Source of the DNA: Deinococcota bacterium
GTDB lineage: Bacteria > Deinococcota > Deinococci > Deinococcales > Thermaceae
Direction: 5' to 3'
Length of the DNA: 64,000 nt
Assembly: GCA_041695225.1 (NCBI GenBank)
Contig: JBGFRI010000005.1
Location: forward strand, 37,272 to 101,271
Position numbers and translations under genes: made by a program. The notes beneath the pieces were generated by a model. That model did not search any database and had not been told where the DNA came from. It saw only the letters and a program-made list of their open reading frames with translations. Positions 1 through 64,000 of the stretch are shown one piece after another. The number at the start of each line of letters is the position of its first letter. Positions within the stretch are counted from its first letter, which is position 1.

Positions 1-1
1 C

Positions 2-769
2 ACAGCAGCGGCAGGCATGGCTTTGCGTGGACTCAAGCCGGTGCTGGCCATCTACTCTACGTTTATGCAACGGGCCTTCGATCAGATCGTCCACGATATC
101 GCTATCGAAAACATACCTGTGGTCTTCGCGGTGGATCGGGCGGGCATCGTGGGAGGAGATGGTGCAACTCATAACGGGGTTTTTGACATCGCCTATCTGC
201 GTACCATTCCTAACCTGCAGATTGCCGCCCCGAAAGACGCCCTGGAACTGCGGGCCATGCTGAAGTATGCGATTAACGCCGGTGCGCCCATTGCCATTCG
301 CTATGCCCGCGACAACGTGGAAAAGGCTCCTCAAGGGGCCTGGCCCCAGATTGAGTGGGGCCGCTGGGAGGTGCTAAAAGAAGGCCGCAAAGCTTATATC
401 CTGACTTTCGGCAAGACCCTCAGGTATGCGCTCGAGGCCGCTACAGACCACCTCGAGGTGGGAGTCATCAACGCTCGGTTTATCAAGCCCGTTGACAAGG
501 AAATGTTGGAGATGCTGGCGCTGGGTGGCTACAAGCTGGTTACTACCGAAGACCACCAAAAAGCGGGGGGCTTTGGCAGTGCTGTGCTAGAGACTCTGAA
601 CGATCTTGGGTTAAAGCCCGATATCCGGGTGCTGGGACTGCCTGACCTGTTCTACGACCATGGTTCTATTGCCCGTATGCACCGCGAGGCCGGGATTGAT
701 TCAGAAGCTATTCGGCGTGCTTTAGCAGAGATGGGAGTAGCAGCAACTACCCGGCCACACCGGGTGTGA
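2..769 (+). CDS. dxs: 1-deoxy-D-xylulose-5-phosphate synthase, 3' part (runs off window start)
   Basis: YSTFMQRAFDQIVHD, DRAGIVGGDGATHNG and IRYAR motifs of the DXS C-terminal domains; frame open from position 2. Confidence 0.95.
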   Translation, partial: TAAAGMALRGLKPVLAIYSTFMQRAFDQIVHDIAIENIPVVFAVDRAGIVGGDGATHNGVFDIAYLRTIPNLQIAAPKDALELRAMLKYAINAGAPIAIRYARDNVEKAPQGAWPQIEWGRWEVLKEGRKAYILTFGKTLRYALEAATDHLEVGVINARFIKPVDKEMLEMLALGGYKLVTTEDHQKAGGFGSAVLETLNDLGLKPDIRVLGLPDLFYDHGSIARMHREAGIDSEAIRRALAEMGVAATTRPHRV

Positions 770-811
770 ACCTCCTCATGAACGGTGGTGCAAGTCTTGC
801 TATCCTACCTC

Positions 812-915
812 TGGTTGGGGAGTAGCCGCCCGCGTTTGCGGGTGTCTGGGTCGTCAATACGGGGCATAAACCCTCGGTCTGGACAGGTTCACCAGAACCT
901 TCGGCAAGACCACCA
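812..915 (+). promoter_or_regulatory. yybP-ykoY (Mn2+-sensing) riboswitch aptamer
   Basis: GGGGAGTAGC (817-826), hairpin CGCCCGC-gttt-GCGGGTG, TCGTCAATAC (851-860), hairpin AGGTTC-acca-GAACCT, GGCAAGACC (903-911); P1 pairs TGGTTGG (812-818) with CCACCA (910-915). Motifs match the family consensus as recalled; no covariance model was run. Confidence 0.85.
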
Positions 916-940
916 CGGCAGTTTTCCGTGGTGTTTTTTT
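911..940 (+). terminator. Intrinsic terminator forming the riboswitch expression platform
   Basis: CACCACGG-cagtttt-CCGTGGTG followed by 7 T; the 5' arm overlaps the 3' strand of aptamer P1. Confidence 0.85.
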
Positions 941-969
941 ACTTTTTGGAGAACAGGAGACCATGCCCG

Positions 970-1185
970 ATGAAACGAATACTCTTCAAGCTACTGGCAT
1001 TGTTGGTTGGGAAGTTTCTGGCAAGGCGTTTTGGTCGTGGTCGGCACCAGGGTTATGACGCTCGGCACTACGACCACGACTCATATTCCCGGGGCCACCT
1101 CCCTTACCAGGGTGGGTTTTTCAAGCCCTACAAGTACAGGCGGAAGAAAAGTAAGTTCAGGAGGTTAATGGACTGGCTGGATTAG
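970..1185 (+). CDS. Small (71 aa) basic His/Tyr-rich hypothetical protein downstream of the riboswitch
   Basis: AGGAGA RBS at 955-960, ATG 970; hydrophobic N-terminus, HYDHDSY core, KYRRKKSKFRRLMDWLD tail. Confidence 0.7.
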   Translation: MKRILFKLLALLVGKFLARRFGRGRHQGYDARHYDHDSYSRGHLPYQGGFFKPYKYRRKKSKFRRLMDWLD

Positions 1186-1472
1186 AGTGGTATTTGGAAG
1201 GATTTGGGATTTCCACCAGCCCGCCGTTGCAAAATGTTTAAAGCTCCCTCATCTGTCCGGTTCTCACCTGTGTAGGGATGAGACCAGAGATGCGATTCCA
1301 ACCAGGATGCAAACACTTCCGGCCGGCTGCATACCCAGCCCTCCAAAGTATTGCCCTCAGGTATGAGCCCGGAGCGCTAGGGTTTAGAGTGTCTGTACTG
1401 GAAGCCTTCGCGGCTAGCCTTCCAGTGGCCAGTGATAATCACTAGGCCCTATGCGTTGTGAAGGGAGGAGAA

Positions 1473-2231
1473 ATGAACGCGCTACTGCTATGGGCTCTGG
1501 GCATTCTGGGTGTGCTGGTGTTGGTTTGGGGTCTGGCCCGCCTTCAGCGCGGCGGGCTAGGCTGGGCGGTTTTTGGCGCGCTGATGGGCGTATTTGGACT
1601 GGGTGGGGTCTGGCTCCATCAGCAGTATGGCGCCACAGTCTTCTGGGGCCTGGGGGTTCTGGGGGTGTTGTTGCTGGTCTGGGCCATTCTAAACCTGCGC
1701 CGGTATCGCTCAGCAGGCTGGTCGGCAGCACTGGCTGTTTTGCTGGGTCTTACGGGTTTTGGTAGCATCACCCTGCTGGCTAGTCCCACCCAGAACCTGC
1801 TTACCCCTGGTGCATTTCCCGACACCGCTGTAGTGACCCCCGCTGAGCCGATGGAACCACCCCCAGCTCCAACTGCTCCCGAAGCTGGCCTTCCCGAGGC
1901 TGTCCCTGAACCCGCACCACCAGCCCCTACCACACCCGAAGCTGCCCCGCTACCTCCTGCCACACCTGCCCTGCCGGTTGCTACGGGCATTGTGCGCGAA
2001 GTAGAACCAGCCTGTCCCTGCCTTCTGAATGTGATGGTCCGTGCATCCAACCCTACCATTCGCATTCTGCAAGGAACCACCGAGATTGCCAGGAGCAGCC
2101 TGGGGCGCTCGATCTTTCTGCTCGAGGCCGGCGACTACACCCTACTGGTCGAGGCCCCTGGCTACCGCAGTTTTAGCGGACTAATTAGTGTGCCCAGGAA
2201 CAGAAATCTGGAAGTGGAGCTGGCGCGCTGA
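1473..2231 (+). CDS. Membrane protein with Pro-rich linker and C-terminal PEGA-like beta domain
   Basis: GGAGGAG RBS; about 4 hydrophobic segments, PAPTAPE linker, GDYTLLVEAPGYRSF C-terminus. Confidence 0.75.
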   Translation: MNALLLWALGILGVLVLVWGLARLQRGGLGWAVFGALMGVFGLGGVWLHQQYGATVFWGLGVLGVLLLVWAILNLRRYRSAGWSAALAVLLGLTGFGSITLLASPTQNLLTPGAFPDTAVVTPAEPMEPPPAPTAPEAGLPEAVPEPAPPAPTTPEAAPLPPATPALPVATGIVREVEPACPCLLNVMVRASNPTIRILQGTTEIARSSLGRSIFLLEAGDYTLLVEAPGYRSFSGLISVPRNRNLEVELAR

Positions 2232-2325
2232 GCTGATTAGCTCCATTAGCCCTCTGTTATCCGCCCCCCTTCTGCGTTTTACTGCACAGTCAGCAGTGCC
2301 CGATTTTGGTCGGCCTAGATCTCCA

Positions 2326-2574
2326 TCAGCGGCTCGCTCCGCCCATCAGGCTACCGACCATCATCAGCATCAGGATCAACCAGACCTTCAGCACCTCGCA
2401 CACCACAGGGGTTTTGCTGCGCCGGAAGTTGGAACAGCCCACCAGACGCGCAATAATTACTGCTGCAACCGTAGCAAACAGAGGCCACAGGAGACTCAAC
2501 ACCTTGGCTCCAAGGTAAAAGCTCCCTGCACCAGACCTTGTGCGAAAATACCAGAGCGTAAGGTCTGGTCCCAT
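2326..2574 (-). CDS. Possible small membrane protein (start uncertain)
   Basis: Two hydrophobic stretches; fills an otherwise empty gap divergent from hrpB. Confidence 0.35.
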   Translation of the reverse strand: MGPDLTLWYFRTRSGAGSFYLGAKVLSLLWPLFATVAAVIIARLVGCSNFRRSKTPVVCEVLKVWLILMLMMVGSLMGGASR

Positions 2575-5053
2575 GTCCGAGCTAGCCCTGCCTATCTACT
2601 CAGTCCTGCCCGAGCTACGAAAAGCGCTCGGCCAGCACCAGACGGTGATTCTGCAAGCGCCTCCCGGCGCGGGCAAAAGCACCGTCTTGCCCCTGGAGCT
2701 GCTAACAGAACCCTGGCTCAGGGGGCAAAAAATCTGGATGCTCGAGCCCCGCCGCCTGGCGGCCCGCAATGTGGCGGCCCGTATGGCGGCTTTGCTGGGC
2801 GAGGAAGTGGGGCAGACCGTGGGCTACCGGGTGCGCTTCGAAAGCCGGGTAGGGCCAAGTACGCGAATTGAAGTGCTTACTGAGGGCATCCTGACCCGCC
2901 GCCTGCAAAAAGACCCCAGCCTGGAAGGGGTGGGGCTGGTCATCTTCGACGAGTTCCACGAGCGCAGCCTGCAAGCCGATCTGGCCCTGGTGCTCTGCCG
3001 CGAGGTGCAGCAAGCCCTGCGCGACGATCTGCGGCTTTTGCTGATGTCGGCTACGCTGGACGGAGAGAACCTGAGTCGGTTGTTGGGGGCTCCCGTCCTC
3101 AGGGCCGAGGGACGGCAGTACCCGGTAGAGATCCATCACCTGCCCCGCGACCCGGCAGGCCCGCTTTCGGGTGCTGTGGCCGGTGCGGTCTTCAGGGCTT
3201 TGAGCGAGCAGAGCGGTGACATCCTGGTCTTCTTGCCGGGCGTGGGTGAGATTCGACGTGTAGAGCGGCTGGTGGCCGAGCGCCACCCCGAGGTCAAGCT
3301 TACCCCGCTTTACGGCGACCTGCCGCTTTCAGCCCATCAGGAGGCCATCCTGCCCGACCCCACCCGGCGCAAGGTGGTGCTGGCGACCTCCATTGCCGAA
3401 ACCAGCCTGACCATCGAGGGCATCCGGGTAGTGGTGGACTCGGGCTACTCGAGGGCTCCCTCCTTCGATGCGAAGACTGGCCTCACCCGTCTAAAGACGG
3501 TCCGGGTCACCCGCGATGCCGCCGAACAACGCACTGGGCGGGCCGGGCGCCTGGGGCCGGGGGTCTGCTACCGGCTGTGGAGCCGTGCCACCCATCAGCA
3601 GCTCCAGGCTCGGCGCAAACCAGAGATTCTGGAGGCCGACCTGGCTCCGCTGGTGCTCGAGCTGGCCCAGTGGGGCGTACAAGACCCCTACGCACTGGAC
3701 TGGATCACACCCCCACCGGCGGGGGCCATCCGGCAGGCTTTAGAGCTGCTGGAAGCCCTGGGTGCGCTGGAAGGCTCAGCTCTGACCGCACGGGGAAAGC
3801 AGATGGCAGACTGGCCCACCCACCCCCGGCTGGCCCACCTGTTGCTGGAAGGCCAGGCTCTGGGACAGAGCGCACTTGCCGCCGACCTGGCGGCCCTGCT
3901 GGAGGAGCGCGACCCCTTGCCAAAAGAAGCCGGGGCCGACCTTGGCCTGCGCCTGGGGGCCCTGCGTGGCTGGCGCAGAAGCGGGCAGACCCTGCCCGGG
4001 GCCGAGACCGGCGTGCTGTCCAGGGTAGAGCGGCTGAGTGCGCAGTGGCGCAGGCGACTGGGTGTTAGCGCCGACAACCGCCCTCCCGACCCGGGCGCGG
4101 TGGGCCTGCTAACTGCCCTGGCCTACCCCGACCGCCTGGCCCGCCTGCGCGACGGTGAGCTCCTGCGCTACCGCCTGTCGGGTGGGCCTGGGGTGCGGCT
4201 GGGGGAGGATGATCCCCTGGCAGGCTCCCCCTGGCTGGCTGTAGCCCATCTGGACGCAGGCGAGAACGAAGGGCGAATCTTTCTGGCCTCGATGGTTAGG
4301 CTTGAAGACTTGCAGCCATTCGCCCGGCAGGTAAAGACCATCGCCTGGGACGCCCGGAACGGGGTATTGCTGGCCCAGCGGGAAACCAGAATTGGCGAAC
4401 TGGTGCTGTCCAGCCAACCCTTACGAGTGATTGACCCCCAGCAGCGCAGCAAAATTCTCTGCCAGGTAGTGCGCTCGGAGGGCCTGGGTTTGCTTTCCTG
4501 GACTGAAGAACTGCGCCAGTGGCAGGCCCGGGTGTTAAGTTTGCGAAGCTGGCGGCCCGATGAAAACTGGCCCGATCTCTCCGACGCGCATCTGCTAAAG
4601 ACCCTGGAAGACTGGCTGGCCCCCTGGCTCGAGCTGGTCTGGCGGCGGGAGGATTTTGCCCGGCTCGAGCTGGCCAGCATCCTGGGAGGGCTGCTGCCCT
4701 GGCCGCTTCCGGCCCGGTTGGACGCACTGGCCCCCACCCGGATCACTGTGCCCAGCGGCTCGCACATCAAGCTGACCTACCCATCCGATGGCGGCCCGCC
4801 GGTGCTGGCAGTAAAGCTACAGGAGCTGTTTGGCCTGGCCGATACCCCTACCGTCAACGAAGGCCGCACACCGGTCTTGCTACACCTGCTCTCCCCGGCC
4901 AGACGGCCCATCCAGGTCACACAAGACTTGCGTAGCTTCTGGAACAACACCTATCCCGAAGTTCGCAAGGAGCTGCGGGGACGGTACAGCAGACACCCCT
5001 GGCCCGAAGACCCCTGGAAAGCAGAGCCCACGCGCAAAGCCAGGCCCCGATAG
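2573..5053 (+). CDS. hrpB: ATP-dependent helicase HrpB
   Basis: APPGAGKST, DEFHERS, MSAT, QRTGRAGR and the HrpB C-terminal LLSPARRPIQVTQDLRSFW...YSRHPWPEDP. Confidence 0.95.
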   Translation: MSELALPIYSVLPELRKALGQHQTVILQAPPGAGKSTVLPLELLTEPWLRGQKIWMLEPRRLAARNVAARMAALLGEEVGQTVGYRVRFESRVGPSTRIEVLTEGILTRRLQKDPSLEGVGLVIFDEFHERSLQADLALVLCREVQQALRDDLRLLLMSATLDGENLSRLLGAPVLRAEGRQYPVEIHHLPRDPAGPLSGAVAGAVFRALSEQSGDILVFLPGVGEIRRVERLVAERHPEVKLTPLYGDLPLSAHQEAILPDPTRRKVVLATSIAETSLTIEGIRVVVDSGYSRAPSFDAKTGLTRLKTVRVTRDAAEQRTGRAGRLGPGVCYRLWSRATHQQLQARRKPEILEADLAPLVLELAQWGVQDPYALDWITPPPAGAIRQALELLEALGALEGSALTARGKQMADWPTHPRLAHLLLEGQALGQSALAADLAALLEERDPLPKEAGADLGLRLGALRGWRRSGQTLPGAETGVLSRVERLSAQWRRRLGVSADNRPPDPGAVGLLTALAYPDRLARLRDGELLRYRLSGGPGVRLGEDDPLAGSPWLAVAHLDAGENEGRIFLASMVRLEDLQPFARQVKTIAWDARNGVLLAQRETRIGELVLSSQPLRVIDPQQRSKILCQVVRSEGLGLLSWTEELRQWQARVLSLRSWRPDENWPDLSDAHLLKTLEDWLAPWLELVWRREDFARLELASILGGLLPWPLPARLDALAPTRITVPSGSHIKLTYPSDGGPPVLAVKLQELFGLADTPTVNEGRTPVLLHLLSPARRPIQVTQDLRSFWNNTYPEVRKELRGRYSRHPWPEDPWKAEPTRKARPR

Positions 5054-5246
5054 AACCCCGCTACGCTTCAAGCGAATTCCGGATTTACCCCAGACACGGT
5101 AGCCTATCTTGCTGTGTCACCCTTTAAAAGAAGGTCGCATGACAAAAAGCTGTTGACCCGAGACTTGAGACATCCTTAGGCTCCTCGCCGATACCGAGTC
5201 AGCGTTTCTGGACCTGGACGGAGTCTTCGGGGATGGGTACGGCATC

Positions 5247-5290
5247 GGTTAATCATCCCAAATCCCCGGCCACCCCATGATCCACTCCAT
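5247..5290 (-). repeat. ~45-bp dispersed repeat (copy 1 of 3; others at 47818-47860 and 55611-55653)
   Basis: Minus strand ATGGAGTGGATCATGGGGTGGCCGGGGATTTGGGATGATTAACC resembles ATGGACTGGGTGATGGAGTGGCCGAGGATGGGGATGATTAATC at 47818. Confidence 0.6.
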
Positions 5291-5353
5291 GGACCGTCTG
5301 GCGAGAGGCGAGAGACCACGGACTTCAGTCTGAAGAGCCGTTGCTTATTGAGC

Positions 5354-6232
5354 CTAGGGCCTGAGCAGCCTGGCAAGCTGCTCATACAGCTTTTCCTCTT
5401 CCGGGCTCGGGCTGGTGGGTATGGTAATGCGAATCTCGGCGTACAGGTCTCCACGGCTTTTGTCCTTGCGGGGCCAGCCCTTGCCGCCCAGCCGCAGCTT
5501 TCGTCCGGCCTGGGTGCGCCTGGGAATGGTTATGTCAAACGGGCCGTCCAGGGTCTCTACCCGCACCTTGCCACCCAGCACCGCTACCGGCGCTGGTACA
5601 TCTATCACGGTATACAGGTCATCGCCCTCCAGTCGCATATCGGGCCTGGGTTGTAGCTTGATCTGGAGATACAGATCACCCCCAGCCCGGCCCTTTCCCG
5701 CAAGGCGAATTTTCTGGCCCTCCCGCACGCCGGGCGGAATTCTTACGGTTATCCGCTCGGAGCCGATGGAGATGGTCTTCTCACCCCCGCGATAGGCCTC
5801 CTCGAGGGCCAGGGTTAGCTCGGCTTCCAGGTCACCCCCCACCCGTCGCTGCCGCTGACGGGTGGTTTCTTCGAACAAGTCGCCCAGTCCCCCCCCTCCG
5901 CGCCCGGCGAAGTTGCCAAATAGCTGCTGAAAGAATTCGGAAAAATCACCCGGGTTGCCAGTAAAACCCCCAAAACCGCCCTGTCCGGGAGGGGGGCCCT
6001 GCCACTGCCCACTGCCTGGCGTACTGCCGTAGGTGTCGTAAAACTTGCGCTTTTCACTGTCGGACAAAACGGTATAGGCTTCGTTGATTTCTTTAAACCT
6101 GTCCTCGGCCCCAGGATCTTTGTTGACATCGGGGTGGTATTTGCGGGCAAGTCTCTTGAAGGCCTTCTTAATTTCGTCTTCGGAGGCGTTCTTGGATACC
6201 CCGAGAATTTTGTAGTAGTCCTTGTAGGCCAT
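5354..6232 (-). CDS. dnaJ: DnaJ-family co-chaperone without zinc finger (CbpA/DnaJ type II)
   Basis: J-domain with HPD, G/F-rich region, DnaJ C-terminal domain; downstream of grpE. Confidence 0.92.
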
Positions 6233-6270
6233 AGAAGTGTCCCGAGTCTAGAGTCTGAAGTCTAGAGCCA

Positions 6271-6831
6271 TTAGTTTTCTTGAGCGCTCGACTCTTGACC
6301 CTCGACCTTCGGGGCCTCGCCGTTTCCCACCACTACCCGCGCAGGCCTCACCAGCAGGTCGCCATACTTGAAACCCTGCTGGTAGACGTGCATCACCTTG
6401 CCGTCCTCGCCTAGGGCCGCACCGATGGCCTCGTGGTGGCGCGGGTCGAACTCTGCCCCTACCCCCGGCACCGCTTCTACACCCAGGCTCCGCAGGTTGC
6501 GGGAAAAGTTTTCCAGCACCGTCCGAACGCCTGGAATCAGGTCTTCGGGTTTCACGCTGGCAAAGCCTAAAGCCCGCTCGAGGTCGTCCTGGGTACTTAG
6601 CAGGGCCCGCACTGCCTCGAACTTACCGTTGCGCTGCGCAGCTTCCAGCTCGCTAATCATGCGCTTTTTGTAGTTCTCGAACTCGGCGTACAGGCGCAAG
6701 AACTTGTTTTTGGAGGCCTCGAGCTCGCCTTTCAAAAACTCCACCTCTCCTCTGAGTTTATCTATCTCAGCCTCCTGGGTTCGGCCCTGATCCGACGCAG
6801 ACTGGTGCTGCACTTCTCTTTCGTTGCTCAT
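6271..6831 (-). CDS. grpE: Nucleotide exchange factor GrpE
   Basis: LRLYAEFENYKKR, FDPRHHEAI, VYQQGFKYGDLLVRPARVVV. Confidence 0.95.
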   Translation of the reverse strand: MSNEREVQHQSASDQGRTQEAEIDKLRGEVEFLKGELEASKNKFLRLYAEFENYKKRMISELEAAQRNGKFEAVRALLSTQDDLERALGFASVKPEDLIPGVRTVLENFSRNLRSLGVEAVPGVGAEFDPRHHEAIGAALGEDGKVMHVYQQGFKYGDLLVRPARVVVGNGEAPKVEGQESSAQEN

Positions 6832-6903
6832 TTTCAAACCTCGGCTAACTCGGGGGAAGCCCAGGGCAGGAAATGTCGCCATTTCCCACCCTTCCCCTGC
6901 TCC

Positions 6904-8775
6904 TTAGTCGGCTGGCTTATAATCTGCGTCAATTACATCGTCGGTTTTTTGGGCAGCGGCGCCCTGGGATGCGCCAGAGGGCGCAGCTGCACCTTGCTCG
7001 TAGGCTTGCAGGGCCGCCAGCAGTTCCTCGGTTGCGGCGCGTAAATCGGCGTCGGAACCATCGTTATCCACCAGGGCCTTGGCCTTGCTTACCGCGGCCT
7101 CGAGCCTGCTCCTGGCCTCGGGAGTGCTTTGTTTTTCGCTCATCACCCGCTCGGCCTGGATGCGGGCGCTGTCCAGGCTGTTCTTCAGGTCAACATGTTC
7201 TTTGCGCTTGCGGTCGGCCTCGGCGTTGGCCTCGGCTTCCTTGATCATGCGGTCAATTTCCTGCTCGGAAAGGGTGGTGGTGTTCTGGATGGTGATCGAG
7301 GCTTCCTTGCCGGTAGACTTCTCCCTGGCCTTAACGCTCAAGATGCCGTTGCGGTCTATGTCGAAACTCACTTCAATCTGGGGCATACCTGCCGGCATGG
7401 GCGGGATGCCGTCCAGCCGGAAGCGGCCCAGGCTCTTGTTGTCAGCAGCCATGGGGCGCTCGCCCTGTACCACGTGAATCTCAACCGAAGGCTGGTTATG
7501 CTCGGCGGTGGTAAAAGTCTCCGAACGAGTGACCGGCACAGTGGTGTTGCGATTCACCAATACGGTTGCCACACCGCCTTTGGTCTCTACCCCCAGCGAG
7601 AGTGGGGTCACGTCCAGGAGCACCATATCCTCTACCGAACCGGTCAGGATACCAGCCTGTACCGCGGCCCCCAGCGCCACTACTTCGTCGGGGTTGACCG
7701 TGCGGTTGGGCTCCTTGCCCAGCATCTCCCGCACGATCTGCTGCACTGCCGGTACCCGGGTAGCGCCACCGACCAGCAGGATCTCGTGAATGGCACTGGC
7801 GCTCAGGTTGGCGTCGCGCAGGGCCTGTTCCACCGGGCCGCGGATCTTTTTGAGCAGGGGCTGGATCAGTTCCTCAAACTTGGCGCGGGTTAGCTTGCGC
7901 TCGAGGTGCAGCGGGGTTTTGGAAACCGGATCAAGCCCAATGAAGGGCAGGCTGATGGTGGTCTCGGTAACTGCAGAAAGCTCGATCTTGGCCTTCTCCG
8001 AAGACTCAATCAGGCGCTGAAGGGCCTGGCGGTCGGCCTTGAGGTTAACCCCTCCCGACTCCTTCTTGAACTCCTCAATCAGCCAGTTGACGATGGCATG
8101 GTCCATGTCCGAGCCGCCCAGATGGGTATCCCCAGCAGTAGCCAGCACCTTGAAGACCCCGCCCCCAATTTCCAGCACGGTCACATCAAAGGTGCCGCCC
8201 CCCAGGTCGAAGACCAGCACGGTCTCGTCACCCTTCTTGTCCAGCCCATAGGCCAGGGCCGCCGCGGTAGGCTCGTTAACGATGCGCAAGACCTCCAGAC
8301 CAGCAATCTTGCCAGCATTGGTGGTAGCCTCGCGCTGCGAGTTATTAAAGTAGGCCGGTACAGTAATCACCGCCCTGGTAATCTTCTCGCCAAGTTTTTT
8401 AGAAGCGTCATCCACCAGCTTTCGCAGAATCATGGCCGAGATTTCCTCGGGGGTGTAGAGCTTACCCGCAATGTCTACCCGCACGCCCCCGTCGGGGCCC
8501 TGTACTACCTTGTAGGGGGCGCGCTTGACCTCGTCCTGTACCTCGTCCCAGCTGCGCCCTATAAAGCGCTTGATCTCGAAGACGGTGCCCTCGGCGTTGA
8601 GCACGGCCTGACGGCGGGCCACCCGGCCCACCAGCTGGTCCTTACCTTTAAAAGCAACCACACTGGGGGTGGTACGCTCACCCTCGGCGTTCTCGAGCAC
8701 TACGGGCGAACCACCTTCCATGATGGCGATCACGCTATTGGTTGTTCCCAGATCAATTCCTACGGCTCTTGCCAT
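6904..8775 (-). CDS. dnaK: Chaperone DnaK (Hsp70)
   Basis: [35 protein letters not shown]; C-terminal DDVIDADY. Confidence 0.98.
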
Positions 8776-8817
8776 ATACCCTCCGGCAGCCGTGCTAAGC
8801 ACGGCTCACTAGTCCAT

Positions 8818-8846
8818 AGAATAGCTTTTGTTAATCATATAGTCAA
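8818..8846 (-). promoter_or_regulatory. Sigma70-type promoter of the dnaK operon
   Basis: Minus strand TTGACT-17 nt-TATTCT about 45 nt upstream of the dnaK ATG. Confidence 0.6.
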
Positions 8847-8850
8847 TAGA

Positions 8851-8871
8851 GTTGAGTGTAGTGTTGTCAAG
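8851..8871. promoter_or_regulatory. HAIR-like (HspR-type) operator upstream of the dnaK promoter
   Basis: GTTGAGT-N7-TGTCAAG vs consensus CTTGAGT-N7-ACTCAAG. Confidence 0.5.
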
Positions 8872-8908
8872 TTGGACTGCTCAGTCGGCGTCTCTTGGTG
8901 CCGTAATA

Positions 8909-9206
8909 AGTTTTCCATGAGCTGCGCGCACCCGTGGAGACAAAACAGAAGGGAGTTTCTTGGCAGGTTTTAGCGAGCCGGGGATGCCTCCCTTAACAAG
9001 GGGGGTGGTGAGCGTCGGCGAGCCGGGGGGATTGTTCCAGGGAACACTCGCAGCGATTTCGCAGACTCTATAAATCACCGTACCCACCCTCCCGATCCCC
9101 CCAACCCCCCTTAGTAATGGGGTTTGAAAGAGCCCTGCAGCAAGGGAGTTTTCCATGAGCTGCATGCACCCGTGGCGAAGAAACGGAAGGGAGTTTATTT
9201 GGTAGG
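8909..9206 (+). repeat. ~295-bp interspersed element, copy A (terminal ~60-bp direct repeats around a REP-like dyad)
   Basis: Direct repeats 8909-8967 and 9147-9206; internal CCCTTAACAAGGGGGG and CCCCCCTTAGTAATGGGG hairpins; inverted homologue at 32690-32983. Confidence 0.85.
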
Positions 9207-9432
9207 TTAGCGGTACCCAGAGGTGGTCCAAGGTTTGCAGGGCAGGGTCATCCGTTAGCGTGGTGGAGCCTGTAGTTCCGCCACAGAATGGGGTTTGACC
9301 CTTCTAGAATGCCCGCTGTCGGTACCCCCAGGAGCGTTTGCAAGCTACCCTGAGACCGCAGCGGCGCAGATGCGTTTGACATGGCTTGCACGATTGACAA
9401 TCTATTGCCATCCGCTTTTGCACCGGAAGCCG

Positions 9433-9825
9433 CTATCGGCGCTTACGACCGCCCTTTCCGCCGCCAGGTTTTTTTCCGCCACCACTGCCGCTACCAAAAC
9501 CACCGGAGCCGCGCAAAAAGCTTTTCAGCTTGTTCTCAAACTCGGGGGCCTGACGGGGCAGGCGCTTGGGCCGGGGGGGTTCAATGGGCGCCGGGGTAAG
9601 TTCTTTGATGGAAAGGTCTAGCCGGCCCTTATCGTCGCGGCCAAGCACCAGCACCGAGATCACATCCCCTTCATTCAGGTGATCGCGGATGTTTTTGACA
9701 AACTCGTGGGCTACCTGCGAGATGTGTACCAGCCCCGACTCTCCAGTGGGAAACTCAACAAAAGCCCCAAACTCCATGATTCGCGTGACGCGACCTTCTA
9801 CGATTGCACCGGCTTCAAGCTCCAT
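9433..9825 (-). CDS. S1 RNA-binding domain protein (YugI/GSP13-like)
   Basis: VEGRVTRIMEFGAFVEF...GLVHISQVA...GRLDLSIKE; Gly/Lys-rich tail. Confidence 0.9.
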   Translation of the reverse strand: MELEAGAIVEGRVTRIMEFGAFVEFPTGESGLVHISQVAHEFVKNIRDHLNEGDVISVLVLGRDDKGRLDLSIKELTPAPIEPPRPKRLPRQAPEFENKLKSFLRGSGGFGSGSGGGKKPGGGKGGRKRR

Positions 9826-10034
9826 TCAGGCCTTCCTCCAAAACGACGCGAAATCCCACAACCCTAGTGTACTAAAGCCGACGGGGTTCACGGTACGCCA
9901 CTATATCATCTGCTGCTCATGGCACTGTAAAGGGCTCGAGAGTCTTGTTACTAGAACCGACTCCTCGAGTGCTGTGACGTATTTCCAACACTAGCTGTCC
10001 AAAGTGATATATTGAAACGACGGAGGAATTCCAG

Positions 10035-11219
<1,185 letters not shown>

Positions 11220-11361
11220 GAGAAACAACATCCACCCAGCAGCAAAAGCAAAGCTAAAACGGGGTTTTCTACCAGACCGGCTATAATCCTCAGCCACCCT
11301 CTCGCCGGTGGCTTTATAGCCCCTGCTCCCCCAACCCCCTCTGCCCTGCTATCCTTTCTTC

Positions 11362-12426
11362 GTGTACGAGCTAATCAGACCCTGGCTGTTTCGCCAGGAC
11401 CCCGAGTCTATCCACGAGCAGGTTATGCATGGTCTGGCCTGGCTGGGGCAGCGGGGGCCAGGCCTGGAGCTGGTGCGACGTCTCTGCACGGTGGCAGACA
11501 AGCGGCTTGAGGTCAGGGCCTTTGGCCTCGAGTTCCCCAATCCCATCGGGCTGGCGGCTGGCTTCGACAAAAACGCGATAGCGGTGCGGGCCTGGCCTGC
11601 CCTGGGCTTTGGACATGTAGAGATCGGCTCGGTAACGGCGCTGGCCCAGCCGGGAAACGAGCGGCCCCGGTTGTTTCGGCTGCCCAAAGACCAGGCGCTG
11701 ATTAACCGCATGGGCTTCAATAACGACGGGGCCGATGCCGTGGCAGCAAGGCTCGAGCGCTTGCAGCAGACCTTTGGCAGACCCTCGGTTCCGCTGGGCA
11801 TCAACTTGGGAAAGTCGAAGGTAACGCCTTTAGAACAAGCCCCCCAGGACTACCTGCAAAGCCTGTCCAGGCTCTGGCCCTATGGCGACTATTTCGCTAT
11901 CAACGTAAGCTCGCCCAACACGCCGGGGTTGCGAGCCTTGCAGGATAAGGACAGGCTGGAAGAGTTACTCTCGGCCCTGACTAGTTTTGTGCAAAACCGC
12001 AAACCACTGCTGCTCAAAATCGCACCGGATTTGACCTGGGAGCAGATTGACGAGATTCTGGCCCTGGTGGAGCAGTACCGGCTTTCGGGGCTGATCGCTA
12101 CCAACACCAGTATCAGCCGCGCCGGTCTGAAAACCATAATTAGCGAGACCGGCGGACTCTCGGGGAGGCCGCTGCAACAGCGCTCGCTGGAGGTGCTCCG
12201 GTATCTGCATAAACAGCTTAGGGGCCGCCTGCCGATTGTCTCGGTGGGGGGTATCTTCAGCCCAGAGGAGGTGTGGGAGCGGCTGGCCTGCGGGGCCACG
12301 CTGGTGCAGGTGTACACCGGTTTTGTCTACGAAGGGCCGTGCCTGCCAAAAAAGCTGTGCAGGGGACTGCTGAACCGAATGACTAAAGCAGGCATCGGTA
12401 GCCTGGAGCAGCTCAGTCCTGGGTAG
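11362..12426 (+). CDS. pyrD: Quinone-dependent dihydroorotate dehydrogenase (class 2)
   Basis: NPIGLAAGFDKN, INRMGFNN, INVSSPNTPGLR, KIAPDL, GGLSG. Confidence 0.96.
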   Translation: MYELIRPWLFRQDPESIHEQVMHGLAWLGQRGPGLELVRRLCTVADKRLEVRAFGLEFPNPIGLAAGFDKNAIAVRAWPALGFGHVEIGSVTALAQPGNERPRLFRLPKDQALINRMGFNNDGADAVAARLERLQQTFGRPSVPLGINLGKSKVTPLEQAPQDYLQSLSRLWPYGDYFAINVSSPNTPGLRALQDKDRLEELLSALTSFVQNRKPLLLKIAPDLTWEQIDEILALVEQYRLSGLIATNTSISRAGLKTIISETGGLSGRPLQQRSLEVLRYLHKQLRGRLPIVSVGGIFSPEEVWERLACGATLVQVYTGFVYEGPCLPKKLCRGLLNRMTKAGIGSLEQLSPG

Positions 12427-13240
12427 CCAGCAGCTCCCGAATTTCCTGAAGCCTCGCCTCGGCGGCCAGCTCACCGTCGCGGATGGCCTGGCCCTGCTGC
12501 TGAAAACTAAACAACCCGATGCCCTCGAGGCTGGGTCTGAGTATCAGATCGGGCCGAGACACCGCCAGCTTGACTTCGGCCAGCCGGATCTGCATGATCT
12601 CGATGGACCGGTAGACATTCTGGATGGGGTTTACATCGGTTCCCCGCCGAAAAATCTTGTCCCACCAGTTTTTCTGTTGCGGTTTGTCGCGCAACACCTG
12701 CAGGGGGGTAACGTCCACCGCTATTACCCGCTCAGACCCCAAAAAGCGCGCCAGATCCACCGGAATCTGGTTCAGGATGCCCCCATCCGCCAGCAGTTGA
12801 TGGCCTACCCAGATCGGGTTGATGGCCCCCGGATAGGCAATGGAGGCGCGTATAGCCTGAAACACGTCGCCCTGGCGAAAGTAGACCTCGGTTCCGGTGA
12901 TCAGGTCGGTAGCGGTGATGCCGAAGGGAACTGGAAAATCTTCAATCTGTCGTGGAATATGCGGCTCCAAGAGCCGCACTACCTCAGCAAAATTGAGCAC
13001 GCCGCCCAGAGGGTTCAGATCCAGAAACCGCCAGATGGGCGTTTGCGACAAGACTTCCTGCACCTCGTCTGCGTTGTGGCCGGCGGCAAAAACCGCCCCT
13101 ATCATGCTGCCCATGCTGGTTCCGGCAATAGCGCTGGGCCTGAAACCTTCGCGCTCCAGTACCCGCATTACCCCTACGTGGGCGTAGCCCCTGGCGCCTC
13201 CGCCCCCCAGGGCCAGCCCAAAGCGCTTGAACTCAATCAT
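12413..13240 (-). CDS. Patatin-like phospholipase
   Basis: GGGGARG, GTSMG nucleophile elbow, DGG motif. Confidence 0.93.
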   Translation of the reverse strand: MIEFKRFGLALGGGGARGYAHVGVMRVLEREGFRPSAIAGTSMGSMIGAVFAAGHNADEVQEVLSQTPIWRFLDLNPLGGVLNFAEVVRLLEPHIPRQIEDFPVPFGITATDLITGTEVYFRQGDVFQAIRASIAYPGAINPIWVGHQLLADGGILNQIPVDLARFLGSERVIAVDVTPLQVLRDKPQQKNWWDKIFRRGTDVNPIQNVYRSIEIMQIRLAEVKLAVSRPDLILRPSLEGIGLFSFQQQGQAIRDGELAAEARLQEIRELLATQD

Positions 13241-13319
13241 ACCCTAGACTAAAGCAAAACCGCCGCGGCTGCCTTAATCCTTGGAAAAACTGGCATCCGG
13301 ACAGCCCCCAGGTACTGCC

Positions 13320-13727
13320 TCATGCGGCGTCAAGGAAACGCTTTTTGAGCTCCGGGGTAGGAACCATGCAGCGCTCGAGCCGACCAAAAATGCGGTAGCG
13401 GTTTTTGGCAATTAGCCGGTAGGCCCAGTCCCGCAAAGGCTTGGGAAAAAACCGCAGCGCTGCCGGAATACTCCAGACGCCGCCCAGCCGATACAGGATG
13501 CGAAAAATAGCATCCGAATCGAGCCAGACCCGCTCCCCCTCGATCACCACCACACCACCAGCAAGTCCCGCACTGGTGGGGATGCCATGCTGACGCAAAA
13601 GCCTGCGCCCGGCAGCAGACTGCTGCGAGGCAAACTGAAACCTGGCCCGGGAGTCGTGGCGGATGATGAATCGCACGGTCCGGTTACAGAGGTTACAGAC
13701 CCCATCAAACAGCACGATCATCCTCAT
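13320..13727 (-). CDS. DCC1-like thiol-disulfide oxidoreductase family protein
   Basis: FDGVCNLC N-terminal motif; LRDWAYRLIAKNRYRIFG...C. Confidence 0.9.
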   Translation of the reverse strand: MRMIVLFDGVCNLCNRTVRFIIRHDSRARFQFASQQSAAGRRLLRQHGIPTSAGLAGGVVVIEGERVWLDSDAIFRILYRLGGVWSIPAALRFFPKPLRDWAYRLIAKNRYRIFGRLERCMVPTPELKKRFLDAA

Positions 13728-13940
13728 GGCTTTAGCTTAGTACAAACCCGGGCTCGCTTTTGTAGGTTCGATTGCCAGGCAGGATGGGTTGGGTGGCGGC
13801 TAATCGGACGTAGGGCCTACGGATTTGTCCTCTGCTTTGCCTGTCCTGCCCTGCAATACTTGGCCAACCGGGATATTTGTAACCTGCTTGGCATCTTAGG
13901 CTGGTCGTATTGCTAGAATGTGCAACACGGGGTCGTCATA

Positions 13941-14915
13941 GTGAAACTCTTAGATAAATACGGGCGAATCATCAAAGACTTGCGGCTTTCGGTCACGCCG
14001 CGCTGCAACCTGCACTGCCTCTACTGTCATCCCCAGGGCTTTGAACAGCCCGAACCCCCTGGCGTCATATCGGTCGAAGAGACCCGCCAGTTTATAAGCG
14101 CCATGCAACTCTTGGGCCTGGAATCGGTGCGTTTTACTGGGGGCGAGCCGTTAATTCGTAAAGAACTACCCGAGATGATTGCTGTGGCACAGGAGCTGGG
14201 TATTCCCGATATCGCCATCACCACCAACGGCCTGCTGTTCAAGCGCAAGGCCAGGGAGCTGCTAGCCGCCGGTCTCAAGCGCATCAATCTCTCCATGGAC
14301 TCCGTTACCCCTGAGGTGTTCAGGACCATGACCCGTGGCGGCGAGGTAAAAAGAGTCTGGGAGGCTATCGAAACCGCCTGGGAACTGGGTCTGGTGCCAG
14401 TAAAAATCAACGCGGTGATGATTCGTGGCATGAACGATAAAGAGGTTATTCCGTTGGCCTCGCTCTCGCTAGACAGGCCTTTAGAGGTGCGCTTTCTGGA
14501 GTACATGCACCTTGATAACTCTAACCCCCAGCTCTACCAGCAACGCTTCATTGCCGGGGCCGAGACCAAAGCCAAAATAGAGGCCCACTTTGGCCCGCTG
14601 GACAAGGTCGAAAACGATCCCACCGCCCCTGCACGGCTCTATAAGATTCCTGGCGCAGTAGGCAGCATTGGCTTTATCAACCCTGTCGCCGAACCATTCT
14701 GTTCTAAGTGCTCCCGCCTGCGCCTGACCTCCGACAAAAAGATCCGCCCTTGTCTCTTAACCGACCTCGAGCTGGATATCGCCTGGGCCTTCAAAGCCCC
14801 TAACCCAGTTGAGGCTCTGGTAGACGCTATTCTGCTGGCCACCGACCGGAAGCCCGCCTTCGGCAACACCCTCCCCACCCTGCGCGAGCGGGTGATGGTC
14901 GGAATCGGAGGGTAG
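13941..14915 (+). CDS. moaA: GTP 3',8-cyclase MoaA
   Basis: LDKYGRIIKDLRLSVTPRCNLHCLYC, FTGGEPL, CSKCSRLRLT...PC, terminal GG. Confidence 0.93.
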   Translation: MKLLDKYGRIIKDLRLSVTPRCNLHCLYCHPQGFEQPEPPGVISVEETRQFISAMQLLGLESVRFTGGEPLIRKELPEMIAVAQELGIPDIAITTNGLLFKRKARELLAAGLKRINLSMDSVTPEVFRTMTRGGEVKRVWEAIETAWELGLVPVKINAVMIRGMNDKEVIPLASLSLDRPLEVRFLEYMHLDNSNPQLYQQRFIAGAETKAKIEAHFGPLDKVENDPTAPARLYKIPGAVGSIGFINPVAEPFCSKCSRLRLTSDKKIRPCLLTDLELDIAWAFKAPNPVEALVDAILLATDRKPAFGNTLPTLRERVMVGIGG

Positions 14916-15067
14916 CCTCGCATAATCTTTCGGCACAGTGGCGGTCGGAAGCTTTGCCGCTTTTTACATGAGTCACACAACCTGGTCAGGTAAAGCATCC
15001 GGGTGGTTCCCTGCCCATGCAGAGAAGGTCAGGTTGCTTTAGCAGGTAGAACGTAACTCTAGATCAC

Positions 15068-15190
15068 CTCCCCCCATTGCGGGGGAGGGCAGGGAGTGGG
15101 GTCTCGGCGCCAGCCGGGGTTTTCTCTTCGTGTCTTAACGTTTCGCCTTCGGCTCACACCCCCACCTAGCCTCCCCCCGTCGAGGGGGAG
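15068..15190. repeat. REP-like inverted dyad
   Basis: CTCCCCCCATTGCGGGGGAGGGCAGGGAGTGGGGT and inverted partner ACCCCCACCTAGCCTCCCCCCGTCGAGGGGGAG. Confidence 0.7.
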
Positions 15191-15350
15191 GAGCTACGGA
15201 GGAGTAGTAGCTCGCATCTTTCAGTAGAGAGTTTGTCTGAATCGCAGGTCATGATGACCACTTCTACCAGCACTGAGGGCAAGGGCCGGACGGATAGCAC
15301 CCCATATCCCGGTCGCGTAGCAGCAGTGCGGGATTGCTTATGATTTATTT

Positions 15351-16055
15351 ATGGACTACGACATAATTGTGGTGGGTGCGGGGTTTGCTGGCTCCGAGGG
15401 GGCCTACGCGCTGGCCAATAGGGGGCTGCGGGTGGGGCTGGTCACCACCAGTCTGGACTCGGTCTTCCTCCCTTTCACACCCATTCGTGCCCCCTTTCCT
15501 GCGGGCTCTTTGCTGGCCGAGGTGGGGGAAGACAACCTCGGCGGCTGGGAACTGCACTGTCGAGCCAAGTATAAGCTGGAAAACCACCCTCGGATTCACC
15601 TCTTACAGCTCTCGGTTACCCAGTTGTTGCTGAAAGGGCCGGCGGTGGTGGGCATCAAGAGTTGGGAAGGGCCACAAAAGACTGCCCCTAAGGTGGTACT
15701 GGCGCTGGGTAGTTTCATGGGGCCCAGGCTTTATATCGGCAGCATGACCGAGCAGGCCGGGCGGCTTTCGGAGGTAGCCTATCCCGACCTGTACCAGCAT
15801 CTAGAGCAGCTCGGCTTTGCCTTCAATGTAGCCCAGGCCGAGGTTACTGAGCAGGGTGGAACCCCTGGTTATCGTGTGGAGTACAAGGTTTTTGCTAAGA
15901 GTGAGTGGGATCAGCCTTCCTTCCGGCTGCACCGCTTGGCCGGTCTGTACGGACTGGGCCTGTGTGTACTGGGCCAGGGAACCTATTCTGGCATGGCCGA
16001 AGAAGGGTTGCGCCTGGCAGTAGCCCTGAGCCAACCACCGCATTCCCGTGGCTAG
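15351..16055 (+). CDS. Short GidA/MnmG-related FAD-binding protein
   Basis: VVGAGFAGSEGA dinucleotide-binding motif; 234 aa; GRLSE and GLYGLGLCV segments of GidA-like proteins. Confidence 0.8.
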   Translation: MDYDIIVVGAGFAGSEGAYALANRGLRVGLVTTSLDSVFLPFTPIRAPFPAGSLLAEVGEDNLGGWELHCRAKYKLENHPRIHLLQLSVTQLLLKGPAVVGIKSWEGPQKTAPKVVLALGSFMGPRLYIGSMTEQAGRLSEVAYPDLYQHLEQLGFAFNVAQAEVTEQGGTPGYRVEYKVFAKSEWDQPSFRLHRLAGLYGLGLCVLGQGTYSGMAEEGLRLAVALSQPPHSRG

Positions 16056-16235
16056 CCAACCCTATTTCAATGGGAACTGGCGCTGTTCGAGCAGTTTGTG
16101 CGACTTGCCATCCAGCCGCAGTAACGGACAGTCCTCGTAGTTTTCGCCGGCCAAAAGCCCCTTGGTAGATCAGATTGTCGGTTTGTGGTGGGTAAAGTCG
16201 CGACTCAGCGCCCAGACGGGCTCGGCGGGATTCAG

Positions 16236-16321
16236 TCCAAACCAGGCCACCAGCCGCTATAGCCCACCCTCGTGCGCCAGAGCACCAGCAAAGGCAAGTC
16301 GGCTGTATTTGGTTGTTATGT
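16236..16321 (-). mobile_element. Degenerate attC site after hicA
   Basis: ACATAAC-aacca-AATACAGC-CGAC...GCG-GCTG...GTTTGGA just downstream of the hicA stop; right arm imperfect. Confidence 0.5.
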
Positions 16322-16331
16322 GACGGGTGTT

Positions 16332-16553
16332 CTAGATGGCAGCGACGAATTCATTGACCGTGAGATTAGCCGAGCGGATCAGGCTACGGAGTGTGCCCTT
16401 GGCAACCTCTTTGTCGTCGGGGACACAGAGCGTCACTAGCTCGCCCTCTTTAGTCATGATAATGTGGCTGCCGCGTTGGCGGGCGACCGCCCATCCGAAG
16501 GACTCGAAGACCCGGACCACCTCGCGCCCGCTTAAGGCTGGCAGCGAGGCCAT
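16332..16553 (-). CDS. hicA: HicA-family toxin
   Basis: LSGREVVRVFESFGW...RQRGSHIIM...VPDDKEVAKGTLRSLIR; TAATG overlap with hicB. Confidence 0.9.
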   Translation of the reverse strand: MASLPALSGREVVRVFESFGWAVARQRGSHIIMTKEGELVTLCVPDDKEVAKGTLRSLIRSANLTVNEFVAAI

Positions 16554-16759
16554 TACGCTGCAACCTCTACCTGGCGTGTCTCGATAGTCAGTGGCATCCC
16601 TTTCTCGGCACGCACTTCTAGACATAGCGCAATGGCTTCTTTAATGTTTTCCAGCGCTTCGTCCTTCGTCGCCCCTTGGCTTACGCAGCCGGGGATCGCC
16701 GGGCACTCGACTACCCAGACCCCATCTTCGTCCCGATCAAGCGTTACGCTGAATTTCAT
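16553..16759 (-). CDS. hicB: HicB-family antitoxin (short form)
   Basis: DEDGVWVVECPAIPGCVSQGATKDEALENIKEAI; GGAGG RBS. Confidence 0.9.
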   Translation of the reverse strand: MKFSVTLDRDEDGVWVVECPAIPGCVSQGATKDEALENIKEAIALCLEVRAEKGMPLTIETRQVEVAA

Positions 16760-16809
16760 ATCCACCTCCGTCACATAATCATGTCAAAACACCATAAATG
16801 CAGCAAGAC

Positions 16810-16871
16810 TTCTAACGGCACGCGCTTCAGCCGCCGGGCGAAGCGAGGTCGGCTGCAAGCACATGTTAGCC
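16810..16871 (-). mobile_element. attC site of the nitrilase-family cassette
   Basis: R'' GGCTAAC (contains the stop codon), 5-nt spacer, L'' CTT(G)CAGC / L' GCTGAAG with one extra base, R' GTTAGAA. Confidence 0.88.
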
Positions 16872-17597
16872 GCCGTTTCCATCAAACTTCCACATCAGAA
16901 CGTTATCTGTGCCGTGCGGTGACTCCGCCAACAGTTCGCCGTCGGCATTGACAACCATTGCGCCACCAAAAGATGGGGCGTCGGTGTTTATCTCAAGCGC
17001 ATTTACAATCAGCGTGGTTACACTTACTGCTTTGACGGCTTCAATGTACAGTTGTCGCTCTTCGGAAGTCCATCGGTCAATATCGGGCGAGCATTTATCG
17101 AAACTGCGCGCCATCGGCACAACTAGCATGTTCAACGAAGGATCCAATCTTTGTACTATCTCTTTGTTGAACAAGTCGCCGCAAATTAGTAGCCCCAGCC
17201 GCCCCAAGTCGGTATCAACGCTGTCTACAGTATCGCCATTTACAAAGGGCGGTTTTTCTTCAACCTTCCGATGTCTGAGGATGACCTTGCCTGTTCTATC
17301 CAGTAATACCGCCGTATTGTACACGCCCGACTCTGCACGTTCTAACACTCCGAAGCAAAAGTATGTTGCATACGTTCTCGCAAATTGCTCGATTTGTTCG
17401 GTGCTAGGCCCAGGTATGGACTCCGCAAACTGCCTAAAATCATTTTCGTCGTATAAGTAGCCCGTCAAAGTACATTCGGGCAAGCAAACCAGATCGGGCT
17501 GATGGTGTGCTATCTCTGCAAGACGCTGCGCTAGGCGGTCCAAGTTTGCAGACGGGTTACGGGGTTCGGTTTTGAGCGGAATAAGGCAAACAAGCAT
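16866..17597 (-). CDS. Carbon-nitrogen hydrolase (nitrilase superfamily), gene cassette
   Basis: Triad motifs LPEC, HRK, LICGD; visibly lower GC than flanks; bounded by GTTAGCC and its complement GGCTAAC. Confidence 0.9.
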   Translation of the reverse strand: MLVCLIPLKTEPRNPSANLDRLAQRLAEIAHHQPDLVCLPECTLTGYLYDENDFRQFAESIPGPSTEQIEQFARTYATYFCFGVLERAESGVYNTAVLLDRTGKVILRHRKVEEKPPFVNGDTVDSVDTDLGRLGLLICGDLFNKEIVQRLDPSLNMLVVPMARSFDKCSPDIDRWTSEERQLYIEAVKAVSVTTLIVNALEINTDAPSFGGAMVVNADGELLAESPHGTDNVLMWKFDGNGG

Positions 17598-17631
17598 ACT
17601 TGCAGACCCTTGATTACGTATGAACGTAGGC

Positions 17632-17762
17632 GGCTAACTAGCAGTTATACCGCACCTGCGGCATAACACACCAGAAATGTTATCAGTTTCCATCGGAAAA
17701 AGCACCCACACCGCTTTTCCCTGTAATCCATAGCGATTGGTAATACCTGGGGCGAACACCGC
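17632..17762 (-). repeat. ~128-bp direct repeat, copy 1; long attC-like unit ending in GTTAGCC
   Basis: About 10 differences from 18412-18540; ends GGTATAA-CTGCTA-GTT. Confidence 0.85.
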
Positions 17763-17842
17763 CTAAGTTAAGCCGCGCCCGGCCACAGATGCACGGAAGA
17801 ACACCCCCGATCCCGGGCGTCGGCTTGAGCGCAATGTTATGC
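17751..17842 (-). mobile_element. attC site of the RelE/ParE TA cassette
   Basis: GCATAAC-attgc-GCT(C)AAGC-CG(A)CGCCCGG...CCGGGCGCG-GCTTAAC-TTAGGC-GGTGTTCGCC; both canonical extra bases present. Confidence 0.85.
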
Positions 17843-17847
17843 CACAC

Positions 17848-18141
17848 CTATCGGCGATCAAGGCCAAACCTTGGATGACGACGGTGATGGCGGATGACCA
17901 ATATGCGGATCGCTTCTTCGCTAATGAGGCGAAATAAGACAGAGTATGGGAAACGGTGCACGAAACAGCGGCGAATACCATGCTCGACCATGGCGTACTG
18001 GGAGGGATTTGCGCGAATGCGCGCAATGGCGGCATAGACCTCGGAGCGAAACTCGTCACCGAGGCCAGCGCGCTGTTGGTTGTAGTACACGACGGCATTA
18101 TTGAGATCGGATACGGTGAGAGGGTGATACTCAACCTTCAT
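17848..18141 (-). CDS. RelE/ParE-family toxin
   Basis: YYNQQRAGLGDEF...IRRCFVHRFPYSVLF...ILVIRHHRRHP. Confidence 0.9.
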   Translation of the reverse strand: MKVEYHPLTVSDLNNAVVYYNQQRAGLGDEFRSEVYAAIARIRANPSQYAMVEHGIRRCFVHRFPYSVLFRLISEEAIRILVIRHHRRHPRFGLDRR

Positions 18142-18377
18142 TCCGAGACGCCACCGGTGCGCCGTAAGAACTCGGCGTGACCAATGGGTTGGACTGCGCC
18201 AGACTCAATCTCGGCATCTCGTTGCGCCGCAACCTCGATGCCCTCTAGGTCGATGTTACGATTACCAGCCACACTGGGATCATCAACTAAACTCTCCCAT
18301 GCCACCATCGCGAGCTGCTCCCGCTCAGCAGCGGGGAGGGCCAATATCTGTTTCTCAAGTTCAATAATCGTGCTCAT
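18138..18377 (-). CDS. Addiction-module antitoxin
   Basis: ILALPAAEREQLAMVAWESL...RDAEIESG; ATGA overlap with the toxin. Confidence 0.88.
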   Translation of the reverse strand: MSTIIELEKQILALPAAEREQLAMVAWESLVDDPSVAGNRNIDLEGIEVAAQRDAEIESGAVQPIGHAEFLRRTGGVSE

Positions 18378-18408
18378 AATATCAAGTATAACGCGTCAGG
18401 GCGGCGGG

Positions 18409-18540
18409 GCATAACTAGCAGTTATACTGCACCTGCGGGATAAGACACCAGAAATGTTATCAGTTTCCATCGGAAAAGGAACCCACACCGCTTTTCCCTG
18501 TAATCAATAGCAATTTGGAAATACCTGGGGCCAACACCGC
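18409..18540 (-). repeat. ~128-bp direct repeat, copy 2; long attC-like unit ending in GTTATGC
   Basis: Homologous to 17635-17762; precedes the TA cassette. Confidence 0.85.
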
Positions 18541-18663
18541 TTGAGGCAAGTAGCAACCCTCACGCCTGGGATAGTAGGCTGTACAAAAGCTTCCTTGTAG
18601 GAGCAAAACTTTACCCCCGGCGCCGCTACCGTGCGGGCCGCGACCAGGAAATCGTACGGCCAC

Positions 18664-19233
18664 TCAGGGCCCGGCCCTTTGTCGCAGTAGATCGGCAATA
18701 GCGGCATGTCCGGCCTCGAGCGCCACCTGCAAGGGCGTCTTACCCTGAAAGTTCTGCCAGTTCACGTCGGGGCCGGCTACTTCCAGCAGCCAGCGCACTA
18801 CCTCGGTATGGCCGCGCCCGGCGGCCAGGCTAAGGGCCATGCTGCTGCCTTCCGTGGCCCCATACTCCCACACCAGTTCCACCATCTCCACCTGACCAGA
18901 CAGGGCTGCATGGGGCAGCAGGGGAATGCCATGAGCACTCTTGTGTCCTGCCAGTGCGGGGTTTTCCCCAAGCATCCGGCGCACAATGGCGATCTCCCCC
19001 AGCATGGCAGCCGTGGGAATTTCCAGGGGTGCGCCCTGGGTCAACAGGTACTCAGCGATGGCCCGGCTGCCCACATGGGCCGCACCCTGAATGGCGGTTT
19101 CGGTGTCGCCAGGGCGCCACTCATGCGCCAGGTTCAGCAGCCCGGGTGTTTCGGCCAGCATAGTCCGTACTTTTTCCAGGTCACCATGCCCAGCAATCAC
19201 AAACTCACGGATGCGCTCAGAGGAGAGGCTCAT
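18664..19233 (-). CDS. Ankyrin repeat protein
   Basis: GDTETAIQGAAHVG, LAAGRGHTEVVRWLL, GKTPLQVALEAGH. Confidence 0.88.
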   Translation of the reverse strand: MSLSSERIREFVIAGHGDLEKVRTMLAETPGLLNLAHEWRPGDTETAIQGAAHVGSRAIAEYLLTQGAPLEIPTAAMLGEIAIVRRMLGENPALAGHKSAHGIPLLPHAALSGQVEMVELVWEYGATEGSSMALSLAAGRGHTEVVRWLLEVAGPDVNWQNFQGKTPLQVALEAGHAAIADLLRQRAGP

Positions 19234-19401
19234 GTAAACAGCTTACGCCAGGTTTGACAGGAAAAGCCGGGAAATGGCGACAATGTAAGGCAAAAGAAAT
19301 TGCTATCACCCTGATCGGTGGAATTAGGACAACTGGGCAAGCAAGTTCTGTGCAGATCAGACCGAGGGCGTATCTTCCGCGGTGGTCGGTAGAATGGACG
19401 C

Positions 19402-20640
19402 ATGGATATACTCCCAGTCCTTGAAGAATTGTCGCAAAAAACCCCTTCTAAAATTCTTCTAGTCGTGCTGGACGGCGTGGGAGGGCTACCCCAGGAGTAT
19501 GGCGGCCAGACCGAGCTGGCTACCGCCCGTACCCCCAACCTAGACGCGCTGGCCCAAAAGAGTGCTCTGGGGCTGCTGACACTGGTCTACCCGGGCCTCG
19601 CCCCGGGCTCGGGCCCAGGTCACCTTTCACTATTTGGCTACGACCCTTTCAAATACCTGGTGGGGCGTGGGGCCCTCTCGGCCATCGGCATCGGGGCCGA
19701 TTTCTACGATGACGACGTGGGGGTTCGGGGCAATTTTGCTACTTTAGACGCCTCTGGACTGGTCCAGGACCGCCGCGCAGGCCGGCCCAGCGATGCGGAA
19801 AACATTCGCATAGTCAGCAAGCTCAAAAAAGCCATCGGCGAGATTGAAGGTGTGAGGGTAAGCTTCTATACCGAGTCGGAGCACCGCTTTGTGGTAATTC
19901 TGCGCGGGCCTGGTCTGGGCGACAAAGTTAGCGATACCGACCCCCAGAAGACCGGGGTCGCCCCGCTCAGATCGCATCCCTACGAGGCTGGTGACGCTGC
20001 TAGCGCCAAGACTGCCCGGGTGCTCAATGCCCTTACGGCCCGTATTCAAGAAGTGTTGAGGGATGAGCCCCAGATCAATGGAGTCAATGGAGCGCTGTTC
20101 CGGGGAACTTCGCAGAAGCCAAAATTTCCCAGCATGTCCCAGGTCTACAAGCTGAGCGCTGCTTGCGCAGCCAGCTACCCCATGTACAAGGGGATAGCAA
20201 GCCTGCTGGGTATGGATGTGCTGCCGGTGGAGGGTGCGGAGGACGCCCCCGCGGGCAAGGTGAGGGCACTGCAACAGAACTGGGATAAGTACGACTTCTT
20301 CTATCTCCACTTCAAGAAAACCGACTCCTCCGCCGAGGATGGCAATTTCGCCGAGAAGGCACGCCAGGTCGACATTTTCGACCAGCTATTGCCCGAGCTG
20401 CTGGCCCTAAAGCCCGAGGTGCTGGCCATTACCAGCGATCACTCCACCCCCAGCATCATGAGAGCCCACTCCTGGCACCCAGTACCGCTGCTGCTGCACG
20501 CGCCTTTTCTACGCAATGACCCTGCCCAGCGCTTTACCGAGGACGAAGCCGCTTTAGGTATTCTGGGCCACCTGCGCGGAGTGGAACTAATGCCACTGCT
20601 GCTGGCCCACGCGGGCAAGCTGCAGAAGTATGGGGCCTAG
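19402..20640 (+). CDS. apgM: 2,3-bisphosphoglycerate-independent phosphoglycerate mutase (ApgM type)
   Basis: [41 protein letters not shown]. Confidence 0.93.
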
Positions 20641-20816
20641 CCGTACCAAGTAGAAAAGGAGCCTCTTTGATTTTCTCCCCCATCGACAGGCCTTGGGAGT
20701 CTTCAATGGGCGTTTATAACTCCTGGGGTGTGACCAGAGGAAGCCATAGTAGAGGTGGCAAAGGCTGGCATCACAATTCCTCTACAAGGCCCAATAGCCT
20801 GCATATCGGAACAATT

Positions 20817-21470
20817 TTAGCCACCCCCTCGAGCGTGCCGGGTCACCCAGCGCTCCAGCGCCTCGGCATACTGCTCAGGGGACAGGCGAGGCCGGTCGTA
20901 CAACCCTGCCGCCAAGCGCTGCCGCTGGGCCTCGAACAAGATCACGGCCGCTGCTACCGAGACATTCAGGCTCTGAACCATGCCCATCATGGGAATCAGG
21001 ATGTGCCCGTCCGATAGCTCGGCTGCCTCTGGCGAAATGCCCCACTTCTCGGTTCCCAGCAAAATGCAGGTAGGCCGGGTATAGTCCACCTGACGGTAGT
21101 CCACCGCCCGCGCGGAAAGGTGCGCCGCCCAGACCCCAAACCCCTGGGCTTTCAAGTGGGCCAGGGCCGAGGTGGTCTCGTGGTGGATGCAGAGCCCCAC
21201 CCACTTGGCCGCCGAGCCCGAAGTCTCGTTAAAAGTTTTGCCACTCAGGCTTGTTTTGCCCGGCCTTGGCTCGGTGCTTTCCAAATCGGGGAGATGGGGT
21301 ATTCCGTGCCTGGACGGGATAGCGTGTACCTGCAGCACACCCACTGCATCGCAGGAGCGCAGGATGGCCGAAAAATTGTGTGGCTTGTGTACCCTCTCCA
21401 TCAGTACCGTCAGGTCGGGCTGGCGCTTGTCCAGCACCGAGCGAATCTTGGCGAGGCGTTCTGGGGTCAC
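20817..21470 (-). CDS. trmH: tRNA (guanosine(18)-2'-O)-methyltransferase
   Basis: [39 protein letters not shown]. Confidence 0.93.
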
Positions 21471-21822
21471 GAAAAACCATTTTACCCAGCCAGGTGAATA
21501 TCTGCCGATGGTACCAAAGACGCCATCGCAAATGCCGCTGCGCCAGTACGAAACGGTTAGCCCAGACTTATACCAAGAGGTTTCCCAACCCCAGCCCCTA
21601 AGTGGTCGCTTTCATAAATGCGATGGCGAGTAGTCCTTGCCTTTCCGGCTCCAGGCCATCATAAATTACCTCACCAAACTTTCGACTCAGACCAATAAGC
21701 GGCTGTAAAAGCATCGGGTGGACCCGTAAACGAACTGGTGGCAGGCGCACGCTACAAGCCCCTGGCAATCAGCAGACTACCCTGGCAGAACCCAGGGTAA
21801 CTGCCTGACCTCCCACCTTCGA

Positions 21823-22464
21823 TCAGGTTGTGGCTGGCTGGTTTTGCGCATTAGCTCGTAAGCGCTCGATCAGGGGGCGCAGGAGAGCGCGTTTGAGCTT
21901 GAGCGACTGGCGGTTGACGATAAAGCGGGCGGTGGAGTGGGCCAGCACCTCGGTCTCAACCAGCCCAGCAGCCCGAAGAGTGGCTCCGGTCTGCACCACG
22001 TCCACCACTGCGTCGGCCAGCCCGGTAATGACTGCTAGCTCGACATTGCCCGCCAGTTCAATGATATCGGCCGTCACCCCGCGTTCGCGCAGCACTTTAG
22101 CGGTAAAGCTGGGGTACTTGGTGGCGACGCGGCGGATGGGGCCGGTGGACTCGGGGTGGCGAATCAGCGAGAGACGGCACGCACCCGTGCCCAGGTCTAC
22201 CGGCTCGTACACGTCGCGACCAGACTCCAAAAGCACATCGTTGCCCACCACGCCCACATCGGCAATGCCCAGGTCTACGTAGATGGGCACGTCGTGGTTG
22301 CGCAGCTCCAAAATGGCAGTTCCGCCCGCCTTGCCGTGCAGCAGGGCCCGTTCGTTTTCAATGGGAGGAAGTTCCAGCCCGGCCCTCGCAAGTGCCTGGT
22401 AGCCATCGGTAAAGTTGCGCCCTTTGGGCAGAGCCACCACCAGGGCGAAGCGTCCTCGAGTCAT
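21823..22464 (-). CDS. hisG: ATP phosphoribosyltransferase, short form
   Basis: [48 protein letters not shown]. Confidence 0.95.
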
Positions 22465-22608
22465 CCGAGCTTTCTTATATCACAAACTACCCAGGTATGC
22501 TTGTAAAGCACCGGCCAGAAGGCGACTTCGCTGTATTGCCTTGACGCATAGTGAATAAGACGATATGCTACTACTGTTGCCCCGGAGAGCGGGGGCTTTT
22601 TATTTAAC

Positions 22609-23343
22609 ATGGCCAAAGAACGCTTGGACAAAGTGCTGGGGCATCTGGGTATCGGCACCCGCAAGGAGATATACCGGCTGGCTCGAGCGGGCCTGATTGC
22701 CATTGATGGCCAGGTAGTCACCGACTCGGCTTTCAAGTTTGACCCTGCCCAGTCACGCATCGAGGTAGCGGGTGAGGCCCTGGTGTATCGAGCATTTTAT
22801 TACGTAATGCTCAACAAACCTGCCGGATATATCACTTCTACCAGAGATCGCGATGGCATCCCAATCACGGCTCTGCTGCCCGAGAGATTGCAGCGCGACG
22901 ACTGGATGCCGGTAGGCCGCCTGGACAAAGATACCGAGGGGCTTCTGCTTCTGACCACCGATGGCGAACTGCTCCACCGCCTGACCCATCCCCGCTGGAA
23001 GGTGGGCAAGCGCTACTACGCTGAACTGGCCTCACCAGTCACGCCCGAAGACGTAAAGGCCTTTGCCTCAGGGGCAATTGAGCTCGAGGGCCAGAAGCTA
23101 AAGCCTGCCGAACTGTATATTGGCCCCGACCCCCAAAAGGTCGAGCTGATAATTCGCGAGGGCAGGTTTCATCAGGTCAAGCGAATGTTTGCCGCCAGGG
23201 GCAACCAGGTTCTATTTCTCCGGCGGGTGGCTTTCGGGCCGGTGCTGCTACCGCCAGACCTAAAGCCCGGCGCCTGCCGCGAGCTAGATGCCGGGGAAGT
23301 AGCTGCACTGTATAAGGCGGTGGGCTTGCCGTTAGAGCAATAA
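22609..23343 (+). CDS. RsuA-family pseudouridine synthase
   Basis: S4 domain, LNKPAGY, VGRLDKDTEGLLLLT, EGRFHQVKRM. Confidence 0.93.
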   Translation: MAKERLDKVLGHLGIGTRKEIYRLARAGLIAIDGQVVTDSAFKFDPAQSRIEVAGEALVYRAFYYVMLNKPAGYITSTRDRDGIPITALLPERLQRDDWMPVGRLDKDTEGLLLLTTDGELLHRLTHPRWKVGKRYYAELASPVTPEDVKAFASGAIELEGQKLKPAELYIGPDPQKVELIIREGRFHQVKRMFAARGNQVLFLRRVAFGPVLLPPDLKPGACRELDAGEVAALYKAVGLPLEQ

Positions 23344-23373
23344 AGAAACCAGCCTGGTGCAGCCACTAACATA

Positions 23374-23403
23374 AACACCCCGCAAGCAACCTTGCGGGGT
23401 GTT
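23374..23403. terminator. Bidirectional terminator hairpin between convergent genes
   Basis: AACACCCCGCAAG-caac-CTTGCGGGGTGTT, perfect 13-bp stem. Confidence 0.7.
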
Positions 23404-23416
23404 AGTGCGTGGCCGG

Positions 23417-24720
23417 TTATCTCGAGACCACACCGGCTGGGAGCATCTGCCCAAACAGGGTCGCATACATCAGCCGGTACATATCGGTGTTGTCAACCAG
23501 GGGGGGTAGAAGCCGTGCATTGAGGCCATGGGCCCGGGCCAGAATACCACCCGAGCCATCGGAGAACGAAGCCCAGGCAATGGCAAAGGGTAAGCGGCGG
23601 CCCGCAGCGTCAGGCGCAGAGACAAAGGGTCTGCCGCCCGTACCTTCGACACCATCCAGCGGAGCGCCGTTACGACCAGTAGCTGGTACCGACGGTCTGG
23701 CTCTACTTCGAGCACGGTCATACCTCCGGCCTCGCTATCGGCGGCGGTAAGAAGCAGGGTATTGGGGTTGCGGCGGATGAAGTCTTTGGCCACCCCAATA
23801 GCATCGTCGGCGCGCTTGAGGGCCTCCAGACAGCCATTGGCATTGTTGGCATTGCACAGGTTGTCGGTACCCTCTTCTTCGGCCACAATAAAGAACTGGC
23901 GGCGGGGCTGGGCGGCAAAAATCTCCAGGGTCTTTTGCAGCATCTCGGCAATGGTGGGTGCACCTTCAACGTAGTTCCGCAGTCCGCGTTCGCGTAAGAC
24001 TTCCTCGCTCAAGGTAAAGTAGGTGTCTTCGGCGGCAAAGATACCCAGCACCCGGCGGGTAGTGTTGGGCAGGGCCAGCAGCTCGGCGCGGTTATAGACG
24101 ATGGTAAAACCCAGGGCTTTAGCCCGCTCAATCAGGTTTAGACCATCCTCACGCCGCCCTTCCGCACCGTGACGGCCGCGCACTCCACGGGGCAGATACC
24201 AGACCTCGCCCGCGCCCAGGATGATCTCCACACCAGACTCCACCACCTGACGGGCAATTTCAGCATGGTAACCACGTCTGGCAACACGGGCCACAAAAGC
24301 GCCGGTGCCTGGCTCAGTGATGCTGCCGGTGTTAATCAGCGCGGTAGCCAGACCAGCCCGGACCGCTGCCTGCATGATGGTCTCGGCCCGGCCGTTACGT
24401 GATAAAACCGGGGTAGTGCCGTCTTCCAGCATACCAAAGGAGTCCTGGTGAACCTTGACACCCGTAGCATGTACCACCGCCCCGCCGTGTGAGGTTCCAA
24501 CCAGCGAGTCCTTCATATGGCCACGGTATTTGGCCATGTGCGACATGCGGTCCCAGTTCAGCAGGCCATCCGGCCCAGCGTGAAGGATCCGCGCCGCGCC
24601 CCAGCTATTCAGGCCGGCGCCATCGGGGTGAAAAAAGATTACGTTGCCGCTTGGTGTGGCGGTCTGGGCCAGACCTGCGCCCAGTAGTGCTATGACTGCT
24701 GTTGCCAGAATTCGTCTCAT
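23417..24720 (-). pseudogene. Alkaline phosphatase with a frameshift near 23690-23715
   Basis: Signal peptide, IFFHPDG, EEEGTD, TAADSEAGG; native-looking C-terminus (GAPLDG...LPFAIAW...DNTDMYRLMYATLFG) lies in another frame ending at TAA 23417-23419. Confidence 0.8.
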
Positions 24721-24777
24721 TTAAGCTACCTCCCGTTCCCGCCCATTGGGCGGGTCAGGGGCAGCATAGGAGGGTTA

Positions 24778-24794
24778 TGTCATGCTATTGTCAC
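24778..24794. promoter_or_regulatory. Pho-box-like direct repeat upstream of the alkaline phosphatase gene
   Basis: TGTCAT-gctat-TGTCAC, 11-bp period, about 60 nt upstream of the ATG. Confidence 0.5.
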
Positions 24795-25151
24795 AAACCT
24801 TGCAGATTCGGGTCTGGGTGAGCAGTAATCCACCGCTCAGAAACAGCTCTGTCGTAACATTTCTAGAAACAGGCCCATCACACTTCAGAGACGTTACAAG
24901 CCACACCAGCGCGTGCCTGGCGGAGCTTTCGACTCACTCACTTTAGGCCCACCAGGTTATTGCGATTGTAGGCGGACTTCACCATGCCAGGCTTCATAAA
25001 CGCTCGGCTGTGAGGCTATTTTTGTCATGTGCCCTTGACTGCAATCGGGAGGAATTATCTTGTGTTTATCAAGTTTTTGCCGCAAAATAGGGGCGTTACA
25101 TAACTGTTCTGGGACAAAGGCGATTTAGACTAGGTGAACCAGGAGGGCGCA

Positions 25152-25586
25152 ATGTACAAAAAAATTCTGATGCCCACCGATGGCAGTGCTTGTAGCCAGA
25201 AAGCCATATCCACAGGTCTGGACCTCGCAAGGACCACGGGCGCAGGTGTGACGTTCTTGTATGCCGTTGAGGGTATCAGCTCGACCCTGTGGGTCAGCCC
25301 TGAAAGTGTGCCCTATGGCCTCGAGCTGGTCGAAGACCTTAAGCGGGTGGGCAAAGAAGTCCTCGGCAAAGCCAGCGAGCTGGCTACGGCGGCAGGTGTC
25401 AGCTCCGAGACCCGGCTGGTAGAGGCCAGGCCGGTAGAGGCAATCCTGGCCGAAGCCAAAAACCACGACCTGATCGTGATGGGCACCCACGGGCGCAGCG
25501 GGCTCGATCGCTTCATGCTGGGCTCGGTGACCGAGGCGGTCTTGCACCGCTCCGACAAGCCGGTGCTGGTATTACGGTGCAAGTGA
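25152..25586 (+). CDS. Universal stress protein (UspA family)
   Basis: YKKILMPTDGS, DLIVMGTHGRSGLDRFMLGSVTEAVL. Confidence 0.94.
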   Translation: MYKKILMPTDGSACSQKAISTGLDLARTTGAGVTFLYAVEGISSTLWVSPESVPYGLELVEDLKRVGKEVLGKASELATAAGVSSETRLVEARPVEAILAEAKNHDLIVMGTHGRSGLDRFMLGSVTEAVLHRSDKPVLVLRCK

Positions 25587-25668
25587 AGCAACCCTCTCCC
25601 CGAAGGAGAGAGGATCTCATGGCTGGTACAAAAACATACGCTCAGGGAATTTCTGGCACAATCGAGGG

Positions 25669-27204
25669 GTGAGGCTATCTCGCCGTGCGCTGCTGGGTAC
25701 GCTGGCGGCCCTTCCCCTGGCAGGGCAAAACGCAAGTACCGCTATCTTCCCCCAGGGGGTGGCCTCGGGCGACCCCAGCGAGTCCGGGATGGTGTTGTGG
25801 ACACGCATCGCCCCAGAGCACTACCGCGCCCCGGAGCCTTTGTGGCTGGAGTTGTCCGAATCACCCGACTTTGCCCCGGTGCTACACCAGACCCCGGTGA
25901 GCGCCGCATTTGGCCCCGAGACCGATTTCACCGTTCAGGTAGATTTTTCTGGCCTGCTGCAACCAGCACAGCACTACTACTACCGTTTCCGCTACCGCCA
26001 GGTCTATAGCCCCGCCGGGCGCAGCAAAACCCTCCCGGCCCCCGGCATGAAGCAGCCCATCCGGCTGGGACTGGTCTCGTGCCAGGAGTATACCAGCGGC
26101 TACTACGGGGCCTACGCCCACCTGGCCCTGGAAAACCTGGATGCAGTGCTACACCTGGGCGACTTTATCTACGAGTATTCCGCCGACCCCCGCTTCAGGC
26201 GCGAGCGCTTTCCGGGCCGCACCTTCCGCCTGCCCTCGGGCAGTTATCTGGCGGTGAACCTGGCCGACTTTCGGCAGCTTTACCGGGCCTACCGCGACCC
26301 CCACATGCAGGCCGCAATGGCCGCGCACCCCTTCATCGTGATGTGGGACGACCACGAGTTTGCCAACGACACCTACTGGGACCCCAGCCGCAACGCGCCC
26401 GGGGCGCCCGACCACCCCTTCCGGCATGCACCCGACCGCCTGAGGAGGCTGCGGCTGGAAGCCAATCAGGCCTGGCGTGAGTATGTGCCCAGCCACGCCT
26501 ACTTCGACCCCAGCGCCCAAGACCCCCGCGAACAGCTTTTCACCTACCGCAGCCTGCGCTTTGGCGATATGCTGGAGCTCTCTCTAACCGATACCCGTAG
26601 TTTTCGCTCGCCCCACCCCTGTGGCCCTGAACAGCGCACCTTCACCAGTTGTCCGGCCTCGAGCGACCCTGGGCGCACCATGCTGGGGCCGATACAGCTC
26701 GAGTGGCTCTTGGTGGGTTTACAGACCAGCACAGCCCGCTGGCGGGGCCTGGGCAGCGCGGTGATGTTTTCGCCCCTTACCGCGCTGGGAACCACCGTCA
26801 ACCTCGATAGCTGGGACGGCTTTGCCCACGAGCGCGACCAGATTATTGCCGCCCTCGCCGACCAGCAAAACCTGATTGTACTCTCGGGCGACCTGCACAG
26901 CGCCCTGGCCGGCCGCATCTCTCCGGGCTTTGCGGGGCAGGCGATAATCGGGATGGAGTTTATGGCCCCCAGCCTCACCAGTCCCAACCCCCGGGACACT
27001 TTTGGCACCCGCCTGCCCTGGCTGGGCAACCGGGTGGTGGAGCTGTTGAACCCGTGGCTCGAGTTCTTCGATGGCGAGGCGAACGGCTATGCGATTTTAG
27101 AATTGTCGGAAGAGCAGGCCAGTTATGAAGTGTATGCGGTAGACAAGAGCGTAAATGGAATTGCAGCAGAGAAGCGACTGGTGCGACAGGTTGTTACACA
27201 GTAA
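25669..27204 (+). CDS. phoD: PhoD-family alkaline phosphatase, Tat-exported
   Basis: SRRALLG twin-arginine leader; FPQGVASGDP, HLGDFIYE, WDDHEFAND, DSWDGF, SGDLH. Confidence 0.92.
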   Translation: MRLSRRALLGTLAALPLAGQNASTAIFPQGVASGDPSESGMVLWTRIAPEHYRAPEPLWLELSESPDFAPVLHQTPVSAAFGPETDFTVQVDFSGLLQPAQHYYYRFRYRQVYSPAGRSKTLPAPGMKQPIRLGLVSCQEYTSGYYGAYAHLALENLDAVLHLGDFIYEYSADPRFRRERFPGRTFRLPSGSYLAVNLADFRQLYRAYRDPHMQAAMAAHPFIVMWDDHEFANDTYWDPSRNAPGAPDHPFRHAPDRLRRLRLEANQAWREYVPSHAYFDPSAQDPREQLFTYRSLRFGDMLELSLTDTRSFRSPHPCGPEQRTFTSCPASSDPGRTMLGPIQLEWLLVGLQTSTARWRGLGSAVMFSPLTALGTTVNLDSWDGFAHERDQIIAALADQQNLIVLSGDLHSALAGRISPGFAGQAIIGMEFMAPSLTSPNPRDTFGTRLPWLGNRVVELLNPWLEFFDGEANGYAILELSEEQASYEVYAVDKSVNGIAAEKRLVRQVVTQ

Positions 27205-27284
27205 AAGTCAGCAAGGCACTTGCCGTTTCCGGCGGGTAAACTGAGCCTCAAAAAGCGCTCCCGGCGTATGCGCAGATCCTGCCC

Positions 27285-27824
27285 TTAGCGACTCTGGCTT
27301 TGCTTGAAGCGCTCAATGCAGGCTCTGACCTCGGCCAACGCGCTGGCCCGGTCTTTCCAGCCGGAAACCTTCACCCACTTGCCCTTGTGGGCCTCGAGGG
27401 CCTTGTAGGTCTCGAAGAAATTCTGGATCTCCTGTTTGTGGGCAAGTGGCAGATCGGCCAGGTCCCGAATGTGATCCCAGCGGGGGTCTTCGGCTACCAC
27501 GCCGATAATTTTGGCATCGCCGCCTTTTTCATCTATCATGTCCACCATACCCAGAATTCGCACATCTACCAGCACCCCCGGCAGAACCGGGTAGGTCGAG
27601 AGGACTATGCCATCCAGCGGGTCGCCATCGTCGGCCAGGGTAGAGGGAATGAAGCCATAGTCTCCAGGGTAAAACTGCGCGGTGGGTAGCACCCGGTCTA
27701 GTTTTACTACCTCCAGGTCGGGGTCGTATTCGTATTTGTTGGCAGAGCCGCGGGGAACTTCAATGACCATCGAGACCACATCGGGAGCCTTTTTGCCAAC
27801 CGGAAGGTTTTTAAGGTTTGCCAT
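27285..27824 (-). CDS. ppa: Inorganic pyrophosphatase (family I)
   Basis: IEVPRGSANKYEYD, YGFIPSTLADDGDPLD, FFETYKALE. Confidence 0.95.
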   Translation of the reverse strand: MANLKNLPVGKKAPDVVSMVIEVPRGSANKYEYDPDLEVVKLDRVLPTAQFYPGDYGFIPSTLADDGDPLDGIVLSTYPVLPGVLVDVRILGMVDMIDEKGGDAKIIGVVAEDPRWDHIRDLADLPLAHKQEIQNFFETYKALEAHKGKWVKVSGWKDRASALAEVRACIERFKQSQSR

Positions 27825-27894
27825 AGCGCACCCATTTTGACATCTGGACCACAAAAGCGATAGTTGCAGGGCAAAAGCAGCTCGAATTAGGAGT

Positions 27895-27948
27895 GTCTCA
27901 AGTCTCAAGTCTCAGGTCTTTCTAGCTTCCGACCTGCGACCTGCGACA
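27895..27948. repeat. Short heptamer tandem repeats
   Basis: GTCTCAA-GTCTCAA-GTCTCAG then GACCTGC-GACCTGC-GAC. Confidence 0.55.
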
Positions 27949-28159
27949 TCTTTATATTCATCTGGCTGCGCTAATCAACTTCAGCCTGGTCGTGATAGGC
28001 TTGACAGGCCTGAGTTCTGGCCCAGCCGCATATGCTAAGGGTAACACGAATCTTGCACACCGTATTATGTGCTATTCAATTGCAGATTGCAGGTCTAAGG
28101 TTGCCGATCGGGCAGAGGCAGAAAACCACATCACCAGGTGACCCGGCGGAAAGGAGCAG

Positions 28160-29023
28160 GTGTTTAGGGTAGAACGGGTAAAACACCGATACCAGCGCTC
28201 GCTGCGCCTGGTAATGGTCATTCTTGGCCTTCAGCTTTCGGCTTTTGGCCTGGGCCAGTCGCTCAGCTTTGGCCTGTATGGTCGTTTGTCGCCGGATCAT
28301 CTCACACCCACGCTCGAGGCCACCCTCCCGCTGGGCACTTTTGACCTGCATACCCGGTTTCAGCAGGGCGCAATGGGGGTTGGTCTGGGTAGCACCATGG
28401 GGTTTGCTGCCCTGGGGCAGGTAAGCTATGGTGTGCTTGCCAGTCTGGGCTTTGCGGGCTGGGGCCTGCAGGGCAGCGCCAGTGGAACCTTTGGGCCGTT
28501 AGCAGCCAGTATCGAGGCCCTTTATAGCAACACCCTGCGCTCCAATTTGTGGGTGGGCGACCAGGCCGAGGGCGGATTAAGGCTGGGGCTGGCAGGGCGC
28601 TACCGCCTGGCCCCCCGGCAGACCCTGGGCCTGCAACTTGGTTTCAGTCGAGACCTGCTGGGTACGCCTCGAGGTTCCGGCGAGCTAACCTATGCGCTGC
28701 GACAGTCCCAGACCTACACCTTTGGGCTGGGGGTAGACGATTCACGCCTCTACGGCCTGCTAGGCTGGCGGGGCGAAATAGATGCTGCCGGAACCATGCT
28801 CACTACAACCCTGCGGGCCGGGCAGCTCAACCGGTTGGAAGCCGCCCTTACTGCTCCTTTGGACCCGGAGCAATTCAACAATCTTAAGCTGCACCTAACC
28901 CTGGCCTATCCATGGGCTGCTAGCCTGGGGGTGGAGGCCCACGGCTTTCGCGCGGATGCAGCCTACGATGGCGGGTTTTCCCTGTGGCTACGCTACCGGC
29001 TAACACCTGGAGGCAATGAATGA
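28160..29023 (+). CDS. Hypothetical secreted/outer-membrane beta-rich protein
   Basis: Signal-like N-terminus; alternating Gly/hydrophobic strands; ATGA overlap with next gene. Confidence 0.65.
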   Translation: MFRVERVKHRYQRSLRLVMVILGLQLSAFGLGQSLSFGLYGRLSPDHLTPTLEATLPLGTFDLHTRFQQGAMGVGLGSTMGFAALGQVSYGVLASLGFAGWGLQGSASGTFGPLAASIEALYSNTLRSNLWVGDQAEGGLRLGLAGRYRLAPRQTLGLQLGFSRDLLGTPRGSGELTYALRQSQTYTFGLGVDDSRLYGLLGWRGEIDAAGTMLTTTLRAGQLNRLEAALTAPLDPEQFNNLKLHLTLAYPWAASLGVEAHGFRADAAYDGGFSLWLRYRLTPGGNE

Positions 29024-29676
29024 ATAAACTACTGGCAATAGCTGCTGTACTTTTCCTTGGCCTGGGGGTGGCCCAGACTATTCCCGAGATCACCCGTCAG
29101 GTGCAGGCCAACCTGGACCGCTCGCCCTGGGAGGCTACCATCAGCGGCAGGATACAGCTACCCGACGGCAGCAGCCAGGAGGCCGAGTTCAGACTGCAGG
29201 TGATTCCGGGCAGGGAGCAGTTGGCTCGAGTAGAGTTCAAAAGACCCGCTGCCCTCGAGGGTAACTTTATGGTGGTCTCGGATCGAGAAGTCTGGAACTA
29301 CTTGTTCTTGACCAATCAGTTGATCATTCAGCCCAGGGCCAGGGCCCGCGTGGAGGGATTGGGGATCAACCTGGCCGACTTGGGCGATTTTCACCAGCTC
29401 TCCGAGCGAGTCGCGCTACGGCTGGCCGGCGAACAAAACAGCCCTGCCGGAGCAGTCTGGCGCATTACCGGCACACCACGGGATGCCACCTTGGGCTTTG
29501 CCAGCATGGAACTTCTGGTGCTCAAGTCCGACCCCCGGCCCCTCTCCATCACCCTGCGCGACAGCAGCAATAATGTGGTCAGCGAGCTACGCATGGGCGA
29601 CTTCCGCCGGGCCAACCTCACCCCTCAGATGCTGCGCAGGCGGCCCGCCGACGCCGAGATACTGCGGCGTAACTGA
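29020..29676 (+). CDS. LolA-like outer-membrane lipoprotein-carrier fold protein
   Basis: Signal peptide GLGVAQ; RVEFKRPAALEGNFMVVSDREVWNYLFLTNQ. Confidence 0.65.
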   Translation: MNKLLAIAAVLFLGLGVAQTIPEITRQVQANLDRSPWEATISGRIQLPDGSSQEAEFRLQVIPGREQLARVEFKRPAALEGNFMVVSDREVWNYLFLTNQLIIQPRARARVEGLGINLADLGDFHQLSERVALRLAGEQNSPAGAVWRITGTPRDATLGFASMELLVLKSDPRPLSITLRDSSNNVVSELRMGDFRRANLTPQMLRRRPADAEILRRN

Positions 29677-30118
29677 CTGCAAAGTTAGCGCTCTGGACTT
29701 GCAAGGGCGCCCGGCGCAGCGCTCGGCCTCGAGCTCATTCGTGCGGCAGGCTTTTTGTCAGGGGTAGTGTTCTCGAGCGGCCCGTCCAGGTCTGCCGCGC
29801 TTTCAGCAGGAACTTGTTGCGCCGTGCCCTTTTGCCCGAGTTTGAATTTTTGCGTCCTGAGCGGGGAGGCTAGGTTCCATCCTGTCGGGGTTTCCAGTGC
29901 CGGCGGAGGAGTTTTGGCATTAGATGGGCGCGTGTGGCAGTGTTGGGTGGTAAGGGTGGGCAAGTTTTCCACACGCTGGACGAGATCTCAGGTTCGGCCA
30001 TTCCGACCCTTCAGGCGGGGGGATGCCAGCGCTCCGCAGGCTCGAGCGACTCGACGGACCCAGGTGGCTGCCGCAATCACGCGTATGCAAGCCCAGGGTG
30101 GTTGTTCGCTTTATGTAA

Positions 30119-30775
30119 TCAAAGTAGCTCGGCCAGACTAACCCGCACCACATAGCGTTTTTGCGAAGGGGTAGAAGGATATTTTTTCAACAGTTCAACC
30201 AGGTCGCGCTGAAGAGATTTGGCGTCATCGAAGCTGAGGCCGATCACAGATACCAGGCTCAGTGATGCAGACTCTTCGGAGGAGAGAAATAGATCGATGT
30301 CAATCTTACGGCCTTGGCGATCGGCCAGATAGGAGCTAACCCGGTCACCCTCGAAATAAACCTCGAGCCCTACGCTGGTGAAGCTCCGGGTAGCTCCCCG
30401 CAAGGTTTTCAGTATTCCGGCAATAAAGGAGGCATCAAAGTGATTGAATGTTTGCTGAAGCACGCTTTCAAGCCCGGTATCACTAAGAAGTGCGATGGGG
30501 ACGAAATATCTACTGGCAGTAGCCTGATAAAACTTGATGGGACTACCTTTACGCTGCTCTTCTCGCGCCACCCGAACCAGACCAAGCTGCTTCAGCCGCT
30601 TAATCCTGTAAACAGCCTGGTGGAGCCCAAGCTTTAGCCCCTTGCTGTACTGTTTTGCTGTAAGCTGCCGGTTCACCAAGGGCGCCAGATAAATGAGTTC
30701 CTTTACGTCGCTAAGAAGCCTGCCAGTGCGTGGGTCTTCTACAACCAGTGGGCTGGTGGAATTGGGGCTTTGCAT
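30119..30775 (-). CDS. Winged-HTH transcriptional regulator (ArsR-like N-terminus)
   Basis: AVYRIKRLKQLGLVRVAREEQRKGSPIKFYQATA; divergent from ABC exporter. Confidence 0.7.
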   Translation of the reverse strand: MQSPNSTSPLVVEDPRTGRLLSDVKELIYLAPLVNRQLTAKQYSKGLKLGLHQAVYRIKRLKQLGLVRVAREEQRKGSPIKFYQATASRYFVPIALLSDTGLESVLQQTFNHFDASFIAGILKTLRGATRSFTSVGLEVYFEGDRVSSYLADRQGRKIDIDLFLSSEESASLSLVSVIGLSFDDAKSLQRDLVELLKKYPSTPSQKRYVVRVSLAELL

Positions 30776-30853
30776 TTACACCAGATTAGGCCCAACATCC
30801 AGTCTCATGGGGACCAAAACCACACTTCGGCTGCCCTGGAAAGGAACAAGATC

Positions 30854-31858
30854 ATGATTGGAACACCTGCGAGTGCTGGTCAGACTGGCTGCTGGAACAA
30901 TCCCCCAGTTGAAACCGGGGAGAGCAAAAAGGTTTTGCTGTCCGCCCAGGGTCTGGTAAAAACCTACCGTCATGGCCGGGTTGTACAGGCGGTACAGGGG
31001 GTCTCCCTTCGCCTGGTTGCAGCAGAGGTACTGGCGTTCTTAGGGCCTAATGGGGCGGGCAAAAGCACCTGTATCAAGATGCTGGCCGGTCTAGTTGAGC
31101 CCGATGGTGGGGAAATTGAAGTTCTGGGTCAGAGGCTTGCCCGTAATCCAGGGATCAAGCGGGAAATTGGGGTGGTGCTGGAAGGCAACCGAAACCTGTA
31201 CTGGCGAATGACTCCACTGGAGAACCTTATATATTTCGGAAGACTGCGTGGTATAGGCTACAAAGAAGCCAGAAGGCGCAGTATCGAGCTCCTCGAGCGG
31301 CTGGACCTTTCAGAAAAGAGAAATTCTCTGGTTCAGCAGCTATCGAGGGGAATGCAGCAGAAAGTGGCTATAGCAGCGGCTTTGGTGCATAACCCTCGCA
31401 TTTTACTGCTCGACGAGCCAGCTTTGGGTCTGGATGTGGTGGGCGCCGAAAGTTTGAAGCGAATTCTGCGCGAACTGACTGCCGAGGGTCGGGCGGTTCT
31501 AATCGCTACCCATCAACTAGACATCGCTGAAGCGCTGGCTAACAAAGTAGTTGTTCTTAATAAAGGCTGCCTTGTGGCGGACGCAAAGCTAAACGAGCTA
31601 ATTGCCCGCTTCTCCAGGGAGGTTTTCGAAATTGAGGTAGGCGAGACGCTGTCACCCGAAGTTACCAGCAAGCTCGAGGCAGCCGGGGCGCTGGTCGAGC
31701 AACAAATTATCAGTGCGCCGGGCGAGTTTGCGGATATTTGGCCGGTGCTGGCCCTGGTAAAAGACCTGAGAGTGACAAGGGTAGAAAGGGCTCGAGCCAG
31801 CCTAAGCGGGGTGTATCTGAAGTTGCTGGGAGGCGAAGATGTTTCGGCTCGTCCATAA
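30854..31858 (+). CDS. ABC-2 exporter ATP-binding subunit (start uncertain)
   Basis: GPNGAGKST, LSRGMQQK, LLLDEP, ATH. Confidence 0.9.
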   Translation: MIGTPASAGQTGCWNNPPVETGESKKVLLSAQGLVKTYRHGRVVQAVQGVSLRLVAAEVLAFLGPNGAGKSTCIKMLAGLVEPDGGEIEVLGQRLARNPGIKREIGVVLEGNRNLYWRMTPLENLIYFGRLRGIGYKEARRRSIELLERLDLSEKRNSLVQQLSRGMQQKVAIAAALVHNPRILLLDEPALGLDVVGAESLKRILRELTAEGRAVLIATHQLDIAEALANKVVVLNKGCLVADAKLNELIARFSREVFEIEVGETLSPEVTSKLEAAGALVEQQIISAPGEFADIWPVLALVKDLRVTRVERARASLSGVYLKLLGGEDVSARP

Positions 31859-32612
31859 CGAATTCTTGCGTACCTCCATTGTCTTCAGACGCTACTTTGG
31901 TGAGTCGCTGAGCGGGCTGCTGGTTCTGACTCTTATTTTTTATGGTATTTTTCTGGGTTCAACCTACCTGGCTGGCCCTGTAGCCCAGTTTGGCAATCGG
32001 CTGGAGTCGCTGGTGGTTGGGTTTATTGCCTGGACTCTATTCATAATTGCCTTTTCCGGTATCGGCAATGGCATCTCGGAAGAAGCGCAAACAGGCGTAC
32101 TGGAGCAAGTTTTTATGGCAGCCCACCCGCCTTTGGTTGTTTTCTTAGCCCGTGCTTTGGCTGCGCTTTTATTTGTTCTCATACTCAACTCGCTGGTGCT
32201 CGCAATTCTGGTTTTATTAACAGGGGTAAAACTCCAGCTGCCCTGGGAAATTGTTCCAGTGGTAGCGACTGTCCTACTCGCGGCCTATGGTCTGGGTTTC
32301 ATGCTGGGAGCAGTAGCCCTGGTATGGAAAAGGATTACTCAGCTCATCAGCCTGCTCCAGTTTGCCCTCCTGTTTGTCCTGGTGACTCCATTTGAGCAAT
32401 TAAATCTCGCCAGTAACTGGGTTTTATACGTGTTACCCGCAGCCCCGGGAGTTAGCCAGATGCGGGAGATCATGGCCCGTGGCGAACCATTGGAAATTGC
32501 AGGTTTATTGGTTTCTGCAGTAAACGGAGCGGCCTTCTTCGCTCTTGGTGCACTGCTATTCAACTGGTCGGTGAGGTATGTACGAAAGAAGGGGCTCACG
32601 AGCGGCTACTAA
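31839..32612 (+). CDS. ABC-2 type permease
   Basis: About 6 TM segments; EEAQTGVLEQVF motif. Confidence 0.88.
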   Translation: MFRLVHNEFLRTSIVFRRYFGESLSGLLVLTLIFYGIFLGSTYLAGPVAQFGNRLESLVVGFIAWTLFIIAFSGIGNGISEEAQTGVLEQVFMAAHPPLVVFLARALAALLFVLILNSLVLAILVLLTGVKLQLPWEIVPVVATVLLAAYGLGFMLGAVALVWKRITQLISLLQFALLFVLVTPFEQLNLASNWVLYVLPAAPGVSQMREIMARGEPLEIAGLLVSAVNGAAFFALGALLFNWSVRYVRKKGLTSGY

Positions 32613-32689
32613 CCGCAAACCAGTGGATTTGGCTACCTGAAGCCTCTGCTTGAAGCCGGCCTCGCGAATGATCTCGCCCTTGGTTCTAC

Positions 32690-32983
32690 CCTACCAAGAA
32701 ACTCCCTTCCGTTTTGGCGCCAAGGGTGCATACAGCTCATAGAAAACTCCCTTCCTACGGGGCTCTTTCACCCCCTTACTAAGGGGGGTTGGGGGGATCG
32801 GGAGGGTGGGTACGGTGATTTATAGAGCCTGCGATACCGCTGCAAGTTTTCCCTGGAACAATCCCCCGGCTTGCTGACGCTCGCCACCCCCCTTGTTAGG
32901 GGGGGCATCCCCAGGTCGCAAAAACCTGCCAAGAAACTCCCTTGGGTTTGGTCGCCACAGGTACGCGGGGCTCATGGAAAACT
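32690..32983 (-). repeat. ~295-bp interspersed element, copy B (inverted relative to 8909-9206)
   Basis: e.g. GGGGGGATCGGGAGGGTGGGTACGGTGATTTATAGAG is the exact reverse complement of the copy A segment. Confidence 0.85.
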
Positions 32984-33058
32984 CACTTGACCATCCAGCA
33001 CCCCGACGGACACCGCCTGGCCCTGAGAGGTTACGCCTGACAAAACACTTCTGCAAGG

Positions 33059-35086
<2,028 letters not shown>

Positions 35087-35218
35087 TCATAGGTAGCATG
35101 ACTGATAAAAAAGCCCAGAATAGTCGCCAGAGGGGTTGTTTTATCGGTTTAGCACAGGTTTGTGCAGAAGTGCCTTGAATGGTGGCGTCAGTCCTAATTC
35201 CGATGGAAGCAAAATGCC

Positions 35219-36136
35219 CTAGCGCTTGATCGAACCCACCGCGCTGATGGCCTGCTCGCTCGAGCCGGTATTCAGGCGCAAGCGTTTGCCCAGTTCTCGC
35301 CACCAGATATACGCTGGGCTGTCGAGGCGTTTGACCTGCTCCAGGTCGGCATCCCGTCGCCACAGCTTGAGCCGCAACAAAAACAGATTCAAGAAGAGAT
35401 CGCGGTACTCCGCACTCGCACGCCCCATGTGAAAGTGGAAACGCAGCCCCCGGTGCTGAGAGAAAGAGATGATCATGGGCACCCCCTCGGGGCCTTCGAC
35501 TGGAATTTCCACACTGCTGTCGGAGAAGGTCGAGGCGGTGAACTCGTACTCCTCCTGGATCATGCCCAGTTCGCGCAGCACCAGGGCAAAGGCCCGCATC
35601 TCGAGCCCGTTGATCTCGCGGTAGATACGATCGATCAGGTCGAAGGTTGAGCTGTAATGAAACTGCTCCCCGGACTCTCGGGCCCACCACATAGCGTACT
35701 GGCCCTTGGGCGGGCTTAGCGCAGCCTGGATGTAGAGCCGGTCCCGATGGGTAACCGGCTCTATGGCCTCGGGGTAAATGGCCAGCAGATCGTCGGTGCT
35801 ATAGAAGACCGGGCGGATGCGCCCCCATTTCTGGGCCAGCTCCTGCACGGCCACATAGTGGGCGGCGGCTTTTTCATCGGGGATCGGGTAGAAAAAGAGT
35901 TCATATTCGCCGTCCTCGGCCCGCACCCGCAGCGGAATTTCCAGCACCCCTTCTCTGGTCAGGCGCAGCACATCGGCCTCGAGCACCTGGATGCCCGAGT
36001 TATGAAAGACCGTCTCCACCGTGGTAGCAAAGATCAGGTGATTGGCCGTCCTGGCCTCGGGCGCCCGGCTGGTAATCAGACCCTCGAGCCTAACCTGGGG
36101 CCAGTGATCTGGGGCGTTGGTATATAGCTCTGGCAT
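35219..36136 (-). CDS. Conserved hypothetical protein
   Basis: 305-aa ORF with GGGGAG RBS and host-like codon usage; no motif recognised. Confidence 0.75.
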   Translation of the reverse strand: MPELYTNAPDHWPQVRLEGLITSRAPEARTANHLIFATTVETVFHNSGIQVLEADVLRLTREGVLEIPLRVRAEDGEYELFFYPIPDEKAAAHYVAVQELAQKWGRIRPVFYSTDDLLAIYPEAIEPVTHRDRLYIQAALSPPKGQYAMWWARESGEQFHYSSTFDLIDRIYREINGLEMRAFALVLRELGMIQEEYEFTASTFSDSSVEIPVEGPEGVPMIISFSQHRGLRFHFHMGRASAEYRDLFLNLFLLRLKLWRRDADLEQVKRLDSPAYIWWRELGKRLRLNTGSSEQAISAVGSIKR

Positions 36137-36389
36137 CTCCCCTCAGGCACCATATTAGCCAGGTTCCTACCGGCTTCCTGTGACATTTGAGAACTGCCGG
36201 GTTGGTCTGGGAGTATCCCCCTGTTGGCGGTGGTTGTAGATTATCGCTCAGTAAAGAACCAGCTGGCGTAGTACGCACGCCCCTCGATAAATACACGGTG
36301 GGGTACACGGCCCGGCTCATTCGCATGGTCTAAGACTTCCATGGTGTGGAAAGCGATCTATTTGCAGCCGCTGCCGTCAGCCAGGCCCC

Positions 36390-36429
36390 TAGGCGAGTCG
36401 CTTACGCGATTCCGGCAAAGCCGTAACCT
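36390..36429 (+). mobile_element. 40-nt element, copy 1 (identical to the insertion in vapC)
   Basis: TAGGCGAGTCGCTTACGCGATTCCGGCAAAGCCGTAACCT; CCTAG at both ends here. Confidence 0.85.
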
Positions 36430-36500
36430 AGTGCTACTGGCTGGTCTTCCCATGACATATCAGGAATAGGCTTTCGTGGAGTTAGGCCTCGAGGTTACCC

Positions 36501-37334
36501 ATGAACGAAACCACTGCCAAGCAGTCTGCACCTCTGTTGGGTGCAGCCATGCCCATTCGCTCAATCGCCGCTCACCGCGACTGGCTGCTGGAGGAAGGCG
36601 GGCGCGACCTGGAGATACAGGACAGTTTTCATGCACGGGCGCTGGACAGCGACTGGGCGCCACTGGTAGCCCAGGCCAGGACTGCGCTGGACGGTTATGC
36701 CGGGAGGCTGGGCATCCACGGCCCCTACGACGGCCTGTCCATTGCCAGCACCGACCCGGCGGTACAGCAGTTTGTGGCGGGGCGCTACCTGAGGGCGCTG
36801 GAGTTTGCCGCGGCGCTGGGTGCAACTCACATGGTAATCCACAGCCCCTTCTTGTTTTTTGGTCATCCACAGGTGGCTCACTCACCGGAAAACGGGCTGG
36901 CGCAGGAGCTCGAGGCCGCCCATCAGACCCTGGCCAGCGTACTCTCGGTAGCCAGCGGCCTGGGCCTGACCCTGGTGATTGAGAACATCTGCGACACCAA
37001 CCCCGCCCCCCTGCTGGAGCTGGTGCGCTCCTTTGACTCCCCCTGGGTTCGGCTCGGCCTGGATGTCGGACATGTACATCTGATGCAGCGCATTGGCGGC
37101 CCCACCCCCGACGCATGGGTGCGCCAGGCCCGGAGCCTGTTGGGGCACCTGCACCTGCAAGACAACGATGGAACCTACGACTATCACTGGAACCCGGGCC
37201 AGGGCGGGGTCAACTGGTGGGCATTGTTCGCTGCACTGGCCGAGACTGCTGGCGCCCCCCGGCTCATCCTGGAAACCAAAGGCTCGGTGCTACCTGCTGC
37301 ACACTGGCTGGCCAGGCAGGGCTTTGCTCGCTAA
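36501..37334 (+). CDS. Xylose-isomerase-like / AP-endonuclease-2 TIM-barrel metalloprotein
   Basis: IHGP, IHSP, IENI, LDVGH, HLHLQDN, DYH, LET: endonuclease IV-type metal-ligand pattern. Confidence 0.8.
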   Translation: MNETTAKQSAPLLGAAMPIRSIAAHRDWLLEEGGRDLEIQDSFHARALDSDWAPLVAQARTALDGYAGRLGIHGPYDGLSIASTDPAVQQFVAGRYLRALEFAAALGATHMVIHSPFLFFGHPQVAHSPENGLAQELEAAHQTLASVLSVASGLGLTLVIENICDTNPAPLLELVRSFDSPWVRLGLDVGHVHLMQRIGGPTPDAWVRQARSLLGHLHLQDNDGTYDYHWNPGQGGVNWWALFAALAETAGAPRLILETKGSVLPAAHWLARQGFAR

Positions 37335-37582
37335 GGCATTCAGGACCAAGGCGGGCCGGATGCCAGGACCAGGGGAAAAGTGGTCAGACGGTTGCGATTT
37401 CTCTGTCCTGACGCAGCACAGGTCTGGCCTGCGCTGACCGCTGCTTGACACAGGCAAAATATACATTGGTCTGTGCAGATATTAGCCAGCCGGAAGCCCG
37501 GCGCTCAGGGCCCGGAGTATACCCAGTATCCCGAACCATTCGCCGGCCAGCAAGACTCAACCAGCCCCTGTGGAGGTTTGCC

Positions 37583-38017
37583 GTGGCAGAGGCGCTAGAC
37601 CAGGGCGCTATCCTGAGCCTGCTTTGCCGGGCGCCCGCACCGGCGGTAAAAGCTCTGGCCGATCAGATCCTGCCCACCCTGGCCCAGCAGGGCAGCCTCG
37701 AGGTGGTGCATAACCGCACCGGGCTGGTCATGCTGCCCTACCGCGATACCGTTCAGGGGGTCTTGTTTCACCTGGGCGAGGCGCTGATGGCCGAGGGACA
37801 GGTGCGGCAGGCCGGGTTTACCGGCTACGGGGCATGTCTGGGACGCGATCTGGAACAGGCCCTGGCGGTGGCACTGCTCGATCTGGCCGTGCAGCAGGGG
37901 GTGGGCCTGGACAAAATTCAGCCCTTTCTGGCCGAGGAGTCGCTGCGCCAGCAGGCCGAGCAAGACCAGTTGCTGCGCAAGGTAGAAGCTACCCGGGTGC
38001 AGATGGAGACCTTCTGA
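37583..38017 (+). CDS. phnG: C-P lyase subunit PhnG
   Basis: GGAGG + GTG; RTGLVMLPYRD...FHLGEALMAE...KVEATRVQMETF; TGATG overlap with phnH. Confidence 0.85.
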   Translation: MAEALDQGAILSLLCRAPAPAVKALADQILPTLAQQGSLEVVHNRTGLVMLPYRDTVQGVLFHLGEALMAEGQVRQAGFTGYGACLGRDLEQALAVALLDLAVQQGVGLDKIQPFLAEESLRQQAEQDQLLRKVEATRVQMETF

Positions 38018-38556
38018 TGGCCCCTGTCCAGACCCCCCTCGAGGCCCGCACCCAGGCCAGCTTCCGCGCCATGACGCAGGCCCTGGCCTACCCCGGCCAG
38101 CTTTTTCCGCTGCCCGAAAGCCCCCAGCCACTGTTTTTGCTGGGCGAGGTGCTGGCCGACCAGGAGACCCGCTGCTACACCCCCGATACCGACTTACTGC
38201 GGTTGCTGCGGGATACCGGGGCGCGCCTGGCAGAACCGGCGGAGGCCGACTACCTCTTCTTCCCCAGGGTGGAGGAGGCCAGCCTGGCCCAGATTGCCCT
38301 GGCCCGGCGTGGCGAGCTGCTCTACCCCGACCGCGCCGCCACCCTGGTGCTGGGCGTGAGCGCCAGCGGCCCGGCCCGTCGCTGGTCTGGTCCTGGCATC
38401 AAAGGGGAGCAGCTGGTCAGGCTGGGTGGGCTGCCCGAAGAATTCTGGCGACTGCGCCAGCAGGCCGTGCACTACCCGCTGGGCTGGGATGTGTTTTTTG
38501 TGCTGGGAAGCCAGGTGCTGGGGCTGCCCCGCACCACCAGCGTGGAGGTGAGCTAG
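38017..38556 (+). CDS. phnH: C-P lyase subunit PhnH
   Basis: QASFRAMTQALAYPG, YPDRAATL, SGPGIK, YPLGWD, GLPRTT. Confidence 0.9.
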   Translation: MAPVQTPLEARTQASFRAMTQALAYPGQLFPLPESPQPLFLLGEVLADQETRCYTPDTDLLRLLRDTGARLAEPAEADYLFFPRVEEASLAQIALARRGELLYPDRAATLVLGVSASGPARRWSGPGIKGEQLVRLGGLPEEFWRLRQQAVHYPLGWDVFFVLGSQVLGLPRTTSVEVS

Positions 38557-39651
38557 ATGGCCTATGTTGCAGCCAGAGGCGGTGAGCAGGCCATCCAGGA
38601 AGCCGAGCGGCTTTTCGCCGAGCTACGGGGCGGGCTGAGCCCGGGGCGGGTTTTGGCCGTGCAAGAAGCCCTGCCTTACCTGCTAGACCGGGTGATGGGC
38701 GAGGCCTCGCTTTATGCCCCCGAGCTGGCCGCCCTGGCCCTGGCCCAGACTGGGGGCGAGCTTTACGAAGCGGTGCTGCTGCTGCGGGCCTACCGCACCA
38801 CCCAGCCCCGCCTGGGCTATGCCCAGCCGGTGGAGCAGGACCAGCTTCTCACCCTGCGCCGCATCTCGGCCGCCTTCAAAGACCTGCCAGGTGGGCAGGT
38901 GCTGGGCCCTACCCTGGACTACTCCCACCGGGTCTTGCGGCTGGAGGTGGTCAAAAACGGTGCAACCCTGCTCGAGCAGGCTAGTCTGGCCCAGCAGCCC
39001 GCCCCGCCCCATTACCCGGCCCTGGCGGCCTGGCAGCGCCAGGCCGGCCTCTTGCCCGCCCACACGCCCGATCAGACCCCGCTGGACGAGATACCCGACC
39101 TGACCCGCGAGCCGCTCTTGTTCCCGGCGCCCAGAGCCCATCAGCTTCAAGGGCTGGCCCGGGGCGATACCGGCGGCATTCTGACCCTGGGCTACGCCGA
39201 TATGCGCGGCTACGGCATCAGCCACCCCACCATCAACGAGGTAAGGCTGGGCGAAGCCGAGGTGCGGCTCTGCCACCCTGGCACCGGGTCAGTTTTCAGC
39301 GCGGGGCGGGTACGGGTCTCGCAGGCCGAGATTGTGAGCAAGTTTGCCGGCTCTGCCGAGAAGCCCGAGCTCGAGCTGGGCTTTGCCGCTACCCTGGGCT
39401 GGAACGAGGTCAAGGTAATTGCCGCGGCCATGCTCGAGCTGAACATGCGCTCCCCCGAGCCGCACCCCGCCCATACTGCCGAGTTTGTGCTCTACCACAC
39501 CGAGCCGGTAGAGGCCTCGGGCTTCTGTATCCACTACAAACTGCCGCACTACGTGACCTTCCAGTCGGCCCTCGAGGCCATGCGCCGGGTGCGCGAGCAG
39601 CCCGGGCCACCGCAGCAGGCCCAGGAAGAGCCCCAGGAGGTAGAGCCATGA
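38557..39651 (+). CDS. phnI: C-P lyase subunit PhnI
   Basis: MAYVAARGGEQAI, RRISAAFKDLPGGQVLGPT, HPTINE, GFCIHYKLPHYVTFQS. Confidence 0.95.
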   Translation: MAYVAARGGEQAIQEAERLFAELRGGLSPGRVLAVQEALPYLLDRVMGEASLYAPELAALALAQTGGELYEAVLLLRAYRTTQPRLGYAQPVEQDQLLTLRRISAAFKDLPGGQVLGPTLDYSHRVLRLEVVKNGATLLEQASLAQQPAPPHYPALAAWQRQAGLLPAHTPDQTPLDEIPDLTREPLLFPAPRAHQLQGLARGDTGGILTLGYADMRGYGISHPTINEVRLGEAEVRLCHPGTGSVFSAGRVRVSQAEIVSKFAGSAEKPELELGFAATLGWNEVKVIAAAMLELNMRSPEPHPAHTAEFVLYHTEPVEASGFCIHYKLPHYVTFQSALEAMRRVREQPGPPQQAQEEPQEVEP

Positions 39652-40568
39652 AACTGGCCGACCTGGTCCAGCCCTGGCAGGACCACAGCTACGCCTTCTT
39701 AGACCAGTCGGCGAAGCGCGAACTGCGCCGCAAGATTCTCAAGGCCATCGCCCTGCCCGGCTACCAGGTACCCTACGCCAGCCGCGAGGTGCCCATGGCC
39801 CGGGGCTGGGGTACGGGGGGCCTGCAGGTCACCCTGGCCCTGGTGGGCCCTGGCGATGTGCTAAAGGTGATTGACCAGGGGGCCGACGACTCGGTCAATG
39901 CCGCCAGCCTGCGCCGCTTTGTGGCCCGCATGACCGGGGTCAAGACCACCACCGATGCCCTGGCTGCCACCATTATCCAAAGCCGCCACCGCATTCCCGA
40001 GGAAATTCTGCAAGAAGGGCAGGTGCTGGTCTTGCAGGTGCCCGACCCCGAGCCGCTGCGGTCGGTGGAGCCCAACATCTCCCAGGCCCGCCAGATGCAC
40101 GCCGATGCGGACTACGGGCTGATCTGGCTCAAGCTCTACGAGCAGCTGGTGCGTTACCGGCGGATCATCCAGGGGGCCAGCTACCCGGCGCTGGTGCATG
40201 GGCGCTACGTGATGAGCCCCAGCCCGATCCCCCGCTGGGACCTGCCCAAGCTGCACCAGGCCAAAAGCCTGACCCTGCTCTCGGCCGGGCGCGAGAAGCG
40301 GCTCTACGCGGTGCCTCCCTATACCGAGGTGCGGCCCCTGGCCTTTGACGACGTGCCCTTCCAGGTCGAGGATCAGCGGGCTTTTGCCTGTTTTCGCACC
40401 GGGGTGCGCCACAAGTTTTTGAACGAGCTGCCGCAGGACGACGGCTCGGCGCTCTACGAGCTTTCCGACTCGGGCTATGGCGAGAAGATTCTGCGCCAGG
40501 CCGCAACCGGCCCTACCTACTTCGACCAGCAGGGGAGGTTTTACCATGACGGCTACCTGCGCGACTGA
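39648..40568 (+). CDS. phnJ: PhnJ homologue lacking three of four conserved cysteines
   Basis: KAIALPGYQVPYASRE, GWGTGGLQ, IDQGADD, QSRHRIPE, SPIPRWD, GREKRLYAVPP; C-terminal CFRTG...YELSDSGYG. Confidence 0.93.
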   Translation: MKLADLVQPWQDHSYAFLDQSAKRELRRKILKAIALPGYQVPYASREVPMARGWGTGGLQVTLALVGPGDVLKVIDQGADDSVNAASLRRFVARMTGVKTTTDALAATIIQSRHRIPEEILQEGQVLVLQVPDPEPLRSVEPNISQARQMHADADYGLIWLKLYEQLVRYRRIIQGASYPALVHGRYVMSPSPIPRWDLPKLHQAKSLTLLSAGREKRLYAVPPYTEVRPLAFDDVPFQVEDQRAFACFRTGVRHKFLNELPQDDGSALYELSDSGYGEKILRQAATGPTYFDQQGRFYHDGYLRD

Positions 40569-41361
40569 GCCGCTTCTGCCGCCAAAGCTGGTTAGTTTGC
40601 AGCCGCTCTTGCGGGCCGAGGGGCTGTACCGCCGTTACGGGGCGGTAAGCGCCCTGGAAAACGTTTCGCTCGAGGTCTACCCCCGCGAGGTACTGGGGGT
40701 GGTGGGCGAGAGCGGCTCGGGCAAGAGCACCCTTTTGCGGCTTTTGAACCTGGAAGAGACCCCCGATGCCGGGGTGTATAACCTGGAGCTGGACGGGTAT
40801 CGGGAGGCCAACCTGTTCGCCCTGGACCGCTACGCCCGCCGCGAGCTGCGGGTGCGGCATATCGGCATCGTCTACCAGAACCCCTACCTGGGCCTGCGTA
40901 TGCGCAACACCTCCTCGGGCAATGTGGCCGAGCGGCTGGTGTTGGGTGGCGAGCGCAACTTTGCCCGGCTGCGCCAGGTGGCCCAGAGCTCGCTGGCAGC
41001 CTCGGAGTTCCCCTTGCAGAGGATGGACGCACCCCCCATTCAGCTTTCGGGGGGAATGCAGCAACGGGTGCAGCTGGCCAAGGCCATCGCCCTGCGGCCG
41101 GCCCTGCTGCTACTGGACGAGCCCACCACCGGGCTGGATGTCTCGGTGCAGGCCCTGGTGCTAGACACCCTGCGCCGGCTGCGCCGCGAGCTGGGGGTGG
41201 CCATGCTGGTGGTCTCGCACGACCTGGGGGTGATCCGCACCCTTTGTGACCGGGTGCTGGTGATGCGCCACGGGCAGGTGGTGGAGAGCGGCCTGGTAGA
41301 CCAGGTGCTCGACGACCCCCAGCACCCCTACACCCAGCAGCTGGTGCACGCCAAACTCTAA
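40546..41361 (+). CDS. phnK: C-P lyase ABC-type ATPase PhnK
   Basis: GESGSGKST, SSGNVAERL, LSGGMQQR, DEPTTGLDVSVQA, DDPQHPYTQQLV. Confidence 0.92.
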   Translation: MTATCATEPLLPPKLVSLQPLLRAEGLYRRYGAVSALENVSLEVYPREVLGVVGESGSGKSTLLRLLNLEETPDAGVYNLELDGYREANLFALDRYARRELRVRHIGIVYQNPYLGLRMRNTSSGNVAERLVLGGERNFARLRQVAQSSLAASEFPLQRMDAPPIQLSGGMQQRVQLAKAIALRPALLLLDEPTTGLDVSVQALVLDTLRRLRRELGVAMLVVSHDLGVIRTLCDRVLVMRHGQVVESGLVDQVLDDPQHPYTQQLVHAKL

Positions 41362-41370
41362 GGGCCCGCC

Positions 41371-41976
41371 ATGAAAAGACTCAGCCCCCATCCCACCATT
41401 CACCCTACCGCAGTTATCAAAAGCTCCAGGCTGGGGGCCTGGTGCGAGGTAGCACAAGAGACCAGTATTGTGGAGTCGGAAATTGGCGATTACAGCTATC
41501 TGATGCAGGGCTGCCAGTTGATTTACACTCAGGTGGGAAAGTTCTGCTCCATTGCCTCGTATGTGCGGCTCAACCCCGGCAACCACCCCTTAGACCGGCC
41601 CACCTCGCACCACCTTACCTACCGCGCCGCCCAGTATGGCCTGGGGCAGGACGAGCAGGCCTTTTTCGAGTGGCGCCGCTCAACCCCCGTGGTCATCGGG
41701 CACGATGTCTGGATCGGCCACAACGCCACGGTAATGCCCGGGGTGAGCGTGGGCCACGGGGCGGCCATTGGCGCGGGGGCGGTGGTAACCAAAGATGTGG
41801 AGCCTTACACCATCGTGGTGGGGGTTCCGGCCAGGCCGCTGCGCCTGCGCTTTAGTCCCGAGATCATCGAGGGCTTGCAGCGCATCGGCTGGTGGGACTG
41901 GCCGCACGAGCTGCTCAAGGAGCGCCTGGCCGACCTGCGAGGGAGCACCCAGGCTTTTGTGGAGAAGTACGCATGA
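41371..41976 (+). CDS. Hexapeptide-repeat acetyltransferase, phosphonate-cluster type
   Basis: IGDYSY, GKFCSIASYVRLNPGNHP, IGHDVWIGH, GAGAVVTKDV. Confidence 0.88.
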   Translation: MKRLSPHPTIHPTAVIKSSRLGAWCEVAQETSIVESEIGDYSYLMQGCQLIYTQVGKFCSIASYVRLNPGNHPLDRPTSHHLTYRAAQYGLGQDEQAFFEWRRSTPVVIGHDVWIGHNATVMPGVSVGHGAAIGAGAVVTKDVEPYTIVVGVPARPLRLRFSPEIIEGLQRIGWWDWPHELLKERLADLRGSTQAFVEKYA

Positions 41977-42755
41977 GGCTGGGCCTGATTGCCGACGTTC
42001 ACGGCAACCTGCCGGCCCTTCGGGCTGTGCTGGATGAGCTAAAAAGACTGAAGGCCGAGCTGGTGCTGTGCGCGGGGGATCTGGTGGCCTACGGGGCCTT
42101 TCCCAACCAGGTGATTGCGCTGCTGCGCCAGCAGGCCATCCCCTGTGTGCTGGGCAACTACGACCAGGCCGCCGCCTGGGACCTGAGCACGGCCAGCTCC
42201 CGGCCCAGCAGCCCGCGCACCGAGCCGCTCAAACGGGCCGCGCTGGCCTGGGCGCAGCAGCAGCTTGGTGAAGATAATCGGCGGTATTTGCGCGGCCTGC
42301 CCTGGCAGATGGAGTACCGGTTCGACCAGCAGACCTACCGCCTGTTACACGCTGGGCCAGAAAAGCTCGATGAGAGCTACAGCCCGCAAGACCAGGCTGG
42401 CCTCTGGCGGCTAGCCTCGAGCCTGAGGGCCGACGTGGTAGTGCTGGGCCACACCCACCAGCCCTTTGCCCAGCAGGTGGGAAAGACCCTGTTCATCAAC
42501 CCCGGGGCAGTCGGGCGCAGCCTGGACGGCGACCCCCGGGCCTCGTTTGCCCTGCTGGAGACCCAGAGTATGAGACTTGAGTTTTTTCGTATTTCCTACG
42601 ACCTCGAGGCCGCAGTGCAGGCTGTGCTAAACAGCGGGATGCCGCGCGAAATCGCCACCCTGCTGCGCTTTGGCCTGCGCCGCATTGAAGATGCTCCCCA
42701 GGGGGTGCGCGTAGCGCATGGAGTGGGTGATGCAGTGGTCGAGGATTTGGAGTGA
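41973..42755 (+). CDS. Calcineurin-like metallophosphoesterase (YfcE/MJ0936-like)
   Basis: DVHGN, GDLV, GNYD, LLHAG, GHTH, NPGAVG. Confidence 0.88.
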   Translation: MRLGLIADVHGNLPALRAVLDELKRLKAELVLCAGDLVAYGAFPNQVIALLRQQAIPCVLGNYDQAAAWDLSTASSRPSSPRTEPLKRAALAWAQQQLGEDNRRYLRGLPWQMEYRFDQQTYRLLHAGPEKLDESYSPQDQAGLWRLASSLRADVVVLGHTHQPFAQQVGKTLFINPGAVGRSLDGDPRASFALLETQSMRLEFFRISYDLEAAVQAVLNSGMPREIATLLRFGLRRIEDAPQGVRVAHGVGDAVVEDLE

Positions 42756-42798
42756 CTAACCGATACTCGCTATGCGAGTAACCTAAGGAGGCTAGCCT

Positions 42799-43488
42799 GT
42801 GAAAGTACTGGAAGTGCGTGACCTTGCTAAGCGCTTTATCCTGCACCAGACCGGCCGGGAGATTCCAGCGTTCAGTAGCCTCAGCTTCGATCTGGCCGCA
42901 GGCGAATTCTTGCTGGTGGCCGGGCCTAACGGGGTAGGGAAGTCTACCCTGTTGCGCTCGCTTTTTCGCACCTACCGGCCCAGCGCTGGCTCGGCCTGGT
43001 TTTACTCGAATTATGGCCGGGTTGACCTGGCCCGCGCCGCCGACGTGGATATTGCCCTGCTGCGGCGGGAGGAGATCGGGATGGTCAGCCAGTTCCTGCG
43101 CCCCCGCCCGCGGGTGACTGCCCTGGAACTGGTGGCCGAACCGCTGCTGGAGGCCGGGCAGCAGGATGCTTTTACTACTGCCGAGCGCTTTTTGCGAGCC
43201 TTTGCCCTCAAACCCGAGCTGTGGGCTGCTTATCCCAGCACCTTTTCCGGCGGGGAGCAGCAGAAGGTCAACCTGGCCCGGGCCCTGATCCAGCCCCGTC
43301 GCTTGCTGCTGCTAGATGAGCCGACAGCCAGCCTGGACCACCAGACCCGCGAGGCCCTGGTGGCGCGGCTGGCCGAGCTGAAAGCAGAGGGTACCGCCCT
43401 GGTAGGAGTCTTTCACCACCCCGAGGAAGTGGAGCACTTGATTGACCGTGAGCTGCGCCTGGAGGTGCTGGAGTATGGAGCTAGGTGA
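42799..43488 (+). CDS. phnL: C-P lyase ATPase PhnL
   Basis: KRFILHQ, GPNGVGKST, STFSGGEQQKVN, LLLDEPTASLD, GVFH. Confidence 0.92.
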   Translation: MKVLEVRDLAKRFILHQTGREIPAFSSLSFDLAAGEFLLVAGPNGVGKSTLLRSLFRTYRPSAGSAWFYSNYGRVDLARAADVDIALLRREEIGMVSQFLRPRPRVTALELVAEPLLEAGQQDAFTTAERFLRAFALKPELWAAYPSTFSGGEQQKVNLARALIQPRRLLLLDEPTASLDHQTREALVARLAELKAEGTALVGVFHHPEEVEHLIDRELRLEVLEYGAR

Positions 43489-44695
43489 TACCACCCTCGA
43501 CCATGTCACTTCCCGTCCATTGTGGCTGAGTGAGCTGCGACTGGTGCTGCCGGACCGGGTGCTGGAATCGGCCTCGTTGCGCATCGAGGGTGGGCGGGTG
43601 GCCGAGGTGCGTGAAGGCCCGGCCCCCCACCCCGACCTGCACTGTGCGGGCCTGACTGCGATACCTGGCCTGGTAGATCTGCATGGCGATATGCTCGAGC
43701 GGGAGGTAGAGCCGCGCCCGGGCGCGCAGCTTCCCCTCGAGATGAGCCTGCTGGAGCTCGACAAGCGGCTGGCCGCAGCCGGCGTCACCACCGCCTACGC
43801 GGCCATCTCCTTCGCCGAGCATCGCCAGAAAGGCCAGATTCGCACCGAGGAACGGGCCCGCGAGCTGGTGCAGGGGGTTGCGGGCTTAAGAACCGGGCTG
43901 CTGGTGGACTTCCGGGTACACGCGCGATTCGACATAACCAACCCCCGCGCCGCCCCTGTGCTCACCGAGCTGCTGGGGGAGGGCCTGGTAGACATGGTCT
44001 CGCTCAACGACCACACCCCAGGCCAGGGGCAGTACCGCGACCTGGAGCACTATCTGGGCTTCATCGCTCGGTGGCGCGACCAGAGCCGCGAGGAAGTAGA
44101 AGCCCGCCTGCAAGAACGTCTGTTGCAGGCCAGGGACGTGCCGGTAGCCTGGGAGGTGGTAGCCGAGGTAGCCCAGCTTGCCGCCCAGAACGGGTTGAGA
44201 CTGGCCTCGCACGACGACGACACCCCAGCAAAAGTAGAGCTGGTACATAAGCTAGGGGCCAGCATCAGCGAGTTCCCGGTAACCAGGGAGGCCGCCCAGG
44301 AGGCCCGGCAGAGGGGCATGGCGGTGGTGATGGGCGCCCCCAACGCCCTGCGTGGGGGCTCGCTTGCGGGAAACCTGTCGGCCCTCGAGGCCCTGCAGGC
44401 GGGGCTGCTGGACATCCTGGCCGCCGACTACTACCCTGCCGCCATGCTCCAGGCCGCCTGGACGATTGCTGCACGCGGCTATCTGTCACTTCCGCAGGCC
44501 ATCGGCCTGGTTACCCTGAACCCGGCCCGCGCAGTAGGGCTGCACGACCGCGGGAGCCTGGTTCCAGGTCAACAAGCCGACCTGGTCTTGTTGGAGACCA
44601 GCCCACGGCTGCGGGTGGTAGGTACTTTGCGCCAGGGGCGTTTTATCTACTGGGCAGGGCACAAAATGCTGCGCTCTGCGGTGGCTGCTTGGTGA
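43475..44695 (+). CDS. phnM: Alpha-D-ribose 1-methylphosphonate 5-triphosphate diphosphatase PhnM (copy 1)
   Basis: PGLVDLHGD, SLNDHTPGQGQY, ASHDDDT, MGAPN, DYYP. Confidence 0.92.
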   Translation: MELGDTTLDHVTSRPLWLSELRLVLPDRVLESASLRIEGGRVAEVREGPAPHPDLHCAGLTAIPGLVDLHGDMLEREVEPRPGAQLPLEMSLLELDKRLAAAGVTTAYAAISFAEHRQKGQIRTEERARELVQGVAGLRTGLLVDFRVHARFDITNPRAAPVLTELLGEGLVDMVSLNDHTPGQGQYRDLEHYLGFIARWRDQSREEVEARLQERLLQARDVPVAWEVVAEVAQLAAQNGLRLASHDDDTPAKVELVHKLGASISEFPVTREAAQEARQRGMAVVMGAPNALRGGSLAGNLSALEALQAGLLDILAADYYPAAMLQAAWTIAARGYLSLPQAIGLVTLNPARAVGLHDRGSLVPGQQADLVLLETSPRLRVVGTLRQGRFIYWAGHKMLRSAVAAW

Positions 44696-45101
44696 TGCCA
44701 GATCACGGGCAACAATACCGCTTGCGAGGCTGCCAGTACGCAAGGTCGCGAGCAAAAGCCCGCCTCGGTGGGCTGCAATACAAAAATACTTCAGGTTTAT
44801 GGCCGTCATCGCCAGGGGCCTAAAGCCCTTCAAGGGTGGAAAAAGGCGGCGACGCCCGGCCCAATGGCGGCGGAGGGCTCGCCGGATGGTGTGGCGGCTC
44901 GGGGTGAGGCCTGTTGGGACCTGGTGTTAAGAGCACACTGCCCAGGGCTTTTGCCCACTTGCCCCGAGGGAAATTCGACTCCGATGGTCTACGGCAGATC
45001 CGACGCTGCGCTTTGACCCGGGTATTTGTCAGGCCGAGGTAATAGGTCTGATGACGCTGGACTCACGGCCTCCCGTTAACTTTCTTGCGGGAGGTAGCCC
45101 T

Positions 45102-45878
45102 TTGATTCACCTCGAGTCTGTCACCCACCGCTTCGCCAACGGTACCCAGGCCCTGGCCGAGATCACCCTGGAGATGCACCCGCATCACTTCACCGTGCTT
45201 ATTGGGCCATCCGGCGCGGGCAAGTCTACCTTAATGCGCGTGATCAACGGGCTGATTCGCCCCAGTGAAGGGCGGGTCTGGGTTGGAGGCCAGGAGATCA
45301 CCCGCGCCCCCGCTGCGGCCGCGCGGAAGGCCCGACGCGAGATCGGGATGGTCTTCCAGCAGTTTAACCTGGTGAAGCGCCTCACCGCGCTGGACAACGT
45401 CTTGCTGGGCCGCCTGGGCTACCGTGCCATGTGGCGCAGCCTGACCCGGGCCTTCCCCAAAGCAGAAGTGGAGTTCGCCTTTCACCTGCTGGAACGCGTA
45501 GGCATGGCCGACTACGCCTGGCAGCGGGCCGATACCCTGTCCGGTGGCCAGCAGCAACGGGTGGGTATTGCCCGGGCCCTTGCCCAAAAGCCCAGGGTAA
45601 TCCTGGCCGATGAGCCCATATCGGCCCTCGACCCCAAAAGCTCGGAGCAGGTGATGGCAATTTTACGCTCCATCCGCGATCAGGACGGCCTGATGGTCAT
45701 CGCCAACCTGCACTTTCTGGGCGCCGTTCGCGAGTATGCCGACCGGGTGATCGGGCTGCAAGCGGGCCGGGTGGTCTTCGATGGCAGCAATGGCGACCTT
45801 ACCGATGGCGCTGCGCGCATGCTCTACTACGGCGAAAACCCATTACCAACTGACTCACCACAACTGGCTATCTCATAG
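45102..45878 (+). CDS. phnC: Phosphonate ABC transporter ATPase (copy 1)
   Basis: [48 protein letters not shown]. Confidence 0.92.
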   Translation: MIHLESVTHRFANGTQALAEITLEMHPHHFTVLIGPSGAGKSTLMRVINGLIRPSEGRVWVGGQEITRAPAAAARKARREIGMVFQQFNLVKRLTALDNVLLGRLGYRAMWRSLTRAFPKAEVEFAFHLLERVGMADYAWQRADTLSGGQQQRVGIARALAQKPRVILADEPISALDPKSSEQVMAILRSIRDQDGLMVIANLHFLGAVREYADRVIGLQAGRVVFDGSNGDLTDGAARMLYYGENPLPTDSPQLAIS

Positions 45879-45887
45879 GAGGAAGAC

Positions 45888-46751
45888 ATGAAACGTTTGC
45901 TCAGCCTGATAGTTCTTTTGTTTGGCCTGGCCCTGGCCCAGCCCAGCCCAGCCCCCGGGGTCTGCCCCGCCGAGATCCGCTTCGGTATCCTGCCAGCCGA
46001 TGAGGCCGCGGTACGGTTGCGTTTTAATCCTCTGTTCGAGTACCTGCAGCAGCAGACCGGCAGCCGCTTCCGGGTTACGGTGGGGGCAGACTATGCCGCC
46101 ATCATTGTGGCCATGGCCCATGACCGCCTGGATCTTGCATGGTTTGGGCCAGAAGCCTACGTCCAGGCCGCCAGGCAGACCCGGGTAATACCGCTGGTCA
46201 TAGCGGACCGGGTAAATGCTGGCCGCTCCTATCACAGCCTGATCCTGGTGCGGGCCGACTCGCCCTTCCGCACCCTCGAGGATCTGCGCGGTAGAAACTT
46301 TGCCTTTGTTGACCCCAACAGCACCAGCGGCTATCTGATCCCGCTGGTTCATTTTCTGCGTGAGGCCCGCATACGTCCTGAAGACCACTTCCGCCAGGTG
46401 GTGTTCGCAGGTACCCACCCCGCCGCCATTCTGAGCGTTCTCAACGGCAGGGTAGACGCCACCGCTACTGCAGACACGACCCTGAGCCGGATGATTGCAG
46501 CGGGCCAGGCCAGACGGGAAGATTTCCGAGTCATCTGGACCTCACCCCCTATTCCTAACAGCCCCGTTACTGCAAGCGCACGGCTTTCTGTACCTTGCCG
46601 CGCCCTCATAACACGGGCTTTTCTGAGTCTGCGTGACCCCCGGGTGCTGGAAGGTTTTGGGGCCACGCGCTTTGTAGTGGTAACTGACGCCGAGTATGCC
46701 ATGGTGCGCGAGGCTGGTCGGTTGCGCGACGAGCTGGCCAGGCAGCGCTAG
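45888..46751 (+). CDS. phnD: Phosphonate ABC transporter substrate-binding protein (copy 1)
   Basis: Signal ALAQ; FAFVDPNSTSGYLIP, GTH, PPIPNSP. Confidence 0.9.
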   Translation: MKRLLSLIVLLFGLALAQPSPAPGVCPAEIRFGILPADEAAVRLRFNPLFEYLQQQTGSRFRVTVGADYAAIIVAMAHDRLDLAWFGPEAYVQAARQTRVIPLVIADRVNAGRSYHSLILVRADSPFRTLEDLRGRNFAFVDPNSTSGYLIPLVHFLREARIRPEDHFRQVVFAGTHPAAILSVLNGRVDATATADTTLSRMIAAGQARREDFRVIWTSPPIPNSPVTASARLSVPCRALITRAFLSLRDPRVLEGFGATRFVVVTDAEYAMVREAGRLRDELARQR

Positions 46752-46759
46752 GACCGCCC

Positions 46760-47590
46760 ATGCTTGAAGCCAGCCCACGCTCGCCCGTGACCAGACCCCC
46801 CGCGTCGGTTCAACGCGCCAAGCGTTTCAACCTGGTAGCAGCGGTCCTGGTACTTCTGGCACTGGCGGCAGCATATCCACTCACCGAGATCAGCCCAGGC
46901 GGGCTGATCTCGGGCATAGGTGACTCGGTTCGGTTCATTTTCGGCTCTCCTGACCGCCCCGGATCAGGTTTTTTCCCTCCCGATTTCTCTCGCATCGAGA
47001 CCTACACCGTGCAGATGCTGGTGACCGTGGCCATGGGCCTCTGGGGGACCGTGCTCTCGCTGGTGCTGGCAGTGCCACTGGCATTTATGGGGGCGCAAAA
47101 CGTGGCCCCTACCTGGTTATATAACCTGACCCGGCCGGTACTGGACTTCATGCGTGCGCTGCCCGACCTGGTGCTGGCGCTGATATTTGTAGCAGCGCTG
47201 GGTCTGGGCCCATTCCCCGGCATCATGGCGCTGGCCTTTAGCACCGTGGGCAGTCTGGGCAAGCTCATCTCCGAAGCCATCGAAGATGTGGACCCGGGCC
47301 AGGTCGAGGCAGTCAAGGCCACCGGAGCTTCCCCTTTGATGGTACTGCTGTATGGGTACTGGCCGCAGATCCTGCCACTCTTTACCTCTTACACTCTGTA
47401 CAGGTTCGAGGTTAACGTTCGGGCCGCGACCTTCCTGGGCATTGTTGGGGCAGGTGGCATCGGCTTTTACCTGCAGGAGGCCATGCGCGGCTTCGACTTT
47501 CAGGCTACTCTAGCGATCATTATCATCATCCTGATCACCGTGCGGCTGGTTGACTGGAGCTCGGCCAAGCTGCGGGCCCGGATCATCTAG
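46760..47590 (+). CDS. phnE: Phosphonate ABC transporter permease (copy 1)
   Basis: GLGPFPGIMALA, KLISEAIEDVD, LYRFEVNVRAATFLGIVGAGGIG. Confidence 0.92.
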   Translation: MLEASPRSPVTRPPASVQRAKRFNLVAAVLVLLALAAAYPLTEISPGGLISGIGDSVRFIFGSPDRPGSGFFPPDFSRIETYTVQMLVTVAMGLWGTVLSLVLAVPLAFMGAQNVAPTWLYNLTRPVLDFMRALPDLVLALIFVAALGLGPFPGIMALAFSTVGSLGKLISEAIEDVDPGQVEAVKATGASPLMVLLYGYWPQILPLFTSYTLYRFEVNVRAATFLGIVGAGGIGFYLQEAMRGFDFQATLAIIIIILITVRLVDWSSAKLRARII

Positions 47591-47758
47591 ACCGCTCTTC
47601 ACATACTTAGTATTCATTGCCCTGATGGGACCGAAGCAGTCCCGAGGGGTACCAGAGCACTCTGGCCGCCGGGGTGCTCTGGACTGCTTCACACCCGGAG
47701 CCTGGCCCTCTGCGCCATCGAGTTGGGTGGTCGCAATACCCAAAAATACAATCCTGTG

Positions 47759-47999
47759 GTCATTGCAAGGAGGCCCTTATTTTGTCATTGCGAGGAGGCC
47801 CTTGGGCCGACGAAGCAATGGACTGGGTGATGGAGTGGCCGAGGATGGGGATGATTAATCTATCCAGGAGAGGCTCGTAAGCCCATCAGCCGTCGAGGTG
47901 ATCTGGATTGCTTCGCATCCTTCGGATGCTCGCAATGACGAAAATATACGTTCCCGTCGTCATTGCGAGGAGGCCGCAGGCCGACGAAGCAATCCAGGA
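47759..47999. repeat. Cluster of GTCATTGCGAG...GAAGCAATC palindromic (REP-like) repeats
   Basis: Copies at 47784-47819 (+), 47905-47939 (-) and 47959-47999 (+), partial at 47759; includes the 45-bp repeat at 47818-47860. Confidence 0.85.
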
Positions 48000-48232
48000 G
48001 GGCATGCATGCAACTTGACTAGCGGGATGCTCGGGATCTCTCCTAACGGCCTGCAGGGCATCAGACTTTTGCCTCGAAACGCTCCTTACAAGCGCCGAGC
48101 CTCTTACAGCGTGCTCTTAGACCAAGCGTTGCCGAGGATTCACGGTAACCCAGTGTTTCAAGTCGAGGCAACCGGCCTGGTGGGTAGTGTGCGCTAAGTC
48201 TTTTGGGCTGGATCGGTCTGGGGCAAAAACAG

Positions 48233-49093
48233 TTAGCGAGACCGGGGGTCTAAGCGCTGGCGCATCCACTCACCAAGCAAATTGATGCTGAAGGCGGCCA
48301 GAGCAATGGCCAGCCCGGGGAAGATCACCATCCAGGGGTGGGTGCCCAGGTGAGGCCGCCCCAGAGCCAGCATATTTCCCCAGCTCGGCACGTCGGGAGG
48401 TACGCTCAGCCCCAGAAAGCCCAGCCCGGCCTCGTAAAAGATCATGGCCGAGACCTCGAAGGTAGCCAGGGTGGCCAGCGGGCCCAGCAGGTTGGGCAGC
48501 AGGTGGCGTAGCATTATGCGGCCATCGCTGCAACCCAGGCTGTACGCGGCCTCGACGTAAGGCAGGGCCTTGAGCCGCAAAACCTCCCCCCGCACCAGGC
48601 GGAAAAAGATTGGCGAACAGGTCACCCCGAACAACAGAATCACGTTTTCCAGGCTGCGCCCCAGCACCGAGGCCAGTACCACCACCAGCACCAGGTAGGG
48701 TACGGAGAGCAGCAGGTTGGTAACGCCGCTCAAAATGGCATCGAGCCGGCCCCCGTAGTAACCTGCCAGCAGGCCCAGCCCGACCCCCAGCACCAGGGCT
48801 ACCAACACCCCCAGAAAGCCTACCGTGAGCGATACCCGGGTTCCGTAAATTATGCGTGAGAGCAGATCCTGCCCGAGCTGGTCGGTTCCCAGCAGGTGGG
48901 CTGGGCTACCACCGGGATGCCAGGCGGGGGGCAGGTTGGCATTAATGAAATCGCCCGCATACGGGGAGTGAGGAGCAACCAGCGGTGCAAACACTGCCAC
49001 CAGCACCATCAGCAGCAGAAGTCCAGCCCCCAGAATGCCGCCAAAGTGTCTGCGCGCACGCGGAACAATGCGATGAGATTGAATATTCGCCAT
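48233..49093 (-). CDS. Peptide/nickel-type ABC permease (DppC-like)
   Basis: HLLGTDQLGQDLLSRIIYG, YVEAAYSLG, RHLLPN, FLGLSVPP. Confidence 0.92.
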   Translation of the reverse strand: MANIQSHRIVPRARRHFGGILGAGLLLLMVLVAVFAPLVAPHSPYAGDFINANLPPAWHPGGSPAHLLGTDQLGQDLLSRIIYGTRVSLTVGFLGVLVALVLGVGLGLLAGYYGGRLDAILSGVTNLLLSVPYLVLVVVLASVLGRSLENVILLFGVTCSPIFFRLVRGEVLRLKALPYVEAAYSLGCSDGRIMLRHLLPNLLGPLATLATFEVSAMIFYEAGLGFLGLSVPPDVPSWGNMLALGRPHLGTHPWMVIFPGLAIALAAFSINLLGEWMRQRLDPRSR

Positions 49094-49099
49094 ACTCGT

Positions 49100-50017
49100 T
49101 TATCCCAGCTTCACCCTGGGGTCTAGCCAGGCATAGAGCAGATCGCCAAGTAGCTGCACGGTAATGGCAAAGAAGGCCAGAAAAAGGGTTATGGCCTGCA
49201 CCAGGGGAAAGTCGGCGTCCTGGATAGCGGTGTTGAGCAGACTGCCCAGGCCCGGCCAGGCGAAAATGGTCTCGATGTAGATAGAGCCGCCCAGCAGATA
49301 GGTAAACTGAATTCCCAGCACGCTAACTAGCGGAATGGTCACGTTTGGCAGCACGTGCTTGGTGGCGACCCAGAACTCATTCAGGCCCTTGCCCTTGGCA
49401 GTGCGAACAAAGTCCGAGCCGCGAACCTCGAGCACACTCGCACGCACCAGCCTTACCAGCTGCGAGAAGCCGGCCAGCCCCAGCGCCAGCGCGGGCAGAA
49501 TTAGGGACGCGGGGTTGTCCCGGCCAAAGGAGGGCAGCCAGCCCAGCTCTACTGCAAACAGCAGGATTAGCAGCATTGCCAGCAGAAAACTTGGCACAAC
49601 CTGGCCCGAGAAAGCCAGCCACTGTACCAGCCGGTCAGCCAGGGTTGCCGGCCTGAACCCCGCGATAAGTCCCAACGGGACCGCCATGACCAGCACCAGT
49701 AACAGAGCTGCCAGGGCCAGCTCGAGGGTGACCGGTAAGCGCTGCCAGATTAGCTCGAGGTTGGGCTGCCGGGTACTAAGCGACAAGCCCAGATCACCCC
49801 GGACAAGGCTGGCCAGGTAGTTGTAAAACTGCTCCCACAAGTGCCCGTCCAGGCCCATCTCGGCCCGGAAAGCAGCGCGCTGTTCGGGGCCAGCTTCCTT
49901 GGGGAGCATCAGCGCTACCGGGTCGCCGGTGAGCCGCACCATGAAGAAGACCAGAAATAAAGCGCCCAGCATCAGCATTAGCGACTGTGCCAGGCGAAAG
50001 ACGAGGTAGTGAATCAT
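49100..50017 (-). CDS. Peptide/nickel-type ABC permease (DppB-like)
   Basis: GDLGLSL, DFVRTAKGKGL, ETIFAWPGLG, DFPLVQ. Confidence 0.92.
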   Translation of the reverse strand: MIHYLVFRLAQSLMLMLGALFLVFFMVRLTGDPVALMLPKEAGPEQRAAFRAEMGLDGHLWEQFYNYLASLVRGDLGLSLSTRQPNLELIWQRLPVTLELALAALLLVLVMAVPLGLIAGFRPATLADRLVQWLAFSGQVVPSFLLAMLLILLFAVELGWLPSFGRDNPASLILPALALGLAGFSQLVRLVRASVLEVRGSDFVRTAKGKGLNEFWVATKHVLPNVTIPLVSVLGIQFTYLLGGSIYIETIFAWPGLGSLLNTAIQDADFPLVQAITLFLAFFAITVQLLGDLLYAWLDPRVKLG

Positions 50018-50044
50018 TGATAGGGTCTTGAGCTTACTCCCGGT

Positions 50045-51580
50045 TTAGCGCACACTTACTCCCTTGAGGAAAAACTCCTCGGCGGCGCGGGGGCGGTAGT
50101 TTTGAACTCGAGCATTAACTGCCTCGAAGACCACCAACTGGTATAGATACGCAAAGGGGGGCTCGTCGAACATGCGCCGCTGAATCTGGCGGTAGACGGC
50201 AGCGCGAGCGGTACGGTCAACGGTCGTGCTGGCCTGGGTAATCAGACGGTACAGCTCGGCGTCCTCCCAGGTGTTGAAGAAGGCTCCCGGGGTTAGTGCA
50301 CCAATCAGGCGGGGCAGGGCTTCGCCCACCGTAGACGACCAGCTGTCTACATACATTGGCCCCACCGCGCCATAGCGCTCCTGGCTCCAGAAGGCGGCGC
50401 TGGTTCTGAACTCGAGGGTGAGGTCAATTCCCACCCTGGCCAGGTCGCGCTGAATCGCCAGGCAGACCTCGTTGATGTGCACATAGGCATCGGCCGGGCA
50501 GCCCATGCTGATACTGAAGCCACGCTCGAACCCGGCCTGGGCCAGTAGCTGTCTGGCCCGCTCCGGATTAAAGGGGAAAGGCTGTATGCTGGCGTCAAAG
50601 CCCAGATTGCCCTCAACCACAAAGCCCGAGATGAGCCTGGCGTGCCCACCGAAGATGGCCTGGATAATTCCCGGGCGGTTGATGGCATAGTTGATGGCCC
50701 GCCGCACCTCCACCCTTTCCAGGGGTGTTCCTCTGCCATTGCCCACATTCTTAAAACCGACGTAAAACACCCGGTCGTTGGGGTAGTTGATAACCCGGAC
50801 CCGGGGGTTGTTCTGCAGAGGGGTTACCAGGCCGGAGGTCAGGCGAAGGGCAATATCTACCTCTCCAGTACGCACTGCGGCCACCCGGGTGGTAGCATCG
50901 GGGATTACCCGGAAGACAACCCGCGCCAGCCGGGGCAGGCCCGGTTCGAAGTAGTTAGCATTGGCCTCGAGGACGATCCGGTCTCCGGCCACACGGGAAA
51001 GAAAGCGGAAAGGCCCGGTGCCTACTGGGCGGGCGGCAAACCCGTCGAGCCCAACCTGTCTGATGTAAACAGGGGGCACCATGGCCCAGTTGTTGGCAAG
51101 TATGTTGAGAAAAAGGGCGTTAGGAGCAGCTAGCACCAGGGTGACGCTGGTAGGAGAGTTGACCCGGACCTCTCTTACCAGGCTGTACATCTCGGCATAT
51201 TCGTTAGACTCGTCGCGGCCTGTTTCCCAGGTAGCCACTACACTCTGGGCATCAAATAACTCTCCGTTGTGAAATCTGACCCCGGTCCGCAGGGTGAAGG
51301 TGAACTCTCTACCGTCTGGCGAAACGCTCCAGCGGGTAGCCAGGTCGGGCGCAATCTCACCCTGGTCGTTGACCCAGACCAGTGAGTTATACATCTGCCA
51401 GGCCACATTATGGGCGGTACGGTCGGGAGCACGTGGCACAAACAGGCTTCTGGGGTCGTTGGGCAGGGCTATGGTCAGCTGGCCGCTGGGGCGGGGCGCC
51501 GCGGTCTGGGCCATAACTGCCGGTGTCAGCAGCAGAACCATCCAAAGTAGAACCAGGTAAGGCTTGACGAACTGTGACAT
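50045..51580 (-). CDS. Peptide/nickel-type ABC substrate-binding protein (family 5)
   Basis: PDLATRWSVSPDGREFTFTLRTGVRFHNG, PVGTGPF, VRRAINYAINR. Confidence 0.92.
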   Translation of the reverse strand: MSQFVKPYLVLLWMVLLLTPAVMAQTAAPRPSGQLTIALPNDPRSLFVPRAPDRTAHNVAWQMYNSLVWVNDQGEIAPDLATRWSVSPDGREFTFTLRTGVRFHNGELFDAQSVVATWETGRDESNEYAEMYSLVREVRVNSPTSVTLVLAAPNALFLNILANNWAMVPPVYIRQVGLDGFAARPVGTGPFRFLSRVAGDRIVLEANANYFEPGLPRLARVVFRVIPDATTRVAAVRTGEVDIALRLTSGLVTPLQNNPRVRVINYPNDRVFYVGFKNVGNGRGTPLERVEVRRAINYAINRPGIIQAIFGGHARLISGFVVEGNLGFDASIQPFPFNPERARQLLAQAGFERGFSISMGCPADAYVHINEVCLAIQRDLARVGIDLTLEFRTSAAFWSQERYGAVGPMYVDSWSSTVGEALPRLIGALTPGAFFNTWEDAELYRLITQASTTVDRTARAAVYRQIQRRMFDEPPFAYLYQLVVFEAVNARVQNYRPRAAEEFFLKGVSVR

Positions 51581-51770
51581 ATTTTCTCCTCTAAAAAAGC
51601 AGATTAACGGCTCAACTCAGTAAACCTAGTGGAAGTCTTGCGGGCCAGCGTCAGGAGATTTTCATCTCCTAGCCAATCTTCAAATGACACGAGAAATTTG
51701 TCTGTCTGGAAAACGCCTCACACCCGTTTGAGCTGACCCCGGCCTGACAGCAGCTCTCTAATCTACGCTC

Positions 51771-52571
51771 ATGACTCAGCCCTTCATCCGGTTAGAGCAG
51801 GTGACTCAGCGCTTTGGCAACGGTACGGTAGCGCTCTCTGATATCAATCTGGACTTCTGCACCGACCGCTTTGCGGTACTGATTGGCCCTTCGGGGGCAG
51901 GAAAGTCTACTCTGATGCGCCTGCTTAATGGGCTGCTGCGTCCAACCCAGGGCCGCGTGTTTTTGGGCGATCTGGAGCTTTCCCGGGCTTCCGAGGCCAG
52001 GGTGCGTCAGGCCCGGCGTCAGATTGGCATGGTCTTTCAGCAGTTCAATCTGGTCAAGCGCCTCACCGCGCTGGAAAATGTGCTGACGGGCCGGCTGGGG
52101 TATATGAACCCACTGGCCTCGAGCCTCAAGCTGTATAGGCGTAGCGACCGCGAGCTGGCCATGTTTCTACTCGAGCGGGTGGGCCTGGCCGACCAGGCCT
52201 GGCAGCGGGCCGACACCCTCTCGGGGGGCCAGCAGCAGCGGGTGGGCATCGCCCGGGCCTTAGCCCAGGAGCCGCGCCTGATTCTGGCCGATGAGCCGAT
52301 CTCGGCCCTGGACCCCAAGAGCGCAGAGCAGGTGATGGAGATCCTGCGCGATATCCAGAGCCAGGACGGCATCGCGGTAATCTGCAACCTGCACCACCTC
52401 GAGACCGTGCGCCACTACGCCGACCGGGTAGTAGCGCTCAAACGGGGCCGGGTGGTCTTCGACGGCCCAGCTGCCGGGCTGGACTCCGAGGTCTCCCACT
52501 CGCTTTACTACGACGAGACTACCCAAGCAGAGCAAGTACCCGCACTTACGCCGCAGTTCAGCCCAGCGTAA
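51771..52571 (+). CDS. phnC: Phosphonate ABC transporter ATPase (copy 2)
   Basis: Same motifs as copy 1; close paralogue. Confidence 0.92.
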
Positions 52572-52632
52572 GCCCGGCCAATACTGGGGCCTGACAAATC
52601 AGCTTTAGCTTGAGCATTGGGAGGAGATTCTG

Positions 52633-53517
52633 ATGAAAAATATGCTTGTTCTGTTACTGGCTTTGGTACTCTCTTCGATGGCCCTGGCCCAGGCAGTAGA
52701 CCGCACCGGCTGGCCCCGCGAGATCACTTTTGCCACCGTACCTACCGAGACCGTCCGCGACGCCACCCTGCGCTGGCAGCCCTTCATTGACCATCTGCAG
52801 CAGCGGCTGGGTGTCCGGGTGGTCTTCCGTCCCGGCGCCGATTATGCCGCAGTGACCATCGCCATGGCCAACCGCCAGGTAGATGTGGCCTATTTTGGCC
52901 CGGCCTCCTACCTCGACGCCGTAACCCAGGCCGGCGCCCAGGCCTTCGCCAAAGAAGACTCGGTCACCGGAGGAGACGGGTACTACAGCCTGATTATTGC
53001 CCGGCGCGGCGGCCCCATCCGCACCCTGGCCGACGCCCGGGGCCAGCCTTTCGCCTTTGTGGACGTTGGCTCTACCTCTGGCTTTAGGGTACCCATGCAC
53101 GACTTCTGCACCCGGCTCAATATCGAGCCCACCCAGTACTTTAGCCGGATCTTTTTTGCCGGTACTCACCAGAACGTGATTCTGGGGGTTGCCAACGGCA
53201 CCATCCCGGTAGGCGCCACCTTCGACCTAGGGGTCATCGCCGCTACCCGCGAAGGCCGGATCAGGGGGCTGGAGCAAGAGTTTTATGTTCTGCACCGCTC
53301 GGCCAGAATTCCTTCCTCACCCCTGGCCTACCGCCGCGACCTGCCCGCAACCCTCAGGCGTGAGATTCAGCGGGCCATCCTGGAGTTCAACAACCCCGAG
53401 TGGTTTGCTGGGCTGGGGCTGCGGCGCTTTGTGGCTGCCACCCCAGAAGAGTACGAGTCCTTCCGGCCAGTGGTCGCCTTCCGCACATCCACCTGCCCGC
53501 CGCGCAGAGCCCCATGA
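52633..53517 (+). CDS. phnD: Phosphonate ABC transporter substrate-binding protein (copy 2)
   Basis: GAGGAG RBS; signal ALAQ; FAFVDVGSTSGFRVP, GTHQ, IPSSP. Confidence 0.9.
   Translation: MKNMLVLLLALVLSSMALAQAVDRTGWPREITFATVPTETVRDATLRWQPFIDHLQQRLGVRVVFRPGADYAAVTIAMANRQVDVAYFGPASYLDAVTQAGAQAFAKEDSVTGGDGYYSLIIARRGGPIRTLADARGQPFAFVDVGSTSGFRVPMHDFCTRLNIEPTQYFSRIFFAGTHQNVILGVANGTIPVGATFDLGVIAATREGRIRGLEQEFYVLHRSARIPSSPLAYRRDLPATLRREIQRAILEFNNPEWFAGLGLRRFVAATPEEYESFRPVVAFRTSTCPPRRAP

Positions 53518-64000: not shown

Follow-up and report, generated by a model that had tools for sequence, protein, structure and literature searches.

A yybP-ykoY-type (Mn2+) riboswitch candidate upstream of a conserved small basic protein gene in Meiothermus

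The window, by which we mean the whole 64,000-nucleotide stretch of DNA that was analyzed (G000:C22:37272-101271), belongs to a 2.83-Mb, 92%-complete MAG of Meiothermus, a hot-spring bacterium. The upstream gene, dxs, ends at window position 769, and the forward strand beyond it carries the following features, each given with the evidence used to place it.

798..806, + strand: putative extended -10 element TGcTATCCT, 5 nt 5' of the aptamer (sequence)
811..916, + strand: yybP-ykoY (Mn2+) riboswitch aptamer, a predicted four-way junction of P1-P4 (RF00080, lineage model R1, covariation)
812..818, + strand: 5' strand of the P1.1 switch helix, UGG[U]UGG (partner strand 910-915)
817..825, + strand: 5' strand of L1, GGGGAGUAG (exact match to the Rfam consensus)
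828..843, + strand: P2 hairpin, GCCCGC GUUU GCGGGU (compensatory changes in five of six pairs)
845..883, + strand: P3.1 - L3 - P3.2 arm, with L3 UCAAUAC at 854-860 (covariation)
885..900, + strand: P4 hairpin, AGGUUC ACCA GAACCU (sequence)
903..915, + strand: 3' strands of P1.2 (GGC), of L1 (AAGA, 906-909) and of P1.1 (CCACCA, 910-915) (alignment)
911..940, + strand: predicted intrinsic terminator, with stem 911-918/926-933, loop 919-925 and U7 at 934-940 (terminator scan, 8 bp, of which 6 GC)
955..959, + strand: Shine-Dalgarno sequence AGGAG, 10 nt before the ATG (sequence)
970..1185, + strand: gene encoding a small basic protein of 71 aa (ORF list, homologues at 56-86% identity, dN/dS, AlphaFold)

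The 71-codon ORF starts with ATG at 970 and ends with TAG at 1183-1185. The original prediction had described aptamer motifs, a terminator overlapping P1 in the geometry of an ON switch, a ribosome-binding site and a 71-codon ORF, and each of these was present at the positions listed above. A simple promoter scan of the window called no promoter at 798..806. The motif TGCTAnnCT was found at equal spacing 5' of both the peptide-linked and the TerC-linked riboswitches of congeners, and on the basis of this conservation we infer that 798..806 is a promoter element.

The yybP-ykoY family is defined by a four-way junction of two coaxial legs, by docking of L1 onto L3, and by P1.1 as the switch helix (PMC12153347). 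We compared the leader with this definition using a hand-derived fold that ends at 915-916, which replaced the cmscan alignment, whose 3' half of the aptamer ran through the terminator to position 962. In this fold the two predicted legs are P1.1/P1.2/P2 and P3.1/P3.2/P4, and the junction between them is backed by covariation, except for P4, which was placed by sequence alone. The first two G residues of the L1 5' strand GGGGAGUAG also close P1.1, and P1.2 is formed by 825-827 and 903-905. L3 is an asymmetric loop of the GUCAAUAC type between P3.1 and P3.2, as the family calls for, and the L1 3' strand AAGA stands ahead of the closing CC.

We projected the hand-derived fold onto 17 homologous leaders aligned with MAFFT, with 500 shuffled alignments and folds slid along the alignment as controls. 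Across the 17 leaders 87% of cells were paired, and 20 of the 34 pairs showed compensatory changes; none of the 500 shuffles reached the observed values, and the slid controls gave 28-51%. The loops that carry the family's signature were the most uniform parts: the L1 5' strand was near-invariant in 17/17 leaders, the L3 columns C42, G43, U44, C45, A46, U48 and C50 were invariant, and so was the block (C/G)(A/G)AGACC. Among the helices, P1.1 was 94% paired over the 17 sequences, with swaps of GC to AU and of UA to GC in the two sequences from the other family of the order (g5), and P1.2 was 100% paired with CG/UA covariation. Compensatory pairs made up 5/9 of P3.1 and 3/4 of P3.2. P2 was almost missing from one copy (G023). 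The counted pairing of P4 was weak (56%) in an alignment where MAFFT had misaligned its 3' strand; by eye, every relative forms a hairpin of its own at that place. When the seven peptide-linked copies were taken alone, 92% of cells were paired and 10/28 pairs were compensatory, with the caveat that the alignment had been fitted to the model, and this suggests that the peptide-linked aptamers have been maintained, as opposed to decaying as duplicates.

The original prediction had proposed a search with the Rfam yybP-ykoY model, and the outcome was divided: RF00080 did match the local sequence with an E-value of 1.9e-6, but its 30.4 bits lie below the gathering score of 45. In a genome-wide search the same site scored 28.1 bits (E 8.5e-6) and was the sole RF00080 match in the genome, and RF00080 was the only Rfam family that matched the region. 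A search of the whole window at the gathering threshold returned no match, and the aptamer emerges only when E-value filters are used. This threshold is an operational cut-off and not a biological feature. Matches to RF00080 were obtained in nine control genomes, in two of which they exceeded the cut-off, and all 13 matches in Thermaceae and the wider order were sub-threshold, those linked to TerC included. One of the RF00080 matches (L032, in G012) lacked both L3 and the 3' strand of L1 and was excluded as a false positive. A lineage model, R1, scored the window copy at 94.7 bits, a value that is partly circular as the window sequence is in the R1 seed. We do not consider the sub-threshold score disqualifying, because the Rfam model under-calls with the search tool used, because the fold covaries over 17 leaders, and because the peptide-linked copies keep their pairing. 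Judged by its conserved loops and covariation, window 811-916 is a yybP-ykoY-type aptamer of the predicted Mn2+ class, and the RF00080 threshold would thus overlook genuine members in Thermaceae.

The 5' arm of the terminator (911-918) overlaps the 3' strand of P1.1 (910-915), with 5 nt in common, and as read from the sequence this overlap is the geometry of a transcriptional ON switch. The terminator hairpin alone was predicted at -13.3 kcal/mol. At 37 C, the conformer containing the terminator (OFF) was predicted at -44.9 kcal/mol and the aptamer with P1.1 closed (ON) at -37.0 kcal/mol, so that OFF was favored by 7.9 kcal/mol; at 65 C the values were -16.6 and -12.8 kcal/mol, with OFF favored by 3.8 kcal/mol. 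These energies hold nearest-neighbor terms only and no ligand term. Since the OFF conformer is the more stable one without ligand, the default state of the leader is predicted to be OFF. The terminator platform CCACCACG...CGTGGTGG was common to all copies in congeners.

This arrangement follows the published architecture of transcriptional ON-type yybP-ykoY riboswitches (PMC12153347, PMC8632737). The window leader resembles the ON-type Mn2+ riboswitches of RF00080 represented by Lactococcus lactis yoaB and Bacillus subtilis ykoY and yybP in its L1 and L3, its four-way junction, the overlap of P1.1 with the terminator, and its default-OFF energetics. It differs from them in its sub-threshold Rfam score and in its cargo, which is a 71-aa basic protein, soluble or marginally hydrophobic, and not MntP, TerC, YybP or a P-type ATPase. 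By analogy with the characterized transcriptional Mn ON switches, we infer the following mechanism at this leader. At low Mn2+, the terminator (911-933 plus U7) would capture the 3' strand of P1.1 (910-915), and transcription would stop 5' of the gene; at high Mn2+, docking of L1 and L3 stabilized by the metal would lock P1.1, the terminator would be blocked, and RNA polymerase would read through.

Judged by how its sequence has evolved, the 71-codon ORF is a real gene. The original prediction had made its proposal depend on conservation of this ORF, and we found purifying selection and homologues at 56-86% identity in the genomes of six more Meiothermus species (G008, G017, G018, G022, G023 and G049). 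Pairwise dN/dS was 0.08-0.18, with dS saturated, and all indels among homologues were in frame and fell in the middle of the protein. Homologues were also obtained from metagenomes (P0001, P0002 and P0004). Together there are about 10 sequence variants of the peptide, 61-72 aa in length and every one from Meiothermus. The long form was present in 7 of the 26 Meiothermus species genomes (G000 included), and among all 68 species genomes of the family a six-frame profile search detected it in this genus alone. Since most Meiothermus species lack the long-form unit, it is evidently dispensable.

The peptide had been called an orphan, a description that has to be replaced: it belongs to a small family restricted to Meiothermus, and its gene has already been called as hypothetical. 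'Hypothetical protein' is the only label it has in public annotation, for example as ADD26800.1 of M. ruber DSM 1279 and WP_119361686.1 of M. taiwanensis. When 1.84 billion representative proteins were searched exhaustively with a profile, only two clusters were returned, and sequence searches of Pfam, NCBIfam and PDB with the peptide returned no relative. The transcriptome supplement for M. ruber strain A had no entry between dxs and the gene for an MBL-fold hydrolase.

The pairing of riboswitch and peptide proved consistent, as had been anticipated when synteny was put forward as a check. A full-length riboswitch lay directly upstream of the long-form gene in 7/7 species genomes, with R1 scores of 64.6-96 bits (circular for those sequences that are in the seed), and directly 5' of the peptide gene in 5/5 metagenome contigs (87-93 bits). 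The unit was located directly 3' of dxs in 5/7 genomes. In nine congeners without the peptide this site was empty, with the MBL gene following dxs directly, and therefore riboswitch and peptide have been gained or lost as one block. What follows the peptide differed between clades: in the clade of the window the next gene 3' encodes a membrane protein of 252-257 aa, among M. ruber and its group it encodes an MBL-fold hydrolase, and in G023 a strong terminator stands straight after the peptide. The peptide is thus the sole constant cargo of the unit. No terminator was detected in the window from the stop codon of the peptide to the 257-aa gene, nor ahead of the MBL-fold gene in M. ruber-type loci, and the downstream genes are therefore possibly co-regulated.

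A second riboswitch unit in these bacteria provides the closest comparison. Most Meiothermus have a homologous riboswitch in front of TerC, as do three further genera of this family (g11, g14 and g15), and an Alx-like TerC stands behind a homologous leader in G023 and g5. The TerC leader of one empty-site congener (G016) is near-identical to that of G018, which has the peptide unit. The riboswitch-TerC leaders of Meiothermus and Thermus share with the window leader the P1.1 strands GGUUGG/CCACC, the terminator platform CCACCACG...CGUGGUGG and the TGCTAnnCT motif, whereas P1.2, P2, P3.1 and P4 have diverged through compensatory changes and the cargo is different. The two units also differ in distribution, the TerC unit being near-universal in the genus and the peptide unit patchy (7/26 species).

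The original prediction had stated that the riboswitch controls a peptide rather than a transporter. This holds for the immediate product, which is a conserved small protein, but it should not be read as a replacement, as a riboswitch-TerC unit is also found in the five other long-form genomes checked (G008, G017, G018, G022 and G023). Because both units reside in the same genomes, the peptide unit is an addition to riboswitch-TerC and no substitute for it, and the idea that the peptide replaces TerC was rejected on these 5/5 genomes. In G000, tblastn found no TerC and one riboswitch only was present, making it the only long-form genome checked that lacks TerC. Given that the MAG is incomplete and that relatives carry the two TerC paralogues side by side, it is more cautious to read this as an assembly gap.

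The protein itself has conserved ends and a variable middle. The conserved N-terminal helix, MK(K/R)ILFKLLALLVGKFLARRFG, is followed in the window copy by a disordered stretch rich in Tyr, Gly, Asp, His and Arg and then by a GGFFKPYKY-polybasic block; the block GGFFKPYKYK(K/R)KKS is conserved, as is a C-terminal helix of the pattern +F++L.DWLD (SKFRRLMDWLD in the window copy). AlphaFold predicted no globular fold but two helices, at aa 2-21 and 62-70, in an otherwise disordered chain (mean pLDDT 62). The homologues have 16-20 Lys+Arg and 3-6 acidic residues, a net charge of +11 to +15 and a pI of at least 10, and the peptide has no Cys. The hydrophobicity of the N-terminal helix is marginal (maximum KD19 of 0.8-1.4 in nine homologues, where a single-pass segment of about 19 residues would have a mean Kyte-Doolittle hydropathy above about 1.6), with two embedded Lys/Arg residues, so that any anchoring in the membrane is putative, and an amphipathic helix was ruled out by a muH of about 0.

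Two statements made about composition did not extend to the family. The description 'His/Tyr/Lys-rich' fits the window copy only, since His numbers 0-4 per homologue and the His positions of the window copy are mostly Tyr in relatives, and the stretch HQGYDARHYDHDSY that had been called the core is the least conserved of the protein. A central Y-D(-P) motif and the acidic D-x-x-D at the C-terminal end are fairly conserved. M. luteus and one MAG have, 3' of dxs, a short form of 43-47 aa with no riboswitch upstream, which retains the N-terminal helix, the basic stretch and LLDWLG but is without the Tyr-rich middle. The Tyr/Gly/Asp-rich middle therefore co-occurs with the riboswitch, an association in few lineages that is suggestive.

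From these observations we put the probability that this locus has a genuine Mn-type riboswitch in control of a real and conserved gene for a small protein at roughly 0.8-0.9. As a riboswitch it adds a member to a class already known, and the cargo and the gain-and-loss behavior of the unit set the whole apart. In the literature that we searched, the targets of Mn riboswitches are MntP, TerC/Alx, YybP and P-type ATPases, that is, transporters or putative transporters, and nothing relevant was found there on this riboswitch-peptide pairing, on PF13453, or on Mn riboswitches of either Meiothermus or Thermus. A non-transporter mini-protein that is conserved and dedicated to a riboswitch suggests that the Mn-excess response has components that are invisible to homology-based annotation.

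What the protein does can be proposed only tentatively. Our leading guess is that it is an accessory factor of the Mn-excess response, acting at or near the membrane, where it might modulate Mn export or metalation of the TerC type, or restrain Mn import. We ranked this membrane-proximal role first because the published targets of the class act at the membrane, because the peptide keeps company with riboswitch-TerC, and because the protein has two terminal helices. Two terminal helices are typical of small regulatory proteins. A bolder version of the same proposal, which we regard as doubtful, is that this would be the first riboswitch-controlled small-protein regulator of metal homeostasis: induced by Mn excess, it would dock at the membrane or at a partner such as TerC through its terminal helices, and its disordered Tyr/Arg middle, acquired with the riboswitch, would tune Mn export, exoprotein metalation or uptake.

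The nearest precedent among small proteins tied to Mn is MntS of E. coli, which raises the availability of Mn and which MntR represses when Mn is high. It has 42 aa and has been reported to act on the exporter MntP. The two have in common that they are small proteins and tied to Mn. There is no sequence similarity between them, however, and high Mn is predicted to induce the peptide, by way of the riboswitch; the peptide is not a member of the MntS family.

We weighed several other explanations against the accessory-factor proposal. The protein could instead protect polyanions, as a disordered polycation that shields RNA, DNA, polyphosphate or acidic lipids, or that forms condensates, when the cell is flooded with Mn2+. 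Its extreme positive charge, its Tyr/Arg/Gly-rich predicted disorder without a globular fold, and the lack of any Pfam, NCBIfam or PDB relative are all consistent with such a role, but this argument is one of composition, with no supporting partner or context, and it leaves the conserved hydrophobic N-terminal helix without an obvious role; we therefore think it unlikely.

The original prediction had named a Mn-induced buffer or a small regulator of Mn homeostasis, of which the regulator is the weaker proposal and may hold. In the buffer reading the His/Tyr/Asp-rich middle would bind excess Mn2+ as an inducible sink or chaperone. It is true that the Tyr/Asp/His/Gly-rich middle goes with the riboswitch, being present only in the long form and not in the short form, which has no riboswitch, and that the Y-D(-P) motif and the acidic D-x-x-D end are fairly conserved. 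However, His is not conserved, the middle is the most variable part of the protein and contains all of its indels, and polycations bind divalent cations poorly. Having no more than 3-6 acidic residues and a net charge of +11 to +15, the peptide is electrostatically unlikely to be a buffer. We regard the protein as an unlikely binder of Mn itself, and the buffer idea as weak and quite improbable.

A different kind of alternative concerns the signal and not the protein. The aptamer might be yybP-ykoY-like in its fold and yet respond mainly to Ca2+, alkaline pH or temperature, given that published members of the class respond to pH (alx) or to Ca2+ (S. pneumoniae mgtA), that the Rfam score is sub-threshold, and that P1.1 is marginal at 65 C in a thermophilic host. 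Against this, the core sequences of L1 and L3 fit the family consensus, and a paralogous copy in the genus controls TerC, a known target of Mn riboswitches, which makes another main signal improbable in our estimation.

Finally, that the ORF is a leader or passenger and that the true output is the downstream 257-aa membrane protein or the M. ruber MBL-fold hydrolase is very improbable despite the missing terminator before the next gene and the synteny of the 252-257-aa membrane protein in the window's clade, as purifying selection acts on the amino-acid sequence of the peptide, as the peptide is the constant element while the downstream genes vary by clade, with a strong terminator after it in G023, as the MBL gene follows dxs directly and without a riboswitch in nine congeners, and as the spacer before the 257-aa gene carries its own conserved leader with a hairpin.

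The function of the protein is open to direct experiment, because the riboswitch names the inducing signal, and most uncharacterized small proteins offer no comparable starting point. The system is present in the cultured type strains M. ruber DSM 1279 and M. taiwanensis. Natural comparators are closely related species whose site is empty, and M. luteus, whose short form has no riboswitch.

One further likeness was observed outside the peptide family. Three marginal matches in the family-wide profile search were PF13453 (Zn_ribbon_TFIIB) proteins, which have only the tail in common with the peptide. Proteins of this type, for example one on contig C14 of G000, resemble the peptide in an acidic/Tyr-rich stretch, a polybasic run, and a C-terminal SK-h-x-x-L-h-D-h-h-D. 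The peptide differs from them in that it lacks the CxxC...CxxC zinc ribbon and has no Pfam match, and the likeness is one of a 15-residue tail, for which hhalign aligned 15 columns at 47% identity (E 6e-4, probability 28%).

A tblastn search of the whole genome of the Meiothermus MAG that holds the window (G000) found no TerC homologue; the congeners carried one to four TerC homologues each (25/25 genomes). The absence of TerC from G000 reflects either an assembly gap, this MAG being 92% complete, or a real loss of the gene, in which case the 71-aa peptide would be the sole riboswitch-controlled gene left in this genome.

Additional Mn riboswitches were observed in Meiothermus at loci L077 (G008:C3), L078 (G010:C35), L082 (G049:C236) and L083 (G001:C5), where the cargo was a Cys-rich protein of 135-146 aa (CPDCENGEW...CKSCG) or a short relative of 74-76 aa (CRWVPATFDRVE...). 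No Pfam family scored above threshold for either, and together they look like a second uncharacterised non-transporter cargo of Mn riboswitches. Nearly every Thermus-sized genome of two other genera of the same family (g14 and g15) contained a second Mn riboswitch beside the TerC-linked one. In 6 of the 6 inspected copies (L086, L088, L091, L092, L093 and L096), this second riboswitch preceded a PF04298 (Zn_peptidase_2) gene, whose product is a YugP-like membrane metallopeptidase with an HExxH motif; in the literature searched, PF04298 was not found as a Mn-riboswitch target.

We observed four Mn riboswitches in the 5.4-Mb MAG G023 (loci L079 and L080 among them): one in front of TerC, one in front of the peptide, and the other two in front of an HtrA-like protein of 439 aa and an Alx-like TerC of 346 aa. 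The peptide-linked aptamer of this genome (L004 1338-1434) almost lacks hairpin P2, and the aptamers of another genus, g5 (L023 and L031), are without P4 and thus form three-way junctions, as does that of E. coli alx. The G023 peptide-linked and g5 aptamers are natural junction variants.

A short form of the peptide (43-47 aa) was located 28-57 nt downstream of dxs in G014 (L123) and in M. luteus (G007; L124, Mlute_00856). No riboswitch was present at either locus, and the short form presumably shares the dxs transcript or has a promoter of its own. In one metagenome variant (L129, ~1440-1500), a tandem duplication of the peptide's start region has produced an upstream mini-ORF of 11 codons (MKRIFFGDHTR), which lies after the terminator and before the true ATG. 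One of the family's 71-aa members is labelled 'predicted component of type VI protein secretion system' in a JGI record (P0020), a name with no support from sequence or context.

In the window, 287 nt separate the peptide's stop codon from a gene for a 257-aa membrane/PEGA-like protein (ATG at 1473). The 3' half of this spacer (1330-1457) is kept in the metagenome relatives L128 and L129, and includes a hairpin:

1399-1405 / 1420-1426, CUGGAAG pairing with CUUCCAG

Positions 1330-1457 matched no Rfam family, and may be the membrane/PEGA-like gene's own leader.

The peptide's C-terminal tail motif had a sole other ORF in G000, that of a PF13453-type zinc-ribbon protein (C14, frame from near 73853 (+)) with the C-terminal end ...NPYDTDDDDYYKRHGKRKSKLGRLFDIFD. 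The same C-terminal tail was present on homologues from genus g12.

Follow-up and report, generated by a model that had tools for sequence, protein, structure and literature searches.

The 64,000-nucleotide stretch of DNA analysed here (the window) contains a genuine but decayed integron, made up of three cassettes and two leftover attI copies without an integrase. The array spans positions 16298-18550 on the minus strand and carries, in order, a ParE toxin/antitoxin pair, a CN hydrolase and a HicB/HicA pair. With two attC model matches 0.9 kb apart and an additional half site, clustered on one strand with no intI nearby (at least two clustered attC sites define the class), the region is a CALIN with attI relics, a kind of element that is already known and of ordinary type. 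Of the features that mark a complete integron, an attI heading the array is predicted by homology, a Pc promoter reading into the cassettes is putative, and an adjacent intI with the IntI-specific domain was not found in the assembly. Because the two 135-nt repeats in the array are relics of attI and intI, the region is a decayed integron platform and not a bare attC cluster. It is very probably the relic of a chromosomal integron native to a Meiothermus/Calidithermus-like genus of Thermaceae in the phylum Deinococcota. The features are as follows, with a slash between G and TT marking a crossover point here and below.

18576-18653, minus strand: N-terminal remnant of a gene for a CoA-binding protein (approximately amino acids 18-43), the upstream edge of the replaced segment
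18415-18550, minus strand: attI/intI-stub module 1 (136 nt, GC 0.47), a 92% direct repeat of module 2; attI core CTTATCCC (18444-18437) GCAGGTGC AGTATAAC (18428-18421) TGCTA G (18415), with the crossover after G18415
17757-18414, minus strand: toxin-antitoxin (TA) cassette (658 nt, GC 0.564), beginning TTATGC and including the attC body
18377-18138, minus strand: antitoxin gene of the TA cassette (Pfam Unstab_antitox)
18141-17848, minus strand: ParE toxin gene of the TA cassette (Pfam ParE_toxin)
17842-17751, minus strand: entire attC of the TA cassette; R'' GCATAAC (17842-17836), L'' GCT(C)AAGCCG(A)CG, L' CGCGGCTTAAC, a 9-nt spacer and R' GTTCGCC (17757-17751)
17638-17756, minus strand: attI/intI-stub module 2 (119 nt, GC 0.48), beginning TTCGCC; attI core GTTATGCC (17667-17660) GCAGGTGC GGTATAAC (17651-17644) TGCTA G (17638)
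16816-17637, minus strand: CN-hydrolase cassette (822 nt, GC 0.512), beginning TTAGCC and including the attC body; putative junction of the circular form ...GCGTGCCG/TTAGCCGCC... (GCGTGCCG/TTAGCC)
17597-16866, minus strand: CN_hydrolase ORF (Pfam CN_hydrolase, 3e-29)
16871-16810, minus strand: entire attC of the hydrolase cassette; R'' GGCTAAC, L'' CTT(G)CAGCCG(A)CC, L' GGCGGCTGAAG and R' GTTAGAA (16816-16810)
16298-16815, minus strand: HicBA cassette with truncated attC (GC 0.556), beginning TTAGAA
16759-16553, minus strand: HicB gene (Pfam HicB_lk_antitox)
16553-16332, minus strand: HicA gene (Pfam HicA_toxin)
16321-16298, minus strand: 5' half of the HicBA attC (R''-spacer-L'', ACATAAC aacca AATACAGCCGAC); R'' ACATAAC (16321-16315), L'' AAT(A)CAGCCGAC (16309-16298)
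16077-16268, minus strand: C-terminal mutY pseudogene (amino acids 269-333, with stop codons), the downstream edge of the replaced segment

An initial annotation of this DNA had described three modules on the same strand with lower GC than their surroundings, and all three cassettes are indeed on the minus strand with GC values below that of the window (0.604). The positions it gave for the cassette starts and R'' boxes (G18415/TTATGC, GCATAAC at 17842, G17638/TTAGCC and GGCTAAC at 16871) are exact. It had placed an attC site after every module, which is correct for the TA and hydrolase cassettes but not for HicBA, where only a 5' half is present.

A covariance model for attC, R1, was built here from 13 plasmid class-1 attC sites; it is not the model used by IntegronFinder, and it detects long attC sites with limited sensitivity. 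The hydrolase attC is matched over its full length with 42.5 bits (E=1.5e-8), the kind of support that the initial annotation had looked to a covariance model for, and the TA attC scores 17.7 bits as a partial and 27.9 bits as a full-length match (17842-17754). Throughout the genome, each attI remnant is followed by an ORF, and the attC matches come immediately behind this first ORF; in 32 control genomes of a neighbouring Thermus-like genus the model gives a single match. The likeness to attC in the window is beyond chance. Both L boxes carry their extra bases, in CTT(G)CAGCCG(A)CC and GCT(C)AAGCCG(A)CG, in the same two alignment columns as the attC sites of aadA1 and blaVIM, and thus follow the attC pattern as had been suggested. 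Compensatory covariation is strong among 24 attC sites from Thermaceae and hot-spring metagenomes: 91% of the cells are paired, compared with 25-41% when the partners are slid, and 7 of the 11 L-stem pairs show compensatory changes. In six of eight first cassettes genome-wide, the TTRRRY start and the R'' of the same cassette are complementary. Within the window this self-complementarity is found in the TA and hydrolase cassettes, the two for which it had been claimed, and the HicBA cassette fails the test. The bottom strand of the TA attC folds better than shuffled sequences (z=-3.2) with the L-box bulge visible in the DNA fold, and for the hydrolase attC the minimum-energy DNA fold does not stand out from shuffles (z=-0.5). 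Judged by sequence, the sites are candidate integrase substrates in the form of the folded bottom strand.

Crossover lies between G17757 and T17756 in the TA attC, so that the last six bases of R' (17756-17751) fall in the next module, and between G16816 and T16815 in the hydrolase attC, where the last six bases (16815-16810) belong to the HicBA cassette. The end of the TA attC had been overlooked in the initial annotation, as had the 119-nt attI/intI-stub module that separates this site from the hydrolase cassette; a 6-nt spacer would misplace R', and the true spacer is 9 nt. An L'-R' spacer of this length is unusual and counts against the best explanation.

Copies of the cassettes in other DNA have the same boundaries. 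The TA cassette has 91.3% DNA identity to a metagenome locus (L173) from G/TTATGCC through the end of attC, with 57-61% in the flanks. The hydrolase cassette is similar to two metagenome loci, L161 (85.3%, likewise 822 nt) and L164 (82.4%), bounded by G/TT at either end and with 53-59% in the flanks. These flanking values are at the level of shuffled sequence and the contexts are unrelated metagenome contigs. Movement of the genes without G/TT boundaries had been named beforehand as an observation that would speak against cassettes, and the copies found elsewhere break exactly at G/TT. ParE proteins with 87-88% identity are annotated in MAGs of Acidobacteriota and Gammaproteobacteria. Together with the 85-91% DNA identity to unrelated metagenome contigs, this makes the array a compact and clear case of cassettes moving between phyla and of the way in which a CALIN arises. 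The covariance model, the covariation, the G/TT-bounded copies and the absence of IntI all agree with the original view of an attC cluster lacking intI with horizontally mobile cassettes.

The third attC, which had been proposed at 16236-16330, is not a complete site, since its supposed 3' half (CGGCTGGT...GTTTGGA) is mutY pseudogene sequence. The covariance-model search gave nothing at this place at E<=10, and minimum-energy DNA folding did not single it out (z=-0.3). The nearest HicA homologue (89%) is found in locus L174 within a typical cassette array, the long attC sites of which were not detected by the model, and no flanks are shared by L174 and the window at the DNA level.

The repeat of approximately 135 nt that fronts the TA and the hydrolase cassettes consists of a decayed attI and an intI stub. 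Its attI core has the consensus GTTATnCC GCAGGTGC GGTATAAC TnCTA G/TT, the sequence that separates intI from the first cassette in three related genomes (G015, G010 and G024) and in Calidithermus roseus. An intact intI adjoins the attI element in G015 (463 bits), and in C. roseus NBRC 110900 attC follows. Sequence homology to the intI-attI junction of these intact relatives thus identifies the cores in the window as predicted attI sites. Eight genomic sites have the core. They are distributed over five loci, three of which hold a tandem pair, and every copy stands at the head of a mini-array. Long copies on contigs C14, C15, C3 and C7 contain N-terminal IntI stubs detectable by tblastn, and relative to the copies of approximately 240 nt on C14, C15 and C7, module 2 has an internal deletion. 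The two stubs in the window gave no tblastn match to IntI because they are too degenerate, and their assignment is based on the attI core of approximately 45 nt (92-95% identity) and on similarity to the stub over approximately 33 nt. In attI copy 1 the pairing of the palindrome is partly lost, and module 1 is preceded by a remnant resembling the 3' part of an attC, CTTGCC TCAAGCGGT G/TTGGCC.

Extended -10-like motifs, TGATAACAT in module 2 and TGATAAAAT, are found within the stubs, and by analogy with the class 1 Pc the cassettes are probably expressed from a putative promoter in the stub. A promoter consensus scan did not report these motifs and lent this promoter no support, nor were terminators found. 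Because the -10-like motif belongs to sequence that once encoded IntI, coding constraint may explain why it is conserved. A leader peptide was also considered and rejected, based on a strong Shine-Dalgarno sequence and a 31-codon ORF that ends at the TAG of CTAG/TT; this ORF is antisense to the N-terminal codons of intI and its apparent coding conservation is therefore not independent evidence.

No tyrosine recombinase is present in the window, as the initial annotation had noted, and none was detected with TIGR02249 or tblastn on the whole 107-kb contig (C22) to which the window belongs. A search of the rest of the genome for intI, which had been suggested at the same time, gave stubs only. 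The assembly contains no intact IntI: the best TIGR02249 score is 51 bits compared with a cut-off of 265, tblastn found nothing but stubs, and the IntI-like sequences at nine sites are all stubs or internally deleted pseudogenes. At 92% completeness (50 contigs), the assembly could lack an intI that the genome has. IntI above the curated cut-off is found in 6 of the 26 genomes of the genus and in 8 of 68 in the family, and the intact IntI of the genus are of two types. Matches to attC are present in 16 of the 26, and truncated N-terminal intI stubs (model positions 1-81 to 1-89) in five other genomes. No published description of integrons in Thermaceae or Deinococcota was found in the literature searched. 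The earlier remark that integrons are rare in this phylum is accordingly true of that literature but not of the genomes.

The array replaces portions of mutY and of a CoA-binding-protein gene. The locus concerned is present twice in the genome, and the array lies in the diverged second copy. The order GIDA-like gene, mutY, CoA-binding gene and ankyrin gene is kept on contig C10 of the same genome and in at least nine relatives. The mutY remnant matches the MutY encoded on C10 (tblastn E=2e-7; blastn 68.5% over 162 nt). The CoA-binding remnant has a weak match to the intact paralogue on the same contig (tblastn E=0.018), and its position fits the conserved gene order. Five such intact loci were scanned and contained no attC; the comparison of filled and empty loci between the GidA-like and ankyrin genes, as proposed in the initial annotation, thus sets attC-free intact loci against an array locus that is missing parts of genes. 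This locus was chosen instead of the apgM region, where synteny is not conserved in relatives and a usable empty site was therefore not obtained. A remnant of an IS630 transposase had been suspected at 16060-16236 from an LNPxEPVW motif and was discarded when tblastn identified the sequence as the C-terminus of mutY.

We infer the following history. An IntI tyrosine recombinase would have inserted circular cassettes at attI by crossing over between the G and TT of the R box, and because of this crossover point each cassette opens with TTRRRY and has its own folded attC at the other end. The integrase gene may then have decayed until no more than a short and degenerate 5' piece with the attI core was left, and duplication of the stub-plus-attI module would have placed it before both the TA and the hydrolase cassettes. 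Insertion or rearrangement of the array may have truncated the last attC, mutY and the CoA-binding gene. Integrase-mediated insertion of cassettes outside att sites is reported in a preprint (bioRxiv 10.1101/2022.09.11.507474), and by analogy attC x GTT events could have been a route into intI, mutY or the CoA-binding gene. Since an intact IntI was not found in the assembly, the array is now most likely frozen, and its stability would be favoured by the two toxin-antitoxin cassettes.

It is unlikely that the array is still active as a satellite served in trans by an IntI encoded in the unassembled 8%, on a plasmid or on transient incoming DNA. Integron integrases act on attC clusters in trans, and the incomplete assembly, the two types of intact IntI among the congeneric genomes, the intact L and R boxes of two of the three attC sites and of both attI cores, and the circulation of cassettes with 85-91% identity in metagenomes would all suit such activity. 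However, every IntI-like sequence in the assembly is defective, the last attC is truncated, part of the palindrome pairing is gone from attI copy 1, and several independent contigs from other samples have the same fixed arrangement. A second proposal, which we regard as equally doubtful, is that the stub-plus-attI module is itself a cassette-like mobile landing pad, bounded by G/TT and both excised and reinserted by IntI, that spreads the platform with its promoter to further sites on the chromosome. Both modules in the window begin after an attC-type L'-spacer-G (...GCTTAAC TTAGGCGGT G/TTCGCC and ...CTTGCC TCAAGCGGT G/TTGGCC) and end in CTAG/TT. The eight copies with a mini-array after each and the stubs of similar length in five other genomes are also consistent with mobility, and a single resident or transient integrase could then act on a large number of scattered mini-integrons, every one of them equipped with a promoter and an attI. 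This would explain both the eight attI copies without intI and the recurrent intI stubs of 80-90 codons in sister species. On the other hand, the 5' ends at C14 and C15 are not G/TT junctions beside an attC, a circular form of the module was not observed, and copies within a locus are more alike than copies elsewhere, which fits local duplication better than transposition.

The possibility that the region is no integron at all and instead a TA or accessory islet flanked by a MITE or IS repeat, with the likeness to attC arising by chance, is effectively refuted. It would account for the TA module being flanked by a direct repeat of 135 nt that has a palindrome at its end, and for the lack of a nearby recombinase, and an Rfam search left the region blank, giving only tRNAs in the region and six related loci. 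It is contradicted by the E-values of the attC model and its near-silence in the Thermus-like control genomes, by the G/TT cassette boundaries in unrelated contexts, and by the fact that the repeat is homologous to the junction of intI and attI in intact integrons. The terminal palindrome had also suggested the end of an IS200/IS605 element or a MITE, which was dropped for this last reason.

The finding documents that Meiothermus/Calidithermus-like Thermaceae have a native integron system of working type, with two intI/attI lineages, heterogeneous attC sites and both TA and enzyme cassettes. The present genome appears to have been caught in advanced integrase loss, with eight attI relics that each still head a small array. 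The thermophile-derived set of IntI, attI and attC could serve experiments.

Sedentary chromosomal integrons such as the Vibrio cholerae superintegron include TA cassettes of the ParE and HicA families among their cargo, which are thought to stabilise the arrays. The superintegron is one long array with uniform, species-specific repeats; the present genome instead has its cassettes scattered over numerous very small arrays, each of 1-4 cassettes, and its attC sites are heterogeneous. The architecture of the sites is that of class 1 attC (aadA1, blaVIM and cmlA1), with R'' RYYYAAC, a 5-nt spacer, L'' GTT(N)CAGCCG(A)C, L', a spacer and R' GTTRRRY, and the hydrolase attC resembles that of blaVIM box for box. 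The L'-R' spacers differ, being 8-9 nt in the window compared with 5-6 nt in class 1, as do the host phylum and the cargo. The integrons of C. roseus NBRC 110900 (NZ_QWLA01000027.1) and G015 have in common with the window a type-A attI (...GTGTTATACC GCAGGTGC GGyATAAyTACTAG/TT...), the same geometry of attI relative to the start of intI and the same class of attC. They encode an intact IntI of 330-340 amino acids with the IntI-specific insert ALARKYPNAATSWAWQYVFPA, where the window has only a degenerate stub of approximately 90 nt. Like a CALIN (Cury et al. 2016, PMC4889954), the array has two or more attC sites on the same strand at a spacing below 4 kb, its cassettes are small and promoterless, and intI is missing from the vicinity. 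Pseudogenes of intI are found near only 15 of 279 CALINs (Cury et al. 2016, PMC4889954). Unlike these, the window has recognisable attI cores and 5' stubs of intI, duplicated in tandem, and one attC truncated by the remnant of a host gene.

The array lies between an ankyrin gene and a GIDA-like gene, with five small minus-strand genes (Pfam) between these flanks:

19233..18664, minus strand: ankyrin gene, one flank of the array
18653..18576, minus strand: remnant of a CoA-binding protein gene (E=0.018, a weak match)
18377..18138, minus strand: Unstab_antitox antitoxin, overlapping the ParE toxin gene
18141..17848, minus strand: ParE toxin
17597..16866, minus strand: carbon-nitrogen (CN) hydrolase
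16759..16553, minus strand: HicB
16553..16332, minus strand: HicA
16268..16077, minus strand: mutY remnant (E=2e-7)
15351..16055, plus strand: GIDA-like gene, the other flank

The three modules (ParE toxin-antitoxin (TA) pair, hydrolase and HicBA) have a lower GC content (0.564, 0.512 and 0.556) than the window average (0.604), as stated in the initial annotation. Its coordinates and motifs are also exact (a slash marks the cassette boundary): G18415/TTATGC with GCATAAC at 17842, and G17638/TTAGCC with GGCTAAC at 16871. The TA and hydrolase modules are each preceded by one copy of a 135-nt direct repeat (92% identity).

An Rfam search of the region gave no match and Rfam has no attC family, so an independent model was built. 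The aadA1 attC was located in 2,515 plasmids, and six class-1 arrays were retrieved as the source of 13 seed sites (estX, a HAD-family hydrolase cassette with no gene name, aadA2, cmlA1, aadA1, qacL, blaVIM, aac(6')-31, blaIMP-1, aac(6')-IIa, aadB, dfrA16 and blaCARB-2). Each of the 13 forms the canonical R/L-box hairpin, and the bulges always occupy the same positions. The variable centres were trimmed before the covariance model, R1, was made, and its sensitivity is lower for long attC sites. R1 is specific: among 68 genomes of the family it finds attC in 16 of the 26 from this genus, and one site only across 32 genomes of a small-genome Thermus-like genus. In 24 aligned sites from this genome, its relatives and two metagenome contigs, 91% of pair cells hold standard pairs compared with 25-41% when the partners are slid, and compensatory changes occur in 7 of 11 L-stem pairs, both figures coming from an alignment fitted to R1.

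With filters off over all 64 kb, R1 scores the hydrolase attC highest (16871..16810, full length, 42.5 bits, E=1.5e-8). The ParE attC is second: the whole-window run recovers just its L boxes, at 17.7 bits, and glocal runs the full length, at 27.9 bits; the remaining matches are noise of at most 13 bits. The model recognises two of the three sites initially proposed, and the whole-window scan finds no third. The 5' half of that site is real (16321..16298) and, given the mutY remnant at 16268..16077, the rest is mutY-derived sequence joined to it.

The possibility that these genes move without G/TT boundaries, raised in the initial annotation, is not borne out, since the hydrolase and TA cassettes are bounded by G/TT elsewhere. 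The nearest homologues of the hydrolase, P0002 and P0006 (82% and 79% amino acid identity), are encoded on two metagenome contigs (L161, L164), and an attC match comes after each gene. The cassette DNA is 85.3% (L161) and 82.4% (L164) identical to that of the window, and its length, 822 nt, is the same in L161 as in the window. Similarity begins at G/TTAGCCGCCT… and stops at the G of R', and the 80-nt flanks are 53-59% identical, which is shuffle level. The TA cassette of locus L173, with a ParE protein 92% identical, shows 91.3% identity over 656/658 nt, from CTAG/TTATGCCCCGCCGCC… to …TTGAGGCG/TTCGGCC, between unrelated flanks. This comparison also shows that the TA attC of the window extends past a 9-nt spacer and terminates with R' GTTCGCC (17757..17751). 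The HicBA cassette fails the self-complementarity test, and no copy with DNA-level similarity was located elsewhere.

MAGs labelled Pyrinomonadaceae and Chromatiales encode ParE proteins 87-89% identical to that of the window (P0122-P0128, loci L170-L172), and a record titled 'uncultured Thiodictyon' has one that is 84% identical. The start G/TTATGCC is found in L170 and L172 too, where the attC has been lost or replaced. Three short-read Logan contigs from other runs (L157, L159, L160) show hydrolase, HicBA and GIDA-like genes arranged as in the window. They end at the attI module repeat, some 100 nt on the upstream side of the hydrolase gene, probably an assembly break due to the repeat.

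The comparison of empty and filled loci called for initially could be made within the genome and with congeners. The order GIDA-like (+), mutY (-), CoA-binding protein (-) and ankyrin (-) is found on another of its contigs, C10, and in at least nine congeners; an attC scan of five of these conserved loci found none. Window 15351-19233 is a second, diverged copy of the locus at C10:120130-122871 (L062), where mutY and the CoA-binding gene are intact. The copies share 78% (GIDA-like) and 73% (ankyrin) amino acid identity, and 78-79% at the DNA level. In the window copy the array replaces amino acids 1-268 of MutY and the CoA-binding protein beyond about amino acid 43. The window copy is about as distant from one congener as from another, suggesting an origin outside the lineage or an old duplication.

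Homology identifies the 135-nt repeat as a remnant of attI joined to the 5' end of intI. The core, formed by the final ~40 nt of the repeat, reads GTTATnCC GCAGGTGC GGTATAAC TnCTA G/TT and recurs twice each on contigs C14 and C15 and once each on C3 and C7, there as the 3' end of a conserved element of ~240 nt. The motif is also present in ten related genomes. In the relatives G015 (intact IntI, 463 bits), G010 and G024 this very element has the intI start codon on one side and the first cassette on the other. It is likewise placed in Calidithermus roseus NBRC 110900, where IntI shares 94% identity with the G015 protein and an attC of 39.9 bits comes after the first cassette. Long copies in the present genome encode IntI N-terminal stubs on the reverse strand (tblastn E 2e-9 to 7e-3). 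An internal deletion, common to the two window copies, joins the attI core directly to the stub (…GGAAACTGATAAC), and both stubs are too degenerate for tblastn. A second attI/intI lineage (type B) occurs in four congeners (G002, G021, G020, G007) and, as pseudogenes each beside an attC, on C38 and C25 of this genome. The genome contains eight attI/intI relics, each heading a mini-array, and in 6/8 first cassettes the first six bases are complementary to their own R''.

The relics differ in structure. At C38:59569-59876 (L023) the N-terminal ~97 amino acids of type-B IntI are joined to the last ~50 by an internal deletion; a cassette and its attC (C38:60370-60435) read away from this relic, and the junction CTAG/TT falls within the former intI N-terminus. 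The type-B stub at C25:48855-49127 (L024) has a tRNA gene 200 nt later (C25:49300-49372) and an attC at C25:47955-48014. Tandem modules in one orientation are found at C14:111249-111560 and 115343-115690 (4.1 kb apart) and at C15:60240-60500 and 62553-62830 (2.3 kb apart), adjoining housekeeping genes (lpdA, ftsZ) and enclosing cassettes with Phd-like, MNT/HEPN and PIN/ParE-like genes. Similarity among copies is higher within a locus than between loci. In the core at C15:62553-62588 the 8-nt central spacer is reverse-complemented (GCACCTGC, not GCAGGTGC), followed by CTAG/AGACC, not CTAG/TT. In long copies (e.g. C14:111342-111250) and intact integrons (L048, L075) a predicted ORF of ~31 codons, with a strong ribosome-binding site (GGAAGGGGGA), crosses attI in the cassette direction. 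This ORF ends at the TAG of CTAG/TT (…VIPQ[LV]RYN[CY]*), runs antisense to the N-terminal part of intI and stays open in G015, G010 and C. roseus as well.

Across the assembly the integron-integrase profile TIGR02249 reached at most 51 bits against a cut-off of 265, and tblastn with both IntI types returned only stubs, ordinary Xer-like recombinases and one 252-aa recombinase. None of these matches is on the window's contig, in agreement with the initial observation of no tyrosine recombinase in the window. Since the assembly is 92% complete, absence of intI from the genome is likely, not proven; that an unassembled or incoming integrase acts on the array in trans is improbable. The 252-aa tyrosine recombinase, which is not IntI, is encoded in a 1.29-kb repeat (95% identity) at C12:115823-117110 and C8:126600-127900. 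The C12 copy has an intI-stub-like sequence (…TACCAGGTTCCATCGGAAAAACACCC…) immediately upstream and a divergent antitoxin-like ORF.

A type-A IntI would formerly have inserted cassettes at attI, and the integrase gene would have been destroyed afterwards. An attC-type L'-spacer-G abuts both stubs (G/TTCGCC, G/TTGGCC), which suggests recombination at a GTT secondary site within intI. Local duplication of the stub-attI module may have come next; mobility of the module itself is an unlikely source of the repeats. After loss of the integrase and local duplication, the array would at present be fixed, and its two TA pairs may favour retention. The stub also has an extended -10-like motif (TGATAACAT), a possible promoter for which the promoter scan gave no support.

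The initial view that integrons are rarely reported in this phylum agrees with the literature, where our search found no native integron described for Thermaceae or Deinococcota. The single 'integron' claim for Thermus is a prophage with attL/attR, and the text of two large IntegronFinder surveys does not mention Deinococcota. The element falls within the operational definition of a CALIN, an attC cluster lacking an integrase. It is unusual in that recognisable attI/intI relics are retained and duplicated in tandem, and in that the host genome has eight such relics heading mini-arrays. The attC sites of the window and of class-1 integrons are alike box for box, and the ORF through attI recalls ORF-11 of attI1.

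Follow-up and report, generated by a model that had tools for sequence, protein, structure and literature searches.

Two unannotated candidate metal enzymes beside the phosphonate-breakdown genes of a Meiothermus-like bacterium

Introduction

How is phosphonate breakdown completed where the usual finishing enzymes are missing? Many C-P lyase operons carry neither phnP nor phnN, and how the pathway ends there is a question (PMC10574752). The window analysed here, a stretch of 64,000 nucleotides, holds phosphonate-breakdown (phn) genes together with two unannotated metal enzymes, a TIM barrel (TIM) and a metallophosphoesterase (MPE). The host is a Meiothermus-like bacterium, whose genome is 92.3% complete. 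A preliminary description of this DNA had proposed that one or both enzymes open the cyclic phosphate made by PhnJ or act on the alternative substrate of a Cys-less system.

Results

The layout of the cluster is given in Table 1. Both enzyme genes were recovered where they had first been placed, as frames of 277 (TIM) and 260 (MPE) amino acids, and the overlap described between the MPE start and the acetyltransferase stop is an ATGA at 41973-41976, the ATG lying over the TGA of the TIGR03308 gene. Between the TIM stop and phnG, which likely starts at GTG 37584, lies a 250-bp gap with its own Pho-box-like repeat, and thus the TIM gene is probably a transcription unit apart from the phnG operon. 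When Pho-like repeats were counted by spacer length, spacer 5 showed no genome-wide excess; the support for these repeats is the identity of the genes downstream of the best sites, not spacer statistics. Our search found no sigma-70 promoter and no Rfam family. Only 8-11% of the words were present in the RNA runs, as contigs of a relative, which is uninformative on expression.

Table 1. Features of the phn cluster (positions in the window)
Feature	Position	Strand	Remark
Mobile hairpin repeat of 41 nt within the promoter region of TIM; does not belong to the system	36390..36431	.	dozens of near-identical genomic copies
Weak Pho-box-like direct repeat 5' of TIM	36441..36457	+	score 10 of 17
AP_endonuc_2 TIM barrel, nine endonuclease-IV-type ligands, subfamily TIM-A	36501..37334	+	predicted trinuclear phosphodiesterase/phosphatase
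Pho-box-like direct repeat 5' of phnG	37434..37450	+	score 14.7
phnG	37584..38017	+	likely GTG start after RBS
phnH	38014..38556	+	
phnI	38557..39651	+	Zn-site histidine motif reads as conserved
Cys-less phnJ	39648..40568	+	
phnK	40549..41361	+	
Hexapeptide-repeat acetyltransferase	41371..41976	+	TIGR03308
Binuclear metallophosphoesterase, YfcE/SapH-like, subfamily MPE-A	41973..42755	+	GNYD motif
88-bp genomic repeat inserted in MPE 3' end	42698..42785	.	
phnL	42799..43488	+	
phnM	43475..44695	+	
First phnC-phnD-phnE	45051..47590	+	
Genes for the binding protein and two permeases of a family-5 ABC transporter, within cluster	48233..51580	-	
Top-scoring Pho-box-like repeat before second phnC-phnD-phnE	51733		
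Second phnC-phnD-phnE plus phnM2	51771..55503	+	

Whole-genome searches of this 92.3% complete assembly found no PhnP, PhnN or DUF1045, and nothing above cut-off for PhnF. The absence of PhnP, PhnN and PhnF that had been noted for the region was thus also seen in these genome searches; homologues of phnP and phnN elsewhere in the genome, named beforehand as evidence that would speak against the two candidates, were looked for and not found. The DUF1045 model gave no signal in any control genome and matched 22 of 47 other genomes. PHP-type genes (queried with the Eggerthella PHP protein) and GDPD genes had no match in the genome, and neither TIM nor MPE matches PhnP (TIGR03307), PF06299/TIGR03223 or the PHP domain. 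The genome also encodes a TTHB071-like paralogue (on C44) and three other metallophosphoesterases. The same search found phnJ as a single copy. Among 47 Cys-less genomes, none had a PhnP above cut-off.

The preliminary description took 5-phosphoribose 1,2-cyclic phosphate as the PhnJ product; this premise holds only for canonical PhnJ, and the protein encoded here is Cys-less. Its sole Cys is C248, the E. coli residues C244/C266/C272 are replaced by T/L/G, and the canonical radical-SAM motif Cys241/244/266/272 was not found in it. The ligand pocket (G53-T56, R113, H114, Q130) is retained. The Cys-less PhnGHIJKLM clade counts at least 60 loci, spread over Deinococcota, Chloroflexota, Alphaproteobacteria and hot-spring Synechococcus, with 60 members lacking three of the four Cys and 12 lacking all four, and the ribose-phosphate pocket kept. 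A second, higher-scoring phnJ is present in 18/22 alphaproteobacteria, which suggests a different substrate for the Cys-less system, and DUF1045 is available elsewhere in 21/22 of these genomes. Absence of phnF as a clade trait was rejected, as a GntR/PhnF-like gene occurs in 22/22 alphaproteobacterial Cys-less loci. Literature searches, with most subscription papers outside their reach, returned no account of Cys-less PhnJ or of TIM or MPE in phn operons.

TIM matches Pfam AP_endonuc_2 (PF01261, E 3.6e-26); among solved structures, Thermus TTHB071 comes closest to it (3AYT/3AYV, E 2.9e-18). The top Foldseek matches were 3WQO and 3AYV, with D-tagatose 3-epimerases close behind. The endonuclease IV-type metal-ligand series recognised earlier proved complete: H73, H114, E161, D188, H191, H218, D227, H229 and E258 (H,H,E,D,H,H,D,H,E) are invariant in 119/119 homologues, those inside the aligned stretch agree with TTHB071, and we take all nine to map onto endonuclease IV numbering. 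Against the CbiR model (NF041277) TIM reached 32 bits, with a cut-off of 105, and its gene context is phosphorus scavenging. The subfamily, TIM-A, was also found in 11/100 relatives without detected phnJ, mostly next to ugpAEB-like transporters. Away from phnJ, 15/18 TIM-A loci adjoin ugpAEB-like genes without GDPD; the best-scoring assignment of these transporters is UgpABE, and they have Pho-like boxes. Within the genus, TIM-A is not enriched with phnJ (6/8 versus 9/17, p 0.40).

MPE belongs to the Metallophos_2/YfcE family (TIGR00040, 77.6 bits with a cut-off of 56.25), and its nearest structure is SapH, an Ap4A hydrolase/phosphodiesterase. The DxH, GD, GN, H and GHxH ligands (D8, H10, D36, N62, H126, H160, H162) are conserved, and the motif GNYD replaces GNH(D/E), with Y63 in place of the GNH histidine in 118/119 sequences. 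This histidine is often needed for 2',3'-cyclic phosphodiesterase activity (PMC2190708, PMC3407115), a rule with a published exception (PMC3407115); MPE lacks the GNH(D/E) histidine of phosphodiesterases of the Rv0805 and CthPnkp type. The C-terminal ~14 residues derive from the 88-bp repeat, all conserved residues lie upstream, and database variants of the same cluster stop at 247 aa. MPE-A is monophyletic (support 100/98), and together with MPE-B it makes up one side of a branch supported at only 77/73. MPE-A adjoins phnK/phnL in 6/6 Deinococcota genomes, 7/7 long contigs and 3/4 further metagenome loci. Matches in the ESM Atlas were confined to unnamed members of the TIM and MPE families and to MPE look-alikes with a fused CHAD or Ppx domain, which may at most serve as a lead.

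Co-occurrence with Cys-less phnJ, which the preliminary description had suggested checking, was seen for both subfamilies, and neither turned up among the 53 canonical loci sampled first; TIM-A is, however, also present in the 11 relatives without detected phnJ, and 33/55 Cys-less loci, the complete Synechococcus OS-B' operon included, carry neither gene. In this sample of 55 loci, found by PhnJ, TIM-A lies near 13 and MPE-A occurs in 6, almost always between phnK and phnL, and the two never share a locus. As candidate non-orthologous replacements of PhnP they are carried by only a minority of Cys-less operons. By genome, the TIM-A profile matched 15/28 Cys-less versus 1/22 comparison genomes. 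Among Chloroflexota Cys-less operons, three loci have TIM-A in the last slot and three have an EEP phosphodiesterase there.

In Desulfobacterota-type anaerobes, whose operons are canonical with four Cys, related subfamilies, TIM-B and MPE-B, occupy the two slots. Specificity of the pair to Cys-less systems was therefore rejected, and with it specificity to an alternative substrate of these systems. TIM-B, whose nine-ligand set is invariant too, follows phnM in five canonical operons without phnP/phnN. Of 20 operons from the phylum Desulfobacterota, found by PhnJ, 11 carry TIM-B, none of them with PhnN, PhnP or DUF1045; the five with PhnN have DUF1045 (4) or PhnP (1) and no TIM-B (Fisher p 0.008, related operons being counted as if independent). 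In canonical operons TIM-B thus shows the behaviour of a true displacement, excluding PhnN, PhnP and DUF1045. Metallo-beta-lactamase genes beside TIM-B were rejected as PhnP, having no TIGR03307 match. Firmicute/Eggerthella operons repeat the pattern with a PHP protein present and PhnN absent, and PHP occurs in 9 canonical loci that lack PhnN. MPE accompanies TIM in canonical operons rather than replacing it. TIM-A and TIM-B share only ~26% identity and TIM-B sits on a separate long branch, in a tree built without an outgroup, so that a common origin of the two lies outside its scope.

Discussion

The proposal that one or both enzymes open the cyclic phosphate or act on a Cys-less alternative substrate stands in part. 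Intact phosphoesterase-type metal sites, the co-occurrence of both subfamilies with Cys-less phnJ, the lack of any known PhnP substitute in the genome and the TIM-B displacement (11/20) speak for it; the missing GNH histidine of MPE, its presence alongside TIM in canonical operons, the 33/55 Cys-less loci with neither gene, the TIM-A genes where phnJ was not detected and the existence of both slots beyond Cys-less systems speak against it. We favour, with a probability of about 0.5, TIM as a PhnPP-like terminal phosphodiesterase/phosphatase and MPE as a dedicated but optional accessory, every substrate and product of the two being predicted from sequence and context. TIM would be a trinuclear, probably zinc, phosphoesterase performing the terminal step usual to PhnP plus PhnN or to PhnPP. 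Its substrate would be the ribose-1-linked phosphodiester that PhnGHIJ leaves behind, be it the 1,2-cyclic phosphate or the equivalent from the Cys-less complex; TIM would probably then free Pi to give ribose 5-phosphate, in which case the PhnN kinase would be unneeded. TIM-A may act broadly as a phosphodiesterase of phosphate starvation, with imported phosphodiesters also among its substrates. MPE, as a dedicated, optional member of the phnK-phnL unit, would most likely be a SapH-like nucleotide pyrophosphohydrolase or acyclic phosphodiesterase and not the main cyclic-phosphate opener, its targets perhaps being triphosphate or dead-end ribosyl intermediates. The clean exclusion pattern is that of TIM-B, which weakens this explanation for TIM-A, and the place of TIM outside the phnG operon, its weak Pho box, the lack of TIM-A enrichment with phnJ within the genus, TIM-A in relatives without detected phnJ, the Cys-less loci with neither gene and the published exception to the GNH rule also count against it.

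It is doubtful that MPE itself replaces PhnP, as a hydrolase of a cyclic or acyclic ribose-1-phosphodiester, with TIM as a co-regulated scavenger in the role of UgpQ for imported phosphodiesters. Translational coupling within the operon, the near absence of MPE elsewhere, the GDPD-free ugpAEB-like neighbours of TIM-A and the lack of shared loci are consistent with this division, but MPE is present in so few Cys-less loci (6/55), lacks the GNH histidine, and would be redundant beside TIM or EEP here, in L147/149/150/151/170 and in canonical L171/248/249. Somewhat unlikely, too, is a Cys-less PhnGHIJKLM that scavenges phosphorus radical-free via a 5-phosphoribosyl intermediate, which TIM and/or the GNYD MPE would hydrolyse, as new enzymes, to ribose 5-phosphate and Pi. 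A reading in which the lyase product is left to housekeeping phosphoesterases acting in trans, and both TIM and MPE only widen phosphorus sources or clear side products, we consider unlikely: the many Cys-less loci with neither gene, the additional phosphoesterases of this genome and the DUF1045 elsewhere in alphaproteobacterial genomes would fit, whereas the exclusion of PhnP, DUF1045 and PhnN by TIM-B and the fact that operon ends have more than once gained a TIM or EEP phosphodiesterase would not.

Two further readings carry less weight. In one, improbable to us, the Cys-less complex dispenses with radical chemistry and converts a non-phosphonate phosphorus source into a ribose-1-phospho-X diester or amide, MPE or TIM cutting the P-X bond instead of a lyase step. 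The Cys losses with a kept pocket, the second phnJ of alphaproteobacteria and a GNY site that would suit an acyclic diesterase agree with it. Against it, Synechococcus OS-B', in which the one phn operon examined is Cys-less, reportedly uses phosphonates (PMC9600594), and neither TIM nor MPE can be the core catalyst, given that canonical operons have these slots as well and that both genes are missing from most Cys-less operons. Finally, TIM is very improbable as the sugar(-phosphate) epimerase/isomerase of its automatic database names, despite the D-tagatose 3-epimerases in fold searches and CUT1-type ABC transporters among its neighbours. Epimerases use one metal, whereas all nine trinuclear ligands are invariant in TIM, and the neighbouring transporters score best as UgpABE, with Pho-like boxes.

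Displacement of PhnP by a 2H protein or PhnPP is already known, and an AP_endonuc_2 trinuclear barrel would, if confirmed, add a fourth solution. Such an enzyme would account for the operons seen in many anaerobes, and ~1,300 clusters named 'sugar phosphate isomerase/epimerase' would have to be re-annotated (at the cut-offs applied, 693 of TIM-A and 604 of TIM-B). The phnK-MPE-phnL subfamily suggests an accessory step that has gone unrecognised, and the substrate ranges of TIM and MPE are among the few handles on the role of the widespread Cys-less PhnJ system.

PhnPP, reportedly described by Ghodge et al. in 2013, is said to be a PHP-family cyclic phosphodiesterase of C-P lyase operons. Its product is ribose 5-phosphate (PMC8774927). 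TIM resembles it as a trinuclear metal barrel proposed to finish the pathway where phnP and phnN are both absent, but belongs to AP_endonuc_2 and not the PHP superfamily, and the predicted TIM-A enzyme also roams with other transporters. RcsF/DUF1045 (PF06299, TIGR03223), a 2H-type PhnP substitute (PMC10574752, PMC3266647), is likewise a non-orthologous displacement inferred from gene context; it has a metal-independent fold, travels with PhnN and was not found in this genome. With E. coli PhnP (TIGR03307) the proposed reaction on the 1,2-cyclic phosphate is shared, whereas PhnP has a metallo-beta-lactamase fold and no sequence relation to TIM or MPE. TTHB071, CbiR and endonuclease IV share the AP_endonuc_2 barrel and ligand series of TIM, and CbiR hydrolyses a small-molecule ribose phosphodiester (10.1101/2020.09.02.280537); TIM is, however, only ~35% identical to Thermus TTHB071-like proteins, and the genome has its separate paralogue of that type. 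MPE shares with Streptococcus SapH/Spr1479 (3QFM/3QFN) and E. coli YfcE the binuclear metallophosphoesterase fold and, in the position following GN, a residue other than histidine (SapH has Trp, YfcE Cys and MPE Tyr), yet at ~25% identity it belongs to a clade of its own, linked to phn genes and marked by an invariant pocket of Y40, K87 and R182.

Gene content of the phn cluster

The source genome is Meiothermus-like (the closest named TIM homologues are from Meiothermus). On the plus strand TIM is followed by phnGHIJK, a TIGR03308 acetyltransferase gene, MPE, phnLM and phnCDE; farther along comes another phnCDE-phnM set. Here TIM denotes an AP_endonuc_2 TIM-barrel protein (277 aa) and MPE a YfcE/SapH-like metallophosphoesterase (260 aa). 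The preliminary description had proposed these two as candidate replacements for PhnP in an operon without phnP, phnN or phnF. The genes, their coordinates and the start-stop overlap were confirmed, and genome-wide searches of this 92.3% complete assembly found no phosphodiesterase PhnP, kinase PhnN or 2H-type DUF1045, no PHP-type, EEP or GDPD gene, and nothing above cut-off for PhnF. The same searches found a single phnJ. Family-5 ABC transporter genes lie inside or beside Cys-less phn clusters, here and at locus L147 (1-4176); an organophosphorus substrate may be their cargo.

Features in and around the phn cluster (window positions)
Feature	Position	Strand	Remark
phoD alkaline phosphatase and inorganic pyrophosphatase-like ORF	25669-27908		9-11 kb upstream of phn cluster
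ORF of 305 aa	35219-36136	-	divergent from TIM gene; no Pfam match
41-nt mobile hairpin	36390-36431		upstream of TIM
TIM gene	36501-37334	+	AP_endonuc_2 match
Direct-repeat site	37434		before phnG
phnJ	39648-40568	+	one cysteine
MPE gene	41973-42755	+	start overlaps TIGR03308 acetyltransferase stop
88-bp repeat	42698-42785		replaces last residues of MPE
Third multi-copy repeat family	47780-48000		between phnE and family-5 ABC genes
Family-5 ABC transporter	48233-51580
Direct-repeat site	51733		before second phnC
Direct-repeat site	54335		before phnM2

A PhnJ clade lacking three or four motif cysteines

In the window PhnJ, the positions of E. coli C244, C266 and C272 are occupied by T, L and G. 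The protein belongs to a Cys-less clade of 60 loci in four phyla (including L004-L031, L084-L101, L124 and L146-L158), of which 12 members have also lost the first cysteine, leaving no motif cysteine. With these losses, the known radical route of C-P cleavage is closed to these proteins, judging by their residues. The equivalents of the E. coli residues binding the cyclic phosphate (loop 47-50, R107, H108 and Q124; PMC9947105) are invariant in the clade, so that Cys-less PhnJ probably still handles a 5-phosphoribosyl ligand. A second, higher-scoring phnJ was present in 18 of 22 alphaproteobacterial carriers, the canonical motif being directly seen in locus L010.

TIM-B without PhnN in canonical operons

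The MPE scan retrieved canonical four-Cys operons ordered phnK-MPE-phnL-phnM-TIM. Their TIM proteins form a subfamily, TIM-B (604 clusters), that keeps the nine ligands, is about 26% identical to the window's subfamily (TIM-A) and occupies a separate long branch in the tree. Its taxa are Desulfobacterota, Nitrospirota, Spirochaetes and some archaea (loci L171:4553-5512, L246-L249 and L252-L266). In each of the four cases looked up, the TIM-B gene comes after phnM, in a canonical operon that has neither phnP nor phnN. Among 20 operons of the phylum Desulfobacterota found through PhnJ, 11 carry TIM-B without PhnN, five carry PhnN plus DUF1045 (4) or PhnP (1), all without TIM-B, and the remaining four have none of these; the exclusion has a p of 0.008 by a statistic that ignores kinship. 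This pattern is, at the level of gene content, the signature of non-orthologous displacement, and the loss of PhnN suggests that hydrolysis in TIM-B operons proceeds through to ribose 5-phosphate. TIM-B is the strongest candidate we have for a new substitute for PhnP/PhnN. The MPE counterpart, MPE-B, stands beside TIM-B at every locus extending far enough, and this company argues that MPE-B does a different job.

Association with Cys-less phnJ

The 55 Cys-less loci retrieved by way of PhnJ (about 10 kb per side, some incomplete) included 6 with MPE-A, the window's MPE subfamily, 13 with TIM-A, 3 with another, third type of TIM, and one each with an EEP enzyme and DUF1045; PhnP or PHP was found in none. 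Neither TIM-A nor MPE-A occurred in the 53 canonical loci examined. Viewed from the MPE side the link is tight: MPE-A is one clade (support 100/98), adjoins phnK/phnL in 6/6 Deinococcota genomes, 7/7 long contigs and 3/4 further metagenome loci, and is absent from 100 relatives without phnJ. Viewed from the TIM side it is loose, TIM-A occurring in 12 of 19 Cys-less relatives versus 11 of 100 without phnJ, with no enrichment alongside phnJ within the genus; of the 18 TIM-A loci not near phnJ, 15 adjoin ugpAEB-like transporters, without GDPD. For one of those 11 relatives (G010, 77% complete), phnCDE lies at the end of a contig, and a phnJ may have escaped assembly. Of the 55 loci, 33 carry neither TIM nor MPE.

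In alphaproteobacteria, TIM-A is the last gene of phnDCE-phnM modules or other ABC operons, and stand-alone phnD-phnC-phnE-phnM(-TIM) modules resembling the window's second module lie beside Cys-less operons (L022, L023, L025 and L026). In Chloroflexota the last slot of the Cys-less operon holds TIM-A or an EEP phosphodiesterase. In three Cys-less operons (L150:12361-13236, L157 and L170) the final position goes to an EEP-family protein, another candidate replacement.

A putative Pho box

A direct repeat, CTGA(C/T)(A/C)-N5-(C/T)TGAC(A/C), was learned from regions upstream of relatives' TIM genes. Its highest scores in the genome lie before pstS (L159), ppx (L160), surE (L161), a ugpB-like gene (L162), arsC (L164) and the second phnC, and a weak copy precedes TIM. 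The CTGAC repeat, with its 11-bp period, is enriched over a reversed control in most relatives and is probably the Pho box of Meiothermus/Deinococcota. Since a 250-bp gap and a separate box lie between TIM and phnG, TIM is predicted to form its own transcription unit within the regulon of the phn operon.

Roles of TIM and MPE

The nearest solved relatives of TIM, by both sequence and fold, are TTHB071 and MJ1311. Nine residues (H73, H114, E161, D188, H191, H218, D227, H229 and E258) show no variation across 119 homologues and correspond to the endonuclease IV trinuclear set. The database names of TIM derive from sugar epimerases, which have a single-metal site, whereas TIM has the nine-ligand set; that TIM is an epimerase, as its names would have it, is hardly credible. 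Assignment as CbiR was rejected, TIM falling below the CbiR profile cut-off.

MPE passes the YfcE profile cut-off with all seven metal ligands kept; among solved structures it comes closest to SapH, which hydrolyses Ap4A and is a phosphodiesterase. Where the GNH motif has its histidine, 118 of 119 homologues have Tyr. In CthPnkp, Rv0805 and YfcE a histidine at this position promotes 2',3'-cyclic phosphodiesterase activity; the literature contains one exception (PMC2190708, PMC3407115). The 88-bp repeat leaves the conserved core intact. Shortened copies of it, 45 bp long, occur at other places in the genome, and at its right end the 88-bp repeat is similar to the right end of the hairpin upstream of TIM.

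That MPE is the true PhnP replacement is doubtful: its place at phnK/phnL favours the idea, and the lost histidine and the pairing of MPE-B with TIM-B weigh against it. It is unlikely that neither protein is a replacement, given the TIM-B exclusion pattern; on the other side stand the loci carrying neither gene, among them that of Synechococcus OS-B' (ABD01166.1), a member of the Cys-less clade in whose Cys-less operon PhnP, TIM and MPE were all absent and which is reported to use phosphonates (PMC9600594). That a hydrolase takes the place of the lyase reaction would suit the lost cysteines and the retained phosphate-binding residues; it is very improbable, since canonical operons have both slots as well and most Cys-less operons have neither gene. 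We favour, with a probability of about 0.5, a reading in which TIM would finish the pathway like PhnPP and also act on other imported phosphodiesters, MPE being an optional accessory on triphosphate or dead-end intermediates; the strongest evidence concerns TIM-B and is transferred to the window's TIM through fold, ligands and context.

No report of the TIM-A/TIM-B or MPE families as PhnP replacements was found in the literature, and their proposed role in this unusual Cys-less system would be cheap to test. Displacement of PhnP is itself an already known idea. CbiR, a small-molecule ribose phosphodiesterase, belongs to the same AP_endonuc_2 family as TIM, and Firmicute and Eggerthella operons, with a PHP protein present and PhnN absent, display the pattern of the PHP-family enzyme PhnPP.

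Follow-up and report, generated by a model that had tools for sequence, protein, structure and literature searches.

The C-P lyase system is the main bacterial route to phosphorus from unactivated phosphonates, glyphosate included; the accepted view also traces aerobic methane from methylphosphonate to it, and phnJ is a common marker gene for this process. The PhnJ protein of E. coli (PDB 4XB6, 7Z15-7Z19), the alpha-D-ribose 1-methylphosphonate 5-phosphate C-P lyase (EC 4.7.1.1), converts PRPn to PRcP plus alkane in a SAM-dependent manner. It carries a CX2CX21CX5C motif, in which three Cys residues (C241, C244 and C266) provide a [4Fe-4S] site and Cys272 provides a catalytic thiyl radical, and Gly32 is its glycyl-radical site; Kamat et al. 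reportedly established in 2011 and 2013 that in vitro activity requires these Cys residues as well as SAM. Those who solved the most recent structures call the mechanism "an unresolved conundrum", because the iron-sulfur site lies about 30 Å from the proposed glycyl radical (PMC9947105). Several papers describe the four Cys residues of PhnJ as conserved; they have been taken as proof of PhnJ function (PMC11978286), and phnJ primers have been aimed at the Cys-bearing region (PMC12413358). In our literature search, no published description of a PhnJ lacking these residues was found.

Such a gene is located in the window, that is, in the whole 64,000-nucleotide stretch of Deinococcota DNA analyzed here. 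It is flanked by phnI and phnK, and phnG, phnH, phnL and phnM as well as a phnCDE transporter belong to the same operon, whose features are as follows.

37583..38017, plus strand: phnG; the GTG start is inferred from a relative with a 90%-identical PhnJ (the mechanical ORF begins at 37445)
38017..38556, plus strand: phnH; begins in overlap with the phnG stop
38557..39651, plus strand: phnI; the Zn-site His pair H326/H331 corresponds to E. coli H328/H333 (CIHYKLPH)
39648..40568, plus strand: phnJ of the Cys-less type, assigned by the PF06007 profile, the E. coli alignment and the predicted fold
40546..41361, plus strand: phnK, ABC ATPase; begins in overlap with the phnJ end
41371..41976, plus strand: hexapeptide-repeat transferase; matches TIGR03308, a phosphonate-operon family, with 283.6 bits (cut-off 201.65)
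41973..42755, plus strand: calcineurin-like metallophosphoesterase of the YfcE family, a candidate substitute for PhnP, the cyclic phosphodiesterase
42799..43488, plus strand: phnL, ABC ATPase, assigned by profile and relative
43520..44695, plus strand: phnM; approximate start (the mechanical ORF begins at 43442)
45051..45878, plus strand: phnC-type ABC transporter ATPase; the start is possibly 45102
45888..46751, plus strand: phnD-family periplasmic binding protein (PF12974)
46760..47590, plus strand: phnE-type permease

The first-pass annotation had seen no lesions in phnG, phnH, phnI, phnK, phnL and phnM, and none of these genes is indeed truncated: each matches its family over a full-length product, with 81-91% identity to the counterpart in a close relative. 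The window operon contains no phnN, phnP or phnF, and no PhnN was found anywhere in the source genome (92% complete). The scarcity is general: the operons of the Cys-less lineage described below seldom contain phnN, phnP or DUF1045. The product or its fate may accordingly differ there, an observation that counts against our main explanation.

The phnJ ORF encodes 306 amino acids and matches the PF06007 (PhnJ) profile over positions 2-272 of 275, scoring 418.4 bits where 25 are required. HMMER, with E. coli PhnJ (4xb6_D) as the reference, aligns the sole Cys, C248, with C241, and T251, L272 and G278 with C244, C266 and C272, respectively: of the cluster ligands in CX2CX21CX5C only the C241 equivalent is present, and a Gly stands at the position of the thiyl-radical Cys. 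The respective codons are TGT (40389-91), ACC (40398-400), CTT (40461-63) and GGC (40479-81); since two of the three replacement codons are two bases away from a Cys codon, a base-calling error is hardly to be expected. Equivalents of Gly32 and His108 are kept as G38 (LPGYQ) and H114 (QSRHR), and the protein carries the C-terminal tail TYFDQQGRFYHDGYL. Both the single Cys with its Thr, Leu and Gly replacements and the retention of the LPGYQ Gly, His108 and the PhnI HYKLPH pair had been read by eye in the first-pass annotation; the alignment, the codons and the translations agree with that reading. The AlphaFold2 model of the protein has a pLDDT of 89.2 (89-96 in the C-terminal domain), and Foldseek superposes it on the PhnJ chains of 7z19, 7z18 and 4xb6 with TM 0.92-0.95 and an rmsd of 1.6-1.9 Å over ~270 columns; both PhnJ's central insertion domain and its C-terminal domain are found in the model. 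The former metal site of the latter domain appears to have become a metal-free structural core composed of Cys, Thr/Ser, Leu/Ile/Val and a small residue.

The loss of C244, C266 and C272 is a property of a clade and not of this gene. It is seen in all 240 clade members (about 63% identity or more), which belong to at least five phyla, and the best 120 homologs plus 28 genome loci at 63-74% identity all lack the three Cys; 52 of 52 relatives at 59% identity or less retain CX2CX21CX5C. In the PhnJ tree a single branch (support 100/99) divides the Cys-less from the canonical proteins, and the trees of PhnI, PhnK and PhnM have the identical split (support 99-100). Therefore the whole operon is a separate lineage, comprising phnGHIJK, the acetyltransferase, the phosphoesterase, phnLM and phnCDE. 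The dN/dS values are 0.09-0.27 for the whole phnJ and 0.06-0.40 for the C-terminal domain. Among the 240 members, Gly32 is conserved in 99% (three Ala exceptions, with Ala found in Synechococcus H55.x) and His108, S273 and D274 in 100%; the C241 equivalent is kept in 95% and is Asp in about 4%, with some members having no Cys at all, and the position of C272 is occupied by Ala, Gly or Met. PhnJ is so conserved that, among 50%-identity cluster representatives, it collapses to a few clusters and fragments. As for the check on clade, selection and synteny that had been set beforehand, one Cys-less clade, dN/dS well below 1 and conserved synteny were found. As judged from the sequences, these results place the window phnJ, intact and under selection, in a large lineage that is sister to the canonical PhnJ.

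The Cys-less PhnJ is the main type in Deinococcota, accounts for about 30% of PhnJ-bearing Chloroflexota and is rare in Alphaproteobacteria. In the relatives examined, its gene always lies within complete phnGHIJKLM plus phnCDE operons, and it is the sole PhnJ in the source genome, D. koreensis, four Chloroflexota, a Deinococcus MAG and Synechococcus H55.6. Among the alphaproteobacterial carriers, 18 of 22 also have a complete canonical operon, and in one locus (L011) the two operons lie in tandem; this co-carriage hints that the two PhnJ types are not equivalent there. Thermus thermophilus HB8 (plasmid pVV8) and Synechococcus OS-B' (ABD01166.1, CP000240.1) are also members. For the latter, growth on phosphonates is reported (as cited in PMC5955973 and PMC9600594); it presumably has the Cys-less operon only, as does its sister strain H55.6. 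A marine Rhodobacteraceae fosmid, whose PhnJ may be of either type, rescues E. coli on methylphosphonate (PMC3840354).

The window PhnJ cannot run the E. coli chemistry, because it has neither the three-Cys [4Fe-4S] site nor the Cys272 thiyl; the view that canonical radical C-P cleavage does not occur here, already taken in the first-pass annotation, is thus upheld. On the evidence of the residues, the cleavage step can involve neither a [4Fe-4S]/SAM cluster bound to PhnJ nor a thiyl radical at Cys272. The lineage includes OS-B', which is reported to live on phosphonates, so that the accepted mechanism cannot hold for this branch. According to Gomez-Garcia 2011, OS-B' reportedly releases methane or ethane. 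The explanation that we favor, and consider fairly probable, is that the operon encodes a working C-P lyase whose cleavage step would proceed without a PhnJ-bound [4Fe-4S] cluster or a Cys272 thiyl. As in E. coli, 5-phosphoribosyl-1-phosphonate would be made by PhnI (with PhnG, PhnH and PhnL) and PhnM. Cleavage of the C-P bond would remain the task of the PhnGHIJ core and would probably take place at the His3 metal site, which lies between PhnI and PhnJ and is fully conserved; the operon metallophosphoesterase would replace PhnP on a cyclic phosphate product. To our knowledge, there is no non-radical route from unactivated methylphosphonate to methane; we propose only tentatively, and with somewhat more doubt than belief, that the whole clade may cleave the unactivated C-P bond (methylphosphonate to methane) without Fe-S, a SAM-derived radical on PhnJ or a thiyl Cys.

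Instead of cleaving a C-P bond of this kind, the machinery may have kept ribosylation (PhnI, PhnM) and turned to other substrates with heterolytic P-X cleavage, PhnJ serving as a metal-assisted cyclase; phosphite (P-H), phosphonates with a stabilized carbanion leaving group and P-O compounds are the candidates. The co-carriage of a canonical operon in 18 of the 22 alphaproteobacteria, in tandem in L011, suggests such a non-redundant role, and the paucity of phnN, phnP and DUF1045 and the absence of a visible radical source point the same way. So do the scores of the window PhnD-family binding protein, which are higher for PtxB (120 bits) and HtxB (105 bits) than for E. coli PhnD (92 bits). However, the Tyr of the PtxB motif PQYPW, which we take to be a putative aromatic cap restricting PtxB to phosphite, is replaced by Ser in this protein. 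Moreover, Gly32 is kept in nearly all members, and there would be little reason to maintain seven proteins at a cost in ATP where simple hydrolases or PtxD suffice. The reported growth of OS-B' on alkylphosphonates and its reported alkane release, with only the Cys-less type present as checked in the sister strain, also speak against a change of substrate, and we regard this reading as rather unlikely. It is the one that the first-pass annotation had put first, as a non-radical machine for P-O or P-H substrates; in that form it fits badly with OS-B' but may nevertheless still apply. GpxB, a PhnD-family glycerol-phosphate binder (PMC12718374), was also considered as a clue to the substrate, and no link to the operons of the Cys-less lineage was found.

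The radical might also be made in trans: a separate radical-SAM activase or an Fe-S partner would generate the Gly32 radical, and another residue would replace Cys272. The retention of the Gly32 and C241 equivalents in 99% and 95% of the 240 members, respectively, is consistent with this idea, as is a Cys adjoining Gly32 in the alphaproteobacterial branch (PGCQ). PhnI likewise has a Cys beside a Zn-site His (Cys324 in the window, two residues upstream of the His in GFCIHYKLPH), which is enriched in the clade, occurring in 30 of 33 Cys-less-lineage operons against 3 of 51 canonical ones. As a relocated catalytic thiol, this Cys gives no general answer: the Thermus/Synechococcus branch, to which OS-B' belongs, has Ala in its place. 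Against a radical in trans also stand the Ala at Gly32 in Synechococcus H55.x, the Asp at C241 in about 4% of members and the members that have no Cys at all. PhnG, PhnH, PhnI, PhnK, PhnL and PhnM of the Cys-less operons were searched for a relocated Fe-S site, and no compensating Cys cluster was found in them; the whole PhnGHIJ contains one Cys in T. thermophilus HB8, while that of OS-B' contains two. No radical-SAM gene was found near any of 33 operons, and ORFs with CxxxCxxC were absent near 32 of them, the lone match at the remaining one being an antisense ORF. In the source genome (92% complete), no glycyl-radical activase was detected (TIGR02494, best 23 bits versus a cut-off of 174). 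Its 13 radical-SAM proteins consist of 11 housekeeping proteins, one RiPP methyltransferase and one unclassified protein, none of an activase family; the unclassified one was rejected as a trans initiator, being present in only one of seven other genomes with solely Cys-less PhnJ. The separate activase suggested in the first-pass annotation therefore found no counterpart near the operons or in the genome, and the thiyl Cys would be missing even with an activase. A radical in trans is accordingly improbable. Strain-specific decay and sequencing error had been named beforehand as what would overturn the finding; the chance of either, or of a pseudogene, is negligible: close and distant relatives share the identical losses (240 of 240 members, at least five phyla), and the low dN/dS (0.09-0.27), the open frame, the confident fold and the two codons lying two bases off Cys all oppose it.

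A lineage without the Fe-S and thiyl Cys residues, yet strongly selected in complete operons, constitutes a natural test of the C-P lyase mechanism. If cleavage at the PhnI-PhnJ His3 site is true, it would represent a new, possibly oxygen-tolerant C-P cleavage chemistry, and this site, as against the Cys4 site 30 Å from Gly32, could possibly be the real catalytic center in E. coli as well. Aerobic purification and structural study are conceivable for thermophile complexes, such as the single-Cys core of T. thermophilus HB8. Furthermore, Cys-based checks and primers would overlook or wrongly assess a lineage to which most PhnJ of Deinococcota and about a third of that of Chloroflexota belong.

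Compared with the described systems, the window PhnJ shares with that of E. coli the PF06007 family, about 51% identity, the fold (TM 0.92-0.95), Gly32, His108, the FDD PhnK-contact motif and the partners PhnG, H, I, K, L and M. It differs in having Thr/Leu/Gly for C244/C266/C272 and an additional C-terminal tail of 25-30 residues, and its operon lacks phnF, phnN, phnO and phnP and instead has the hexapeptide transferase and the YfcE-type metallophosphoesterase. Pseudomonas stutzeri, in which White and Metcalf 2004 reportedly described two C-P lyase operons, htx and phn, offers a precedent for two such operons with different roles, like those of the alphaproteobacterial carriers, and serves as a lead only. 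The OS-B' phnCDEGHIJKLM operon (CP000240.1) is a complete operon of the Cys-less lineage, with Ile for C266 and Met for C272, and OS-B' is the sole member found with reported physiology, namely growth on phosphonates. It differs from the window in its PhnJ (about 65% identity), in belonging to the short-tail Thermus/Synechococcus sub-branch, in the Ala for Cys324 of PhnI and in having no accessory genes. The T. thermophilus HB8 pVV8 operon (NC_017767.1) resembles that of the window in lineage (66% identity) and phylum, and has genes for a metallophosphoesterase and for a protein of the sugar-phosphate isomerase/AP_endonuc_2 type in its vicinity; it differs in being plasmid-borne, in its place in the short-tail sub-branch and in the single Cys of its PhnGHIJ core.

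The features of the window that bear on its phnJ gene are as follows.

13920-14915 (+), MoaA gene (TIGR02666, 320 bits), the sole radical-SAM gene inside the window, 25 kb upstream of the phn operon and unrelated to it
36501-37334 (+), xylose-isomerase-like TIM-barrel gene (PF01261 AP_endonuc_2, 92.8 bits), directly upstream of phnG
38557-39651, phnI
39648-40568 (+), phnJ, an open frame of 306 codons
41371-42755, a hexapeptide transferase gene (TIGR03308) and a YfcE-family metallophosphoesterase gene, inserted between phnK and phnL
45888-46751, PhnD-family binding protein gene

The phnJ product scores 418 bits with Pfam PF06007 (PhnJ) across nearly the full profile, and contains a single cysteine, C248. 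The first-pass annotation had read the last three of the four E. coli cysteines as Thr, Leu and Gly here, and both the HMMER alignment (window residues 13-278 versus E. coli PhnJ 7-272, PDB 4xb6_D; E = 2.6e-89) and the codons agree with it: C248, T251, L272 and G278 pair with C241, C244, C266 and C272, respectively, and the codons TGT, ACC, CTT and GGC stand where expected, two of the three replacement codons being two bases away from any Cys codon. The residues it had listed as retained are all present, namely, the equivalents of Gly32 (LPGYQ) and His108 (QSRHR) in PhnJ, and the PhnI His pair (GFCIHYKLPH, E. coli H328/H333). The structure prediction that it proposed was made for PhnJ alone: the AlphaFold2 model has a mean pLDDT of 89.2 (89-96 across the C-terminal domain and the extra tail), and superposes on E. 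coli PhnJ with a TM score of 0.92-0.95 and an rmsd of 1.6-1.9 A. In this model, the domain of the E. coli Cys4 site is retained and confidently folded without the cysteines. In E. coli, the [4Fe-4S]/SAM cluster of PhnJ gives rise to a Gly32 radical and then to the Cys272 thiyl, which attacks phosphorus. This mechanism cannot operate without the Fe-S cysteines of PhnJ and Cys272, so the earlier claim that canonical radical C-P cleavage is impossible here stands.

The operon runs on one strand in the order phnG, phnH, phnI, phnJ, phnK, hexapeptide transferase, metallophosphoesterase, phnL, phnM, phnC, phnD, phnE. All of its genes are full length, in line with the earlier remark that phnG/H/I/K/L/M show no lesions, and stop and start overlap at many junctions. 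No phnF, phnN, phnO or phnP was found in the operon, nor PhnN across the whole 2.83-Mb genome, in which the window copy is the sole PhnJ. TIGR03308 is the phosphonate-operon family of hexapeptide transferases; the transferase stop overlaps the metallophosphoesterase start at 41973-41976. The two-gene insertion is also found in another locus (L091), and the metallophosphoesterase alone in D. koreensis. D. koreensis (locus L004, 820-1638) and T. thermophilus pVV8 (locus L085, 15598-16362) also have genes of the PF01261 family close to their phn clusters. In a relative with an 85% identical PhnJ, an Xre-family/RES toxin-antitoxin pair is inserted between phnL and phnC (locus L090, 6513-7342). The PhnD-family protein scores 120 bits with PtxB and 105 bits with HtxB, the solved phosphite and hypophosphite binders, versus 92 bits with E. 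coli PhnD. It has Ser (PNSPV) in place of the Tyr in the PtxB motif PQYPW, which suggests a ligand larger than phosphite.

The Cys pattern of the window PhnJ is common to all of the 120 best homologs (70-99% identity; Deinococcus, Anaerolineae, Chloroflexales and Roseilinea) retrieved by searching 5.8 billion proteins. In a survey of one genome per GTDB species, identity to the window PhnJ was bimodal: C244, C266 and C272 are absent in 28/28 loci at 63-74% identity (hereafter, Cys-less), while CX2C...CX5C is present in 52/52 loci at 59% or less (canonical). The 28 loci came from Chloroflexota, Rhodobacterales, Devosia, Maritalea, Sinorhizobium sp. CB7, Mesorhizobium escarrei, Synechococcus sp. 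H55.6 and a Deinococcus MAG. In an IQ-TREE phylogeny of 104 PhnJ, a single branch (support 100/99) parts 51 Cys-less from 53 canonical sequences, with the window PhnJ in a Deinococcus-like sub-branch. For the PhnI, PhnK and PhnM encoded in the same operons, FastTree gives the identical split (support 99-100); therefore, the whole C-P lyase machine is a separate, co-evolving lineage. Among 240 clade members, position 244 is always Thr or Ser, position 266 is Leu, Ile or Val in 99%, and position 272 is never Cys (Ala, Gly and Met are among the commonest residues); position 241 is Cys in 95% and Asp in 4%. Gly32 is kept in 99%, His108 in 100%, and a Ser-Asp between positions 266 and 272 in 100%. 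In pairwise comparisons of the window phnJ with four relatives, dN/dS lies at 0.09-0.27 over the whole gene and at 0.06-0.40 in the C-terminal domain. The first-pass annotation had asked for a Cys-less clade with dN/dS below 1, and this is what was found. Cys-less PhnJ is a real, conserved C-P lyase variant, and decay or sequencing error is excluded.

Two local variations occur near Gly32. One is Ala in place of the Gly itself (AIPAYQ), seen in three Synechococcus sequences from Hunter's Hot Springs, that of H55.6 (locus L031, 8001-8855) and two related ones, while Synechococcus sp. JA-2-3B'a(2-13), or OS-B', has IPGHQ; if the Ala-bearing strains still use phosphonates, the Gly32 radical is not essential in the clade. 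Another is that the following residue is Cys (PGCQ), not Tyr, in the alphaproteobacterial Cys-less branch (29/240).

In the window's phylum, PhnJ occurs in 42 of 364 genomes: 39 at 64% identity or more (the Cys-less type) and three at 53-58%. Among an even sample of Chloroflexota (n = 401), 28 genomes have PhnJ, eight at 69-75% and about nineteen at 52-58%, with no full-length PhnJ between these classes. All 42 PhnJ in an even sample of Alphaproteobacteria (n = 300) are canonical; the Cys-less type is rare there, and 18 of the 22 alphaproteobacterial genomes carrying it also have a canonical phnJ. In a Pseudomonadota MAG, J06614_7 (locus L011, 1-12500), a canonical set (phnI, J, K, L, a PhnN-like gene, M) stands in tandem with a complete Cys-less set (phnG, H, I, J, K, L, M, C) about 7 kb away on the same strand. 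The Cys-less type is the sole phnJ in four Chloroflexota, Synechococcus H55.6, a Deinococcus MAG, D. koreensis and the window's genome. Named members include OS-B' (CP000240.1, protein ABD01166.1) and Thermus thermophilus HB8 (plasmid pVV8, NC_017767.1). T. thermophilus WP_152428252.1 (545 aa, named PhnJ) clusters with PhnJ (293 aa) and PhnK (255 aa) of that species, and is probably a fusion of the two or a read-through annotation. PhnJ identity to the window is 68-71% in same-genus genomes and 78-82% in another, Deinococcus-like family of the phylum; the probable origin of the window operon is a horizontal transfer inside the phylum.

A comparison of every alignment column of PhnG, H, I, K, L and M from 33 Cys-less operons with those from 52 canonical ones showed no gained Cys cluster in these subunits. 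The sole clade-enriched Cys lies in PhnI, two residues before a Zn-ligand His (E. coli V326; window C324), in 30/33 Cys-less versus 3/51 canonical operons. In the greater part of the clade, this residue may serve as an additional metal ligand or as a thiol of the active site; the Thermus/Synechococcus branch, including OS-B', has Ala there, and therefore it is no general replacement. The called genes of PhnG, H, I and J together hold one Cys in T. thermophilus HB8, two in OS-B' and six, scattered, in the window, and judged from such sequences a Cys-ligated [4Fe-4S] cluster on Cys-less PhnGHIJ cores is not credible. Delivery of the radical in trans is favored by the conservation of Gly32. The gene contents speak against it, and the proposed separate glycyl-radical activase did not materialize: the top score in the window's genome, 23 bits, falls far short of the cut-off of 174. 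The 13 radical-SAM proteins of this genome comprise 11 housekeeping ones (MoaA, MiaB, HemW, a PA0069-family protein, MtaB, RimO, LipA, a TIGR04053 protein, MqnE, RlmN and MqnC), one RiPP methyltransferase and one unclassified protein, found in 1/7 other genomes with the Cys-less type as sole PhnJ. An ORF of at least 150 aa with CxxxCxxC was seen in 1/33 Cys-less neighbourhoods, as an antisense ORF. With the Gly-to-Ala variants of Synechococcus H55.x also opposing it, we regard in-trans delivery as quite improbable.

OS-B' is the sole clade member found with reported physiology, namely the use of phosphonates for growth (as cited in PMC5955973 and PMC9600594); its cluster is phnCDEGHIJKLM only, with no accessory genes, and its sister strain H55.6 has one phnJ. 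In a 2011 study by Gomez-Garcia et al., OS-B' is said to give off, in the light, methane or ethane according to the phosphonate supplied. This physiology argues against a machine whose substrates have a P-X bond open to heterolytic cleavage. The presence of canonical operons beside Cys-less ones and the absence of phnN and phnP favor such a machine; we consider it unlikely, though less so than in-trans delivery. Our favored reading, which we hold to be somewhat probable, is that the operon still encodes a functional machine for phosphonate utilisation. A different chemistry would in that case carry out the C-P step, probably at the His3 metal site, which lies between PhnI and PhnJ and is fully conserved. 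A cyclic phosphate may be the product, which would fit the operon-encoded metallophosphoesterase, conserved among Deinococcus-like relatives.

The four PhnJ cysteines are held to be conserved, even diagnostic (PMC11978286, PMC9947105, PMC12413358). Full-text literature searches found no description of Cys-less PhnJ and no biochemical study of any clade member, and the variant is apparently undescribed so far. The authors of the cryo-EM structures call the C-P lyase mechanism "an unresolved conundrum" and remark that 30 A separate the Fe-S site from Gly32 (PMC9947105). The Cys-less variant lacks the radical-SAM features that define its family, while all else is kept. It is of high interest because it makes this long-standing question directly testable in tractable laboratory strains.
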